DNA from: a virus
Taxonomy: Duplodnaviria > Caudoviricetes
Virus record (IMG/VR): IMGVR_UViG_3300020193_000029
Location: 1 to 54,549 of that record
Direction: 5' to 3' (one strand)
Length of the DNA stretch: 54,549 nucleotides
Each line of letters opens with the position of its first letter. Positions within the stretch are counted from its first letter, which is position 1. Made by a program: the position numbers and the translations under genes. Of the stretch, positions 1 to 54,549 are shown one piece after another. The notes beneath the pieces were generated by a model, which was not told the DNA's origin, ran no database searches, and worked only from the letters and a program-made list of their open reading frames with translations.

Positions 1-2
1 CG

Positions 3-947
3 CTGGATGCCTCCGGCAACCTCGGCATCGGGGTCACGCCAGCAGCCGGTGTAAGATTTGATGTTCGTAACAATTCCACGACCACGCTTGCTGATATGCG
101 TAATGCTAACGCAAGTGGATACGGTATTTATATTGCCGCCGGTAGTTCATCGTCTCAATATGTTCAGCGATGGGCAGATTACAACAACAACTCTTTAGCA
201 ACGCTTGATGCGTCGGGGAATTTGGGGGTGGGGACGAGCAGTCCGGGGACTAGACTTCACATAGAAAATGCGGGTTTAGATTGTAGATTAAGGGTGATTA
301 GCGGCACGGCGCATGATGCGGCAATACAATTTGGCGACACATCTTCGTCAACACAAGGCGCAATTATTTATGATAACGCCGCAGACGCACTTCGGTTTCA
401 AGCCAACGGCTCCGAACGCGCACGCATCCCGGCGGCGGGTGGCTTCCAATGTGTTAACAGCATCTCCGTCGGCAACGCAACCCCAACAACCTCTGGCGCA
501 GGCATCACCTTCCCCGCCACGCAGTCGGCCAGCAGCAACGCGAATACGTTAGACGATTACGAGGAGGGGACGTTTACGCCGAATATTAATTCCGGCATCA
601 CCTCAGTAAACATAGTTACACAAAACGGAACCTATGTAAAAATCGGAAACCTAGTAACGTACAGCCTGCGACTAACATTAAATGCAGGAACCGCTGCGGC
701 AACGATTATAAAAATTGGGGGCCTTCCGTTTACCACCGCAAGCTCTCCTCGCGGAATGGTTGCATCCTTTGCGTATGCAACGTCCTCAATTATAAACTCA
801 ACGTCCACTAATCTTCCGACGTTGGAAAACCAAGCCGGTGGCAGTACGATAGCATTTTATAAGACGGACGGAAATCAATTTCTTGGTACTGACTTAAACA
901 ATGCTGCAGCATTTGATTTAGATATTGGCGGTCAATACTTCGTTTAA
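3..947 (+). CDS. Tail fibre protein, C-terminal part (open at the left edge; probably continues ORF 53703-54549)
   Basis: Frame is open from position 3. LDASGNLG(I/V)G repeats and GITFPATQSASSNANTLDDYEEGTFTP...YVKIGNLV are typical of phage tail-fibre C-termini. Confidence 0.8.
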   Translation: MDASGNLGIGVTPAAGVRFDVRNNSTTTLADMRNANASGYGIYIAAGSSSSQYVQRWADYNNNSLATLDASGNLGVGTSSPGTRLHIENAGLDCRLRVISGTAHDAAIQFGDTSSSTQGAIIYDNAADALRFQANGSERARIPAAGGFQCVNSISVGNATPTTSGAGITFPATQSASSNANTLDDYEEGTFTPNINSGITSVNIVTQNGTYVKIGNLVTYSLRLTLNAGTAAATIIKIGGLPFTTASSPRGMVASFAYATSSIINSTSTNLPTLENQAGGSTIAFYKTDGNQFLGTDLNNAAAFDLDIGGQYFV

Positions 948-1001
948 TTATCTGCATCAGACGGTGCAGACGGACAGTCCACAGCCATAAGGAGATAAAT
1001 C

Positions 1002-1241
1002 ATGGCAAATTTTGAAGAACGAGTTTTTATCAGCGAATTTAACGTGCAGCCCTCGGGCAGCATCGGCGTTCGCAAGACGACCGAAATCTTGAAGGATGGC
1101 GAGGTCATCTCGCAGACGTATTGGCGCTGTGTGCTGGCGGTGAACGATCCGCAGGCGCAGGAAGTCTTGGGCGCGGAGCCGTGGTATCTCGGCATCGCCA
1201 ACAACGCATGGGCCACGCTCCCGCCGCCGGTGGAGGCGTAA
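1002..1241 (+). CDS. Small tail-fibre-associated hypothetical protein
   Basis: AGGAGA RBS; directly follows the fibre gene; 79 aa. Confidence 0.7.
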   Translation: MANFEERVFISEFNVQPSGSIGVRKTTEILKDGEVISQTYWRCVLAVNDPQAQEVLGAEPWYLGIANNAWATLPPPVEA

Positions 1242-1402
1242 TGGAACCCGTCAAACTTGAAGTGACCTTGGAAGAAGCCGTCGCCATCGTGAACTTGATC
1301 GGGTCACTCCCGACGAGCCAAGGCGCGTGGCCGCTGTTTGAAAAACTGAAGGCACAGGTGCAGCCGCACCTTCCTAAATCTGAAGAGGTATCTAAACAAT
1401 GA
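1241..1402 (+). CDS. Small hypothetical protein (MEPVKLEVTLEE...)
   Basis: GGAGG RBS and TAATG coupling to the previous stop; start moved from 1121 to 1241. Confidence 0.65.
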   Translation: MEPVKLEVTLEEAVAIVNLIGSLPTSQGAWPLFEKLKAQVQPHLPKSEEVSKQ

Positions 1403-1719
1403 GTACTGTAATCACTTGGTCTGTCACCGCGATGGACTGCTACCCCGAAGCCGACGATCATCAAGACGTTGTGTTCAACGTGCATTGGACTTGCGCTGGC
1501 GTGGACGACACCTACACGGGCAGCGTCTATAGCACTTGCGGTGTTCCCGCTCCGAGCGGTTCGTTCACCCCGTATGCTGACCTCACGCAGGATCAAGTCC
1601 TTGGCTGGATTTGGGCGAACGGCGTGGACAAGCAAAGCGCAGAGGCAGCGGTTGAGCAGCAGATCGCCAATGCCAAGAACCCGCCTGTGGTCACGCCGCC
1701 GTTGCCGTGGGTTGCGTAG
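1399..1719 (+). CDS. Conserved phage protein, likely tail-fibre accessory or chaperone
   Basis: ATGA overlap; VVFNVHW...FTPYADLTQDQVLGWIW...PLPW pattern is common next to fibre genes. Confidence 0.7.
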   Translation: MSTVITWSVTAMDCYPEADDHQDVVFNVHWTCAGVDDTYTGSVYSTCGVPAPSGSFTPYADLTQDQVLGWIWANGVDKQSAEAAVEQQIANAKNPPVVTPPLPWVA

Positions 1720-1997
1720 TGACCGCCAACACCGTCTTCTTGCTGATCTTCGCAGTGCTTCAGGTGTTAGACATCTGGACGACGTTGACAGCACTCAAGA
1801 TGGGCCATCGGGAAATGAACCCGGTGCTGGCAAAAGCGTTTAACCACGCCGAGCCGCTGGTAGTCATGGTCGTCATCAAACTCGCCGGGGTCTTTGCCTT
1901 GTGGTGGGCAGAGATGTACTGGCTGACGGGCTTGATGTGTGCGATGTATTTGTGGGTGGTGAATAACAATTTGGATGTGATTCAGAGAAAGAAGTGA
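1719..1997 (+). CDS. Small membrane protein (DUF5658-like)
   Basis: LDIWTT...G.REMNP motif followed by hydrophobic helices; GTG start at 1719 overlaps the previous stop. Confidence 0.6.
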   Translation: MTANTVFLLIFAVLQVLDIWTTLTALKMGHREMNPVLAKAFNHAEPLVVMVVIKLAGVFALWWAEMYWLTGLMCAMYLWVVNNNLDVIQRKK

Positions 1998-2239
1998 TGG
2001 AAGTTCAAGTGTTATTCAACATCATCGTAGGCGTAGCGGGGTTGTTTGGGGGGTGGATACTCAACAACATCTCCCGCTCGATTGAGCGATTAGACGATAA
2101 TGTGCGTGAAATGCCAATGGTGTATGTGATGCAAGACTCTTATAGCCGTGACCAAACGCGTTATGCGCGGGACATTGATGAAATTAAAGATATGCTCGGC
2201 AAAATCTTTGACAAGTTGGATAGCAAGGCTGACAAATAA
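1994..2239 (+). CDS. Small membrane-anchored lysis-region protein
   Basis: N-terminal TM helix and coiled-coil C-terminus (IFDKLDSKADK); upstream of holin and lysin. Confidence 0.65.
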   Translation: MMEVQVLFNIIVGVAGLFGGWILNNISRSIERLDDNVREMPMVYVMQDSYSRDQTRYARDIDEIKDMLGKIFDKLDSKADK

Positions 2240-2289
2240 ACGACACAGCCGACATTGACCAAGAGCGACGATACGGTGAGGGCTAAAAA

Positions 2290-2775
2290 ATGATGACACT
2301 TATATCCACTTTTCTGTCGTTTCTGGCAGGGGGCTTGCCTAAGATCCTTTCGATTTTCCAAGATCGTCAGGACAAGAAGCACGAACTTGCGCTTGTCGCG
2401 GCACAAAAGGAACGTGAGTTAGCCCTTGCTGAACGCGGTTTCCTTGCTCAGGCCAAGGTGGAGGAGATCAAACTAGAGCAGATCCAGACCGAAACTGAGG
2501 GCGAGGAACGTCAAGCCCTCTACGCCCATGACGTTGAAATCGGCAAAGGCGCATCCCAGTGGATGATCAATCTCAGAGCCAGTGTGCGTCCGGTTGTCAC
2601 CTACATCTTTGTATTGGAACTGGTGGCGCTCAACATCGCTGGAGTCTGGTATGCGTACACCACCGGCATCCCCTTTGCGATAGCCATGGAAAACGTCTTC
2701 TCAGATGATGAGATGCTGATCCTGTCCTCAATCGTCGCTTTTTGGTTTGGAACACAGGCTTTTGGAAAGAAGTGA
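2290..2775 (+). CDS. Putative holin (3TM holin-like)
   Basis: DKKHELAL...LRASVRPVVTY...FWFG pattern, TM helices, adjacent to the lysozyme. Confidence 0.7.
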   Translation: MMTLISTFLSFLAGGLPKILSIFQDRQDKKHELALVAAQKERELALAERGFLAQAKVEEIKLEQIQTETEGEERQALYAHDVEIGKGASQWMINLRASVRPVVTYIFVLELVALNIAGVWYAYTTGIPFAIAMENVFSDDEMLILSSIVAFWFGTQAFGKK

Positions 2776-3260
2776 ACGTTAGCCTCGCAGCCATCCAAAT
2801 GATCAAGCACCACGAAGGGGTGAGGACTAAGCCTTACCGCTGTCCGGCGCTGCTTTGGACGGTGGGCGTGGGCCATGTCATCGACCCCTCTCACATCGCG
2901 GTGAAGCATGATGAGCGTAAAAACCTACCGATACCCGCAGGCTGGGATCGCGTCCTCACCATGGGAGAGGTGGACGATCTTCTGGCTAAAGACCTTATGC
3001 GCTTTGAGCGCGGTGTTCTTAGAAACTGCCCTAGTGCTGTTGGTCGTCAAGGAGTCTTCGATGCTCTCGTCTCTTTTTCGTTCAATGTCGGGCTAGGCAA
3101 CCTACAACGCTCTACGCTGCGAATGAAGACCAACCGTGGAGAGTTTGAACAAGCCGCAGACCAGTTTCTGAAGTGGACTAAAGCAGGCGGTCGAGTACTT
3201 CCCGGTCTGGTTAAACGCCGCAAAGATGAACGGGCGCTGTATCTGTCAGGAGTGACGTAA
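2772..3260 (+). CDS. Endolysin, GH24 phage lysozyme
   Basis: IKHHEG...PYRCPA..WTVGVGH, FDALVSFSFNVG.G and LPGLVKRR..E motifs; GTG start overlaps the holin stop. Confidence 0.92.
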   Translation: MNVSLAAIQMIKHHEGVRTKPYRCPALLWTVGVGHVIDPSHIAVKHDERKNLPIPAGWDRVLTMGEVDDLLAKDLMRFERGVLRNCPSAVGRQGVFDALVSFSFNVGLGNLQRSTLRMKTNRGEFEQAADQFLKWTKAGGRVLPGLVKRRKDERALYLSGVT

Positions 3261-3367
3261 TGTTTACAGTGATAACATTTATTAATTTAAAGAATGAACA
3301 CACGTTGTATTTATTTAGGACTGCCTAATCATAAGCAATTTTATAACACCAGTTTGACGGAGGATGG

Positions 3368-5197
3368 ATGGCGATAAGTAAGCCAAAATTTCAACCTGGT
3401 GTGAACAAAGAAGGCACCGAGTACACTGCTGATAGCGGGTGGTTTGATTCCGATAAAGTGCGTTTTCGGCAAGGTAGGCCAGAAAAGATCGGTGGCTGGC
3501 AGAAGTATCTATCTTCTAATTTTCTTGGAACATGTCGATCGATATTTGATTGGGCAACCAATGCATTTACTACTTACTTAAGTTTTGGCACAAACCTTAA
3601 GTTCTATGTCAACGAAGGAAATTCTATCTACGACATTACGCCTATTCGGAAGACTGTTAATCCGATGGCAAACAATCCGTTTACAAGTGGTTCTGCGGGA
3701 TCTGTAGAGGTAACCGTAACGGATACTGCCCACGGAGCAGTGGTCAACGACTTTGTAACCTTTAGCGGAGCCTCTGGTTTTGATGGCATACCAGCAGGCG
3801 ATCTCAATAAAGAACATCAGATTACTCAGATCATTAATGCCAACAGCTACAAGATTGTAGTAGCTACGCCGTGTACTGCGGGTGCGATCTCTGGTGGTGG
3901 CGCGGTAGTTATTGCGAATTACCAAATCAATGTAGGTTTGGATGTATATGTTCCAAGCACTGGGTGGGGAACTGGATCATGGGGTTCTGGCCCTTGGGGT
4001 TCTGCAACAGCGATTACATCCTCTAATCAGCTAAGGCTTTGGTCGCAAGATAACTATGGCAATGACCTGATCTTTAATGTTCGTGGTGGCGGAGTTTATT
4101 TCTGGGATCAAAGTTCTGGAACTTCTACAAGGGGTGTGGAATTGACAACGGTGAGCGGTGCTTCTGATGCGCCAGTGATTGCCACACAGATCATGGTAAG
4201 CGAAAACTCCGCACAAGTATTGGCCTTCGGCTGTAATGCAATAGGCTCATCGACAATTGATCCCCTGCTCGTTAGATGGTCTAAATCAGATAGCGCAGTA
4301 GACTGGACACCGACATCCACTAACGATGCAGGCGGTCAGATTCTAGGCTCTGGATCGTTCATCGTTACTGCCCAAAAGACCAAGCAGGAAGTGCTGATCT
4401 TTACCGATGCCGGCGTTTACAGCATGAGGTACGTAGGGTCTCCTTTTGTTTATTCATTTACCTTGGTTTCTGATTACCATGGCTGTATTTCCCCGAACTG
4501 CGTAGCTGATGCCAATGGACTTGTTTTCTTCATGGACGAAGGGAACTTCTATGTCTACAACGGCGCAGTTCAGACGCTAGATTGCACAGTCCTAAACTAT
4601 GTATTTTCAGACATTAACTTAGGGCAGGCATACAAAATCTTTGCCGCGACAAACTCAAAGTTCTCTGAGGTGACCTGGTATTACCCATCGCAGAACTCCC
4701 AAGAGATCGACCGATATGTATCCTACAACTACAAGGAAAACATCTGGTACATCGGCACGTTAGATCGAACGGCTTACTATGATTCAGCACTAAAGAACTT
4801 CCCAATTGCTGCTGGCGAAAGCAACGGATCTAACTACTTGTATCAACATGAAGTTGGATACGATGCTGATGGAAGTGCGTTATCTGCTTATATTGAATCA
4901 GGCAGTCTTGAGCTTGATCCTGGACAGAAGTTTATGTTCATGTCTAGGGTCATTCCTGACTTCAAGTTCCAAGGCACAACAAGCTCTAATATGATTAGCC
5001 TAGTTATTAAGGGCAAGGATTACCCGTTGCAAACCTTAAACGTGAAGTCAACCTCTACGGTAGGATCTTCCACAGACCAGGTGTTTGTTCGAAACCGGAT
5101 GCGTCAGGCAGCAGTGCGAGTCGAAAGTTCTGGTCTTGGATATGGATGGAGACTGGGTGATCTTCGCTTTGATCTTCGAACGGATGGGCAACGCTAA
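3368..5197 (+). CDS. Tail tubular / DNA-stabilisation protein (P22 gp10-like)
   Basis: 609 aa, beta-rich; PGVNKEGT...W.DSDKVRF.QG.PEKIGGW start and WRLG..R.D...DG.R end; GGAGG RBS. Confidence 0.7.
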   Translation: MAISKPKFQPGVNKEGTEYTADSGWFDSDKVRFRQGRPEKIGGWQKYLSSNFLGTCRSIFDWATNAFTTYLSFGTNLKFYVNEGNSIYDITPIRKTVNPMANNPFTSGSAGSVEVTVTDTAHGAVVNDFVTFSGASGFDGIPAGDLNKEHQITQIINANSYKIVVATPCTAGAISGGGAVVIANYQINVGLDVYVPSTGWGTGSWGSGPWGSATAITSSNQLRLWSQDNYGNDLIFNVRGGGVYFWDQSSGTSTRGVELTTVSGASDAPVIATQIMVSENSAQVLAFGCNAIGSSTIDPLLVRWSKSDSAVDWTPTSTNDAGGQILGSGSFIVTAQKTKQEVLIFTDAGVYSMRYVGSPFVYSFTLVSDYHGCISPNCVADANGLVFFMDEGNFYVYNGAVQTLDCTVLNYVFSDINLGQAYKIFAATNSKFSEVTWYYPSQNSQEIDRYVSYNYKENIWYIGTLDRTAYYDSALKNFPIAAGESNGSNYLYQHEVGYDADGSALSAYIESGSLELDPGQKFMFMSRVIPDFKFQGTTSSNMISLVIKGKDYPLQTLNVKSTSTVGSSTDQVFVRNRMRQAAVRVESSGLGYGWRLGDLRFDLRTDGQR

Positions 5198-5400
5198 TGG
5201 CTGGAAGAATCCCTCTTACGCTGCCTGTTGCGGGTACGGAATATGATCGCTTCAATGAAGCGCTGACCCGTAGAACGCTAGAGCTTGAAATACAAGAATT
5301 GCGATCTGAAGTTCTTCGGGCAAAAACTCAGGCTGATAATATTGGCAGTCTTGCCATGAGACGCTTTCAGTTCCTTCTGATGGGAGCTAAAAATGTCTGA
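5197..5400 (+). CDS. Hypothetical virion-region protein
   Basis: Translationally coupled (TAATG); 67 aa. Confidence 0.65.
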   Translation: MAGRIPLTLPVAGTEYDRFNEALTRRTLELEIQELRSEVLRAKTQADNIGSLAMRRFQFLLMGAKNV

Positions 5401-5728
5401 CTCATTAAGGGTTCTTGGGCAGTTAAACCCTGCAGCCTCTACCTTGCTTGAACTATATGTAGTGCCAGATTTAACTCAGACCACTACCAGTAGTTTAATT
5501 ATATGTAATCGCCATTCTGGTAATGCAACCGCTAGAGTAAGTGTTGCGGTAAATGGCGCTGCTGATGATTTTAAACAATACATTTATTACGACCATCCAG
5601 TCGACGCTAAAGAATCTCATGTTGCCGTACTAGGGCTGACCCTAAATGAAGGAGATGTAGTTAGAGTATATGCCAGCTCTGAGTATTTAACATTTAGCTT
5701 ATTCGGCGTGGAAACTTTAAGAGAATAA
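5393..5728 (+). CDS. Putative virion structural protein
   Basis: Beta-rich 111 aa in the tail operon; overlaps the previous stop. Confidence 0.7.
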   Translation: MSDSLRVLGQLNPAASTLLELYVVPDLTQTTTSSLIICNRHSGNATARVSVAVNGAADDFKQYIYYDHPVDAKESHVAVLGLTLNEGDVVRVYASSEYLTFSLFGVETLRE

Positions 5729-5731
5729 TCA

Positions 5732-8700
5732 ATGCCAAATCAGACGATGCAAGGACTTGCCGGATTATTAGCTGAGCAGGGTCGCTATGGCGACACCATG
5801 CTGATGCATGTCTCGCCTGAAGAGGTTCAGTACTTAGATAATATTGGTGGAATCTCTAGAAACCCCATTACAGAATTACCAGAAGCTTTTAAGCTGAAAA
5901 ACTTGCTGCCGTTTGTGGGCAGTGCAGTATTAGGTCCCGCCTTCAAGTCCGTTGGATTTTCTCCAGGGGTTTCTAACTTCTTGGCTTCTACTGCCGCAAC
6001 TATGTTGGGCGGCGGAAGCCTCGAAAAGGGAATCATGTCTGGCTTGGTATCCTCTTCAATTGGTAGATTGGGTCAGAACCTTTCTGAAACCGCACCCGGG
6101 GCGAAAGTTGCACCGGCTGATACGGGGTATAAGTTCGGCATATTCAAGAAACCAGAAACCGGAACATTCGGCTCAAGGTATGCGGAGGCTTTTAGCTCAC
6201 CGCAGTTCAACCCTGTTGAACAAGTTAGACTTGCAACTGAAGGCGGCTTAGAGAATTTTCTAGAGCAGATCCAAAAGCCTAGTGTAATGATCCCGTTTAC
6301 TATAGGAGCGGGTGAACTAGGTCGTTTAAGCGCCGAAGAGCAGTACGCTAAAGACTTTGCTAACTTCCAAGAATCTCAGAAGCGACGCAGGGCTGAACTT
6401 CAGCGCAAGTACCCGCAAGTCCTCCCTGGGCCTAGGCAGTTCTTGCCGCCCCCTCCAACGGGTTTTACGGAAGGCGGAGCTATTCAGAGAAAGTTTGATG
6501 GCGGTGAGTTTAACTTTGGCGATTTTGCCAACCCAAGTGATTTTCAGTTCTATTACGAGCCTAACTTTATAGATCAATTTTTGCCTGCGAATGATGGCAG
6601 GGAAATGATCATGCCTGTTGATTCGGCTCCTGTGTTTGAGGCTGAAGCAGTTGACACTATTCAGCCTACCCCAGATCAAGAAATCATTAGGATTGAACAA
6701 GAACGTCTTGCTGAAATAGAAAGACAAGCTTTGCTGCAAAGGCAGTATGAAGAAGCTAGAGCTAGAGAGGCTCAGGCAGCTTATGAGCGAGAGCAGGCAA
6801 GAGTTGAAGGAGAGAGGCGCGCGGTAGCAGAGGCTGCTGAGCGTCAGAGAATTGCTCAAGAAGATCAGATCAGGATTGCTAGGGAATATGAATTAGCCCG
6901 TCAAGAGGCTTCAAGGCAAGAAGTAATCCGTCAGGCGGAAGTTCAGCGCGTTTCCCAGATTGAGGCTGAACGGCAAGCAGAGGCAGCGAGACAGGCAGAG
7001 GCTGTTCGACAAGAGGCTGCGCGTCGGGCTGCGGAAGAGGTGTCACTTGTTCCGCGTAGTGAGACTGTTGCCATTACGCCAGAGCCTCCGGCTGCTCCGG
7101 GTCCGGTTCAAGAATTTGTTGGCACGCCTTTCATGCCGAGCCTTCCGATAACTCCGGTCGCACCGCCTGTCGAAGCGCCTGTATTTGTGCCGCGTGAAGA
7201 GACTGTACCAATAGCGCCGGTTCAATCACCTGCCCCTAGTTATCGCGGTGACAACGTACCTATTAGCCCACTGGCCGCTGTGCAAGAAGCCGATTTTGTT
7301 CCGCGGGGCGGCGACAACGTACCGATTAGCCCGCTTCTAAGCCTTGCCTCTAGCGGCGAAGGTCTTATTGGTGGTGCAGAGCCGCCTGTATTTACGCCTC
7401 GCGGGGAAAGTGTTCCGGTTGCTCCGTTGGCTGCGGCTACATCAGGTTCGCGTGTTGTACCGCCTGAAGGTTATCCGACCGGAACCGTAGGAAGCCTGTA
7501 TGTACCGGGGGCGACGTTGCCTGAGGGCGTTGATCCGTTGGCTCCGATGGAATTGACTCCGGAACAAGTTAACAGCATTTCAAAAGCCATGGCCATGGCT
7601 GGACTGGTTGACCCGAATGCGTTTGGCAACATGTATGTGGGCGATGCTGCCTTTGGCGGCGGTCCTCCGCTTGATGTGGGTCGCTATCAAAGAAACGTCG
7701 CTGAAGGCGCTGTTGGCGGACAAGGTTCGTTGTATGAAGAAGGCGCATTAGAAGCGGCAAAGAAAGCGGCTAAAGATCCGTACTCAGGAATATTTGGTTC
7801 CGCCCTTAAGGAAGCCGTTGCCGAAGATCCGTCTCTTCAGGGCATGGTCGATGCCAAGGTTGCTCGTGACTTGGATCGGCTTTCTAAGGTTGAGAAAGAC
7901 TACGACGTAATGAAACCGCTGAGCGACTTGCTCAAAGCGAACAAGTTTCAAGAAGCGTTTGCGTATGCCAAAGAACAGGATTCAAAACCCGGATCTGAAA
8001 CTCAATTAACAGATCGCTTGCTCAAGGCCGATTGGTTGTCGCAGTTGCGTCAGCCGTTTACGCCGGAAGAGATGCAGCAGTTCTACAACGCTATCCCGCC
8101 AGATTACGCAGGCGGTAGCTTTAAGTTTGACCCGCAGGGTGCTGCTAAGCGTGCCATTACAAGCATAGGCGCTACGCCACAGTGGGCTGGATATCCTGAC
8201 CCGCAGGCTGTGTTTGTTCGCAAGGACGACAAGACTGTTGAGAACCTTACCAAGGCGGCTGTGGCTGCGATGCTTACGGCGGGTCTTGCGCCGGGGCTTC
8301 TTGGCGGAGCCGGTGGTACAGGCGGGGCTGCGGGAGCAGGCGGAGCTGCCGGAGCAGGCGGAGCCTCAGCCGGAGTGGGAGGAGGCTTTGTTGCCGCCCC
8401 CACTATTGGCGGTATCCAAACGATTGTTGTTCCAGCCGTCACGAGCAGCACTGGCGCACTAGTTGGCGCAGGCACTGGAATCTTGGCAGGCACTCAAGTT
8501 GTTGGCGGTGGGTCGACGGGAGCTGGAACAACTTCTGGCACTACCAGTGGAACGCCGGGAACGGGAACGACTACGTTGCCGCCTGACATTCCAACAATTA
8601 CTGTTACCGGAACAGCACCTGTTACAGGTTCACTTACGGTTCCTGCAGTGGTCGCAGGGGGTGCAGCAGGGGCAACGACAACGGGCGGTACGACCGGCGC

Positions 8701-9946
8701 GACAACGACTCCGGTTGAACCGCCGCCGCCAGAACCTACACCGCCAGAACCTACACCGCCAGAACCTACACCGCCAGAGCCTCTGCCCCCAGATCTTCCG
8801 ACAGTTACCGTTACCGGGACTGCTCCAGTTACAGGTTCGCTTACGGTTCCTGCGGTTGTTGCAGGAGGAGCTGCCGCATCAACAACGGCAGGCGGTGCGG
8901 CTGGCGCAACAACGCCAGTTGAACCGCCCATCGAGGAGTTCACGATCTCTACAGGCAATCCAGATTTACCCTACATCACGATCCCTGCAGGCAGTGTGGC
9001 AGAGAAAATCTTGAATCAAACGCAGACTGGCGACACGGGACGCACGGACAGTTTGGCTGATAAAGCTAAAGGAATCCTGACTGACTACGCTCAGTCTCAA
9101 GCGATTAGCGCGGCATTAGCGGCTCTTGCTGGAGGGGCTGCAGGAGCCGGTAGAGTGGGTGGCGCAGGCAAGCCTGGCTACCAAGGCACAGGCGGCTTGG
9201 GTTATCTCCCTGAAGGGCAGGAGCGACGCTACATTGCTGCGCCAGAGGATTACATGCATGGCTTTATGCCAGAGTTCTCTTTCTTCGAGAACCTTAATCC
9301 TCCTGCATTGATTGATACCGGAACTCCAGGTCCAACGCAGCCCGACGAAAGAGACCTTGATGATCGGCGCATCCTACCTGGACCATCGGTAGAAAGAGCA
9401 ACTGGCGGTATCTTGCCTCGTCGCAAGGTGTACTCAGAGCGTGGTTATCTTGATCTGATCCAAGGCTACCAAGAAGGCGGCGAAGTTGAAAAGGAAGAGT
9501 CCTATGAAGAGTTGCCGGGTCCGGTTACCGATGGCAACAAGCGCCTTGTTGAATTAACCAAGAAGGTTATCTTGGGTCAAGTCGTTGATCGGGCCGATGA
9601 GATCATCCAGAAGTTCATCGATATGTTTGGACTCGATGCCTTCCAAGACATGCGCGAGGATTTGCTCGAGGAAGCCATGCCTAACTCAACCAAGGAAGGC
9701 ATGATCCCAGGACACACTGGCGGCATGGATGACATGGTAGACGGGGTTATTGGTAACCAAGAGCGTGTCGCGGTATCCCCGGGTGAGTACATCATCCCTG
9801 CCGATGTTGTTTCGGCACTGGGTGATGGCAACTCCAAGAAGGGTGAAAAGGAACTTGATTCCTTCTTGGATCGAGTTCGCAAGTTTAAATACGGATCAAC
9901 TAAACAACCTCCGCCGATTAGTATCGGTAAGGTTATGCCTGTTTGA
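5732..9946 (+). CDS. Large putative internal virion / ejection protein with low-complexity repeats
   Basis: 1404 aa; GRYGDTMLMHV...NP.T.LPEAF start, coiled coil, Pro/Gly/Thr repeats, C-terminal G.DD.V...VSPGEYIIPADVVS.LGDG motif. Confidence 0.7.
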   Translation: MPNQTMQGLAGLLAEQGRYGDTMLMHVSPEEVQYLDNIGGISRNPITELPEAFKLKNLLPFVGSAVLGPAFKSVGFSPGVSNFLASTAATMLGGGSLEKGIMSGLVSSSIGRLGQNLSETAPGAKVAPADTGYKFGIFKKPETGTFGSRYAEAFSSPQFNPVEQVRLATEGGLENFLEQIQKPSVMIPFTIGAGELGRLSAEEQYAKDFANFQESQKRRRAELQRKYPQVLPGPRQFLPPPPTGFTEGGAIQRKFDGGEFNFGDFANPSDFQFYYEPNFIDQFLPANDGREMIMPVDSAPVFEAEAVDTIQPTPDQEIIRIEQERLAEIERQALLQRQYEEARAREAQAAYEREQARVEGERRAVAEAAERQRIAQEDQIRIAREYELARQEASRQEVIRQAEVQRVSQIEAERQAEAARQAEAVRQEAARRAAEEVSLVPRSETVAITPEPPAAPGPVQEFVGTPFMPSLPITPVAPPVEAPVFVPREETVPIAPVQSPAPSYRGDNVPISPLAAVQEADFVPRGGDNVPISPLLSLASSGEGLIGGAEPPVFTPRGESVPVAPLAAATSGSRVVPPEGYPTGTVGSLYVPGATLPEGVDPLAPMELTPEQVNSISKAMAMAGLVDPNAFGNMYVGDAAFGGGPPLDVGRYQRNVAEGAVGGQGSLYEEGALEAAKKAAKDPYSGIFGSALKEAVAEDPSLQGMVDAKVARDLDRLSKVEKDYDVMKPLSDLLKANKFQEAFAYAKEQDSKPGSETQLTDRLLKADWLSQLRQPFTPEEMQQFYNAIPPDYAGGSFKFDPQGAAKRAITSIGATPQWAGYPDPQAVFVRKDDKTVENLTKAAVAAMLTAGLAPGLLGGAGGTGGAAGAGGAAGAGGASAGVGGGFVAAPTIGGIQTIVVPAVTSSTGALVGAGTGILAGTQVVGGGSTGAGTTSGTTSGTPGTGTTTLPPDIPTITVTGTAPVTGSLTVPAVVAGGAAGATTTGGTTGATTTPVEPPPPEPTPPEPTPPEPTPPEPLPPDLPTVTVTGTAPVTGSLTVPAVVAGGAAASTTAGGAAGATTPVEPPIEEFTISTGNPDLPYITIPAGSVAEKILNQTQTGDTGRTDSLADKAKGILTDYAQSQAISAALAALAGGAAGAGRVGGAGKPGYQGTGGLGYLPEGQERRYIAAPEDYMHGFMPEFSFFENLNPPALIDTGTPGPTQPDERDLDDRRILPGPSVERATGGILPRRKVYSERGYLDLIQGYQEGGEVEKEESYEELPGPVTDGNKRLVELTKKVILGQVVDRADEIIQKFIDMFGLDAFQDMREDLLEEAMPNSTKEGMIPGHTGGMDDMVDGVIGNQERVAVSPGEYIIPADVVSALGDGNSKKGEKELDSFLDRVRKFKYGSTKQPPPISIGKVMPV
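8726..8778 (+). repeat. 15-bp tandem repeat CCGCCAGAACCTACA x3.5 (encodes PPEPT)
   Basis: Read directly; lies between two ~45-codon duplicated blocks (PDxPTxTVTGTAPVTGSLTVPAVVAGGAA). Confidence 0.95.
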
Positions 9947-9960
9947 TAGAGGACAGATAA

Positions 9961-11373
9961 ATGGCTGAAACTACTCCGACCAGTACAACGGTTTATCAAC
10001 AGGCACTGCCTGAATACGCCGCTCCATATTTCGAGCGTCTGCTACAAAGGGCAGAAACCGAAAGTCTTCAGCCTTATGCGCCGTATGGTGGGGCAAGGCT
10101 TGCTGGCTTTACAGGCATGGAGCAACAAGCGCAGGCTGGTTACGGTGCTTTAGGTCAGCCTACCGCGCTAACGGCAGCGATGGGAACCGCCGCTCAAGTG
10201 GCAGGCGCTGCAGCCCCCGATGCGTTTCAGTATGCCAGGGGATATCAGCCTGGAGCATTTGGCGCAGCCTATACCCCAACCGGTATCACTTCGGGATACC
10301 AAGCGGGGCAGTTTCAGGCCGGTTACGCACCGACTTCGGTAACCCAGCAATACGCTGCCGGGGAAGGCCCGGCAACTTATATGGCTGGAGCCGCCCCAGC
10401 GGCAATGGCATTTACCCCAGGTATCGCTAGCCTCTATATCAGTCCTTATCAGGAACAGGTCACTAGCGCAGCAATTCGGGAGCTTGAAAAGGGAGGCGAA
10501 CGAGCAAGAACGGGCATCTCCCAAGCCTCTGCTCAAGCCGGTGGTCGAGGAGGCTATCGAGAGGCTCTAGAGCGATCCGAGCTACAACGCAACATTCTTC
10601 AGCAGATTGGCGACGTCACCTCCAAGGGTCGGGCTGCGGCTTATGAATCTGCCCAACAGCAGTTTGAGCGTGACCGCCAGGCGGCGATGCAGACTTACCA
10701 GATGCAAGAAGCGGCTCGTCAAGCTCAGGCCCAAAGCAGTCTTGCAGGATTCCAAGCTAGAGAGGCCGCTAGACAGGCTCAGGCTCAGTTTGGGCTGACC
10801 GCACAAGAACTCGGGGGTAGGCAAGCCCTCTCCTCTGCAGAGCTTGCAGCGCGTCAGGAGGCCGCTAGGGAGGCAGCGCGTCAGTCGCAGGCTCAGATGG
10901 AAATGCAAGCCCAGCAAGTCACTGGCGCGCAGCAGCTTTCGGCAGCGGAACTGGCGGCTCGTCAAGAGGCTGCTCGGGAGGCTGCTCGGCAGCAGGCGAC
11001 CCAGTTCGGGTTGGCAGGGATTAGTCAGAACGTGGCGCAGCAGCAGCAGCGCCTTGCGGCAGCACAAGCACTTGCCGGTATGGGCGGACAGGAGCAAGCC
11101 TTGGGGCTTGAAAGACTGGCCGCACAGGAGTCAGCAGGGCAGCGGCAAAGAGCGTTGCGGCAGGCTTCGCTTGATCTTGGGTACGAGGACTTCCTGCGTC
11201 AGTTGGGGTACACCCAGGGTCAGCTTGGGTTTTATTCCAATATCCTTCGCGGAGTTCCGGTTCAGCCCCAGCAAACCGTATCAACATTCCAACAACAGCC
11301 GAGTTTGTTTCAATCGGTTCTCGGGGCGGGAATCGGTGGACTCGGGCTTTACAACGCTTTAAGGGGTGGTTAA
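9961..11373 (+). CDS. Putative DNA ejection / pilot protein
   Basis: Gln/Ala-rich helical 470 aa with YISPYQEQV and a Gly-rich C-terminal tail; located among internal virion genes. Confidence 0.65.
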   Translation: MAETTPTSTTVYQQALPEYAAPYFERLLQRAETESLQPYAPYGGARLAGFTGMEQQAQAGYGALGQPTALTAAMGTAAQVAGAAAPDAFQYARGYQPGAFGAAYTPTGITSGYQAGQFQAGYAPTSVTQQYAAGEGPATYMAGAAPAAMAFTPGIASLYISPYQEQVTSAAIRELEKGGERARTGISQASAQAGGRGGYREALERSELQRNILQQIGDVTSKGRAAAYESAQQQFERDRQAAMQTYQMQEAARQAQAQSSLAGFQAREAARQAQAQFGLTAQELGGRQALSSAELAARQEAAREAARQSQAQMEMQAQQVTGAQQLSAAELAARQEAAREAARQQATQFGLAGISQNVAQQQQRLAAAQALAGMGGQEQALGLERLAAQESAGQRQRALRQASLDLGYEDFLRQLGYTQGQLGFYSNILRGVPVQPQQTVSTFQQQPSLFQSVLGAGIGGLGLYNALRGG

Positions 11374-11376
11374 TCC

Positions 11377-12882
11377 ATGAATCTCATTCAGCAAGAAAAG
11401 GATCTGCAGTCCTTCTCTGATCAGGCCCTGCTCCAGGAAGCAACACAGCCGAGGCGAGGGTATGCCCCTTACATGGTGCAAACCGAGATCGCGCGACGCA
11501 CCAAGGAGCGTGAGGATTACCAGAAGCAGATGATGGCTCAGCAGGCGCAGGGGGCAGTGCCAATTGCCCAGCAAAATGTTGATCGCTTTGTCGCGCAGAA
11601 CATGCCCTCGATGCAGGCAGCTTCGATGCCCACTCAACAAGGAATGCCTGCCCCGGGTATTGCCTCGGTTGCCCCTCAGATGGCTCCCGAACAGATGGGA
11701 GCCGCCGCCGTTGATCAAGCATTCATGGACGCTCAAGCGCAGGGCATTGGCCCTTTGATGGCGCAGGGTGGGATGCCTGTTCAAGGTATGTCAGAAGGCG
11801 GGTCAGTGCGTCGTATGCAAACCGGAAGAACGACCACTGATCCTGAGGTTGCCAGGATTTTGGCAAAGAGTCCTGTATTCAGAACACCAGAAGAGAATCA
11901 AGTTCTGGCAAATGCTGGATATGAGTTGACTCGAAGAACTACAGGACTCCCAGGAAGAATACCTGGATCTGATTTAATTAAACGGATCATTGATCCAGCC
12001 GGAATTACTGGGTTTACAGGAAACTTTGATCTTCTTACGGAAGAAGAAAGAAAACGCGCAACTGAAAATCCAACTTCGGTTCCAACTCGGCAGGTTACCC
12101 CTGCTGTTTCTGACACTGGTATCACCAGTGTGGCTCCTACAGACCTAAGAGATATGCGTAGCTTTATCTTGGGCGGTGACGTTGCCTCTGGCAACCAGTT
12201 GCGCGGTATCCCTGTTATTCCGCAAGTTCAACAAAGACGAGTGATTCAAGGGCAACCTCCTGCAGCCCCTGTTGCGACGGTTGAAGAAGCGGTTGATGCT
12301 GCGGGTCCTGCCACTGATACGTACTACGCAGATCTCATCAGACAAATGGAAGGATTTAAGCCTAGCAGGGAAGAGTATGAGCGGAATCGTCAAGCGATGG
12401 TCCTAGCTAATCTTGGTAGGCTAGTAGGTACAGCAACCCGAAGAGGGGATATTGCTGCAGGCATTGGACAAATTGTGAATGAGGCCCTTGCTGGAAACAA
12501 GGAGTTCAAGAAAGAAGAGCGTGAGGCTCTTCGAGATATTCTTGCTGTTCGCGGTCAAGAGCGATCTGAAATAAGAGAAGAACGGCGCTATCAAGAAAAC
12601 CTTAAACTTGAATTGGACAAGATTGACTTGCAGCGCAAGCAATTGCAGGCAGAAACTCAGTATCGACTCCGAGCTGCAGCCAATGATGAAGAGAGAAATG
12701 AAATTGCTAGACAAGCGGCTGAAATTGACAGTCAGCTTATTGAAAGTAGAAAACAACTTGCTGCATCTCAAGCTAGGTACTATGCAGCACAGGCTAAGTA
12801 TTATGAATCTGGAAAGGGAGATACTTTTGCCAATCGTGTCGGGGCATCTTCTGCAGCAGATCTTGAAGCCGCTGGCATTTAA
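11377..12882 (+). CDS. Putative internal virion / ejection protein
   Basis: 501 aa; Gln/Met/Pro-rich N-terminus and coiled-coil C-terminus; operon position. Confidence 0.6.
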   Translation: MNLIQQEKDLQSFSDQALLQEATQPRRGYAPYMVQTEIARRTKEREDYQKQMMAQQAQGAVPIAQQNVDRFVAQNMPSMQAASMPTQQGMPAPGIASVAPQMAPEQMGAAAVDQAFMDAQAQGIGPLMAQGGMPVQGMSEGGSVRRMQTGRTTTDPEVARILAKSPVFRTPEENQVLANAGYELTRRTTGLPGRIPGSDLIKRIIDPAGITGFTGNFDLLTEEERKRATENPTSVPTRQVTPAVSDTGITSVAPTDLRDMRSFILGGDVASGNQLRGIPVIPQVQQRRVIQGQPPAAPVATVEEAVDAAGPATDTYYADLIRQMEGFKPSREEYERNRQAMVLANLGRLVGTATRRGDIAAGIGQIVNEALAGNKEFKKEEREALRDILAVRGQERSEIREERRYQENLKLELDKIDLQRKQLQAETQYRLRAAANDEERNEIARQAAEIDSQLIESRKQLAASQARYYAAQAKYYESGKGDTFANRVGASSAADLEAAGI

Positions 12883-12900
12883 CTTATCAAGGAATAACTA

Positions 12901-15900
12901 ATGGCAGTAGGAAATGTGCCTACGGGTCGCAAGACACTTCGTCTCCCAGACGGATCTGTCTTTGAGGTTCCAGAGAATCTTACCGATCAAGATCGGTATC
13001 AGATTCGGCTTGACCTTGCTAACCGATTCCCAGATGAGTATGGATCGTTGCTCGATCCTTACCAGACCTTTGCTGGCGGTACGTCAGAATTCTTCAAGGG
13101 TATTCCAAGAGGTGCAGCCAGTTCATTAGTCAGTGCGGCACAAGGCATCACAGGTCTCTTAACCCCAGGAGTTGAAACTGAGGTTGAAAAGAACCTCTCT
13201 TCTTTCCAAAGTTATCTCGAGAAAGAAAGTCCTCTTGCGCCAGATGAAGCCTATCAAGACTTCTTTGCCTCTAAGCTTGGCGCGGGACTTGGTTCATTCG
13301 CAACTTACGCTCTCCCAGGTGGTGCAGCCAAACTTCTTGGCGCATCAGCTACAGGCACTGCCGCAAGATCTGCAGGCATGGCTTTGGCTGGAGCAGGCGG
13401 TGCGGGAACTCAAGCGCAGCGTATTGAAGAGCAGCGCAAGATTGGCGAAGAGGTCACTCTCGGTGAAGAACTTGGAGCCTTAGCGATTGGCACGGGTATT
13501 GGGTTTACAGAGCTGTTTCCAGTCGAAAGACTTTTCCGAAAGGTTACGCCAGATACGGGATCGGCTCTGCTTAATATCTTCTCAAGGGTGGACAAACGAA
13601 GCCCCCTTGCTGGAACCACTGCCGATAACATTACGCGATTGGTTAAAGGTGCGGCGAGTCAAGGTCTTGCCGAAGGTTTGCAAGAAGGTCTTTCTGGCAT
13701 CGGTCAGGATCTAGCCTCCAAGATAACCTACGATGAGGACATTGAGGTAGGCGGCAGTTTTCTTGATGATCTGATGGTTGGCGGTGGTGTTGGTGCAATT
13801 GCTGATGTTATTGTCGATGCGATGGGTGGCCGCAGGTCAGTCTCCAATAAGCTCCTTGAAGACAAGGAACGCAAGTTACGTGAAAATCGCATCAATCGAC
13901 TCAACCAAAAACAGGCAGAACTTGCGGCAGAGCGTAACGCAGAGGCGGCAGCAAAACTCCTAGCTTCTCAGCCGGCTCCCCTCGCACTGCCTTCGCCAGG
14001 GCAGGTCACAGGTGGAACGTATCTTCCCACGATGGATACCGCAGAGGGTGTGTATAGCGTCTCTCTAAAGAACAACCCTGATCGATTTACCCAGGTCGTT
14101 GTTTTTAACACTCCAGACCCTTCTGGTACTCGCTTTACAACCCTAGCGTTTAACCCAGAATCAAACCAGTACTATGACATTACCGAGGACTTGTCTTCGG
14201 GTCGAAGCGTTAATGATGCGCTAACGATTAGCATTTCAGGAGATCTTGGAGTTATTTCCAAGGATATTGACCCAAGGCAGACTGCCCTTGGGTTCAGTGC
14301 GCTGACCAACCAAATCGGAGTTAGCAAAAACGCTAACATCCCGACCATCTCGCAGGAGTCTTTGGTTACAGACATCAATAACGGTCGCGTGGTTCCTGTT
14401 TCCGAAGACGGATTCTTCAAGATTAATCCGCTTCCCAATAACGAGTTCACCATTGTTGATATGACTCGCGGTTTACCGGTTGCAGATTTCAACCGAGACG
14501 AGCCACCTATTGTTCGCTTCGAGAGCATTAACGATGCCTATGCAGAGCTTAAAGCTCTTAATGACACCAAGTCTGCTCTTGCATCAAACAACACGCTGAC
14601 CTTCACTGGACTTATCCGAAACAATCCGGCATTCCGTTTAGCAAGAATGCTTCGCTCTCCAGAGAACCGGATGATTCAGAAGTCCGTAGTATCTGCCTTC
14701 ATCGAAAACAAGGAAGATCGAGCAGGGCTTAAGAGTTTTTATTCCCCAGAGGAAACCAAGAAGATCATTGGGCCTCGCAAGTTCGATGACATGATGCAGC
14801 AATACGGTCAGATTATTGATCGTAGTAACGTCATCCAGAACTATATACCCAATGCAGCGGAGATTGATCCTACCAAGCGCAGCATCTCTCCTCAGAAGTT
14901 AAAACAGTTGGGTCAAGATAAGAACCTTGATATCGATATCAACAACAATAACTTTAAGACCTTTGCTAAGTACTGGACAGGTACTTCCAACTGGGCGGAT
15001 ATGTCCAACGGTCAGCGACTCTATGTTATGTCGCGTATCGCTGAAACCGAGGCGATGCCGCAGAGAGTCAAGTTCCCAAATTTATTCCAGAGGCAGTACA
15101 ACAAGTCTCAGTTTGATACGGTCATCGCAGAGATGGCTCGTGGAGAAAACGGCGTTACGCCTAAGGTGAATGTTGCAGACATCCAGAGGATTGCTGGAGT
15201 TGACAAGAACGCTGCCAAACAGATCTATGATGACCTGATATACAGCGGTCGCGCTAAGCCACTGCCTCCTGGGAAGATTCAGCTTATTAAGAGCGAACAA
15301 GATTACCTCAACGAGCAGAGGTTGAAGGCAACGCAGATTGATGTCCCGCTCGATGAAAGGACTCGCGACACTGAAACGGCGCAACAAGCAGCTAACCGTA
15401 TGCGCGAGGCAGGATTCTCAGAGGAATCTGTAGCCAGAGTCGAGCAATCCATTAAGCAGAAGCCGACAGTCCCTGTGAAGCCTAATGAAGCCACTGCCGC
15501 TATTGTTGGCGAAGCAGTCACTCGAGGCGAGCAAGCTGTTGCGGAAGGTGCTAATCCGCAAGATGAAAAGGTTGCGGTGGATTTCTCTGCGAAGATGGCA
15601 GATATGCTTAACAGGCTTGGCGTTGCCAAATTGATTAAGCACAGGGTAGAAATCAGTAAACCAAAGGTTCTTGGCAAGACCAAAGAAGGTCTTAAGGTGA
15701 CTGCACTAGGTGGATTCGATGCCATCAACCGAGAGATCTCGGTCAATATTCGCAAACAACTTGATAATAAGAACCTTACTGAGCAGCAGATCGTAGATTA
15801 CATCAACGAGATTGTTAATCACGAAATCATCCATGCGATGCGCGAGGCGGATCTCATTACGGAAGTTGAGTGGAATATCCTTTCTAACTTTGTCCGCAAT

Positions 15901-18900
15901 GCCAATATCGACACTACAGTAATTAAAGAGGGCGACCCGGCATACGCATCCATGAAAGCAGGCGGAAAGACACTGATGGAGAACATCAGAATCCGTTATG
16001 CCAAAACTGGATTAAACGAAGTTCAATTAACTGAAGAAGCTATTGCCGAGGCGTATCGCCTATGGGCTAAACATGGCAACAAGTTTGTTGCTGGTAAGCC
16101 TGCCAGTCTCTTCAAGAGAATTCTGAATTACATCAAGTCGTTTGCCAGTGCGTTTAAGACATCTGGCGCGACTAACGTGGATCAGATCTTCTCGGCTATC
16201 CGAAGTGGAGAGATTGGTGCGCGTACCCCGGGCTTTTCTATCTTTAACCCAAGCGCAGAAGCTGCCATCAGATCTTTAAAGATCACTGATGAAAAGCAAT
16301 CGATAAAGATGATTACCGAAAGAGGCGGTCGTAACCGTGGGGTGCAGAAGTTTAAGAGTTCTGAGGATCTTGATGAGCCTGGTGAAATATCAAGAATGTC
16401 AGAAGCAGACGTTAAGCGCGTCAATGACTTCATGGAGTCTCATGTTGGCAACACGCCAAAGGGAGCTATACCGCGCTTCAACCCGAATGCGTCCAAGGAA
16501 GCCATCAATGCCGCATTGAATTTTGAGATTGACGGCAATGAGCCTGAGCTTCCTGACTTCGCCAAGAAGTACATGATCTCCACGATCCAAGAAGAAGAGA
16601 TCCCAAACAATGTCATCGGAAAGGAAGCTGCCCGTCATGGTCGAATCAAGACTGAGCCGGTCACACTTTCTGAGAAGTCTATCGATCTCATTGAGAGCTG
16701 GAAGTTAGGCGGCTTTAGCGAAGACTTCGATAATTTCTCGCGTGTATTCCGTAAGGCAGTGGTCGATCGATACAACGAGTTCCGCAGACAAGAGACCGAA
16801 ATGGTTGGAACTGAGAACGAAGGACTGCTCCAGGCAGAGACTTCAGCCAGTTCCGCTCTTGGTATGCTTGATCGGGCCAGAGGCGTTGTGGCGCAGATGC
16901 TCAACAGGGGCGGCATCCGCTGGGTCACTGGTGACCAAATGGTGACTAATGATCCTACCCAGTTCAAGGATGATGAACTCGCTGGTTACTACGAGATCGA
17001 TCCGAGTGTACCTGGGCTACTCGATAGTCTGAGTAAGGTCATGGATGGCTCTGTCCCGAAGGGGCTTAGCGTCTTTAAGACCTACTCTACCTTCAAGCGT
17101 ATCCAAGGCTTTAGATCGCGCGCTAGAGAGGCGGCGATTCGTCTAGCCAATATGGATCAGGCAGCAAACCCTGTTGAAGCTGCGGCACTTAAGACAATTA
17201 TCGAGGCTGAAAAGAAAGCCAGACTAATTGATAACCCAAGCGATGCCAGGATTAGTGAGTTCATCGCTGAAGTTGAAACGGACTATCCACAGGTTAAAGA
17301 AGCCTACGATAACTATCAGAAGTGGAACTCAACGCTGATTGATTTCGGTAAGGCTACGGGCATCCTGACTGAGGAACTCGCTCAGGAATGGAAAGAATGG
17401 GGTGATTACTTCCCGTTCTACGAGGAAATGGAAGAGTCAATCGTTGGGGGAATGGGTTACAAGCGAGGCTCTTCGCTTACCCGATCTGACTTTTTCTTCA
17501 AGGAACTAGAGAATCGCGCCAAGGATCTCGACCAAGCTGATCCGTTTGAGATGATTACCAAGAATGCTTATGGCATCTTGGTGTCAGGCCTTAAGAACGT
17601 CGCGGCTCGTCGCATCATGCGTAACTCCGAGGCCGTGGGCGAGGCAAGAAAGGTGCCTGACGCAAAGGCAGCGCGCGCACTTCGCAAGCGAGGCAGCTTT
17701 ACGCAGTCTGTCTTGGTCAACGGAATCGAGCAGCACTATGAGCTAGCAGATCCGCTGCTCTATGAGTCAATGATGAATTACGGTGAATCTGCTCTAGGCA
17801 TGATTACCAAGGTTGCATCGGCTCCCGCAAATCTCTTGAGAGAAATGGTTACTCGAGAACCAGGGTTTATCCTGCTGAACATGCTTCGCGATACGGTATC
17901 CACTTACGTGACAAGCGGCGTGGATTACATCCCATTCATTGATTCCTTCAAGGAGTTTAACTCCGAGGAGATGCAACGACTTCTCGATCAAGGTATTGTC
18001 GGTGGCTACGACCTATCAGCTGATCCGTCGGATCTGAAGCGATACGTGAAAAATGAATACCGCAAGCGCGGTATCGATGTGAAGAGTCATTCCCAGACAA
18101 GTAGCAACATGGTTCGTCAGTTGTGGGATGCACTGGGCGGGTACAGCCAGAAGTCTGACGCTGCGGTTCGTACTGCGGTGTACAAAAAAGTACTGGCTGA
18201 AACAGGCAGTGAGGCCACGGCGCGTCTTGCTGCCATCGACGTCATCAACTTTAGTCGTCGTGGTTCAAATCCCCTTTGGAGATCCATCACCGCCACGATT
18301 CCATTCTTGAATGCTCGTATCCAAGGTCTGGATAAGATCTATACCACGCTTGCTGGTAAATACAGTCCGTATGATGGGCTTGATCCTCGAGTCCTGACTC
18401 AAAAGAGGGCGTTGCTGAGAGGCGGGGCTATTGCGGCAATGACCGGAATTTACTACCTGCTGATGAGTGACAACGAGGAATACAAGAAAGCGCGTCGAGA
18501 GGTTCGCGATGACAACTGGCTAGTCCCGATACCTGGAGTTAAAGGCGTTACCCTCAAGTTGCCGATCCCGTTTGAAATCGGAGCAATCTTTAAAACTGTT
18601 CCTGAGATTTTCTTAAATTTTATATTTGGTGATCTCGACGCTAGAGGGGTAAGAGATAGCCTTGTCAGGCAGATCAACAACTCCACGAACATTGACTTGC
18701 TTGGCTTCCAAGCTATCAAACCAATCGTGGATCTTATGCGTAACAAAGATAGCTTTACGGGTAAAGAGATTGTCCCATACTGGGTCAATAAGAGTACCGA
18801 AGCAGCTAAGCAGTATGATGACCGTACCACTGAGATCTCTAAGTTGATTGGTGGACTGTTGAATTTCAGCCCAATGAAAATTGATTACCTTATCGGTGGA

Positions 18901-19419
18901 TATGGTGGCTCGCTTGGAACCTCGCTACTGCTAAGTGCCAACGCAGCCTGGGAGCAGGCAAGTGGCAGCAAGACAGCGGGTACTCGAGCAGACTGGACAG
19001 ATATCAATAACGTCCCGGTGATTCGCCGCTTCCTGATGGATACCCGCCTGGGCGGAGTTGGGACTAGGGTGCAGCAGGATTACTACGAGCTTCGCGATGA
19101 AGTCATAAAGGTTGTCGCGACGCTTAATAAGTTCAAGAAAGATGAGGATGTAGACGGTTACTACGCCTACCAAAACTCTAAGATTGGACTACTCAGCGTC
19201 CGTCAAGAAGTTCTGGCAATTGATAAATACCTCAAGCGATACAGAGATACGAGAGATGCGCTTCGCAAGAGCGATCTGCCGCCAGAAACAATACGTAAAC
19301 TCCTGCGTGAGATTGAAGCAGAAAAGAACCTGCGTCTGACGGTCGTGCCAGTCCTCAGAGAGGAGGCAGAAATACCGCCCCGTATCGGGTCGGCTATCTT
19401 TGATGCCTTTATTGGTTAG
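12901..19419 (+). CDS. Large polyvalent virion protein with a zincin-like HExxH motif and a C-terminal LPD38-like domain
   Basis: 2172 aa; NHEIIHAM...EEAIAE metallopeptidase-like motif; INFSRRG...IPFLNARIQGLDK...KLPIPFEIG...SPMKIDYLIGGYGGSLG resembles LPD38. Confidence 0.8.
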   Translation: MAVGNVPTGRKTLRLPDGSVFEVPENLTDQDRYQIRLDLANRFPDEYGSLLDPYQTFAGGTSEFFKGIPRGAASSLVSAAQGITGLLTPGVETEVEKNLSSFQSYLEKESPLAPDEAYQDFFASKLGAGLGSFATYALPGGAAKLLGASATGTAARSAGMALAGAGGAGTQAQRIEEQRKIGEEVTLGEELGALAIGTGIGFTELFPVERLFRKVTPDTGSALLNIFSRVDKRSPLAGTTADNITRLVKGAASQGLAEGLQEGLSGIGQDLASKITYDEDIEVGGSFLDDLMVGGGVGAIADVIVDAMGGRRSVSNKLLEDKERKLRENRINRLNQKQAELAAERNAEAAAKLLASQPAPLALPSPGQVTGGTYLPTMDTAEGVYSVSLKNNPDRFTQVVVFNTPDPSGTRFTTLAFNPESNQYYDITEDLSSGRSVNDALTISISGDLGVISKDIDPRQTALGFSALTNQIGVSKNANIPTISQESLVTDINNGRVVPVSEDGFFKINPLPNNEFTIVDMTRGLPVADFNRDEPPIVRFESINDAYAELKALNDTKSALASNNTLTFTGLIRNNPAFRLARMLRSPENRMIQKSVVSAFIENKEDRAGLKSFYSPEETKKIIGPRKFDDMMQQYGQIIDRSNVIQNYIPNAAEIDPTKRSISPQKLKQLGQDKNLDIDINNNNFKTFAKYWTGTSNWADMSNGQRLYVMSRIAETEAMPQRVKFPNLFQRQYNKSQFDTVIAEMARGENGVTPKVNVADIQRIAGVDKNAAKQIYDDLIYSGRAKPLPPGKIQLIKSEQDYLNEQRLKATQIDVPLDERTRDTETAQQAANRMREAGFSEESVARVEQSIKQKPTVPVKPNEATAAIVGEAVTRGEQAVAEGANPQDEKVAVDFSAKMADMLNRLGVAKLIKHRVEISKPKVLGKTKEGLKVTALGGFDAINREISVNIRKQLDNKNLTEQQIVDYINEIVNHEIIHAMREADLITEVEWNILSNFVRNANIDTTVIKEGDPAYASMKAGGKTLMENIRIRYAKTGLNEVQLTEEAIAEAYRLWAKHGNKFVAGKPASLFKRILNYIKSFASAFKTSGATNVDQIFSAIRSGEIGARTPGFSIFNPSAEAAIRSLKITDEKQSIKMITERGGRNRGVQKFKSSEDLDEPGEISRMSEADVKRVNDFMESHVGNTPKGAIPRFNPNASKEAINAALNFEIDGNEPELPDFAKKYMISTIQEEEIPNNVIGKEAARHGRIKTEPVTLSEKSIDLIESWKLGGFSEDFDNFSRVFRKAVVDRYNEFRRQETEMVGTENEGLLQAETSASSALGMLDRARGVVAQMLNRGGIRWVTGDQMVTNDPTQFKDDELAGYYEIDPSVPGLLDSLSKVMDGSVPKGLSVFKTYSTFKRIQGFRSRAREAAIRLANMDQAANPVEAAALKTIIEAEKKARLIDNPSDARISEFIAEVETDYPQVKEAYDNYQKWNSTLIDFGKATGILTEELAQEWKEWGDYFPFYEEMEESIVGGMGYKRGSSLTRSDFFFKELENRAKDLDQADPFEMITKNAYGILVSGLKNVAARRIMRNSEAVGEARKVPDAKAARALRKRGSFTQSVLVNGIEQHYELADPLLYESMMNYGESALGMITKVASAPANLLREMVTREPGFILLNMLRDTVSTYVTSGVDYIPFIDSFKEFNSEEMQRLLDQGIVGGYDLSADPSDLKRYVKNEYRKRGIDVKSHSQTSSNMVRQLWDALGGYSQKSDAAVRTAVYKKVLAETGSEATARLAAIDVINFSRRGSNPLWRSITATIPFLNARIQGLDKIYTTLAGKYSPYDGLDPRVLTQKRALLRGGAIAAMTGIYYLLMSDNEEYKKARREVRDDNWLVPIPGVKGVTLKLPIPFEIGAIFKTVPEIFLNFIFGDLDARGVRDSLVRQINNSTNIDLLGFQAIKPIVDLMRNKDSFTGKEIVPYWVNKSTEAAKQYDDRTTEISKLIGGLLNFSPMKIDYLIGGYGGSLGTSLLLSANAAWEQASGSKTAGTRADWTDINNVPVIRRFLMDTRLGGVGTRVQQDYYELRDEVIKVVATLNKFKKDEDVDGYYAYQNSKIGLLSVRQEVLAIDKYLKRYRDTRDALRKSDLPPETIRKLLREIEAEKNLRLTVVPVLREEAEIPPRIGSAIFDAFIG

Positions 19420-19670
19420 TCGTCAAACTCCCCAGTCATCAAGGAGTGGCGGAACTGTTCGATCATAAAGAGCAGTTCTGCCTTGGAAGAGGTGTTGGCC
19501 CCAGATCTTAGGGTGCCATCCTTGTCTACGCTAATTACCAGCACATGTAGCGGGTTTGAACCAATGAACTTCTTTAGCACAGTATCGGCACTGGCGTATA
19601 GTTCAACGATATCCTCTTCGGAATCTACGACAAAAAGTTTGTACTTAGGATCTTTATCTTTCATTTGCAA
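19416..19670 (-). CDS. Hypothetical protein
   Basis: 84-aa ORF convergent with the large protein; fills the gap. Confidence 0.55.
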   Translation of the reverse strand: MQMKDKDPKYKLFVVDSEEDIVELYASADTVLKKFIGSNPLHVLVISVDKDGTLRSGANTSSKAELLFMIEQFRHSLMTGEFDD

Positions 19671-19727
19671 TTACCTGTCACTACTGATAAAAACTTCTTC
19701 CACTTCAACTAGCCTTTAGGCAGGAAG

Positions 19728-20783
19728 ATGGAACGTAAAGTATCTGATGAAGATTTTATCCGCTTGTGGAACAAAGCGGGTGGCTCTCCAACGATTGCAT
19801 CTCAACTTACTGGCCTCAGTCAGTCTAGGGTATATAACAGGAGAAAGCAGTTAGCAAATAAAGGTATTGTCCTAAAGACAAAGGCCATCAATCGAAACAG
19901 CAGTGATCTGTACGGTTGGGGTGACTCAAAGCAACCTTACCCCCTGCAGATTTCGGTCTCCCTTCAGAATGGAAGAATCCTCTGCATCTCAGATGCTCAC
20001 TACTGGCCTGGAATCATTACTACCGCCCACCTTGCTGCGGTTGAATGGGCAAAACAAGAACAGCCTGAAATGATTGCCGTTATGGGAGATATGTTTGATG
20101 GGGCTACGGTCTCAAGACATCTTCCGCTGGGTTGGGAGAAACTACCTAAGGTCATTGAGGAACTCGATGCCTGTCGGGAGCGAATCTCTGAGTTTGAACA
20201 AGCAGCCCCTGATGCCATCAGGATCTGGCATATTGGTAATCACGATGTCAGGTTTGATCGATGCTTGGTCGGAAATGTCCCTCAATACGAGGGACTATCA
20301 GGATTCAGCATCTCTGACTACTTCAAACAATGGAAGTTCACTTACCTCAGCCTGGTAAACAACCAGCTAGGGCTAAGACACAGGCCAGTCAATGGCGGCA
20401 TCCACTCTGCCTATAACTCTGCCCTCAAATTTGGCATGTCCTATGCCCATGGCCACCTTCACCAGCTTAAGGTTACCCCCGTAGATAACGCCATAGGGCG
20501 TTTATGGGGCATTGACTGTGGTCACCTAGCCGACCCCAAGGGTCCGCAATTTGCGTATCGTGAGGGGCTTTCTATTGGCGTTTGTTCTGGCTTTGCGGTC
20601 ATCACCCTATACAAAGGGATGGTGGTCGATGCAGAGATCTGCACCGTTAATCCTCATGGAGCTTTCTTTCGGGGGGAACAACTGGTTTCTTATCAAAGCG
20701 TTTCTGAAGACGAAGTTGTCGTTGCCGGCAAGTCGCGCAAATCCCATACCGGGAGTTTCCGCCGATCTCGACTGAGCAAATAA
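19728..20783 (+). CDS. Calcineurin-like metallophosphoesterase with an N-terminal HTH-like segment
   Basis: SDAH, GDMFD, GNHD and HGHLH motifs in canonical order. Confidence 0.88.
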   Translation: MERKVSDEDFIRLWNKAGGSPTIASQLTGLSQSRVYNRRKQLANKGIVLKTKAINRNSSDLYGWGDSKQPYPLQISVSLQNGRILCISDAHYWPGIITTAHLAAVEWAKQEQPEMIAVMGDMFDGATVSRHLPLGWEKLPKVIEELDACRERISEFEQAAPDAIRIWHIGNHDVRFDRCLVGNVPQYEGLSGFSISDYFKQWKFTYLSLVNNQLGLRHRPVNGGIHSAYNSALKFGMSYAHGHLHQLKVTPVDNAIGRLWGIDCGHLADPKGPQFAYREGLSIGVCSGFAVITLYKGMVVDAEICTVNPHGAFFRGEQLVSYQSVSEDEVVVAGKSRKSHTGSFRRSRLSK

Positions 20784-21046
20784 TACATTCCATCCGCTCC
20801 TTTTTTGGCAGGCAGTATGCTTCCCTGAAAGGCAGTGGAGGTTCGTCGCTAGGGTCTAATGGGGAAGGCTTCTCGTAGTAACGAGTTAAGACGAACAATC
20901 TCTTTTTCCTTTTCCTTTTCTTTATTGGCATTTATCAATGCATCAATCTTATCTGCTGCTTGATGAGCAATATCCCCAATCGGCACAAAACCCTGTTCAT
21001 CACTGAGAGTAACATCCCGTTGTTTTTATTTCCATGTCTATTTTAT

Positions 21047-21076
21047 AAAAAACCCCCACCCCTTTCGGGGTGAGGG
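21047..21076 (-). terminator. Intrinsic terminator downstream of the SSB gene
   Basis: CACCCC-TTTC-GGGGTG stem with an adjacent A6 run (U-tract on the minus strand). Confidence 0.65.
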
Positions 21077-21122
21077 ATATTCCGTCTGCTATCAGTAGGG
21101 GAGAATATAGCAGACCAGAATC

Positions 21123-21476
21123 CTAGAATGGCAACACCTCGTCATCTTGTAACTCTTCTTCCTTAACGGAAGCCGGTGTAGCTTTAGGCTTGGCGGTCGC
21201 CTTCTGGTAACCGTTACCACCGTTGTATGGCTCTCTCGGCTTCGGCACGACCGGCTCGAATGAAATGTACTTAAACGGGTTACCCGCCTTACTTTCGCGA
21301 TCCCATACCGCAAGACGAAGACCCGCCTCCTTGCCCTCCTTCACTTGGGTCACCAATTGCTTAAGGATCTCTTTGGTAATCACCAACTCGCCGGTATAAT
21401 CCGGCTTGTTTGGCGCGTCCTTGTAACGATTGGGGAAGATGTTCCCGTTGCCCTTAATGTAATTTACTTGACTCAT
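21123..21476 (-). CDS. Putative single-stranded DNA-binding protein
   Basis: PDYTG...LAVW...GNPFKYISF core and acidic C-terminus ending DDEVLPF; next to the annealing protein. Confidence 0.75.
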   Translation of the reverse strand: MSQVNYIKGNGNIFPNRYKDAPNKPDYTGELVITKEILKQLVTQVKEGKEAGLRLAVWDRESKAGNPFKYISFEPVVPKPREPYNGGNGYQKATAKPKATPASVKEEELQDDEVLPF

Positions 21477-21486
21477 CTATCTCTCC

Positions 21487-22131
21487 TTACTTCAACGAAG
21501 CGGTAAAGCGTTTGAATAAAGCCACGATAGCGTCGTACCCCGTGGAACCGCCCTCGTCCTTTATCTCACGCAGATCTGAAAACACAGGCTCAAGTTGTTT
21601 AAATAGCGCGTTGAACTCCTGCCTTGTCTTCAACTTTTGGGAATATTCATCAAGCATCTCGACAAGCTTGGTAAAATCATCCGGTGTCTTGACTCTGCCT
21701 TTCCACTCAAACTTGTCCTCTTGAGGCAAGTCAGATCCTGCAAAAATGTAAAGTCCAAGTCCGAATAACGCGAAACACTTGACCAGGCATCTCATTTTGG
21801 TATCCGAGATTGCCCGAGAATCGGGATTCGCCACGGCATTGTTACGGTTATCCATGACAGGGAGCCACATTTCCTTGCGAACACTGCCAATAAATACCGC
21901 GCAATGAACAGATGCAGTACGGTCTGGGTAAAAGAGGACATCCCTGTCCATACCGTCTACATCCCTGAATGTGTACCAGACAATTTGCATATCCGGGTAG
22001 TGGTCCATCATCGTCTGATAAGCCCACGCCCAAGAAAGGTAAGTTAGATTGGCTTTCTTTTCAGTGAATTCATTGACGTTCAGCTTACTCAATGTCTGCC
22101 ATATTTTCTTTGCTTCACTCTCTTCACTCAT
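21487..22131 (-). CDS. Sak / Rad52-like single-strand annealing protein (DUF1071-like)
   Basis: EKKANLTYLSWAWA...MWLPVMD.RN...MRCLVKC.ALFGLGLYI signature; ATGA coupling at 22128-22131. Confidence 0.88.
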   Translation of the reverse strand: MSEESEAKKIWQTLSKLNVNEFTEKKANLTYLSWAWAYQTMMDHYPDMQIVWYTFRDVDGMDRDVLFYPDRTASVHCAVFIGSVRKEMWLPVMDNRNNAVANPDSRAISDTKMRCLVKCFALFGLGLYIFAGSDLPQEDKFEWKGRVKTPDDFTKLVEMLDEYSQKLKTRQEFNALFKQLEPVFSDLREIKDEGGSTGYDAIVALFKRFTASLK

Positions 22132-22871
22132 TTTCTTTTCTCCTTGATAACTTGCCACTGTGAGCAAAACTGCGAAACCTGACACCAGTTACCTTCACAC
22201 CGGATGTTCTTGTTGCCTCGAAGCCATCGATCTTCATCGCTACACTCGGGCAGTTCTCCATTAATTGTGTCTTGATGCAGTTTGACTCGACTTTCTACAA
22301 ACTCTGTCTGCTTGATAAATCCCCAAAGCGGAATATCGATGCTCACCACAGGGGCTTGTGGATAATCAAACTTCTTGTCTGCCTCGCTACGTCTCCAGTC
22401 GCGCAGAATAGCCATGATCCGAAGACTCTCGATCTCATAGCCGTGCTTACGCCAAAGCCATGCGTAGAGGTTTAGTTGATGCTCCCACTCAGGCTTGTCT
22501 GAAGTAATTGCGTACACGCTAGTGCATTTGTAGTCTGTCAGCATCTTTTCACTTAGAGACATGGTGTCAGTCTGACCACTGACCTTCCAGCCGTTGATAT
22601 CTGCGTACAGGCGACGCTCTGGGATCAGGTTCTTGTCGTCTGTGTTGGCAGTCTCAAGAACACTATGAACGCCCTTGCCAAGCAACTTGAAAACCTCATC
22701 TCGATAGTCAACCTTAATCTCATCGTCATGCTTCCTCTGAAGCGCAACGATACGAGGCGACTTGATGAGTTGCGTTACAGACAACACGACCCCATCGCCC
22801 TTCGTGTACGGATCATTCTGGACTGCCCTAATGACCTCAACAGGTACATTGTGTTTGTTGGTGTATTTCAT
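22128..22871 (-). CDS. PD-(D/E)XK (Cas4/RecB-like) exonuclease
   Basis: G..VH..LE, E.R...SGQTD...DYK and QLNLY motifs plus a C-terminal Cys cluster; paired with the annealing protein. Confidence 0.82.
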   Translation of the reverse strand: MKYTNKHNVPVEVIRAVQNDPYTKGDGVVLSVTQLIKSPRIVALQRKHDDEIKVDYRDEVFKLLGKGVHSVLETANTDDKNLIPERRLYADINGWKVSGQTDTMSLSEKMLTDYKCTSVYAITSDKPEWEHQLNLYAWLWRKHGYEIESLRIMAILRDWRRSEADKKFDYPQAPVVSIDIPLWGFIKQTEFVESRVKLHQDTINGELPECSDEDRWLRGNKNIRCEGNWCQVSQFCSQWQVIKEKRK

Positions 22872-23116
22872 TTTAGTCTGTAAACAAGAAATGATCTTAC
22901 TAACCAGATGATCCTGTACTTCTCACCTTTACGACTTGCAAGTTCCTTCCTGATTGCACGATAGGTAGCAAACATTTCCTTCTTGCCACCGCCAGATGAA
23001 TCAACAATTACTCCGTTGTTTGCATCAATTTCTGGTAAAGAAACTTTGATACTAGATTGCTTCTGAGTCTTTACGCTCACTGCCGCTTTCCTGAACTTCG
23101 GCTTTCTGATCGTCAT
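22868..23116 (-). CDS. Hypothetical basic protein
   Basis: 82 aa; ATGA coupling to the exonuclease start. Confidence 0.55.
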   Translation of the reverse strand: MTIRKPKFRKAAVSVKTQKQSSIKVSLPEIDANNGVIVDSSGGGKKEMFATYRAIRKELASRKGEKYRIIWLVRSFLVYRLK

Positions 23117-23540
23117 TCAACTTCTCCTCGATATTCAATGCATAGGCCATCATCAAATCAACCCCGCCTTCCCTTGCAACGAAGTACGGAATGTTCGTTA
23201 CTGCGAAACCACTTAGGTGAGACAGGGTGAAGACTTCCTTGTCCTGGTCAAACGAAAAAGCATATCCATGTCTGTTCTCCCGAAAGAGTTTATGGATCGT
23301 CGCAATCACAATTTCTTGGAGGTCAGACGGAATGGATGTGCGAAATCCTTCTGGATTTCCTTGTGGCACTGTGTTACTCCGCGTATGATCTTTCTGTGGA
23401 GGAGCAATTCTAGTGAAAAATTCTAACTCAGTCAAGAATAATTTTTGGAGCGGCACTGTCCTAGGGGAGCCTGCCAGTAAAGCCAACTCCAGAAGACTTG
23501 TCAGTTTTAAAGGCAGGCCAAGATTTATCAAGTCACACAA
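23052..23540 (-). CDS. Hypothetical protein (start uncertain)
   Basis: Open frame filling 23.1-23.4 kb; overlaps neighbours at both ends. Confidence 0.35.
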   Translation of the reverse strand: MCDLINLGLPLKLTSLLELALLAGSPRTVPLQKLFLTELEFFTRIAPPQKDHTRSNTVPQGNPEGFRTSIPSDLQEIVIATIHKLFRENRHGYAFSFDQDKEVFTLSHLSGFAVTNIPYFVAREGGVDLMMAYALNIEEKLNDDQKAEVQESGSERKDSEAI

Positions 23541-23847
23541 GGCTTTATCCTATTCCGAAGCCTTTAAATTGCAGGTTCCAGAACTGCCTGAAAAACTTGA
23601 AGGGGACTTGTTTTTTAGTGTGAAGATTTATTACGCTTCACGTAGACCGGATCTCGATGAGTCGCTGATCTTGGATCTCCTTCAGGAACGTATATACGAG
23701 AATGACAGGCAAGTGAAATGTCGGTTTGTGATACATGGGATTGACAAGAAAAACCCAAGAGCAGAAATCTTTATCTGCACCTTCGATGAATTCAAGGAAC
23801 AGTTTAAGGACAAGCTCGGTGTTTTTTGGAACGATGAATATTGCTAA
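23413..23847 (+). CDS. RusA-like Holliday junction resolvase
   Basis: GEPASKANSRR...RRPDLD...ILD.LQ..IY.NDRQV...DK.NPRAEI. Confidence 0.85.
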   Translation: MKNSNSVKNNFWSGTVLGEPASKANSRRLVSFKGRPRFIKSHKALSYSEAFKLQVPELPEKLEGDLFFSVKIYYASRRPDLDESLILDLLQERIYENDRQVKCRFVIHGIDKKNPRAEIFICTFDEFKEQFKDKLGVFWNDEYC

Positions 23848-24061
23848 GAGAGTGGTGTTTCGAGCTATCGAGGACTCAGTGTCCGAGGATGTTGACATCC
23901 GAAACGATGCACTTAGATGGATACGAGGAGCGGGGTTCGATGCGGCTTGCGAGGAAGCGAAATTGGATCCAATTCAGATGCGTAAGTTCTTGTCTGAAAT
24001 CATGCAACTGCCTATAGGCATACGTAGAAAACAGGTAGAGAACTTACTAGGTCCTAAGTAG
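23834..24061 (+). CDS. Hypothetical protein
   Basis: MNIAKRVVFRAIED...ALRWI...F...CE.A.LDP pattern; start moved to the ATG at 23834. Confidence 0.6.
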   Translation: MNIAKRVVFRAIEDSVSEDVDIRNDALRWIRGAGFDAACEEAKLDPIQMRKFLSEIMQLPIGIRRKQVENLLGPK

Positions 24062-24156
24062 ATATATATATCTAAATAGTTAGAGAGGTAATTATAGGTA
24101 GGTAAGTATACAAGAACACGTAGATCCTTAGGCAATAAAATTTTTGGAGTAGACGC

Positions 24157-25929
24157 ATGTTTCCAGTTACAAATGACCATGAGTTGATCATCGAGGCAGT
24201 TCGTTCTCTCGACAATGGACAACACAAGGTTTCCTGTCCATACTGTCAGCACACTCGTCAGAAACATCGCCATGACCGTCCTTTATCGGTCGAGGTGACT
24301 AGTCAGTCCGTTCGTTGGAAATGTTGGCATTGTGGGGTAGAAGGCGGTATGGATAGATTTCATAACAATGTTATGCCATTTCGTCAGACGAGGGCAGTCA
24401 AACAACCGAAGCCAGAGATTGTCCTGGCAGATCTCGATGAACAAATCAAGGCAGATGGCTTGGCATATCTCAACTCGCGTGGCATCCCGTCAGACATCGC
24501 TGCCGATAAGTGTGTCTTTGGCAGTTGGGGTTTTGCAGCGACAGGCTCTCGTCCTGCGATTGGTTTTCCATACAAGGAAAACGGCAAGATCTTTGCGGTC
24601 AAGTGGCGAAGTGCAGATAGCGAAAAGCATTTTAGCCAACAAGCGGTCTGCTCAAGCTTCTGGAACATCGAGAACGCAGATCCTTCTAAGCCGCTACTCA
24701 TCTGCGAAGGTGAGATTGATGCGCTGACCTGGATGACTGTTGGAGTAGATGCCAATATTGTCAGTGTACCGAATGGCGCACCGCAGCGAGTTAAGGACGG
24801 GGCAATTGATCCGGTTGAAGATCGTCGATTTGCCTATGTATGGGAATCCGAAGAATTTCTGAGCAAGACTCAGCGCATCATGTTCTCGCCTGATCTTGAT
24901 GCAGCAGGCGAGGCGCTGATCGAGGAACTTTCAAGACGCATTGGTAAAGCTAAGTGCTGGCGCATCGAGCTGCCATGCAAGGACGCTAACGAAACCTTTC
25001 TGGCTGGGGGCAGGGATGTCCTGAAAGCAGCATTCGATTCGGCAAGACCCATCCCGCTTGCCGGTCTTTACGATGCGGAGCATTACTCGCAGCGATTCGA
25101 GAACCTTTATAACGAGGGACATCACAAAGGTATCGACACAGGCATTGCTAGTCTCGATGAGATTATGAGTATTTCTGAATCCATGTTGACTGTGGTTACG
25201 GGATTCCCTGGGCATGGCAAGTCAGATCTCATCGATCAGATCTGTATCAATGCTGCTGAAAACCATGGATGGAAGACGGTTTTTTGTAGTTTTGAGAAGC
25301 CTCCGCATATGCACATGGCGCAACTCGCTTCGAAGGTTATGGGTAAGCCCTTCTTTGAGGGTAAGACGCCACGTATGACTCCAGAGGAGCGGGATCAGGC
25401 AAAACGATGGATTAACGATAACTTCGTGTTCATGGACTACATGGCGGGTGCGCCAGCCGACATCCAAGGCATCCTCGATTTTGCTCGAGCGGCAGTTATG
25501 CGAATGGGTGTTCGGATTCTGGTTATCGATCCGTATAATTTTATCGAGATTAATTACAAGGATCGTCTTGAGACAGACGCGATTAACGAAATGCTGACTA
25601 AGGTTCAGCAGTTCGCGAAGTCATCGGGTGTCCATGTGTTCTTCATTGCTCACCCTGCCAAGCCAGCTGACCGAAGTCAAAAAGTGGTGACGGGTCTTGA
25701 TGTTGCAAAGTCAATGGCATGGTTTGCCAAGGCAGATATCGGATTGACGGTTGTTAGAACAGAGGATGGCCCTGAAGCACACATTTGGAAAGCACGATGG
25801 CAATGGCTTGGTAAAAACGGCATGGCTCATCTATTGTTTGACCTTCCAAGTTCAAGATGGTCTGATAGGAGGAATGATTCCGAAAAGATAGAGCATGACA
25901 ATTTTGACTGGAGCCTCGGAGAAAACTAG
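24157..25929 (+). CDS. Primase-helicase (T7 gp4 / Twinkle-like)
   Basis: Zn finger CPYC...CWHC, TOPRIM ICEGEIDAL...D.D.AG...KDANE, Walker A GFPGHGKS, Walker B LVIDPYN. Confidence 0.93.
   Translation: MFPVTNDHELIIEAVRSLDNGQHKVSCPYCQHTRQKHRHDRPLSVEVTSQSVRWKCWHCGVEGGMDRFHNNVMPFRQTRAVKQPKPEIVLADLDEQIKADGLAYLNSRGIPSDIAADKCVFGSWGFAATGSRPAIGFPYKENGKIFAVKWRSADSEKHFSQQAVCSSFWNIENADPSKPLLICEGEIDALTWMTVGVDANIVSVPNGAPQRVKDGAIDPVEDRRFAYVWESEEFLSKTQRIMFSPDLDAAGEALIEELSRRIGKAKCWRIELPCKDANETFLAGGRDVLKAAFDSARPIPLAGLYDAEHYSQRFENLYNEGHHKGIDTGIASLDEIMSISESMLTVVTGFPGHGKSDLIDQICINAAENHGWKTVFCSFEKPPHMHMAQLASKVMGKPFFEGKTPRMTPEERDQAKRWINDNFVFMDYMAGAPADIQGILDFARAAVMRMGVRILVIDPYNFIEINYKDRLETDAINEMLTKVQQFAKSSGVHVFFIAHPAKPADRSQKVVTGLDVAKSMAWFAKADIGLTVVRTEDGPEAHIWKARWQWLGKNGMAHLLFDLPSSRWSDRRNDSEKIEHDNFDWSLGEN
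24360..24376. promoter_or_regulatory. Palindromic box, variant copy inside the primase gene (TCATAACAATGTTATGC)
   Basis: Read directly; CATAACA-A-TGTTATG core. Confidence 0.55.
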
Positions 25930-26458
25930 GTCGCTGATCTCAAACGAACTCGGCTCTAGCGAACTGCATCGTAGACATACAGTTCGACTAGAGTCCGAGG
26001 ATGGACTCTTTTTGCGTTCACGGGTCACCGACCAGAGGCTTATCGACCGTCTCTTCAACAACAAGCGCATCGACACAGATCAGTACGATGCAGCCTGCGC
26101 CTTCCACGCTCTTGCTCATCGGGCAGGCATGTGGCCCTCATCGGTCAAACTAGAACGGGTACAGATGTCGGTGGTGGATCGTGCGCCAAGGGCATTGGCA
26201 ATCTTATCGGTGGATCGTTACTTGCAACGCAACGCAAGTCCGAGGGCATATCAGGCTGTGTGGTTGACAGTCGTGAGAGAGATTAACAGCCCGATCATGC
26301 ACCTTCGGATGGGTCTTGATACCCTTAAAACCTACTTCAATCCGACCCTGACTCCGGGTTCTCGTCGGTCTGAGAACTCTGTTCGAGCCACCATTGAACG
26401 CGCTGAGAAGGCTTTAGAGGCAGCGGAGGGGGGGGCATTACCTCTACAGGGGCTTTAA
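25895..26458 (+). CDS. Hypothetical protein, possibly a transcription regulator
   Basis: 187 aa following the helicase; IDRL...I...QYDAA pattern. Confidence 0.55.
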   Translation: MTILTGASEKTRSLISNELGSSELHRRHTVRLESEDGLFLRSRVTDQRLIDRLFNNKRIDTDQYDAACAFHALAHRAGMWPSSVKLERVQMSVVDRAPRALAILSVDRYLQRNASPRAYQAVWLTVVREINSPIMHLRMGLDTLKTYFNPTLTPGSRRSENSVRATIERAEKALEAAEGGALPLQGL

Positions 26459-26687
26459 GTCTGGTCGTCTCCTTGACGATATCCGTCGGTTTAGCACGAG
26501 GGTTCACATCTAGAACGGCCTTTGCCATCTTTGCGTATTTAGGTTTAATTGGGTGTGAATCGATCATGTGACGAATCTGCGCTGATACTGAGCGTCCTTC
26601 AATGGCAGCAATAGTCTTAATTCTAAAGATGGTATCAGCGTGACATCGAAAAATTAGCATTTTGTCTTCGTTCTTTTTTTTTGGCAT
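26337..26687 (-). CDS. Putative Arc-like ribbon-helix-helix DNA-binding protein
   Basis: LIFRCHADTIFRIKTIAAIEGRSVSAQIRHMI fits the RHH strand-helix-GRS-helix pattern. Confidence 0.6.
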   Translation of the reverse strand: MPKKKNEDKMLIFRCHADTIFRIKTIAAIEGRSVSAQIRHMIDSHPIKPKYAKMAKAVLDVNPRAKPTDIVKETTRLKAPVEVMPPPPLPLKPSQRVQWWLEQSSQTDENPESGSD

Positions 26688-26691
26688 TGTC

Positions 26692-27081
26692 TTACCTACG
26701 ATACGATTTTACCTTCTTGGCAATAGCCTTCGGCTGCTTGACAAACTGTTTGCCCTGGGCTTTGCCCTTGCGTTTAGCAGCGGTCGTCGCGGCATACTCG
26801 CTTGAGCTAAGCGCCTTGATTGCTTTCTTTGGCAAATACCTTTCGCCAGTCTTGCTTGAAGGTTTGCCAGATTTTGTGGTCCAGTCTTGCTTCGTCCATT
26901 TGGATAGTCCTTGTTGCGCCTTGGTCTTGCTGCCCGAGTAGCCTCCGCCAGCTTCTTTGTAACGCTTGCCAAGAAGCTGTGCTTTGCGCGCAGACCACTG
27001 CCCAGCTCTCGTGCCGGCAACGGCTTCTCCCATAATTTTGTTTTTCAGTCGTTCACGCAGGGTGGGTTTTGTATAGGCCAT
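26692..27081 (-). CDS. Conserved basic phage protein (DUF5872-like)
   Basis: YTKPTLRERLK...GQWSARKAQ...GGGY...LSKWTKQDW.TKSGK...GERYLP; AGGAG RBS. Confidence 0.8.
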   Translation of the reverse strand: MAYTKPTLRERLKNKIMGEAVAGTRAGQWSARKAQLLGKRYKEAGGGYSGSKTKAQQGLSKWTKQDWTTKSGKPSSKTGERYLPKKAIKALSSSEYAATTAAKRKGKAQGKQFVKQPKAIAKKVKSYRR

Positions 27082-27245
27082 TTTTAACTCCTAGTTCTTG
27101 CACATCTGTCCCAGGTTCATAAAAAAACCCTGGGCATCCAGTATATACCTCTCCCTCCCATAATTTGCAATAGAGTCTATAACTCGTCCATTTTCCGTCT
27201 TTTAGCTTATGGCGCACACCAATTGAGTGGTGACAGGCATAGCAA

Positions 27246-27641
27246 TCATAAGAGCTGGATTGGGATGCCATTGAGTTGCTCGGTCTCGAGTGAGTTAATG
27301 GGCTGAACAATCTTGATCTGAAAACCTTTCATAAGTTCCTCGTAAGAAGTGGTCAAGGCAATGATCAGCATACGGAAATGATCCAGATCGAAAGCCTCGT
27401 TTTCCTTAAAGGAAATATGCAGAGTCTTGTTGCTTTCGCTAACAAAACTTAACATATCCATACTTAGTTGAGCATCCTTGTTTGCTTGGATCATGGCAAG
27501 GCAAGCCTGTGACAGCACCTCCATGATCTTCTCTGCTTTAGCAGAACCTTCAGTGTCAGCACTGTTGATTAAAACTCGCGGCATGGCGATCTGAAGATTG
27601 ACTTTGATTTGTTCTATCTTTGGTTTACCTTTGTTTTTCAC
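27246..27641 (-). CDS. Hypothetical protein
   Basis: 131-aa ORF in the leftward block. Confidence 0.55.
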   Translation of the reverse strand: MKNKGKPKIEQIKVNLQIAMPRVLINSADTEGSAKAEKIMEVLSQACLAMIQANKDAQLSMDMLSFVSESNKTLHISFKENEAFDLDHFRMLIIALTTSYEELMKGFQIKIVQPINSLETEQLNGIPIQLL

Positions 27642-27663
27642 AGTTATTCCATTGTGTCAGGGT

Positions 27664-27697
27664 AAAAAAAAGGCCCGTCAGGGTTACCCGACGGGCC
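27664..27697 (-). terminator. Intrinsic terminator
   Basis: GGCCCGTC...GACGGGCC stem with an A8 run on the plus strand (U-tract on minus). Confidence 0.75.
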
Positions 27698-27759
27698 AAG
27701 AATCATCACGACCATGGAGTAAAGACGCAAAAGAAATGGCGTGATGCGCCATCATTCTA

Positions 27760-28272
27760 TCACCCCTTTTGTGTTTTCTCCACTGATTCGGCAGCTAAAG
27801 CCATGTAAGCGGCCCCATCTACCCAGTTATCAAAATCTTGGCCTGTCTTTTCTCGGCAAAGTTTCAGCACCACCATGAATATCCACCCTTCGGTCTCGGT
27901 CATATGATGGTCTGTCAGGGCGTGAAACACCCTGACGATCCTCTGCATCGATCTTTCGCTGCCTTGGTCACGTTTCTGACCTCGGTTTTTAATCGTCGCG
28001 GAAGCCTCCTCGAGTATCCACTGCGCGGTGACAGGCGGGAGATGCTTGGCAATCTCTATGCCGTTCTCTCTTGGTGTCGAGTCAATCCAGAAATGAAGAT
28101 CTGTCAAATCTTTATTGGTCTTTTTCAAGTCCTTGTTAGCCTTGATAAGTTCATCGATGATGTTCGCTGCATCGACAAGGCAGTCAAAGATCGGAGTACT
28201 TTGACTATTAATAGCCCATCCTCGAAGTTCCTTGGCAGATTCTTCAGCGTCAATAAGCAATGCTTTGTTCAT
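27760..28272 (-). CDS. DUF6378-like protein (possible nucleotide pyrophosphohydrolase fold)
   Basis: ILEEA...RG...ERSM.RI...F...GW.FM..LK..R...D.WVDGAAY.AL.AE in the C-terminal half. Confidence 0.72.
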   Translation of the reverse strand: MNKALLIDAEESAKELRGWAINSQSTPIFDCLVDAANIIDELIKANKDLKKTNKDLTDLHFWIDSTPRENGIEIAKHLPPVTAQWILEEASATIKNRGQKRDQGSERSMQRIVRVFHALTDHHMTETEGWIFMVVLKLCREKTGQDFDNWVDGAAYMALAAESVEKTQKG

Positions 28273-28460
28273 GTGTTTGTATGTTGGTTAGGCTTAAGCA
28301 AAAGGAAATGAGGAACATCGTAGTCAGTGAACCGTATAGGTTGAGGCAGTTCCAGTTCAATCCGATAAGCCTCATCCTCAAGTGATTTGATCTTTTGGTT
28401 CAAGCGTTTTATTTCAAAGAAGATCTGCTTAATTCGATCTTTATCTGCTTGCGTTTTCAT
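28269..28460 (-). CDS. Hypothetical protein
   Basis: 63 aa; coupled to neighbours. Confidence 0.55.
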   Translation of the reverse strand: MKTQADKDRIKQIFFEIKRLNQKIKSLEDEAYRIELELPQPIRFTDYDVPHFLLLKPNQHTNT

Positions 28461-28680
28461 ATCGCTCGATAGTCTCTCTTAGGTTGGAAATCTCTGCCCT
28501 CAATGCAGTTATTTCTTGGGCAAGAAAGTTAGCCTCTGCCCATAATCCTCTGAATCTAATCTGGGCGAGACAAGAGTTGATATCTTGAATTTTGGAATCC
28601 CCATATCGCCAGGGCATCCTGTCCATCTCCTCTTTCCATGATCCAGACTGGGACTCGTTATCGACATCGATTGTAGACAT
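28441..28680 (-). CDS. Hypothetical protein
   Basis: 79 aa; AAGGAG RBS. Confidence 0.65.
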   Translation of the reverse strand: MSTIDVDNESQSGSWKEEMDRMPWRYGDSKIQDINSCLAQIRFRGLWAEANFLAQEITALRAEISNLRETIERYENASR

Positions 28681-28696
28681 GGCTCACTCCTTCCGG

Positions 28697-29173
28697 TTAA
28701 AAGATTAAATCTTCTGGCGGTATCAACTGATTCTGATCTGCGGCATAAGTCGGCCCGTGACCAAGGTCTCTTACCATCTCTGGTTTGAGAAGATCTTCTG
28801 CTCTCATGAATCCGGAAAGCCTGTAATTTGGAAACTTGCCAACCATCAGTGCATAGAAATCCACCTTGTCGAGTTTTTTCCATTTCACTGCAAGCAATCT
28901 GCCACTCTCGTAAGTGGTCGACTTAACGTCGATGGCGTAGCCATTGTGGGTATAACAATCTTCAGCCTCTGTTCTAGGAACAGTCAGATCTGGATAGACA
29001 TTTGCGATTTTGCAGAACGCAAGCTCTGCGCCAGTGCCTTCCAGGTCTGTTAGTTCATTGGACTGATCGCCAACTTTCATGTTGGGTACGCCACGCTCAC
29101 GCGCTAATGAGTAGCGCATCTTGGCGACATACGTGGCAAGTCGCTGCTCGATTTCATTGAGAGTAACGATCAT
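28697..29173 (-). CDS. Putative PD-(D/E)XK-fold nuclease
   Basis: G..AELAF...D......IDVKST motif. Confidence 0.6.
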   Translation of the reverse strand: MIVTLNEIEQRLATYVAKMRYSLARERGVPNMKVGDQSNELTDLEGTGAELAFCKIANVYPDLTVPRTEAEDCYTHNGYAIDVKSTTYESGRLLAVKWKKLDKVDFYALMVGKFPNYRLSGFMRAEDLLKPEMVRDLGHGPTYAADQNQLIPPEDLIF

Positions 29174-29176
29174 GAT

Positions 29177-29404
29177 TTATCTTGAAACCCCGTAGTATCT
29201 GAGGATGACCCTGAATGCGGCGACATGCTTTCGCATCTCAGAAATGTCCTTGGTTTTGTCTTTGTGGAAGACTGCGTAGTTACCTTTCTTGCTTTTCCTG
29301 CGTTCGATATCGAGCAACAGGGAATCTCTCACAGAAACTAATTCACTGACGATGATCTGATCTAAAGCATCACCGTCGACTTTCACGTTAATTAACCTAG
29401 CCAT
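29177..29404 (-). CDS. Hypothetical protein
   Basis: 75 aa; AAGGAG RBS. Confidence 0.65.
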   Translation of the reverse strand: MARLINVKVDGDALDQIIVSELVSVRDSLLLDIERRKSKKGNYAVFHKDKTKDISEMRKHVAAFRVILRYYGVSR

Positions 29405-29421
29405 ATTTAATCTCCTTGGCG

Positions 29422-29628
29422 TTAGTCAATATGAACTTCATAACCGCCGCCGCATACATCACGTATGCCCTCGCGCGGATCGCCAACTCGCTTCCATGTG
29501 AACTTGCTTTTGGCGGCTAAGTCCATCCATTCCTTGCCTGTCATAATGATAGTTTCGTTTCCCTTGTAGAAAAATCCTGCTAACTTTTTCCTTGCAGGCA
29601 GTTTGATTTTAGTCTTGCGGTCTGCCAT
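29422..29628 (-). CDS. Hypothetical protein
   Basis: 68 aa; AGGAG RBS. Confidence 0.6.
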   Translation of the reverse strand: MADRKTKIKLPARKKLAGFFYKGNETIIMTGKEWMDLAAKSKFTWKRVGDPREGIRDVCGGGYEVHID

Positions 29629-29954
29629 ATCGATCTCCTAAAGCATCTTCCCATTCCCAACCGAGCAGCCAACGCATCATCCAGATATGGAACCAGTGCG
29701 GCTTTTTGTAGCAGCAAAACCTAGCCCATCGTTCTTCGGTCTGCCCAGGTGGTAACCAATATCCATAGATCACTGGTCTCATGACAGAAGGTATGTAGTC
29801 ATAACGCCCGTCAATATGCCAACAAAGAATAGTGTGACCTCAGCGATGTAGACCATGTGAAGTTCTTTCTCATGGGGCTTTCTCGAGTTCATTGATTCTT
29901 TCTTTAAGGGATGCGATCTCTTTGTTCTTTCTATCTATTAGATACTCACTCATC

Positions 29955-30395
29955 TCAGTTCTTCCTATTGATCGAACTGTTAATGGCTTTGAATCTTGTC
30001 CACGGGTAAACCACTTTGTAGATATCTTCAGAAAGCATCCCATCGAAGCGATTCGATAAGAGCATCCCGACAGGTAGTTTCATCCCGAATGCAACAAGAT
30101 CGTTATTCACATCGAAGTCACAGGCGATGTTCCAAATAACAAGATCGTTGTTGGTCACGTAGATGTGACCCTTGAGGACGTGGAGAATCTCGTGCATGAC
30201 AACCGCATCGAGTTCATCATCGTCCAAGGTCTTGATGTAATCGGAAGCATAGAAAAGATACTGCCCGTTAGTCGATATCGTTTGAGTCATAACAATGTTA
30301 TGAGCGATACGAAGAACGGGCAGCATTTCTTTTATCCCTGTGAACCTTGAGAATAGCCTGTCAAGTGATTGGCGTATTCTCTTTTTGGACATCAT
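29955..30395 (-). CDS. Putative metallopeptidase (DUF2201 N-terminal-like)
   Basis: T.STNG..L.Y...VVMHEILHVLKGH...WNIACD..VN..L motif. Confidence 0.75.
   Translation of the reverse strand: MMSKKRIRQSLDRLFSRFTGIKEMLPVLRIAHNIVMTQTISTNGQYLFYASDYIKTLDDDELDAVVMHEILHVLKGHIYVTNNDLVIWNIACDFDVNNDLVAFGMKLPVGMLLSNRFDGMLSEDIYKVVYPWTRFKAINSSINRKN
30287..30303. promoter_or_regulatory. Palindromic box inside the metallopeptidase gene (TCATAACAATGTTATGA)
   Basis: Perfect 8-1-8 palindrome. Confidence 0.65.
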
Positions 30396-30603
30396 CAGTT
30401 CCCCAGTCGAGAGGCTTGCCCTCACAGAGCAAGTTGTAATCAAACTCAAGGCTGCTCACCATGCGTTTGTGATAGGCGATCTTGGCTCTGATCTCGTAGC
30501 TGAGAAGTAGAGCCTGTCTCATCGCATCAGGAAGTTCAGCAAACTCTTTAGCGAGTCTTTGTTCCTGCTCTTCTTGCTGCTTGTTGAATTCATCGGCGCG
30601 CAT
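30361..30603 (-). CDS. Hypothetical protein
   Basis: 80 aa in the leftward early block. Confidence 0.55.
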   Translation of the reverse strand: MRADEFNKQQEEQEQRLAKEFAELPDAMRQALLLSYEIRAKIAYHKRMVSSLEFDYNLLCEGKPLDWGTDDVQKENTPIT

Positions 30604-30877
30604 TTTTCTTCACTCCTTTCTTTTTGGATTTGCTTATTTCTTCTTCACTGATATCGACAACGAGATGCAGGAACTTATCCATGTTGTGGGCTGTATCCAA
30701 GAAGATTTCGCCATAATGGAAAGCAATTCTCTGAAATGTCTCGTCAAGTGCTTTGCCCATTGCCTTGCTGAACTCCAGCCACATTTTCGATGACTTCTCG
30801 TCAACAACGGCTAGTGCCAGCATCAACCCGATGATCTTCAGCTTATCGTTAATGGGATATTCTTTGTCTTTACTCAC
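30590..30877 (-). CDS. Hypothetical protein
   Basis: 95 aa; coupled to neighbours. Confidence 0.55.
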   Translation of the reverse strand: MSKDKEYPINDKLKIIGLMLALAVVDEKSSKMWLEFSKAMGKALDETFQRIAFHYGEIFLDTAHNMDKFLHLVVDISEEEISKSKKKGVKKNARR

Positions 30878-31080
30878 TGGTCATTCCTCTCTTTTTCGTG
30901 GATACGCTCTAGCCGATATGCGTCTTCGGCTTCCTTGACTGCCATATCTTTGGTTTCTCCATACCCAAGCGGCCCTATCTGGTCGCGGTTTTCGTTGACT
31001 CGATAGGCTGCCCAAGTCTGGGATGGCTTGATAAAGAATGCGTCATACATAGGTCTGGAATATTCTATCAGGGTCATCAA
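30874..31080 (-). CDS. Hypothetical protein
   Basis: 68 aa; G.GET...A motif; coupled to neighbours. Confidence 0.55.
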   Translation of the reverse strand: MMTLIEYSRPMYDAFFIKPSQTWAAYRVNENRDQIGPLGYGETKDMAVKEAEDAYRLERIHEKERNDQ

Positions 31081-31424
31081 ATTTTTCCACCATGCTTTGC
31101 TATGACCATCAGCACGGTATCTACGGGGACATACCCGTAGACCGTCTCGGTCGGTTTACTCTGGTCTTCGGCGTACCGCATGAGTAGTTCCTCCTCTTGG
31201 CTCGGGAACCCCACCTCGAAGGCAGTGTAGGTTTCAAGAGAAGGCCAGGTCATTACTGCCCGTGGGCGGCAGTAATGGTGGGCAGAAGCCTGTACCGAGA
31301 AAGAGAACCCGTCACGGCACTCGATCCTCGGGGCAGGCGCGCGGTACAAGTAGTCATTGTCAGAGTCTGGGCTTAACTTCACTCGCCCAGACATGACGTG
31401 CTTTTGCAGTTCATCGTTATTCAT
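31077..31424 (-). CDS. Conserved phage hypothetical protein
   Basis: I.C.DGFS.SVQAS..HYC.PR...EVGFPS...VYGYVP...I.KHGG pattern. Confidence 0.75.
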   Translation of the reverse strand: MNNDELQKHVMSGRVKLSPDSDNDYLYRAPAPRIECRDGFSFSVQASAHHYCRPRAVMTWPSLETYTAFEVGFPSQEEELLMRYAEDQSKPTETVYGYVPVDTVLMVIAKHGGKI

Positions 31425-31435
31425 TGATAGATCCT

Positions 31436-31837
31436 CTACCAACTCGCCAAGTACCAGACGCTTCGATACTCACCGACCTTGTTGTCTTTCAGCCAATCCG
31501 TAGCCTTGGTGAATATTTCTGTGTCGTATTGCTTTTGCTCTTCGGTCAGGTCGCTGACCCCGAAGAAAAACCCCGTGGTTGGCGGGAGTTTTTCTTCTTT
31601 GATGGCGGTCAGAATCTTCTCGATGTCTTCGGTGTTGAGAGGGATAGGCTGGCAGTCATCCAAGCCCTTGTTGAACTCATTCACGATGAATCCATGTAGG
31701 TTTGGGTGCTTGCGCCAGTAGCCCATGTCAAGCCGCAAGGAATTGAGCCTGAACCCGTCGACTGTCATGTTATTTTCTGGGTTATCGAAGTCTCTGCGAG
31801 GGCTTTTACTTCCCTCAAGATGCATATCTAATCCCAT
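31436..31837 (-). CDS. Conserved phage hypothetical protein (MGLDM family)
   Basis: MGLDM.L...YWRK...LHG......LP.T.GFFFG...Y.ASW pattern. Confidence 0.75.
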   Translation of the reverse strand: MGLDMHLEGSKSPRRDFDNPENNMTVDGFRLNSLRLDMGYWRKHPNLHGFIVNEFNKGLDDCQPIPLNTEDIEKILTAIKEEKLPPTTGFFFGVSDLTEEQKQYDTEIFTKATDWLKDNKVGEYRSVWYLASW

Positions 31838-31839
31838 GA

Positions 31840-32175
31840 TTAAGCCCTCATAATTTCGACAACCTTGCGCTTGTCGTTGCGGCTGGTCATCACACTGCCC
31901 TTACCGTAGAGATACCTGGCGTAGGAACTCACGCACCGTTGCAGAGTCTCACCATTGAACTTGGAGTAAGGGATCTCGATCAACTGCCCATGTCGGATGG
32001 ATCTGATGTAAGGCAGGTAGTGTCTTGACAACAATCCGCGAGCCAACTTGCGTCGACGTCGAGTCTTGATGGTTGAGATGTTGGTGTAGGTATTCCCATT
32101 GGGCAGTGTGATTCGATATTCAGCCTTGACTGCCTTGAGAATGTTGATCGACTTCTTTAAGAACTTAGCACTCAT
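31840..32175 (-). CDS. Hypothetical basic protein
   Basis: 111 aa in the leftward block. Confidence 0.6.
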   Translation of the reverse strand: MSAKFLKKSINILKAVKAEYRITLPNGNTYTNISTIKTRRRRKLARGLLSRHYLPYIRSIRHGQLIEIPYSKFNGETLQRCVSSYARYLYGKGSVMTSRNDKRKVVEIMRA

Positions 32176-32177
32176 CT

Positions 32178-32444
32178 TTACTCTCCTAACGATTGATTGA
32201 TTACCGGAATGACAGGTGTCTTCTGGCTTGTTGTGAACAACGCCCCGCCATTGTTTCCCTCGTCATCTGCCGAGGAATACAACAACGTGCCGTCATCCAA
32301 TCCGATGATGAGCGGTCTTGAATACCAGCCCATCTTTTTGCACTCTTGCTTGCTCATATATCTCACGCCAGTGATGGTTCGACCTGTCAGGATATTGCTA
32401 GCAGCGTCTTTCCATCTCTTTTCTGTAGAGATTTTATTAACCAT
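32178..32444 (-). CDS. Conserved phage hypothetical protein
   Basis: L.GRTI..VRYM...GW.....I.LDDG......DDEGN.GGALF pattern. Confidence 0.7.
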   Translation of the reverse strand: MVNKISTEKRWKDAASNILTGRTITGVRYMSKQECKKMGWYSRPLIIGLDDGTLLYSSADDEGNNGGALFTTSQKTPVIPVINQSLGE

Positions 32445-32556
32445 TTTTTGATGCCTCTCTGACTTCTTTAATAAGGTTTATTATCTTGCTCTCGAGTTTT
32501 TCTCTTTGCTTCTGTCCTCCTCATCTTAAAACTGCTTTAGTGCTTCTTCCGCACGT

Positions 32557-32793
32557 TCACGTACCCAAGTAATTACGTCCAATGCCTCGTCGCGTGGCAA
32601 CCCCATGATATCTTCGGTTGTTTCGACCTTTATCTCTCGCAACGATTCCCTCAAATTTAGGGATGCCACGATCGTAACCACGGCGGTAATAGAAGCGACG
32701 TTTGCCTAGGTAGACGTTGTTATCGCACCCGTTGACGCGACCATCGTAGTAGCCGCGAATCATTGCCATAAAGAAACCTAACAGGTCACGCAT
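32557..32793 (-). CDS. Hypothetical protein
   Basis: 78 aa containing RGYYDG...Y.RGYD.G. Confidence 0.45.
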   Translation of the reverse strand: MRDLLGFFMAMIRGYYDGRVNGCDNNVYLGKRRFYYRRGYDRGIPKFEGIVARDKGRNNRRYHGVATRRGIGRNYLGT

Positions 32794-33019
32794 ACACTCT
32801 CTCCCTCTCCTTTACCTCAATTTTTTGCATCATCGCCAGCATGGCGATTCGCATGGTTTCTTCTGGCGACTTGTTCGCCAGAATCTTTAGCCACGCCTCC
32901 TCATATGAGTTCGCATCGACCATCTCAATGCGAACGCTTTTCTCATGCTTGTATGTGACGTAAAACTTTTTAACGCTGATCATAAATTCCATCCCGTGCA
33001 TTACGCACCACGGTGGCAA
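32786..33019 (-). CDS. Hypothetical protein (start probably internal)
   Basis: Open frame between neighbours. Confidence 0.45.
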   Translation of the reverse strand: MPPWCVMHGMEFMISVKKFYVTYKHEKSVRIEMVDANSYEEAWLKILANKSPEETMRIAMLAMMQKIEVKERERVYA

Positions 33020-33338
33020 CGTCGAGCCACTCTATATCGCTTTGCAGCGCACGAAGTGGCACAGATACATCGCATGAGTCGCCCTCAGAGGTTGTCCCAA
33101 GGACAAGCCCTCGACCGCTTAACGGGGTGAGTATCCAACTAGGCTTGAAAAATGGCGCGAGTTCGCCTTTTATTAGCCCTTCGTCATCGATGAAGATCGA
33201 GTGCCGCCCACCGGGGAATCCGACCACATCGAAATTTGTGCAGTCATTTCCAATGATCTTAGAAATGCTACGCCAGTCACCGTCGTAATCAACTTCGTTG
33301 ATCGACTTCGTAAACGGATCTATCAAGTACGCTTTCAT
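32970..33338 (-). CDS. DUF3846-like phage protein
   Basis: MKAYLIDP...I.IDDEGL......L.G.GLV.G...G pattern. Confidence 0.7.
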   Translation of the reverse strand: MKAYLIDPFTKSINEVDYDGDWRSISKIIGNDCTNFDVVGFPGGRHSIFIDDEGLIKGELAPFFKPSWILTPLSGRGLVLGTTSEGDSCDVSVPLRALQSDIEWLDVATVVRNARDGIYDQR

Positions 33339-33388
33339 TGTGTTTCAACTCCATCGCGCAACAGGTCATTAACAACGAGCCATTCAAT

Positions 33389-34327
33389 TTAAACGGAAGG
33401 AATGTTGAACGGCGAGAGTCCCTCCTTGTCGAAGAGATCATCGATCCATTGAGTGGCAGTGACCGGATTATCAGCAACGATCTCGGCTACTGCTTCTTCA
33501 TCCTCGTAGCAATAGGCAAGCAGAGCCGATGCTTTCCACGGCGCGTCGATTACCCACTGCTCGAGATTGTTGTTGAGCCAAGAGTTGTAGGCGGCTTTCA
33601 CAATCGGTCTTATCGATTGCTTGTTGTCCACCTTGATCGTCGCGCCTGTCGACTTTGCTCCCTGAAGATAACTCCTGTCGTAACTGTAGCCCGTGTCCCA
33701 GTCGTAGGAGTCGTATTCGGTGTACCAGCGATTGCCGTAGTAGCCGCCAGCGGCAGCGGTCTTGACACCGAAGCGATGCGGCGACCATGCGTAGGTGTTA
33801 GACAGCCATGCGTGGTTGTACTCGATACCGCTCTGGCGATTGATGATGACAGCATCACCGTTGCCGGTCATGAAACCGAACTTGTTGCCGTTGCCGATGA
33901 GACTGCCCAAGAACGCCTGATAGGACGGGTCGAGGATACGGTCAGGCTCGTAAGCAAGTACGGGTTGGATGATGTGCCGAATGAAGTGCCAGGTATCGGA
34001 CTTGGTTTTGTCGCTGTCGTTGCCCGATGAGAGGATGCCGTTGTGAGACATCCAAATACGGCTTGTTACGAAGTAGGGGTGGCAGTTCTCAAGATCGATG
34101 TCGCCGTGGGTCTGCATACGGGCGTGCCAGATGCAGTCACGACCGTCGGCGTATTGGAGATAGAACTCGATGAAGTCTGCGGCACTGACGGGCAGCAGTT
34201 TCTTGACGATCACATGACCGGCTTCGGCATACATGATGCCAAGACCGTCTTTGTTCTTGCTGTAAACGTCAGTCAAGAACTCGTCAGAGAAGTTGGTTTC
34301 TGAGGTTTGTTGTACTAACAGACACAT
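33389..34327 (-). CDS. Class II (Ntn) glutamine amidotransferase-like protein
   Basis: N-terminal MC, N.DG.G, H.R..THG.....NCHP., HNG and SDT motifs; AAGGAG RBS. Confidence 0.85.
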   Translation of the reverse strand: MCLLVQQTSETNFSDEFLTDVYSKNKDGLGIMYAEAGHVIVKKLLPVSAADFIEFYLQYADGRDCIWHARMQTHGDIDLENCHPYFVTSRIWMSHNGILSSGNDSDKTKSDTWHFIRHIIQPVLAYEPDRILDPSYQAFLGSLIGNGNKFGFMTGNGDAVIINRQSGIEYNHAWLSNTYAWSPHRFGVKTAAAGGYYGNRWYTEYDSYDWDTGYSYDRSYLQGAKSTGATIKVDNKQSIRPIVKAAYNSWLNNNLEQWVIDAPWKASALLAYCYEDEEAVAEIVADNPVTATQWIDDLFDKEGLSPFNIPSV

Positions 34328-34344
34328 GGTCTTTACTCCTTGGT

Positions 34345-34361
34345 TGATAACAGTGTTATGA
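34345..34361. promoter_or_regulatory. Palindromic box between amidoligase and amidotransferase (TGATAACAGTGTTATGA)
   Basis: One mismatch to consensus; between a stop codon and an RBS. Confidence 0.8.
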
Positions 34362-34365
34362 AATA

Positions 34366-35766
34366 TCAGGCGGCATCGGACATATCGATGCGACCTGACA
34401 TCCGGCTATTGAAGTACTTTCGGAATATCTTTGTCTCCTCTGGTAGATTGCTTTGACAGAATGATAGGAATTGTGGCGATGTGAGGTCGCGCAGACTTGC
34501 GACAGAAGGTCGCGTGTACTCGATGATGGCGTTACAGAACTCGACGGCAGCGATGACTGCTTCGTACTTGAGACTGCCTCTGAACATTCTGAACTCGATG
34601 GTTTTTCGGTTGGTGAGATTGACTGCCTCGTATCGATCACCACTGCGGCAGTCCTTGACCTTCTTGGATTTGATCTGACAGAAGCCAGAGGCGTAGCGTC
34701 TTGCGACGCTGCGGATAAACATCTCGTTTCTGGGATCGTTGATGAAGGAGACGATCTTGCCGATCTGTAGGTCAGTCATGTTGGATCGACTGACATGGAC
34801 ATGGAGTCCGCAGGAGGTGGTGTTGTGGGATTTGAGGTTGCGGGTAAGGCTCTTATCTTCGAGGAACTTGAAGAGTTCACGTTGGGCAGGCAAGGACATG
34901 GGCTGCGTGATCATCTCGAAGCCATGACTTAGCGACCCGTCATTCTCGAAGAACATCCTATCGAGAAGTTTGGGGTCATTGACGCGATCGCTGATAGCCT
35001 TGGCGTTCGCCTGCCTGTCGCCGTCTATGTTCTCGACCTCGAGTTCTACGCCGAAGAATCGGTTGTGCTTAATCGTCCAATCGTCTCTGATGAAACTGAA
35101 CTTGTCTTTGGATGAGTGGTAATTGCGGATGACGCGATCCCGGCGTCTGTAGTCTTGGTGATAGAAGATACCTTCTTCTTCATCTTCCTCAAAGTCGCCG
35201 TTCTCGTAACTGACAACGACCTCGTTGCCGAAATTGTCTATCGCATTGACGGCGTAGTCTCTGTGAATGTAAGTGTCTTCGTATTCCGACCAGCGGTAAT
35301 GCCTCTCACGACAACTCTCGCAGATGGCGTTGTCGTAGGAATAGGACATATCGTCTGATGGGAATGACTCATCGCATGAAGAACATTGTATGATGTTGTA
35401 GTGATCGTTGATGAAGTCCATTGTCTCGTCGAAGTCGTCTGCGTTCGAGTTAACGTGCATCACGCAACTGTCATAGTTGCTTCTGCGGCATAGCGCGTGA
35501 AAGAGTGCGGTGAAGTAGGTGGAGTTGTTCTCCTCGCACTGCTCTGCGATGACTCGCAGGATAGTACTCGATTGAGAGTAAGTGAGTATCTTGTCAGACG
35601 TTGCGTACCGTGCAGTGTTCACCCTTGTCGCACAATGGTCAAAGAAGTTTCGAGCGAGGGCAGGACGTCTTAGCGAGTAATCGTAGAAGCGTTTGCCGAA
35701 TGCTAGTAGTAACAGATGGTCGTTTGCCAATCGACGTGCGATAGGCAGTTCAAAGAAATGAGCCAT
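34366..35766 (-). CDS. Putative amidoligase (COOH-NH2 ligase) with N-terminal Zn-ribbon repeats
   Basis: FFGVELEVE, DGSL..GFEMITQP, SCGLHVHVSR, RY.AVN...TIEFRMFRG motifs; two CxxC pairs upstream. Confidence 0.85.
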   Translation of the reverse strand: MAHFFELPIARRLANDHLLLLAFGKRFYDYSLRRPALARNFFDHCATRVNTARYATSDKILTYSQSSTILRVIAEQCEENNSTYFTALFHALCRRSNYDSCVMHVNSNADDFDETMDFINDHYNIIQCSSCDESFPSDDMSYSYDNAICESCRERHYRWSEYEDTYIHRDYAVNAIDNFGNEVVVSYENGDFEEDEEEGIFYHQDYRRRDRVIRNYHSSKDKFSFIRDDWTIKHNRFFGVELEVENIDGDRQANAKAISDRVNDPKLLDRMFFENDGSLSHGFEMITQPMSLPAQRELFKFLEDKSLTRNLKSHNTTSCGLHVHVSRSNMTDLQIGKIVSFINDPRNEMFIRSVARRYASGFCQIKSKKVKDCRSGDRYEAVNLTNRKTIEFRMFRGSLKYEAVIAAVEFCNAIIEYTRPSVASLRDLTSPQFLSFCQSNLPEETKIFRKYFNSRMSGRIDMSDAA

Positions 35767-35779
35767 TGTCTTTACCTCT

Positions 35780-35796
35780 TCATAACAGTGTTATGT
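35780..35796. promoter_or_regulatory. Palindromic box upstream of the amidoligase (TCATAACAGTGTTATGT)
   Basis: Abuts the RBS. Confidence 0.8.
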
Positions 35797-35801
35797 GGCG
35801 A

Positions 35802-36053
35802 TCAGAAAAGAGTCTGCTGCTCCGCCACTTCGACAGCAGAAATACGGTAGTTATCACGGGACTCTGGACTCTTTAGAATTCCTGTCTGGAAGTAATACAT
35901 CGATTCTGCGAGGTATTCGCTGAGTTCTTCTTTTGCTTGTTCTCGAGTGTCAAACAGGGTGGGAGAGGGGTTGCCGTACTGGTCGTAGGACGTCCAGCAG
36001 TTGATCCATCCTTGGCAAATTGTGCGGTGTTCAACCTGGTATCTAACTGGCAT
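35802..36053 (-). CDS. Hypothetical protein
   Basis: MPVRYQVEH.T.C.GW.NCW...; AAGGAG RBS; start moved to 36053. Confidence 0.65.
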   Translation of the reverse strand: MPVRYQVEHRTICQGWINCWTSYDQYGNPSPTLFDTREQAKEELSEYLAESMYYFQTGILKSPESRDNYRISAVEVAEQQTLF

Positions 36054-36369
36054 CGGAAGTCTCCTTTCCTGTTGCTTGATTGATGACGTAAATGACGTAG
36101 GCAAGTGTGCCGTTCTCAAGCCATATCAGACGATCAGACTCATCTAACCCTTGTATGTCTGAAATGACGTCTTGCAGGGCAGCAAGCATTTGTGGGGCGG
36201 CTGCCATCAGTCTGGCGTCTGCCGTAGCCTCCTCATCACTGCGGTGACATTGGGCTATTAAGTTCCCCCATTTTCTGTTTCTAACTGTTTTGTTGTGCGC
36301 TACCCACAGACTTGGCGAGTAATGCTCGTCTGGATTGTCGCGTGTATCTTCTGCGTGTCTTTGCAGCAT
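36043..36369 (-). CDS. Hypothetical phage protein
   Basis: ADARLMAAAPQMLAAL motif, common in small phage early proteins. Confidence 0.7.
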   Translation of the reverse strand: MLQRHAEDTRDNPDEHYSPSLWVAHNKTVRNRKWGNLIAQCHRSDEEATADARLMAAAPQMLAALQDVISDIQGLDESDRLIWLENGTLAYVIYVINQATGKETSDAS

Positions 36370-36372
36370 GAC

Positions 36373-36600
36373 TTAACCCTCCTTCCTTTTATGTTCAGTG
36401 CAGCCAAAGTCAGGGCGGGTAAACAAAGCGGCAAACCATTCCTCATTGTCTTTCACATAGAACTTGCTGGGTATCTCCACCACGTTTCCGTTTTCATTTG
36501 TCTCCCAAAACCTGACAACCTTGCGGCAGGTGCCTAGGTCTGAGTTGACCGTCCATCTCCCCCAATATTTGCAGGTGCTGCAAGTGATATTGCCAACCAT
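36373..36600 (-). CDS. Small Cys-containing hypothetical protein
   Basis: CxxC...C...T.PDFGC..H; AAGGAG RBS. Confidence 0.7.
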   Translation of the reverse strand: MVGNITCSTCKYWGRWTVNSDLGTCRKVVRFWETNENGNVVEIPSKFYVKDNEEWFAALFTRPDFGCTEHKRKEG

Positions 36601-36613
36601 AGTCTTTACTCCT

Positions 36614-36630
36614 TCATAACAGTGTTATGA
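36614..36630. promoter_or_regulatory. Palindromic box (TCATAACAGTGTTATGA)
   Basis: Perfect copy exactly between a stop codon and the AAGGAG RBS. Confidence 0.85.
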
Positions 36631-36867
36631 CTAATCGAACTTGGATCGGTCACGGGTCTGACCGTTGTTGAGCAAGGTGGGAGATGCACCGAGGTTGAGT
36701 GCCTGATCGTAGAGTTTGACTGCCTCGATGCGATCCCCAACGACAATGACCTGTCCGCTCACGCGGATAGACCAGTGGGAACGTCCATTCAACTTCGCTC
36801 TCGTCAAGACCTTGTTGGTCGTGGAGGGATTGCGGAGTCGATGGAGAGTCTGAATGTCGAGATTCAT
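36631..36867 (-). CDS. Hypothetical protein; first gene of the early operon
   Basis: GGAG RBS at 36876-36879 precedes the ATG at 36867 (MNLDIQTL...). Confidence 0.55.
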   Translation of the reverse strand: MNLDIQTLHRLRNPSTTNKVLTRAKLNGRSHWSIRVSGQVIVVGDRIEAVKLYDQALNLGASPTLLNNGQTRDRSKFD

Positions 36868-36886
36868 GGCGATTACTCCGTAGGTG

Positions 36887-37500
36887 AAAAGGTATCGAGC
36901 AGATACCCACGGTCGCCCTACGCTCACGACGTAAGGCGACCTAGGCTATCCACTAGGGTTGCTAGCAGGGGTAGCGATGTATGCGAATACTCGGTCTGCC
37001 CGTCGATCGCGCGCAGAAATACCTAGGCATCAGTCAAGTGCTAGGGATGCGCGCAGGGTATGACCTACCGTCGCAGGACGTATGTTGCCCGTCCGTACCG
37101 GCTCTTGGAATGAAAGACCTAGACGCAGGCTTGCAGAGGCTTAGCATGGAACGACTGGCTAACCCAGTGTAGTGCCAGCGAGTGCCATAGCTAGCCTCTC
37201 GCCGCGAGTGATCCATCTGTCCGTTATCGGATGCCTAACACCTTTTTGTTGTCTGCAATACCGTTGCCGACTTGTCGTCTTTCACTCACCACGCGACATT
37301 GGGTTCGCGTCACCCGCCCGTACTTTGCGTATCTAGGCTAGGTCGATTGTCGGTCGACCCCGTGGCTATACCACCACGACTTTCTAGGTCAGAGCGTCAC
37401 GCTGCGATAACTCACTACACGCGCTACAAAGACCTATCCGTATGGGCAGTGCGTTGTCGGTTCATAACAGTGTTATGAACAGAATTTCAATCGACACTAC
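36887..37500 (-). ncRNA. Candidate large structured RNA or 5' leader (~600 nt)
   Basis: No credible ORF; more than 10 complementary stem pairs including long-range ones; lies between a consensus promoter and a hairpin plus U4. Confidence 0.6.
37460..37480. promoter_or_regulatory. Extended palindromic box (GTTCATAACAGTGTTATGAAC)
   Basis: 10-1-10 palindrome ~30 bp downstream of the promoter -10. Confidence 0.85.
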
Positions 37501-37509
37501 CGCGCTAAC

Positions 37510-37538
37510 ATTATCTCATATGTATATACATATGTCAA
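37510..37538 (-). promoter_or_regulatory. Sigma70-type early promoter, TTGACA-N17-GATAAT
   Basis: Minus strand reads TTGACA tatgtatatacatatga GATAAT and points into the leftward early block. Confidence 0.85.
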
Positions 37539-37557
37539 GTACCTGTGACATTTATTT

Positions 37558-37574
37558 TCATAACAGTGTTATGA
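37558..37574. promoter_or_regulatory. Palindromic box (TCATAACAGTGTTATGA)
   Basis: Perfect copy ~20 bp upstream of the promoter -35. Confidence 0.85.
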
Positions 37575-37659
37575 GGAAAAATGCCAGGAGTAGATGGGTA
37601 GTGGTGTAGTGGTGTATAACGTCAGTGACTAGCAAAATGCCTACATCGAGGAAAGAATC

Positions 37660-38244
37660 GTGCCAACTAATAATCCGATTGGACAAGGGCTGCAACCACT
37701 GACCCCAAAATCCCTTAAATTCTGCGAGCTTGTGGCGAAAGGACATCGACCTAGCGAGGCGTACATCGAGGCGTATCGCATACAGGGGACTGCTAAGAAA
37801 AGGTCTATACAGGCAGCGGCGGCGCGGCTAACGGGCGATGCTAGGGTGCAGAGGCAAGTGGCGAAGTTGAAGGAGAAGGACGCAACGGCGGCTTTTCAAC
37901 AGGCGATTGGGCTGCGGCAGTGGACGCTCGACAGGCTGAAGGAGGAGGCGAGTAACCGGAAAAGCCCACCGGCTGCGAGGGTGTCAGCACTTGGGGTGCT
38001 GGCGAGAGCGTCCCGTCTGATCGATGGCAGTAACCAGCAGAACGTCAGCGTGAATGTGGCGACTGTCAGCAGATCGTTAGCGGATATCGAGAGCGAATTG
38101 CTCGAGCGTCTGTCGAGGGTGAGCGAAGCGTCTGTCGAGCCGAGCGTCTGTCAGGAGAATATCGAGGAGGGGGAAATCCTGGGCGAGGATGAGCCGCAGG
38201 ACGATGAGGAAATCAAGGGCGAAAAAAAACCCCGAGAGCCGTAG
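37660..38244 (+). CDS. terS: Putative terminase small subunit
   Basis: LTPK..KFCELVA.G...SEAY..AY......AA.RL....V HTH pattern, AARV.AL..L motif, acidic tail. Confidence 0.7.
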   Translation: MPTNNPIGQGLQPLTPKSLKFCELVAKGHRPSEAYIEAYRIQGTAKKRSIQAAAARLTGDARVQRQVAKLKEKDATAAFQQAIGLRQWTLDRLKEEASNRKSPPAARVSALGVLARASRLIDGSNQQNVSVNVATVSRSLADIESELLERLSRVSEASVEPSVCQENIEEGEILGEDEPQDDEEIKGEKKPREP

Positions 38245-38257
38245 CCTCTCGGGGTTT
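38222..38257. terminator. Terminator between convergent genes
   Basis: AAACCCCGAGAG-7nt-CTCTCGGGGTTT 12-bp stem with an A8 run on the left. Confidence 0.8.
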
Positions 38258-38261
38258 CCGC

Positions 38262-38759
38262 TTATTTAGCGGTTTTTAGTGCCAGCGTAAAGATGGCGTT
38301 CACCTTCGATTGTATCGAAACAATGTCTGACTTTTTCATACCGCTGACCATGGCGCGCAATCGTGCTTCGATATCGGATAACGTGTTGACGCTTTGAAGT
38401 GTCGCGACGTTTGCCGCTTTCGCTATGGTTGCAGAAGGTGATCCCTTCGCTACCGTCGCGACCGTTGCCGCCTTTGGCGTTGCCGCTGCGACCACCTTAG
38501 CTTTAGCACGGCGACCACCCCGCTGCGCTTTCGTTGCGATCTTGTTCACCTTCAGCCAGCGGTTCATGCGGGTGTTGAATATCGCGAGGATGCTGGCAGC
38601 ATTCCGACATGAGTCGAGGTGCTTGCGGTATGCCGCTCGCACCTTGTCCGCATCGGCGTAGGTTTTCACCTTCGCGGTTTCCATCATCTCGTTCACTACC
38701 TTCTGACCACTGGTCACATTGGCAGTGTGCTTGTCGAACAGGGCTATTAACTTGTCCAT
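38262..38759 (-). CDS. Basic Lys/Ala-rich hypothetical protein
   Basis: 165 aa; AGGAG RBS; ends at a terminator. Confidence 0.7.
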   Translation of the reverse strand: MDKLIALFDKHTANVTSGQKVVNEMMETAKVKTYADADKVRAAYRKHLDSCRNAASILAIFNTRMNRWLKVNKIATKAQRGGRRAKAKVVAAATPKAATVATVAKGSPSATIAKAANVATLQSVNTLSDIEARLRAMVSGMKKSDIVSIQSKVNAIFTLALKTAK

Positions 38760-38902
38760 TGTCTTTTTACTCCTGAAAAAAAAAACGTCAGTAACCCGCC
38801 GGAATTATTCCGGAAAGTTTGACGCACAACTTGTTAAAAAATGGGTGCTATCGCCACGGGATACCCCACTTACAAGTATATACATATTATCGCTTATGTC
38901 CA

Positions 38903-38919
38903 TCATAACAGTGTTATGA
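38903..38919. promoter_or_regulatory. Palindromic box (TCATAACAGTGTTATGA)
   Basis: Perfect copy upstream of the leftward gene 38262-38759. Confidence 0.85.
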
Positions 38920-39195
38920 CCACCTAGTGGACAAGGCAACTCTGGTGCAGAGTCGCCCAGGTGCTACCCCTACCCGTCAAAGAAATCACCGCAGCGCGTC
39001 GCGCCTACCCCCGCCACCCCCCCTGTGCGCGCACGGTACCCGCGCGCGACACATACACTGTTCCCCTCATCCGATTTCCTATTTTCGACCCCACCCCCGT
39101 CTCTTTTTTACCACACCGTTTTTCTCGCCAAGTTCTCCCCTTATTTTTTTTCTAGGAGTCCCTAGGGAACCCCTGGCTCCGTGGGCAGTACTACC

Positions 39196-39215
39196 TGTGG
39201 ATAAACTGTGGATAA
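39196..39215. promoter_or_regulatory. Two tandem DnaA-box matches (TGTGGATAA x2)
   Basis: TGTGGATAA-AC-TGTGGATAA, the reverse complement of consensus TTATCCACA, followed by AT-rich DNA. Confidence 0.6.
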
Positions 39216-39556
39216 CTTAGATTTGTCAATACACTGCCCGTCTATACATCGACCTCGATTTTGTTACAGCGCGTTGTAACATTTAAAAATAACTTTGTTT
39301 TCTCATAACTATATGTAAATCCTAGTTTTTTACACCCCCAAAATACCCCTTGTTTTTCTTGTCAAGTAGGGGTACATTGTTAAAATCGGGGGTAACTCCC
39401 TTTAAGTACTTACCTAGATAGGATTATTTTAGGCTTAGGTACTCCCCTCGGGCTTTTTTTTGGAAAAGCCCTCGGGACCTAGTGTTACGTAGGTCCTTGC
39501 TAGTTCTTACTACCCTATGTTTTACGTAGAACGCGCGCGGCTTACTAGAGAACAGA

Positions 39557-41065
39557 TTGATTAAGTTTTCCCCTGAATCCTTGAAGTCCATGCTGGGGGG
39601 TTTCTCTGCTCAAGAGAAAGCCGAGTTATTAACCCTTCTGGAAGAATGGGAAAAAGCCAAGGAACGAGAATCCTCTCAGAGGCAGTTCATTCCGTTCGTG
39701 AAGACCTTGTGGCCGGCTTTCATCGAAGGTGAGCATCACCTGATCATGGCCAAGGCTTTCGAGAAAGTGGCTCGGGGTGAGTGCAAGCGCATGATCATCA
39801 ACATTGCGCCTCGTCACACCAAGTCTGAGTTTGCCTCCTACATGCTTCCAGCGTGGTTCCTAGGGAACTACCCGAACAAGAAGGTCATTCAGTGTAGCCA
39901 TACCGCAGAGTTGGCAGTGGGGTTTGGACGCAAGGTGCGTAACCTCGTCGCCTCTGAGGACTACCGCAAGATCTTTCCAGATGTCGCCTTGCAGCAAGAT
40001 TCCAAAGCTGCAGGACGGTGGAGTACTAACCAGAATGGGGAGTATTTCGCCATCGGTGTAGGCGGTGCGGTAACTGGTAAAGGTGCGGATCTGCTCATCA
40101 TCGATGATCCGCATTCCGAACAGGAAGCCGCCCTGGGTGATCCTTCGGTCTACAACAAGACCTATGAATGGTACACCTCCGGTCCTCGGCAGCGTTTGCA
40201 GCCAGGAGGGGCAATCATCGTTGTAATGACCCGCTGGCATCAGCGAGATCTGACCGGCAGGGTTTTAAAGTCCTCGATTGAGCGAGGCGGCACTGATGAA
40301 TGGGAGGTCATTGAACTTCCCGCCATCTTGCCTTCAGGCAATCCTCTGTGGCCTGAGTTCTGGTCGCAAAAAGAGCTTGAAGCGATTAGAGCTGAACTGC
40401 CCGTTGCCAAGTGGTCAGCGCAGTACCAGCAAAATCCAACTGCCGAAGAAGGGGCGTTGGTTAAGCGTGAGTGGTGGCGAATCTGGGACAAAGAATCCCC
40501 GCCTGTGTGTGATTTTATTATTCAGTCCTGGGACACTGCCTTCACCAAGAAGCAAACCTCGGACTACTCCGCCTGTACCACCTGGGGTGTCTTTAAGCAC
40601 CCCACGCCAGAAACAGGGGTGCTAGGAACGCATATCATTCTGCTCGATGCATACAAAGAGCGAATGGAGTTCCCAGAGCTTAAGCGCAAGGCTTACGAGA
40701 TGTATGAGCAGTACCGACCCGATGCGTTTATCGTTGAAGCTAAAGCCGCTGGCGCGCCTCTGATTTATGAACTTCGCGCAATGGGGATTCCTGTAGCCGA
40801 GTACACCCCCTCAAGGGGGAATGACAAGGTGGCAAGAGTCAATGCGGTCAGTGATCTTTTCTCTAGCGGGAATGTCTGGTGTCCACCGACCCGTTGGGCA
40901 GAGGAAGTGGTTGAAGAGTTTGCAGCGTTCCCTAACGCCGAGCATGATGACTTGGTGGACTCGAGTACCCAAGCCCTACTGAGATTTAGGCAGGGCGGGT
41001 TTATTTCTATTGAAACCGATGAGCCGGTGTCCAGGTTACCTAGGCGTCGCTCAAACTATTATTGA
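39557..41065 (+). CDS. terL: Terminase large subunit
   Basis: IINIAPRHTKS Walker A variant, TGKGADLLIIDDP Walker B, VMTRWH, IQSWDTA..., HDD.VDS nuclease motif. Confidence 0.95.
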   Translation: MIKFSPESLKSMLGGFSAQEKAELLTLLEEWEKAKERESSQRQFIPFVKTLWPAFIEGEHHLIMAKAFEKVARGECKRMIINIAPRHTKSEFASYMLPAWFLGNYPNKKVIQCSHTAELAVGFGRKVRNLVASEDYRKIFPDVALQQDSKAAGRWSTNQNGEYFAIGVGGAVTGKGADLLIIDDPHSEQEAALGDPSVYNKTYEWYTSGPRQRLQPGGAIIVVMTRWHQRDLTGRVLKSSIERGGTDEWEVIELPAILPSGNPLWPEFWSQKELEAIRAELPVAKWSAQYQQNPTAEEGALVKREWWRIWDKESPPVCDFIIQSWDTAFTKKQTSDYSACTTWGVFKHPTPETGVLGTHIILLDAYKERMEFPELKRKAYEMYEQYRPDAFIVEAKAAGAPLIYELRAMGIPVAEYTPSRGNDKVARVNAVSDLFSSGNVWCPPTRWAEEVVEEFAAFPNAEHDDLVDSSTQALLRFRQGGFISIETDEPVSRLPRRRSNYY

Positions 41066-41075
41066 GGGTTGTAAC

Positions 41076-41381
41076 ATGCCTGCTAGCGATAAAAACCAAG
41101 GACAAAACAAAGCTGTCCCGTCGCGAAAGACTAGCGTAGAAATTATCGAAGATGCTTTATCAAAAGGTTTGAGGCCAGGAAGCTTTGCGTTTAGAGATTT
41201 TGTAGAGAATCGTGTGCCTGCCATGAAAGAACCTCCTGCTAAACCGCGTGATAAAGAGGTGCAGGCTGCGCGTTTTCCACCTATAAACCTATATCGCAAA
41301 GGCGGTTCTGTTAAGTCCTCTGCCTCGAAACGCGCTGACGGAATTGCTAAGAAAGGCAAAACTCGAGGTACGTGTAAATAA
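41076..41381 (+). CDS. Small basic protein with a KGGSV...RADGIAKKGKTRG tail (copy 1)
   Basis: Start moved to the ATG at 41076 (GAGG RBS); tail shared with the next gene. Confidence 0.65.
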   Translation: MPASDKNQGQNKAVPSRKTSVEIIEDALSKGLRPGSFAFRDFVENRVPAMKEPPAKPRDKEVQAARFPPINLYRKGGSVKSSASKRADGIAKKGKTRGTCK

Positions 41382-41957
41382 TAGATAGGAAGCTAATTCA
41401 TTGAGAGTTGTAACATGAAAGCCAATAGAGTTAGAAAATTCAATGAAGGTAAAAGTACAAGAGGCGGCGGTATAAGTAGACCTGCGGCGCTTGAACGAAG
41501 ACGGCAGCAAGAGTATTTGGAGCGTAATCCGCAGTATCGTGAACGCGAAGAAGGCTTGGAAAGCGTTTCTCCAGAAAGATTTTTAATTCCCGGCGGGGCT
41601 GCTAGAACGGGGGCAGCGGGTATGTTAGGTATGGCTGGGCGTTCTACTATTGCTAAAAAAATAAAAAGAAAATATGAACGCAATAAAGATGCTCTTGGCG
41701 AAGCAGCAGGAATGGGCGTTCTTGTCGGAGGAGGAGCCTTAGCACAGGCCGTGATCAATAGACTTCAAACTGAACAATTAGCAGAAAGGCGTGCGCGTGC
41801 TGAACGGGAACGCGCCGAAAAAGCCAAGGAAGAAAAAGATAAGTCTTCTTACCGTAAAGGTGGCTCTGTTAAGTTATCTGCCTCAAGACGCGCTGACGGA
41901 ATTGCCAAGAAAGGCAAGACCCGGGGTACGTGTAAATAATAGATAGGAAGCTAATTT
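41290..41957 (+). repeat. Imperfect ~105-bp direct repeat (about 41290-41398 and 41849-41956)
   Basis: Both copies end ...GGTACGTGTAAATAATAGATAGGAAGCTAATT. Confidence 0.9.
41415..41939 (+). CDS. Basic protein with a KGGSV...RADGIAKKGKTRG tail (copy 2)
   Basis: 174 aa; same leader and C-terminus as the previous gene. Confidence 0.7.
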   Translation: MKANRVRKFNEGKSTRGGGISRPAALERRRQQEYLERNPQYREREEGLESVSPERFLIPGGAARTGAAGMLGMAGRSTIAKKIKRKYERNKDALGEAAGMGVLVGGGALAQAVINRLQTEQLAERRARAERERAEKAKEEKDKSSYRKGGSVKLSASRRADGIAKKGKTRGTCK

Positions 41958-41958
41958 A

Positions 41959-42396
41959 ATGGCATCAGCAAAGCGCGAGATCATTGCCAATGAGATCCGC
42001 AAGTCTTACAAGAAAGGCATCAAAGCCTGCCCTGTAGCGACGCAAGATGTCAATGTCAACCTCAAGAACAGAAACCATGCCATTGAGGAATATGGCTATG
42101 GGCCACTCAATCCGAATGAACCAAGCCGCAAGTTCTGGCAGGCTAAAGCAGATATGTGGGCAGTGTCCCCTGCAGAGGCCAAGAAATCACGATGCGGAAA
42201 TTGCGCAGCTTTTATTCAGACTCCGCAGATGCTTCAATGCATTGAGAAGGGTATGGAGGCGGGTGACGAACCGCATGAAAGCAACGCCAAAGATGTGATC
42301 GAAGCATCCAATCTTGGTTACTGCGAGTTCTTTCATTTTAAGTGCGCTGGCAATAGAACATGCGATGCATGGATTGTCGGCGGACCAATCAAATAA
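41959..42396 (+). CDS. Cys-rich conserved phage protein
   Basis: CP.ATQD...N.KNR...YGP.NP...RCGNCAAF...GYC....FKCA..RTCDAW. Confidence 0.75.
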   Translation: MASAKREIIANEIRKSYKKGIKACPVATQDVNVNLKNRNHAIEEYGYGPLNPNEPSRKFWQAKADMWAVSPAEAKKSRCGNCAAFIQTPQMLQCIEKGMEAGDEPHESNAKDVIEASNLGYCEFFHFKCAGNRTCDAWIVGGPIK

Positions 42397-42404
42397 GGTA
42401 ATTC

Positions 42405-44879
42405 ATGGCCATCGACAAGGCACTGGTTCCACTCATTCCAGATGACCCTGATGCTCAAGCCGCAGAGCTTGAGATCGAGGTAATTGCCATGGGCGATGAA
42501 GCCCCGGCAATGACCATCAACGAAGATGGCAGTGTTGAGATTGATATGGGCGGTGGTGAGTCGGATGCCGACTCGGGGGATCACTATGCAAACCTTGCCG
42601 AAGTCATCGATGAGTCAGAACTTGAAAGCCTTGCCAATGAACTCGTTGGATACTACGAAGCCGACAAGAACTCCAGAAAAGACTGGGAGCAAACCTACAT
42701 CAAAGGGCTTGATCTCCTGGGACTTAAAATTGAAGATCGAACTGAACCCTGGCCGGGGGCCTGCGGAGTATTCCACCCTCTCTTAACCGAAGCCGTGGTG
42801 CGCTTCCAAGCGCAAGCCATCACTGAAATGTTTCCCGCACAGGGACCAGTTCGAGTTGTGGTGGTGGGCAAGCAGACCCAGGATAAAGATCGACAGGCTC
42901 TGCGTGTGCAGGATTACATGAATTATCTTCTTACCGAGAAGATGACTGAGTATCGATCTGAAACCGAAAAGATGTTGTTCTCACTGGCTTTGGCAGGCAG
43001 TGCTTTCCGCAAAGTCTATTACGACCCGCAGCTTAAGCGTCCGGTTTCAATGTTTGTCCCGGCTGAAGATCTCGTAGTCTCATACGGTGTTAGCGATCTT
43101 GAAACCGCAGAGCGTGTCTCGCATGTGATGCGTAAAGCGAAAAACGATATCCGAAAGCTTCAAGTAGGCGGGTTCTATCGCGATGTATATCTTGGTGATC
43201 CGCAAGATGACATCAGCCAGATCAGAGAAAAGGAAGATAAGCTCTCTGGAGTCTCGGCAAGTTATGAAAGCGACAACCGTTACACCCTTATCGAAATGAT
43301 GGTTGACCTCGACCTGCCCGGGTTCGAGGACATGAAAGATGGTGAGCCAACGGGTATCGCGTTGCCCTATGTCGTGACTGTCGATAAAGGGTCGCGCAAG
43401 GTTCTCGCTATTCGCAAGAACTGGAATGAAGAAGATCCAGAGAAAAAGAAGCGAGATCATTTTGTTCATTACCGCTACCTCCCGGGAATGGGCTTCTATG
43501 CTTTCGGCTTGATCCATCTGATTGGTGGACTAGCAAAAAGTGCAACGAGTATTCTTCGGCAGTTGGTCGATGCGGGAACCCTATCAAATCTCCCGGGCGG
43601 CTTGAAAGCCAGAGGTCTTCGCATTAAAGGCGACGACACGCCAATTGCTCCAGGTGAGTTCCGCGATGTCGATGTCCCGGGAGGCAGCATCCGCGACAAC
43701 ATTACGTTCCTGCCTTACAAGGAACCCTCGGCAGTGCTTTATACGCTGCTGAATAACATCGTCGAGGAAGGTCGTCGCTTTGCTTCCTTGGCCGATATGA
43801 AGGTAGCGGATATGAACGCCGAAGCCCCAGTCGGCACGACGCTTGCCATTTTGGAACGCACCATGAAAGTGATGAGTGCCATCCAAGCAAGACTTCATGC
43901 CTCGCTTCGGCAAGAACTCAAGTTGCTCTCGGGTGTGATCCGCGACTACGACGAACCGGTATACCCCTATGAGACCCCGGGTGGGGAAGATGTCAAATCG
44001 CAAGATTTTGATGATCGAGTAGATGTCATCCCGGTCAGTGACCCTAATGCTAATAGCATGGCTCAACGCATTATGCAGAGCCAAGCAGCGCTGCAGTTAT
44101 CGATATCTGCCCCGCAGATCTATGACATGAAGGTTCTCCACCGCCAGATGCTTGAGAGCATGGGCGTTAAGAACGTCGATGAGATTATTAAACCTGATGA
44201 TGGTGAAACTCCGGCTGATCCAGTTCAGGAAAACATGAACGCCATTAACCTTAAACCGATTAAGGCGTTTAGCTACCAAGATCATGACGCGCACATTACT
44301 GCGCATATGACCTTTATGCAAAGTCCTGCATTTATGGGGCTTGAGAAAACCCCGATGTTCCCTGCCATTTCTTCTGCGATGGATGCGCATATTCGCGAAC
44401 ACATCGCCTTTCAGTACAGGCAGAGGGTTGAGCAAGAGATGGGTATTCCGCTTCCGCCCGATGAGGAGATCCTGCCAAAGGATATCGAGAAGCGCATTAG
44501 CGGCTTGATTGCTGCCGCATCGACTCAAGTCCTCAACAAGGAAACGGCAGAAATGCAGGCTCAGAAAAACATGGCTGCGATGCAAGATCCCATCGTTCAA
44601 CAGAAAGAGAAGGAATTGCAGATCCGCGCTATGCAAGCGCAAAACAAGATGCAAGTGGATATGGCAAAACTTCAGCTGGACGCTCAGAAGTCCAGGGCAA
44701 AGGATGCCATCGAGATCGAGCGAATCAATGCCCAAGAGAGAATGGCTCAGCAAGCGGTCCAGCAACGTATTCTGGATACCGCCATTGATGCCCAGATTGA
44801 GCAGGCAAAGATCGACTCGCAAGAACTTCAGAAGGGGGTCGACATTGGCTTTCAGGCGGCTAGAAACCGCAGGGAGTAA
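42405..44879 (+). CDS. Portal protein
   Basis: 824 aa after terL; SR.DWE..Y..GL.LLG...PW.GA.GV.HP.L.EA..RFQA, LRQLVDAGTLSNLPGG and a Gln-rich barrel tail. Confidence 0.9.
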   Translation: MAIDKALVPLIPDDPDAQAAELEIEVIAMGDEAPAMTINEDGSVEIDMGGGESDADSGDHYANLAEVIDESELESLANELVGYYEADKNSRKDWEQTYIKGLDLLGLKIEDRTEPWPGACGVFHPLLTEAVVRFQAQAITEMFPAQGPVRVVVVGKQTQDKDRQALRVQDYMNYLLTEKMTEYRSETEKMLFSLALAGSAFRKVYYDPQLKRPVSMFVPAEDLVVSYGVSDLETAERVSHVMRKAKNDIRKLQVGGFYRDVYLGDPQDDISQIREKEDKLSGVSASYESDNRYTLIEMMVDLDLPGFEDMKDGEPTGIALPYVVTVDKGSRKVLAIRKNWNEEDPEKKKRDHFVHYRYLPGMGFYAFGLIHLIGGLAKSATSILRQLVDAGTLSNLPGGLKARGLRIKGDDTPIAPGEFRDVDVPGGSIRDNITFLPYKEPSAVLYTLLNNIVEEGRRFASLADMKVADMNAEAPVGTTLAILERTMKVMSAIQARLHASLRQELKLLSGVIRDYDEPVYPYETPGGEDVKSQDFDDRVDVIPVSDPNANSMAQRIMQSQAALQLSISAPQIYDMKVLHRQMLESMGVKNVDEIIKPDDGETPADPVQENMNAINLKPIKAFSYQDHDAHITAHMTFMQSPAFMGLEKTPMFPAISSAMDAHIREHIAFQYRQRVEQEMGIPLPPDEEILPKDIEKRISGLIAAASTQVLNKETAEMQAQKNMAAMQDPIVQQKEKELQIRAMQAQNKMQVDMAKLQLDAQKSRAKDAIEIERINAQERMAQQAVQQRILDTAIDAQIEQAKIDSQELQKGVDIGFQAARNRRE

Positions 44880-44882
44880 CCC

Positions 44883-45083
44883 TTGGCTCTGATGCATGAA
44901 GACCAGGCTTTAGCCTATTTAAGAGAGAACATCCGACGGGTCATGAATGAGTACGCCGATAACGTCGCCACAGGCTCCTGTAGCGACTTTGCCGAGTACA
45001 AGCGACTCTGTGGGGTCATCGAAGGATTGGCCCTCGCTGAGCGTGAATTGCTTGACCTGAAAGAAAAACTTGAAAATAGGTAA
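44883..45083 (+). CDS. Conserved small head-region protein
   Basis: G...DFAEYK.LCG.I.GL..AE pattern between portal and GroES. Confidence 0.7.
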   Translation: MALMHEDQALAYLRENIRRVMNEYADNVATGSCSDFAEYKRLCGVIEGLALAERELLDLKEKLENR

Positions 45084-45098
45084 ATACCTGTACTAATC

Positions 45099-45136
45099 TG
45101 TGGATATCTTGTAGATATCTTGTAGATATCTACAAG
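45099..45136. repeat. 11-bp tandem repeat TGTRGATATCT x3 ending in an 18-bp palindrome
   Basis: TGTGGATATCT TGTAGATATCT TGTAGATATCT ACAAG; CTTGTAGATATCTACAAG is self-complementary. Confidence 0.85.
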
Positions 45137-45171
45137 CACTCGCGGAAATCCGCGCACACAATGAGGTCTAA

Positions 45172-45567
45172 ATGACAACCATTGCACTAGTGAACCCGCT
45201 GCCTGCAGCGGAAACGGAAAAGGCTGCTAAAAAGCCTTCTCAACTACCTAAGCCAAAGGGGTTCAAGCTCCTTATTGCGCTACCGGAAGTGGATGAGAAG
45301 ACCGAAGGTGGCATTCTTAAAGCCTCTGAAACAATCCGAAACGAATCCGTCGCGACCGTTGTGGGATTTGTCCTCAAACTAGGACCCGATGCCTACAAAG
45401 ACGAAAAGAGATTCCCGAACGGCCCATATTGCCAAGAGGGAGATTGGGTTATCTTTCGGGCATATAGCGGAACTCGAGTGAAAATTTACGAAAAAGAGTT
45501 TCGGCTGATCAATGATGACACCGTAGAAGCGGTAATTGATGATCCAAGAGGCGTTGAACGAGTATGA
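45172..45567 (+). CDS. groES: Co-chaperonin GroES (Cpn10)-like protein
   Basis: P.G..LLI.....EKTEGGIL...G.V..LGP...GDWV.F..YSGT......E.RLINDD.VEAV. Confidence 0.88.
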   Translation: MTTIALVNPLPAAETEKAAKKPSQLPKPKGFKLLIALPEVDEKTEGGILKASETIRNESVATVVGFVLKLGPDAYKDEKRFPNGPYCQEGDWVIFRAYSGTRVKIYEKEFRLINDDTVEAVIDDPRGVERV

Positions 45568-46664
45568 GCGAACAAGAAAATGAGATTGAGAACTCAGTGG
45601 CAGACTCCGATGCCAGCGAAGCCAGCTTCGGAACCTCTGAAGAAACAAAATTCTTCGGGATTAAAACCCAAATCCTCCCAAAAGCAGGAGAACAATCTGC
45701 AGAAGGTGAGGAATTCAGCATTGAGGTCATTGATCCTCAAAAATCAAAAGACCGTAAACCGAAGAAATCAGAGTCGGTAAACACCAAAGAAGAATCCGAT
45801 GGTGATTCCGAAGTTGAAAACTATAGTGCGCGGGTTAAAAAACGAATTGATAAGTTAAAGTATGAGTTTCATGAGGAACGACGGCATCGAGAAGAAGCGG
45901 CAAAGCTTCGTGATGAGGCAGTCACTTACGCTCAGCGTATTCAGGAAGAAAACAAGCGTCTGACCGGCCTGCTTTCTGAAAACCAAAAACTTATTCAGCA
46001 ACAAGTGACAGAAAGAGCCAAGGCTGTTTCTCAGATTGCCGAGAATGAATTTCGGCGCGCGCATGAATCTGGTGATACCGATGCGATCGTCAAGGCTCAG
46101 CAGAAACTGACCCAAGCGCAACTAGCTGAAGCATCCGCTCCTGCCTACGCCAACCAAATGGCAAGGCAGTTACAGGCGGCTAAAGCGGAAGCGGCTGCTC
46201 AAGTTCCTCAACAGGATTACCTTAAGCAGGCTGCTCAAGTGGCTCCGAAGCCTGATGCAAAGGCAGCTAAATGGCAAGCAGAGAATCCTTGGTTTGGTAA
46301 AGATCCCGAGATGACTAGCCTTGCTTATGGCATTCATCAGCGGTTAATTGGCGAAAAAGGAAATGATTTTGCCTCGTCAGATGAATACTACGAGACAATC
46401 AACAAGCGAATACGTCAGGTATTTCCTGACCGCTTTGCGGAGGATGATGCACTGGATGAAGTGGATACCGAAGAGGTTGAAGCTAAGCCAGTGCGCACTG
46501 CGACTCCGCGAAGAGTACCCGTCGTGGCTCCAGCCAAAAGAATGGCTGGGTCAGCCCCGCGCAAAGTGCAGTTGACGGCCACTCAAGTTGCCCTCGCCAA
46601 GCGACTTGGATTAACTCCCCAACAGTATGCCTCACAATTAATGAAGGAGATGGGCAATGGCTAA
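45564..46664 (+). CDS. Putative scaffolding protein
   Basis: Acidic N-terminus, YS.RVKKRI.KL coiled coil, W...NPWFG, V.LT..QV..AKRLG.....YA; upstream of the capsid genes. Confidence 0.75.
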   Translation: MSEQENEIENSVADSDASEASFGTSEETKFFGIKTQILPKAGEQSAEGEEFSIEVIDPQKSKDRKPKKSESVNTKEESDGDSEVENYSARVKKRIDKLKYEFHEERRHREEAAKLRDEAVTYAQRIQEENKRLTGLLSENQKLIQQQVTERAKAVSQIAENEFRRAHESGDTDAIVKAQQKLTQAQLAEASAPAYANQMARQLQAAKAEAAAQVPQQDYLKQAAQVAPKPDAKAAKWQAENPWFGKDPEMTSLAYGIHQRLIGEKGNDFASSDEYYETINKRIRQVFPDRFAEDDALDEVDTEEVEAKPVRTATPRRVPVVAPAKRMAGSAPRKVQLTATQVALAKRLGLTPQQYASQLMKEMGNG

Positions 46665-47115
46665 TGTGCGCAAACCTCGCGAAATAGACACTCGTGTCAA
46701 TGAAACTAGGACTCAAAGTTGGAAACCGCCTTCGGTTCTTCCCGATCCTCTTCCCCAGGATGGCTGGGTCTTTAGATGGATTCGGACTTCCTCACTTGGT
46801 AACGCAGATAACAAGAATGCGTCCATGCGTCTTAGAGAAGGGTGGGAGCCGGTAAGAGCGGAGGATCACCCAGAGTTAATGATTATGTCAGATCATAATT
46901 CTGAGTGGGCCAAGCGTGGTGGTATTGAAGTCGGCGGACTCTTGCTTTGCAAGATGCCGGTAGAAAAGTCCCAAGCTCGCCAAAAGTTTTATGAACAGAA
47001 GGCAGAGCAACAGGTCAACTCTATTGACAACAATTACCTTCGCGAAAGCGATCCACGTATGCCAATGCTGAAGCCAGATCGTAAGACGAGAGTTACGTTT
47101 GGTAGCGGAAGTTAA
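46657..47115 (+). CDS. Conserved head-region protein
   Basis: W.PP..LP.P....GW.FRWIR...LREGWEPV...GGLLLCK.P pattern. Confidence 0.75.
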   Translation: MANVRKPREIDTRVNETRTQSWKPPSVLPDPLPQDGWVFRWIRTSSLGNADNKNASMRLREGWEPVRAEDHPELMIMSDHNSEWAKRGGIEVGGLLLCKMPVEKSQARQKFYEQKAEQQVNSIDNNYLRESDPRMPMLKPDRKTRVTFGSGS

Positions 47116-47160
47116 GGATTTCCCTTGACGACCGCCTTTTAACTTATAGGAGTATCAAGT

Positions 47161-47733
47161 ATGTCAAGCACTGCAACCCCTTATGGGATGCGGCCTGTCG
47201 GCGTTCTTGGTGGTCGTCCAGATAACAACGCTTTCAACAGCTACAAGATTGCTAGCGGCTATGCTTCTAACATCTTCTATGGTGACGTTGTAAAGATTGT
47301 TTCTACCGGTGTAGTGGAAAAAGATACCGGAACGTCCACTTTAACCCCGATTGGTGTTTTTGTGGGTTGCCGTTACACGAACCCGACAACGAAGGAACTC
47401 AATTTTGCTCAATACTGGCCGACCGGTACTGTGGCTTCTGATGCGTTGGCCTACGTTGTTGATGATCCGTGGGCGGTATTTCAAATCCAGTCTGACGAGA
47501 CTCTCGCTCAGACGGCCCTTGGTAACAATGCGGCCATCGTTCAAACGTCTGGCTCTACCGCTATCGGTAACAGCAAGAACGCTTTGGACGGTTCAACCAT
47601 TAACACGACTAGTACGCTTCCATTGCGTATTGTTGCGTTTGTGGATGGTCCCAGCAGCGCGGTTGGCGATGCGTTTACTGATGTAATTGTTAAGTTTAAC
47701 AATCACCAGTTTACCACCGCGACTGGCGTTTAA
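47161..47733 (+). CDS. Putative capsid decoration / cement protein
   Basis: Beta-rich 190 aa (PYG.RP...IF.GD.V...GVF.GC.Y...V.DDP) directly upstream of the major capsid gene. Confidence 0.65.
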   Translation: MSSTATPYGMRPVGVLGGRPDNNAFNSYKIASGYASNIFYGDVVKIVSTGVVEKDTGTSTLTPIGVFVGCRYTNPTTKELNFAQYWPTGTVASDALAYVVDDPWAVFQIQSDETLAQTALGNNAAIVQTSGSTAIGNSKNALDGSTINTTSTLPLRIVAFVDGPSSAVGDAFTDVIVKFNNHQFTTATGV

Positions 47734-47748
47734 TAGGAGTAACTAGCA

Positions 47749-48657
47749 ATGGCAATTTCACGCGCACAGTTGCTCAAGGAACTCCTTCCGGGCCTTAATG
47801 CCCTGTTCGGCCTTGAGTACAAGAAGTATGAAGACGAACATGCGGAGATCTACGAGACGGAGAACTCCGAGCGTTCGTTTGAAGAGGAAGTAAAACTTTC
47901 GGGATTCGGCGCTGCGCCGGTCAAGAACGAAGGTTCTGCGATCTCTTACGATAATGCTCAGGAGTCGTTCACGGCTCGTTATAACCACGAAACGATTGGA
48001 ATGGGTTTTGCGATTACGGAAGAAGCCATGGAGGATAATCTCTATGACTCGCTTTCCTCGCGTTACACCAAGGCTCTCGCTCGTGCAATGGCTTACACCA
48101 AACAAGTTAAGGCTGCAAATCCGCTTAATTCGGGTTTCAGTACTTATGAGTCTGGTGACGGCGTTTCACTGTTCAACACCTCACATCCTCTGGTGTCGGG
48201 TGGAGTCAACTCTAACCGTCCGACGGTTGGTGTTGATCTGAACGAAACTTCGCTTGAAGCGGCGGTTATTCAGATTGCGGATTGGACTGACGAGCGTGGG
48301 CTGCTAATCGCTGCCCGTCCTCGTAAGCTTATTGTTCCGCCTGATCTGATGTTTGTGGCTCAGCGCATCCTTGCGACGGAACTCCGTCCGGCGACCGCTG
48401 ACAACGACATCAACGCCGTGAAGTCGATGGGTGTCATTCCTGAAGGGTTCTCTGTGAACCACTACTTGACTGACACGAATGCTTGGTTCTTGATGACTGA
48501 CATTCCAAATGGTATGAAACACTTTGTTCGCGCACCTCTTGAGACGAGCATGGACGGAGATTTCGATACCGGGAATGTGCGGTATAAGGCTCGTGAGCGT
48601 TATTCGTTCGGCGTGTCTGATCCGCTTGGCATCTTTGGATCGCCCGGCGCTTCGTAA
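47749..48657 (+). CDS. Major capsid protein (Mu gpT-like, HK97 fold)
   Basis: MAISRAQL.KEL.PGLNALFGLEY...DG..LF...HP...L.VPP.L...DFDTGN.RYKARERYSFG.SD; strong RBS; terminator downstream. Confidence 0.9.
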   Translation: MAISRAQLLKELLPGLNALFGLEYKKYEDEHAEIYETENSERSFEEEVKLSGFGAAPVKNEGSAISYDNAQESFTARYNHETIGMGFAITEEAMEDNLYDSLSSRYTKALARAMAYTKQVKAANPLNSGFSTYESGDGVSLFNTSHPLVSGGVNSNRPTVGVDLNETSLEAAVIQIADWTDERGLLIAARPRKLIVPPDLMFVAQRILATELRPATADNDINAVKSMGVIPEGFSVNHYLTDTNAWFLMTDIPNGMKHFVRAPLETSMDGDFDTGNVRYKARERYSFGVSDPLGIFGSPGAS

Positions 48658-48668
48658 GAAGCAAACAG

Positions 48669-48698
48669 GAGGGGGTCAAAAGACCCCCTCTTCTTTTT
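48669..48698 (+). terminator. Intrinsic terminator after the capsid gene
   Basis: GAGGGGGTC-AAAA-GACCCCCTC followed by TTCTTTTT. Confidence 0.9.
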
Positions 48699-48787
48699 AT
48701 TTATCCTAGGTTTATTTCCCATATCAGACAGACTAGGCTGACGACATGCAGACGGGTATGGGTATCTCGCATGTGAGGTAATTTAAA

Positions 48788-48979
48788 ATGGCTCAGACTA
48801 CATTCACTGGCCCAGTTAATCTGGGTGTTTTCACGGTTGCTACGGCCCCTACAAGTAATGTCTCTACAGGTTCCGTTGCCTATTTCTCAAATGGTGCTGC
48901 AGGTAGCCCAGTTCTTGCGTTTTACAACGGAACCAACTGGTTGCGAGTAGACACTTTGGCTGCTATTTCTGCTAGCTAA
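48788..48979 (+). CDS. Small virion protein
   Basis: MAQTTFTGPV start; GAGGT RBS. Confidence 0.7.
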   Translation: MAQTTFTGPVNLGVFTVATAPTSNVSTGSVAYFSNGAAGSPVLAFYNGTNWLRVDTLAAISAS

Positions 48980-49034
48980 TATATTATAAATCTATGTAAT
49001 GAAGTATTTAATGCATAAATTGAATATACCAGTT

Positions 49035-49064
49035 TCCGAGGATTTAAAATTTTAAATCCTCGGA
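49035..49064. repeat. Perfect 30-bp spacerless palindrome
   Basis: TCCGAGGATTTAAAA|TTTTAAATCCTCGGA in AT-rich intergenic DNA. Confidence 0.95.
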
Positions 49065-49118
49065 TTTCTGAATAAAATTTTATTTAATGCGTTGAACAAA
49101 GATTAACTGGAGATAAAC

Positions 49119-49520
49119 ATGGCAGATGCAGTTACAAGCCAAACTCTGATCGATAGTGATCGCGTTGCTATCATGAAATTTACAAACATCAGTGACAGCA
49201 CTGGTGAAACTGGCGTGGTTAAAGTTGATGTGTCTGCCCTGTCTGCTCCTGCAGGCAAAGTATGCAGCACAGTATCTATTGACCGCATTTATGCTTCGAC
49301 GGTAGGCATGGGTGTTGACATCCTATGGGATGCCACGGCAGATGTGGTAACAATGACGTTAGGCCCAGATCAGTTTTATGAATATAAGTTTAATGACATC
49401 GGTGGACTGTGGAATAACGCGGGAGCAGGCAAAACTGGAGATGTGTTATTCACTACCGTTGGTGCATCCGCAGGCGATCGTTATACGATCATTCTTTACC
49501 TGAGCAAGAAGTACACCTAA
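49119..49520 (+). CDS. Conserved virion-region protein
   Basis: MADAVTSQT..D..R...MKFTN.SD.TGE..V.KVDVSAL; GGAGA RBS. Confidence 0.75.
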   Translation: MADAVTSQTLIDSDRVAIMKFTNISDSTGETGVVKVDVSALSAPAGKVCSTVSIDRIYASTVGMGVDILWDATADVVTMTLGPDQFYEYKFNDIGGLWNNAGAGKTGDVLFTTVGASAGDRYTIILYLSKKYT

Positions 49521-49879
49521 TGGTCAAAGGCGTTAAGAGACTTCCTTCTGGCGGTATTGAGTATCGCGGTGAGAAGTTTTCAGGATTTAATAAACCTAAA
49601 GATGCGCCTTCTGGTGACACCCATAAAAAGGTTGTACTGGCTAAAAAGGGCGATAAAGTAAAACTTGTTCGGTTTGGGAGGAGAGGATATGGCCATAACT
49701 ACTCGCCGGAAGCGCGAAAAAACTACCTTGCGCGTAGCGCGGGAATCAAAGGCAAGGGTGGGCGCAGCACCGCCAGTGACCCTTTCTCCCCAAATTATTG
49801 GGCAAGGAAAGTTCTTTGGGCGGGTCCTGGCGGCAGCAAAGCAGCGCCTCCAGGTGGCTCTAGATTCCGTAAAAAGTAA
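49520..49879 (+). CDS. Conserved basic phage protein (DUF6321-like)
   Basis: GFNKPK......KK..VLAKKGDKVKLVRFG...R..Y.AR......S.NYWARK.LW. Confidence 0.7.
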   Translation: MVKGVKRLPSGGIEYRGEKFSGFNKPKDAPSGDTHKKVVLAKKGDKVKLVRFGRRGYGHNYSPEARKNYLARSAGIKGKGGRSTASDPFSPNYWARKVLWAGPGGSKAAPPGGSRFRKK

Positions 49880-49885
49880 GTTCTC

Positions 49886-50305
49886 ATGAACAGAGCTAAT
49901 ATGAAACAAGAAGTCATGAAAGCCCCCGCTTCGCCCAAAGCGAAGAGCAAGGTTAAAAAGGTTATGGGTGAGTTCAAACGTGGCAAGCTCAAGTCTGGTT
50001 CTGGCCAAAAGGTCAAGAGCCGTGATCAAGCCATTGCCATTGCCCTATCAGAAGCCCGTGGTGCCATGCAGAGAAAGTATGGCGGCAAGGGAGTTACGAT
50101 GTACGACGATTCGGTAGAGCGTCGTTTTGGTAGTGGAATGGAAGATCCGCGCAAGACGGGAGCCTTTATGCGTAATGCGCGCCGAGATATTGAAAGCGCG
50201 CCAAAGTACACCGAGAAAGAGCGGCAAGCGATGCTTGAAGTAGAGCAAGCCGAGATGGATCGAAAAATGCGAGAAGCCCGTAGAAAGTTCTACGGTCGCC
50301 CTTAA
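49886..50305 (+). CDS. Basic protein with a DUF6496-like motif
   Basis: KVKKVMGEFKRGKLKSGSG.KVKSR.QAIAIALSEA. Confidence 0.75.
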   Translation: MNRANMKQEVMKAPASPKAKSKVKKVMGEFKRGKLKSGSGQKVKSRDQAIAIALSEARGAMQRKYGGKGVTMYDDSVERRFGSGMEDPRKTGAFMRNARRDIESAPKYTEKERQAMLEVEQAEMDRKMREARRKFYGRP

Positions 50306-50319
50306 TAGGAGATAACTAA

Positions 50320-50469
50320 ATGCTTGACTGTCGTGGTATGGGAGCGGTAACCAAGAAAGGCCGCAAGGGACCTGTGGAAGTTGTCAATCGTAAGATGGGC
50401 GGCAAGATGGTTACCGGGTATAAGTACGGAAAGTCCGTTAAGCGCAAGATGAAAGGTAAGAGTTGCTAA
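50320..50469 (+). CDS. 49-aa basic peptide (MLDCRGMGA...), below the ORF-track cutoff
   Basis: AGGAGA RBS, ATG at 50320, TAA at 50467-50469; fills the gap exactly. Confidence 0.65.
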   Translation: MLDCRGMGAVTKKGRKGPVEVVNRKMGGKMVTGYKYGKSVKRKMKGKSC

Positions 50470-50472
50470 AAC

Positions 50473-51189
50473 GTGGCTACTACCGCAACGGCAACATTTA
50501 ACCTAGACCTTAACGCTATTGTCGAAGAAGCCTTCGAGCGTTGTGGGGCGGAACTTAGATCAGGCTACGACCTTCGCACGGCGCGACGTAGCTTGAATCT
50601 TTTGTTTGCTGAATGGGCAAATCGCGGTATCAACCTTTGGACCGTAGAGCAGGGAACTCAAGTTCTTACTCCAGGTACGGCGACTTACAATATTCCAGTA
50701 GATACTGTTGATTTGATTGAGCATGTAATCCGTACTGGAACGGGCAGTAATCAAACTGATATTGATATTAGTCGCATCTCGGTCAGCACTTACGCCTCTA
50801 TTCCAAACAAGACGGCGCAGGGAAGACCTATCCAGGTTTACATTGATCGTAAGTCTGGCGCAACGAGTGCAGCCAGCGTGGTTCAATACCCAACCTTTAC
50901 AGTGTGGCCTGTTCCAGATAGCAGCCAAACGTATACTTTGGTGTATTGGCGTTTACGCCGTATGTTAGATGCAGGCAATGGTGTTAATACGCAAGACATT
51001 CCATTTAGGTTCCTGCCTTGCTTAGTTGCAGGGCTAGCCTACTATATGTCATTAAAGCTGCCCGGGGCTGAGACGCGTATCCCGATGCTCAAGGCAATGT
51101 ATGACGAGGCATGGGGATTGGCTTCGGAAGAAGATCGAGATCGATCTGCAGTTAGGTTTGTCCCCAGACAATCATTCCTGACGAGTTAA
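50473..51189 (+). CDS. Head-tail adaptor / connector protein
   Basis: I.EEAFERCG.E.R.GYDL.TARRSLN....EW.NRG.NLW...WPVPD...P.RF..CL.AGLAYY. Confidence 0.72.
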   Translation: MATTATATFNLDLNAIVEEAFERCGAELRSGYDLRTARRSLNLLFAEWANRGINLWTVEQGTQVLTPGTATYNIPVDTVDLIEHVIRTGTGSNQTDIDISRISVSTYASIPNKTAQGRPIQVYIDRKSGATSAASVVQYPTFTVWPVPDSSQTYTLVYWRLRRMLDAGNGVNTQDIPFRFLPCLVAGLAYYMSLKLPGAETRIPMLKAMYDEAWGLASEEDRDRSAVRFVPRQSFLTS

Positions 51190-51193
51190 CCTT

Positions 51194-51571
51194 ATGCCGG
51201 TACCTTTCGCTTCCGGTAGACATGCAATTGCGATGTGTGATCGCTGCGGGTTTGAATACAAACTCAGCGAACTTAAAGAAGAAGTCATCAAGACCAAGAA
51301 TGTCAATTTATTGGTTTGCGAGGAATGTTGGGACCCAGACCAGCCTCAATTGCAACTCGGGATGTACCCGGTAGAAGATCCTCAGGCTATTCGCAACCCT
51401 CGCCCAGATAACACCTACTACTTTGTAGGAGCCAATGGGGCAGGCGGTAGTCGCGACATCCAGTGGGGATGGAATCCGGTAGGGGGAGCCAGAGCTTGGG
51501 ATAATGGACTAACGCCTAATGATTTGCTGGCGACTGGCTACGTAGGCTCTGTGACAGTTTCTACAACTTGA
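51194..51571 (+). CDS. Conserved Zn-finger-like virion-region protein
   Basis: CDRCGF.Y......VC.ECWD...PQL.......DPQA.R.PRPD. Confidence 0.72.
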   Translation: MPVPFASGRHAIAMCDRCGFEYKLSELKEEVIKTKNVNLLVCEECWDPDQPQLQLGMYPVEDPQAIRNPRPDNTYYFVGANGAGGSRDIQWGWNPVGGARAWDNGLTPNDLLATGYVGSVTVSTT

Positions 51572-51578
51572 GAATGAA

Positions 51579-52235
51579 ATGAACTATTCCCAGTTAAGTC
51601 TAGCCATACAGGAATACTGCCAATCGACGGAAACGTCGTTTGTTGCCAATATTCCTACGTTCATTAAGCAGGCTGAGCAACGGATCTATAATATGATCCA
51701 GTTCCCATCACTGCGTAAGAATGTCACTGGCACGACCACCTCTGGAAATAAGTACCTGGCTTGTCCAGATGACTTCCTTTCGGTGTATTCGCTAGCCCTT
51801 ATCAAGGGTGATGGCAGCTATGAATACCTTCTAAACAAGGATGTCAATTTTATTCGAGAGTCCTATCCGTCGCCTACTGACACGGGGCTTCCCGCCTACT
51901 ATGCATTGTTTGGCCCAAGATCAGATCAGGCGACGGAACTTACTTTTATCCTAGGTCCAACCCCTAATTCGAATTACTCGGTAGAGTTGCATTACTTCTT
52001 CTACCCTGCTTCGATTGTTGATAATGGAACGAGTTGGCTTGGGGATAACTTCGATAGCGTTCTTTTGTACGGCTCACTGGTTGAAGCCTATACCTATCTT
52101 AAGGGTGATCCAGATCTGATGACCCAATATGAGAACAAGTACAAAGAAGCCATCTTGCTTGCCAAGAGACTGGGCGATGGCCTTGAGCGTCAAGATGCTT
52201 ATCGTAGTGGTCAAGTAAGGATACCTGTCGGATGA
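51579..52235 (+). CDS. Head-tail adaptor protein (second)
   Basis: MNY..L...I..Y......FI..AE.RI...P.DFL...GPTP...Y.VELHY...LLYG.LVEA..Y.KG. Confidence 0.72.
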   Translation: MNYSQLSLAIQEYCQSTETSFVANIPTFIKQAEQRIYNMIQFPSLRKNVTGTTTSGNKYLACPDDFLSVYSLALIKGDGSYEYLLNKDVNFIRESYPSPTDTGLPAYYALFGPRSDQATELTFILGPTPNSNYSVELHYFFYPASIVDNGTSWLGDNFDSVLLYGSLVEAYTYLKGDPDLMTQYENKYKEAILLAKRLGDGLERQDAYRSGQVRIPVG

Positions 52236-52522
52236 GTGGATTTAGTGGCGGTATAAGTATTGGTCCAGTAAATGTATTCACGACCCAGAACCGAGGCTTT
52301 ACTCCAGAAGAGATTGCTGAGAGAGCCTTGAATAAGATTATTTCTGTTGGAGAGGAAAGCCATCCTGACATTATCAAGCAGGCAAAAGTCTACAAAGACA
52401 ATATCAGGATGGTCTTGATTAAGTACTTGCGTGAGGCCCAAAGATCCGAGCGAACCACGATCTGTGCAAAGCTCACCATGCAAGGGCATAGTGATTTAGC
52501 AAAGATCATAGGAGAACTTTAA
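52232..52522 (+). CDS. Conserved hypothetical protein
   Basis: V.TT.NRG.TPEE.A......II.V; coupled to both neighbours. Confidence 0.7.
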   Translation: MSGFSGGISIGPVNVFTTQNRGFTPEEIAERALNKIISVGEESHPDIIKQAKVYKDNIRMVLIKYLREAQRSERTTICAKLTMQGHSDLAKIIGEL

Positions 52523-52971
52523 TGGCAATTTCTCAAGCAATGGCGACCAGTTTTAAGGTCGAGATTCTCAACGGCATTCATGCATTCGGAACTTCGGTTA
52601 CCCGAGGTTCAACAACTGCTGACACATTCAAGATTGCACTGTATACCTCATCCGCATCTCTAGGTGCATCAACGACGGCGTACTCTTCAACGAATGAAGT
52701 TTCTGGGACGGGATATTCTGCAGGCGGTAATACGCTGAGTGTATCTCAGGTTCCAACTTCTACTGGCACTACGGCATTTCTAGACTTTGCCGATACGACC
52801 TGGAGTACTGCCACGATTACTGCCAATGGCGCGTTAATCTATAACAGTACTCAAAGCAATAAGGCGGTGGCGGTGTTGGCGTTTGGAGGAGATAAGACTT
52901 CTACCGCTGGAGACTTCACAATTCAGTTCCCGGCTGCGACGTCTTCCGACGCGATTATTCGAATCGCTTAA
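52522..52971 (+). CDS. Putative tail / virion structural protein
   Basis: MAI.QA..TSFK.E.L...FKIALYT...EV.GTGY.AGG..L...GALIYN...FGGDK. Confidence 0.75.
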   Translation: MAISQAMATSFKVEILNGIHAFGTSVTRGSTTADTFKIALYTSSASLGASTTAYSSTNEVSGTGYSAGGNTLSVSQVPTSTGTTAFLDFADTTWSTATITANGALIYNSTQSNKAVAVLAFGGDKTSTAGDFTIQFPAATSSDAIIRIA

Positions 52972-52984
52972 TTGAGTAGCGTCC

Positions 52985-53692
52985 GTGGCCGACGCTAATG
53001 TTGGATTTACAGGCTGGAGTGCCTCTGGCGTAGGCTGGGGCGACCAGGGTTGGGGCGTTGGAAGCGGCTCCAATATTCAGGCTACAGGCGGTGTTGGAAC
53101 TGTCGGAGTTAATGCGACCGCCGTTACAGGCGTTACAGGCGAGACAGTTCTTGCTTCGGTAGGAGAGGAGTTTGTCATTGGCAATGCCAATGTATACCCA
53201 ACTGGGGTATTCGCGACCGGGGAAACTGGAACTGTTGTCATTAATGCGGCAGCTAATGTTTCGCTTACCGGGGTTGAGGCCACTGGGTTTATTGGAACAG
53301 TTATTGTCGATGCTAAAGCAGTTGTTCTTGTTTCAGGCGTTAGCGCAACGGGTCAAACCGGAACAGTCGCGGTAAATGCTTCGGCAATTTCCCCTGTTAC
53401 ATCCGTTACAGGAACTGTTTCCCTCGGAACAATCAGTGTTATTACTAGTAATATTTTCTCTGTTACTGGGGTTCTTGGAACCACTTCCCTGGGTGATGCA
53501 ACCGTTATCGCCAAGGCGGTGGTATCTGTAACAGGAGTTCAAGCTCAAGGGTTCGTGGGGCCATATCTCATATGGGGATTGGTTGATACCACGCAGAATC
53601 CAAATTGGCAAAATATCGGCACTTCACAGACGGCGGCTTGGGGTAATATCTCAACTGCCCAGTCACCTAATTGGACGCAAATTGCTGCGTAG
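52985..53692 (+). CDS. Thr/Gly/Val-rich repetitive tail protein
   Basis: Repeated V.VTGV.ATG..GTV units. Confidence 0.7.
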   Translation: MADANVGFTGWSASGVGWGDQGWGVGSGSNIQATGGVGTVGVNATAVTGVTGETVLASVGEEFVIGNANVYPTGVFATGETGTVVINAAANVSLTGVEATGFIGTVIVDAKAVVLVSGVSATGQTGTVAVNASAISPVTSVTGTVSLGTISVITSNIFSVTGVLGTTSLGDATVIAKAVVSVTGVQAQGFVGPYLIWGLVDTTQNPNWQNIGTSQTAAWGNISTAQSPNWTQIAA

Positions 53693-53702
53693 GGGTAATT
53701 GA

Positions 53703-54549
53703 ATGGCAACTTATAGCAATATCGGCATTAAACTGATTACGACTGGTGACGAAAGCGGCACCTGGGGTACCAGCACGAACACCAACTTTTCGGATGTTTT
53801 GGACGAAGCCATTGCCGGTGCGGTCACGTATAACATTTCAAGCGACGCAGATTTCACTTTAACGGTATCCGATGGCACATCAAGCGATGCCCGTCATGCG
53901 GTTATTAAGTTTACCTCAACGACCCTTACGACTACCCGCGTTGTCACATTTGCACCTAATACTCTTCAGAAGACCTGGGTGGTCATTAACGCTACGACTG
54001 GTGGGCAGTCTCTTACCTTCAAGCAGGGTAGCGCAGGTGGCACCGTAACGGTTCCTAATGGGGAAAGCGCAATCATTTACTCCGATGGTGCTGGTGGAAC
54101 TAACGGTGCAGTTGTTCGAGTCCTCGATAGCTTTACCAATACCAAAATTACAACCGGTACACTAAATGCGACCACGCTTGATCTGACCAACCTTGAAGTT
54201 ACCAACATCAAGGCGAAAGACGGCACTGCCGCCCTGACGATTGCCGATTCGACGGGCAAAGTCACGGTCAGTACAGAACTTGCCGTAGATAACATCAACG
54301 TCTCTGGCAACGCGATCACCTCGACCAACGCAAACGGTAACATCGACCTCACGCCAAACGGTACAGGCGAAGTCAACATTACAAAGGTGGATGTTGACTC
54401 TGGCACGATCGACGGCACGACCATCGGCGGCTCTACGGCAGCGGCAGGATCGTTCACGACCTTGACCTCCTCAAGCACCGTCACAATGAACGGCGGCACC
54501 GCCAACGGCGTCCTGTACCTGAACGGCAGCAAGGTGGCGACGAGTGGGA
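53703..54549 (+). CDS. Tail fibre protein, N-terminal part (runs off the right edge; absent from the ORF track)
   Basis: ATG at 53703 (MATYSNIGIKLITTGDESGTWGTSTNTNF...), apparently open to 54549; ends ANGVLYLNGSKVATSG. Confidence 0.8.
   Translation, partial: MATYSNIGIKLITTGDESGTWGTSTNTNFSDVLDEAIAGAVTYNISSDADFTLTVSDGTSSDARHAVIKFTSTTLTTTRVVTFAPNTLQKTWVVINATTGGQSLTFKQGSAGGTVTVPNGESAIIYSDGAGGTNGAVVRVLDSFTNTKITTGTLNATTLDLTNLEVTNIKAKDGTAALTIADSTGKVTVSTELAVDNINVSGNAITSTNANGNIDLTPNGTGEVNITKVDVDSGTIDGTTIGGSTAAAGSFTTLTSSSTVTMNGGTANGVLYLNGSKVATSG

Follow-up and report, generated by a model that had tools for sequence, protein, structure and literature searches.

A large structured RNA at the head of the early operon of lake-water phages, a candidate cis-acting leader

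The window (the whole 54,549-nt stretch of phage DNA that was analysed) carries a structured element of about 637 nt on the minus strand, at 36868–37504, between a sigma-70 promoter and the first early gene. Judging from sequence comparison, the element represents a genuine family of large structured RNA that had not been catalogued before: it is longer than 400 nt, multi-domain, supported by covariation and non-coding, and in this descriptive sense is a large ornate structured RNA. The function that we favour, tentatively and at somewhat less than an even chance, is that of an early leader acting in cis, which would antiterminate on the host transcription complex.

Two features delimit the element:

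37510–37538, minus strand: early promoter TTGACA-N17-GATAAT, matching 11 of 12 sigma-70 consensus positions, with an extended -10 TG.
36631–36879, minus strand: Shine-Dalgarno GGAG (36879–36876) and first early gene, ATG at 36867, encoding 78 aa of no known family.

The RNA 5′ end would lie about 7 nt past the -10 box, and the 3′ limit was set at the base preceding the first-gene ATG. The promoter, which the initial annotation had placed at 37538–37510, was found there and is kept with its spacer in every homologue checked for a promoter; its hexamers and spacer, the latter holding the palindrome ATATGTATATACATAT, are nearly invariant across lineages A, B, C and E. It is the strongest promoter-like site of the region, and the element it drives comes first in the early unit. 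The order promoter, element, Shine-Dalgarno and ATG is found in all six lineages, and a terminator scan called none between the element and the first gene. The genes that follow the element match no Pfam family. They encode a 73–81-aa protein in lineages A, B and E (carrying GQVIVVGD in A and B), whereas lineage C has another gene in this place and the most distant lineage, L099, a third. Because the downstream gene changes between lineages, the element appears to travel with the promoter and not with one gene. The window contains no tRNA or tmRNA.

The region had initially been described as lacking a credible ORF, and this holds for 36868–37504, where the longest internal ORFs span 60 aa (minus strand) and 68 aa (plus strand). 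Each forward frame contains 5–16 stops in all 14 homologues (9–14 in the window itself), and each reverse frame of the window element 7–10. ORF positions and frames vary among lineages, and no open frame is conserved in position and phase among the 14 homologues. In the L014 group, one reverse frame has a single stop.

Homologues were found in 13 further IMG/VR contigs and 11 metagenome loci, and the carriers are lake-water phages. The 21 sequencing runs listed for the sequence comprise no RNA run. The distinct homologous sequences number 14, in five sublineages, with lengths of 476–640 nt as aligned (including the 3-nt start codon of the first gene); L099 is one additional, very distant copy. 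At the nucleotide level, the element is conserved at least as well as the genes on either side: identity between the window and L014 is 90.9% in the element, 69.7% in the first gene and 86.4% in terS, the corresponding values against L018 are 71.3%, 56.9% and 68.8%, and L018 and L133 share 79.3% in the element and 65.6% in the first gene.

Among 80 TerL loci, the element occurs only in those that are at least 82% identical and span the right region. It is present in none of 11 loci of amidoligase relatives, and covariance model R1 found the core of the element in none of 72 other loci (74 sources in all, many lacking the relevant region). A blastn search of cultured phages gave no match for a 1.2-kb region and chance matches only (E = 5) for the 142-nt core; the nearest cultured terminases, from phage 023Pt_psg01, Pelagibacter phages HTVC027P and HTVC023P and phage DSL-LC04, are 53–58% identical. 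Two core patterns scanned against 185,579 species genomes in a search for hosts and prophages found nothing, and the loosest core pattern added no contig. The pattern GACAAGTCGG...ACAAAAAGG occurred in five extra contigs (loci L106, L109, L112 and L114, and contig 3300012232) that had neither nhmmer nor R1 support; since roughly 7 chance matches are expected for this pattern, these contigs were dropped as chance.

The dense folding reported in the initial annotation beats that of shuffled sequences, but on both strands. The minus strand folds at -247.2 kcal/mol with a z score of -3.77 (0/20 shuffles as stable) and the plus strand has a z of -3.19. Sub-domains gave z scores of -2.59 (1/200 shuffles) and -2.34 (4/200 shuffles), and the homologue L018 one of -5.57 (0/100 shuffles). 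Covariation among homologues is strong. RNAalifold, with 7 sequences, returned 103 pairs, 36 of them with compensatory changes. A consensus over 14 sequences comprises 132 pairs in 25 helices and is 93.7% paired, compared to 34.6–40.9% in slid controls; 45 of its pairs are changed on both sides, against 5–10 in the controls, and because the 14 sequences represent only five or six lineages, many of these compensatory cells are inherited and not independent. None of 500 shuffles attained the observed values. Insertions and deletions are located at helix tips. Parts of the 5′ domain are not reliably aligned by MAFFT, and helices 3, 4, 7 and 21 are just 73–84% paired. Since adding L099 worsened the MAFFT alignments, this copy was left out of A6 and A9 and tested apart with R1.

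Several measures distinguish the two strands. Consensus pairs include 211 G-U cells and 19 A-C cells, and an excess of G-U this large indicates an RNA read from the minus strand. The alignment folds at -233.9 on the minus strand compared to -192.4 for the reverse complement, the covariance term of the same helices is 133.5 (mirrored, 41.3), and the asymmetry matches the direction of the promoter. These data bear on whether the region might act as DNA (a replication origin, a packaging site by terS or a recombination hotspot) or as an unrecognised protein-coding gene. Its distance of about 150 bp from the divergent terS, the better-than-shuffled folding of both strands and the single-stop reverse frame of the L014 group could be read that way. 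However, the strand asymmetry points to RNA, the compensatory changes keep helices and not codons, and the stops and unconserved ORFs described above stand against a gene, so that we regard a DNA-level or coding role as very improbable. An attachment site or a host-gene mimic was also considered for the core and rejected; there was no integrase among the proteins scanned, and the core motif is missing from the 185,579 species genomes, so that it does not correspond to a host gene used for attachment.

The consensus resolves the element into the following parts, given 5′ to 3′ along the RNA:

37340–37378, minus strand: two adjacent 5′-domain hairpins, CGUGG/CCACG (37378–37374 with 37365–37361) and GGGUCGA/UCGACCU (37360–37354 with 37346–37340).
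37291–37310, minus strand: hairpin ACGCGA/UCGCGU, which reads ACGCAG/CUGCGU in L014 and L015 (two compensatory changes).
37107–37288, minus strand: central domain, closed by a 12-pair long-range helix (37288–37277 with 37118–37107).
37268–37258 with 37132–37122, 37243–37240 with 37140–37137 and 37235–37232 with 37146–37143, minus strand: inner helices of the central domain.
37149–37217, minus strand: lineage-specific expansion hairpin of 69 nt, seen as a blastn gap and in alignments.
36973–37103, minus strand: three-way-junction core, nearly invariant in all lineages.
37103–37097 with 36978–36973, minus strand: core closing helix AGC-CGGU/AUCGCU.
37094–37076, minus strand: core hairpin GGACG/CGUCC with the 9-nt loop GGCAAYRUA.
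37075–37071 with 36986–36982, minus strand: core helix UGCGA/UCGCA.
37070–36987, minus strand: variable arm of the core.
36899–36953, minus strand: 3′ domain, one long and irregular 19-pair hairpin in which the internal motif CCUAGG/CCGUGG is conserved.
36887–36907, minus strand: hairpin GGUAUC/GAUACC followed by U4, in lineage A only, overlapping the 3′ strand of the 3′-domain helix.

In the 5′ domain, helices 5 and 6 (37340–37378) have 3/6 and 5/7 pairs changed on both sides, with 100% of cells paired. Counterparts of the ACGCGA/UCGCGU hairpin in other lineages are the analogous GCGUGU/ACACGC or AUGGGU/ACCCAU. Both-sided changes affect 5/12 and 5/9 pairs of central-domain helices 10 and 12 and one pair each of helices 13 and 14. 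The 69-nt expansion is absent from L014, L015, L118 and L116, and other inserts replace it elsewhere; its stem ACUGG/CCAGU (helix 16, 37168–37164 with 37158–37154) has 3/5 pairs changed on both sides. Compensatory variants GGACA/UGUCC, GGAUG/CAUCC and UGCGG/CCGCA occur within the core. Helix 23 of the 3′ domain is paired in 97% of cells, with 7/19 pairs changed on both sides, and L120 has an insertion at the tip of this hairpin. The invariant junction and loop strings of the element are GACAAGUCGG and ACAAAAAGG, both in the central domain, GGCAAYRUA and AGUAUCCGCAUA. The palindromic tetranucleotide CTAG is found 10 times in the element, whereas 640 nt of the window contain 1.47 on average.

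Eight of the pairings initially proposed for this region are backed by compensatory changes: GGTCGCC/GGCGACC, GGACG/CGTCC, CTGGC/GCCAG, TTGCAGA/TCTGCAA, TGAAAGAC/GTCTTTCA, ACGCGA/TCGCGT, GGTCGA/TCGACC and CGTGG/CCACG. The remainder fared less well. GCGCGCA/TGCGCGC is present, but only in the lineage of the window and within the variable arm, and the 15-bp AGAGGC.../...GCCTCT helix, although it too can be found, involves the 69-nt lineage insertion that L014, L015 and L118 lack, and competes with conserved helices. CCTAGACGCA/TGCGTatCTAGG is ambiguous, with one compensatory change set against two disruptions in L014. In L124, L014, L015 and L118, a G-to-A change without compensation breaks the supposed long-range pair CTGCCC/GGGCAG. 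The GGTATC/GATACC hairpin with U4, described initially as the end of the element, is missing in lineages B, C and E, and was not called as a terminator. Pseudoknots or alternative partners had been suggested for 37111–37127; a column covariation scan lent them no support. Besides 229 chance-like single column pairs, which show how cheaply single columns covary in these data, it returned just two stacks of 2 pairs each, located in the 5′ region, and thus no evidence for pseudoknots.

The lineage A hairpin is relevant to whether the leader could be a sensor, riboswitch-like or otherwise responsive to a ligand or state, that decides whether early transcription continues. In the window lineage, one strand of the 3′ helix (36908–36899) overlaps the 5′ arm of the hairpin plus U4 (36907–36902), and therefore both cannot form together; in group A, these exclusive 3′ helices could provide the switch. 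However, lineages B, C and E lack the hairpin plus U4, which does not qualify as a terminator, no known riboswitch model matches, and known riboswitches are several times smaller. A sensor thus seems decidedly unlikely.

The early promoter is accompanied by palindromes:

37559–37573, no strand assigned: perfect 15-bp palindrome CATAACAsTGTTATG, which precedes the -35 box by 20 bp, with 8 copies in the window compared to 0.07 expected.
37463–37477, minus strand: second copy of this palindrome, about 27–41 nt into the transcript, which as RNA makes a 6-bp hairpin with a 3-nt loop.

The upstream copy is conserved in homologues, with a central triplet specific to each lineage, and by its sequence looks like an operator. 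The helix columns of the second copy (40–45/49–54) never vary, and are thus uninformative for or against RNA structure. Three early genes further downstream (36615, 35781 and 34346) likewise have this palindrome immediately ahead of AAGGAGTAAAGAC-ATG. N4-like hairpin promoters were considered for the palindromes and set aside, as the 2172-aa protein found matches only among families of unknown function.

Palindromes of this kind would suit a 5′ UTR that controls stability or translation of the early mRNA, either as a 5′ stabiliser that protects it from RNase E or as a platform on which a phage regulator binds CATAAC-NNN-GTTATG hairpins. Consistent with this, a palindrome lies near the leader 5′ end in all lineages, lineages B, C and E hold a second one at the tip of the core variable arm with the same lineage triplet in both, and the copies before the three downstream start codons recall such a use. 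Group A, including the window, lacks the core-arm palindrome, however, and L099 keeps the core although its palindrome is a different one. Conservation and covariation lie in parts other than the palindromes, some 130 conserved pairs would be more than a stabiliser or a hairpin bound by a protein requires, and the gene after the element differs between lineages. We therefore consider control through the UTR unlikely.

Known RNA families were searched with the covariance models of Rfam 15 (4227 families), membership being defined by the gathering threshold of each family. Neither the whole window nor 9 homologous loci gave a match at these thresholds, which were also not reached by the models for group I and II introns, RNase P, tmRNA and riboswitches. 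With permissive filters, the interval 36600–37800 matched three miRNA models only (E 7.6–9; 15.5–16.7 bits, compared to gathering thresholds of 63–100), and these are chance matches. The models for GOLLD, ROOL, OLE, HEARO and raiA showed no similarity, even at E values up to 10. The original proposal of a large structured phage RNA of no known family is thus supported by folding, covariation, the lack of a conserved frame and the lack of an Rfam match.

The most distant copy of the element provides further insight. R1, built without L099, finds the L099 core with 38.8 bits (E 4.5e-8) in a leader of 527 nt with a fold z of -3.65. The phage that carries it (G001) has a TerL 20–21% identical, and no other blastp match at E below 1e-4. 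Because the same core is found in the early leader of a phage with no detectable common proteins save a very distant terminase, its binding partner is most likely a host component, not a phage protein. One may go further and picture the invariant three-way junction as a module exchanged among unrelated lake phages, which alone would capture a host machine as the first product of infection; this is a possibility we hold doubtful. The machine may be RNA polymerase, or a defence or RNA-processing factor. If true, such a module would either surpass by far the size of every known RNA-only antiterminator or be the first large RNA decoy produced by a phage.

Under the function we favour, host sigma-70 RNA polymerase would transcribe the element as the untranslated start of the leftward early operon, from a near-consensus early promoter bracketed by the two operator-like palindromes. 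From 5′ to 3′, the predicted fold has a variable domain of hairpins, the central domain with its long-range helix, the core built on a nearly invariant three-way junction, and a long hairpin whose end would lie 15–45 nt ahead of the first start codon. The nascent RNA might then stay on the host elongation complex and make it resistant to Rho and to intrinsic terminators, and the resistant polymerase would transcribe in full an early gene array of about 9–16 kb, as with HK022 put and conAn2.

The downstream terminator is the context in which this was assessed:

27672–27697, minus strand: strong intrinsic terminator, 11-bp stem and T8, about 9.2 kb downstream of the element, with three more same-strand genes beyond.

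In G003, a terminator that shares the T8 and has an almost identical stem core (CCCGTyGG/CCrACGGG) is located about 7.5 kb downstream of the element. A terminator on the same strand 9.2 kb on, with genes beyond it and a similar one in G003, weakly suggests a context for antitermination. On the other hand, the internal terminator at 27672–27697 may simply end the early operon, and the L099 phage has no comparably strong same-strand terminator downstream of its leader. We know of no RNA antiterminator that uses anything near 500–640 nt, and the multi-domain size and invariant junctions would seem to resemble ribozymes or ribonucleoprotein scaffolds more.

These last points lead to the main rival of a cis-acting antiterminator, a stable large RNA cut from the early transcript and acting in trans as a new counterpart of GOLLD and ROOL, which we consider conceivable, if on the whole improbable. 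Such an RNA might work as a ribozyme or scaffold, assemble into a particle by itself or, at the very start of infection, act as a decoy for a host factor (e.g. a defence protein), which it would titrate. Its size, multi-domain build, invariant strings and helix-tip expansions are typical of large functional RNAs and not of simple leaders, it would be the earliest product of the early unit, made from the strongest promoter-like site of the region, and a core common to an unrelated phage fits a host target. The 10 CTAG palindromes could in principle mediate self-association, and GOLLD, ROOL and OLE are reported to assemble into RNA-only homo-oligomers (PMC12286853). Against a trans-acting RNA, lineages B, C and E have no terminator or 3′ end of their own, the element running into the Shine-Dalgarno sequence; the consensus shows no palindromic hairpin loop for a kissing contact; and the models of GOLLD, ROOL, OLE, HEARO and raiA are unmatched.

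Few RNAs of bacteria and phages exceed about 400 nt and have a complex, well-supported fold, and most of these have proved to be ribozymes, ribonucleoprotein scaffolds or RNA-only assemblies (GOLLD, ROOL, OLE). The present element has three unusual traits: it is transcribed first, from an early promoter behind operator-like palindromes; it is better kept than the surrounding genes; and its 65–140-nt core is common to phages without detectable common proteins save a 20–21% identical terminase. This core is a compact module open to experiment.

Among known systems, the early leader of T7 (A1 promoter to gene 0.3, with its RNase III site) is an untranslated stretch of several hundred nucleotides after strong host-type promoters. 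The element likewise is a long untranslated stretch between a host-type early promoter and the first early gene, but its conserved feature is the fold, and to our knowledge no multi-domain conserved fold exists in the T7 leader. GOLLD, reportedly first seen in lake metagenomes, and ROOL are multi-domain, covariation-supported phage-associated RNAs of about 600–800 nt and unknown function. The element is also large, multi-domain, covariation-supported and phage-borne, and shares the lake origin of GOLLD; GOLLD and ROOL, however, are free-standing genes, whereas the element is a promoter-proximal leader without its own 3′ end.

The put RNA of HK022 binds the zinc-binding domain of the RNA polymerase beta-prime subunit, and suppresses pausing and termination without protein factors. 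It is about 70 nt with two stem-loops, lies just past the early promoters and acts alone on RNA polymerase, at terminators at least 10 kb off (PMC9378689). Like putL and putR, the element is promoter-proximal in a phage early unit, in all lineages; the strong terminator 9.2 kb further on lies at a distance comparable to the reach of put, and just as put needs no phage protein, the core of the element is common to phages without common proteins except a very distant terminase. In contrast to put, the element has 476–640 nt, at least four domains and about 130 pairs; there is no resemblance in architecture, and it is by architecture, not by sequence alignment, that the two are set apart. The conAn2 regions of pLS20 family conjugative plasmids are 260–600-bp leader regions with antitermination activity (PMC8191782); like EAR, they are long UTRs that head very long operons and allow terminator read-through, while conAn2 sits after conAn1, requires the protein ConAn1 for action at a distance and is poorly conserved, at 30–40% sequence identity. 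The element is similarly a long untranslated leader heading a long operon, with no evident ConAn1-like partner; unlike conAn2, it directly follows the promoter with no intervening gene, is highly conserved and has an invariant core. If RNA polymerase does prove to be its target, the element would join the RNA-only antiterminators, of which very few are known (put, EAR and conAn2).

The element, a stretch at 36868-37504 on the minus strand, lies between a promoter and the first early gene and, judged by its sequence, appears to define a new family of large, structured RNAs in phages that matches nothing in Rfam 15. A search of the whole window gave no match at gathering thresholds, and a search of 36600-37800 gave three chance miRNA matches only (E 7.6-9), in keeping with the initial annotation, which had recognised no known family. 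No description of the family was found in the literature searched, a result that cannot prove its absence from print. What sets the element apart is its place as a promoter-proximal leader and a core common to unrelated phages.

The promoter and the lack of a credible ORF before the first early gene, both noted initially, were borne out. The promoter matches the consensus at 11 of 12 positions and carries a TG before the -10 box, while the longest ORF between it and the first gene is at most 68 aa when both strands are considered. No reading frame is conserved among the 14 homologues: each forward frame contains 5-16 stops in every one, and both the beginnings and the ends of ORFs fall at differing alignment columns between lineages. 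Reverse frames contain 7-10 stops each in the window; in the group of homologous locus L014, one reverse frame is interrupted by just one stop. The main features around the element are:

37538-37510, minus strand: promoter TTGACA-N17-GATAAT
36879-36876, minus strand: GGAG preceding the first early gene
36867, minus strand: ATG of the first early gene, as read from the sequence
37660-38244, rightward: terS, right of the element
39557-41065, rightward: terL, right of the element
42405-44879, rightward: portal gene, right of the element

The record (54,549 bases, IMG/VR virus) is ~90% complete according to CheckV. To the left of the element, small genes of unknown function form a leftward array, after which come an amidoligase, a glutamine amidotransferase-like gene and an HNH endonuclease and, farther along, an exonuclease and a Sak-like annealing protein. 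The closest cultured terminases, 53-58% identical, are those of phage 023Pt_psg01, Pelagibacter phages HTVC027P and HTVC023P, and phage DSL-LC04. The public runs that contain the sequence are all DNA metagenomes from lake, river or lagoon. Within the early operon (33389-35766, minus strand), the amidoligase (Pfam Amidoligase_2, E 1.2e-9) adjoins the weak class-II glutamine amidotransferase-like gene, a pair that hints at a role in modifying metabolites or macromolecules. The structural region encodes two giant proteins, of 2172 and 1404 aa (12901-19419 and 5732-9946, plus strand), whose sole matches, where there are any, are to PHROG families of unknown function.

A terS search yielded two contigs with upstream DNA, L014 and L015, whose non-coding region matches at ~86-92% in blastn and lacks 69 nt (window 37149-37217). 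In this alignment the non-coding stretch is visibly more conserved than the 78-codon gene that follows. Further homologues came from TerL loci and from DNA-pattern scans of IMG/VR and a metagenome collection; the core is carried by 13 IMG/VR contigs besides the window's own and by 11 metagenome loci, some of which may be the same contigs in both collections. Once identical copies were removed, 14 distinct full-length sequences remained, in five sublineages:

Lineage A: window, L124
Lineage A': L014, L015, L118
Lineage B: L018, L120, L121, L122, L105, L116
Lineage C: L065, L102
Lineage E: L133

A sixth, very distant copy is L099 (the same as L125 and L128). Two scans of prokaryote genomes, one per species for 185,579 species, gave no match, and none was found in cultured phages. 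In all pairs tested, the element is at least as conserved as neighbouring coding DNA.

Identity over aligned positions
Window and L014: element 90.9%, first gene 69.7%, terS 86.4%
Window and L018: element 71.3%, first gene 56.9%, terS 68.8%
L018 and L105: element 92.4%, first gene 90.1%, terS 90.0%
L018 and L133: element 79.3%, first gene 65.6%

The dense structure proposed initially was upheld both by folding and by covariation. On the minus strand a 643-nt stretch folds at -247.2 kcal/mol (z -3.77), a stability that none of 20 shuffles exceeded, and single-sequence folds of L018 (z -5.57) and L099 (z -3.65) were each beaten by 0 of 100. RNAalifold on seven sequences gave 103 pairs, 36 of them with compensatory change. 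In a MAFFT alignment of the 14 sequences (A6), the consensus comprises 132 pairs in 25 helices. Standard pairs fill 93.7% of 1791 cells, compared with 34.6-40.9% in controls whose 3' partners were slid by 1-3 columns. Pairs changed on both sides numbered 45 versus 5-10 in the slid controls, the covariation score was 0.322 versus 0.044-0.093, and 0 of 500 column shuffles reached the observed values. All of these counts come from homologues that form five or six lineages, so cell counts overstate independent events. The hairpin ACGCGA/UCGCGU, already noted, becomes ACGCAG/CUGCGU in the L014/L015 alignment, where GAAAGAC/GUCUUUC likewise becomes CAAAGAC/GUCUUUG. The best-supported helices, all on the minus strand, are:

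37378-37361 and 37360-37340: two 5' hairpins
37288-37277 with 37118-37107: 12-pair long-range helix closing the central domain
37268-37258 with 37132-37122: helix within the 12-pair closing helix
37094-37090 with 37080-37076: core hairpin
37075-37071 with 36986-36982: helix UGCGA/UCGCA
36953-36932 with 36920-36899: 19-pair 3' hairpin

Helices 3, 4, 7 and 21 are weak (73-84% paired) and fall in regions where the MAFFT alignment of lineage A to the other lineages is poor. The homologues differ in length through insertions at the tips of helices: the 69 nt in the window, ~50 nt within the 5' domain in L018-type sequences, one in L116 and one at the 3' hairpin tip in L120. A scan of unpaired columns by the same criterion found 229 single column pairs that look covarying, but stacks of two pairs turned up just twice, each time in the 5' region. 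The argument for the fold is carried by the stacking of many covarying pairs into helices and by the slid controls. The motif CTAG occurs 10 times in 36865-37504 (mean 1.47 per 640 nt in the window; 10 copies reached in 2 of 540 sliding windows) and 3-10 times in homologues.

Since the plus strand also gives z -3.19, thermodynamics alone does not settle the strand. Consensus helices contain 211 G-U/U-G and 19 A-C/C-A cells, but this count is biased towards G-U because the consensus structure was predicted on the minus strand. In a fairer test, the alignment as given folds to -233.9 and its reverse complement to -192.4; the same helices, when mirrored to the opposite strand, give -79.9 versus -100.4, with a covariance term of 41.3 versus 133.5. 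This asymmetry, together with the promoter direction, indicates that the RNA is most probably a minus-strand transcript.

The most conserved part of the element is the core, a three-way junction (36973-37103, minus strand). Its closing helix pairs AGC-CGGU with AUCGCU; it further contains a 5-bp hairpin capped by the 9-nt loop GGCAAYRUA, a second 5-bp helix (UGCGR pairing with YCGCA) bordered by the conserved strings CGKUAR and AGUAUY, and a variable arm. L099 sits in G001, a complete phage record of 49,650 bases whose terminase is 21% identical to the window's; no other blastp match between G001 and the window's ORFs was found at E below 1e-4. G001 has a different near-consensus promoter and different flanking palindromes, then a 527-nt untranslated, stably folding region containing the same core. 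This copy was found by a covariance model of the core built from 11 sequences without L099 (38.8 bits, E 4.5e-8), and the match covers, besides the hairpin and the second helix, part of the closing helix. Outside the core, L099 and window-type leaders cannot be aligned. A core kept between phages sharing no proteins beyond a distant terminase would point to a host-encoded partner or a very recent transfer.

Palindromes recur around these leaders. G001 brackets promoter and leader with TTACTnAGTAA-type palindromes on the minus strand, mirroring the window's arrangement: upstream of the promoter (L099 ~1610-1650), near the leader 5' end and just before the ribosome-binding site (~1515-1545 and ~1040-1110, respectively). 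In the window, CATAACACTGTTATG (one copy ends ...TTATC) occurs on the minus strand at 36615-36629, 35781-35795 and 34346-34360, directly preceding a repeated translation-start cassette, AAGGAGTAAAGAC-N-ATG, of three successive early genes; more copies lie within genes at 24361 and 30288 and beside another promoter-like site, at 38904. This palindrome could serve as an operator or as an RNA hairpin bound by a translational regulator, or could be a module-shuffling repeat. Lineages B, C and E carry a second copy of their own palindrome as the tip of the core's variable arm (A6 columns 40-54 and ~600-620; L018, L065, L102, L105, L133). Its central triplet equals that of the lineage's 5' copy (TCG in C; ATT or AAT in B), a match that suggests co-evolution with a cognate binding protein. 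The early-promoter spacer holds a 16-base palindrome, ATATGTATATACATAT (37516-37532), nearly invariant among homologues, and a related string, ATATGTATATAC, lies in the promoter-like site upstream of a 165-aa gene (38880-38895).

The order is always promoter, element, ribosome-binding site. A terminator scan called none between element and first gene; the hairpin with U4 initially placed just before the ribosome-binding site is present in the window's lineage and confined to that lineage, A. The gene after the element differs among lineages. With the order fixed, no terminator called and the next gene varying, the element goes with the promoter or operon rather than with any single gene. We infer that it acts in cis on the transcribing polymerase, or in trans after processing. 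Ranked first, tentatively, is a cis action in which the RNA would modify the host elongation complex, since this fits the position, the independence from phage proteins, the untranslated length and the terminator context. A long untranslated stretch would otherwise invite Rho. Two strong intrinsic terminators divide the leftward array:

27672-27697, minus strand: 9.2 kb downstream of the element, with more same-strand genes after it
21053-21076, minus strand: second terminator

Their counterparts in phage G003 (locus L153, 7606-7631 and 14319-14341) lie at similar distances and have near-identical stems; the G003 terminator 7.5 kb downstream of the element shares the T8 tail of the one at 27672-27697 and differs little from it in the stem core. 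However, the downstream terminator may simply end the operon, and the L099 phage shows no comparable terminator.

Such an action has precedents. Leaders of 260-600 bp with antitermination activity are described for conAn2 (PMC8191782). As reported in PMC9378689, put is ~70 nt long, sits immediately downstream of PL and PR, and acts on its own with a range of at least 10 kb. The size and complexity of the element are far beyond what put needs, which counts against the cis action. The main rival, which we consider somewhat less likely, is that the element yields a large, stable RNA comparable to GOLLD and ROOL, which are described as forming RNA-only assemblies (PMC12286853).
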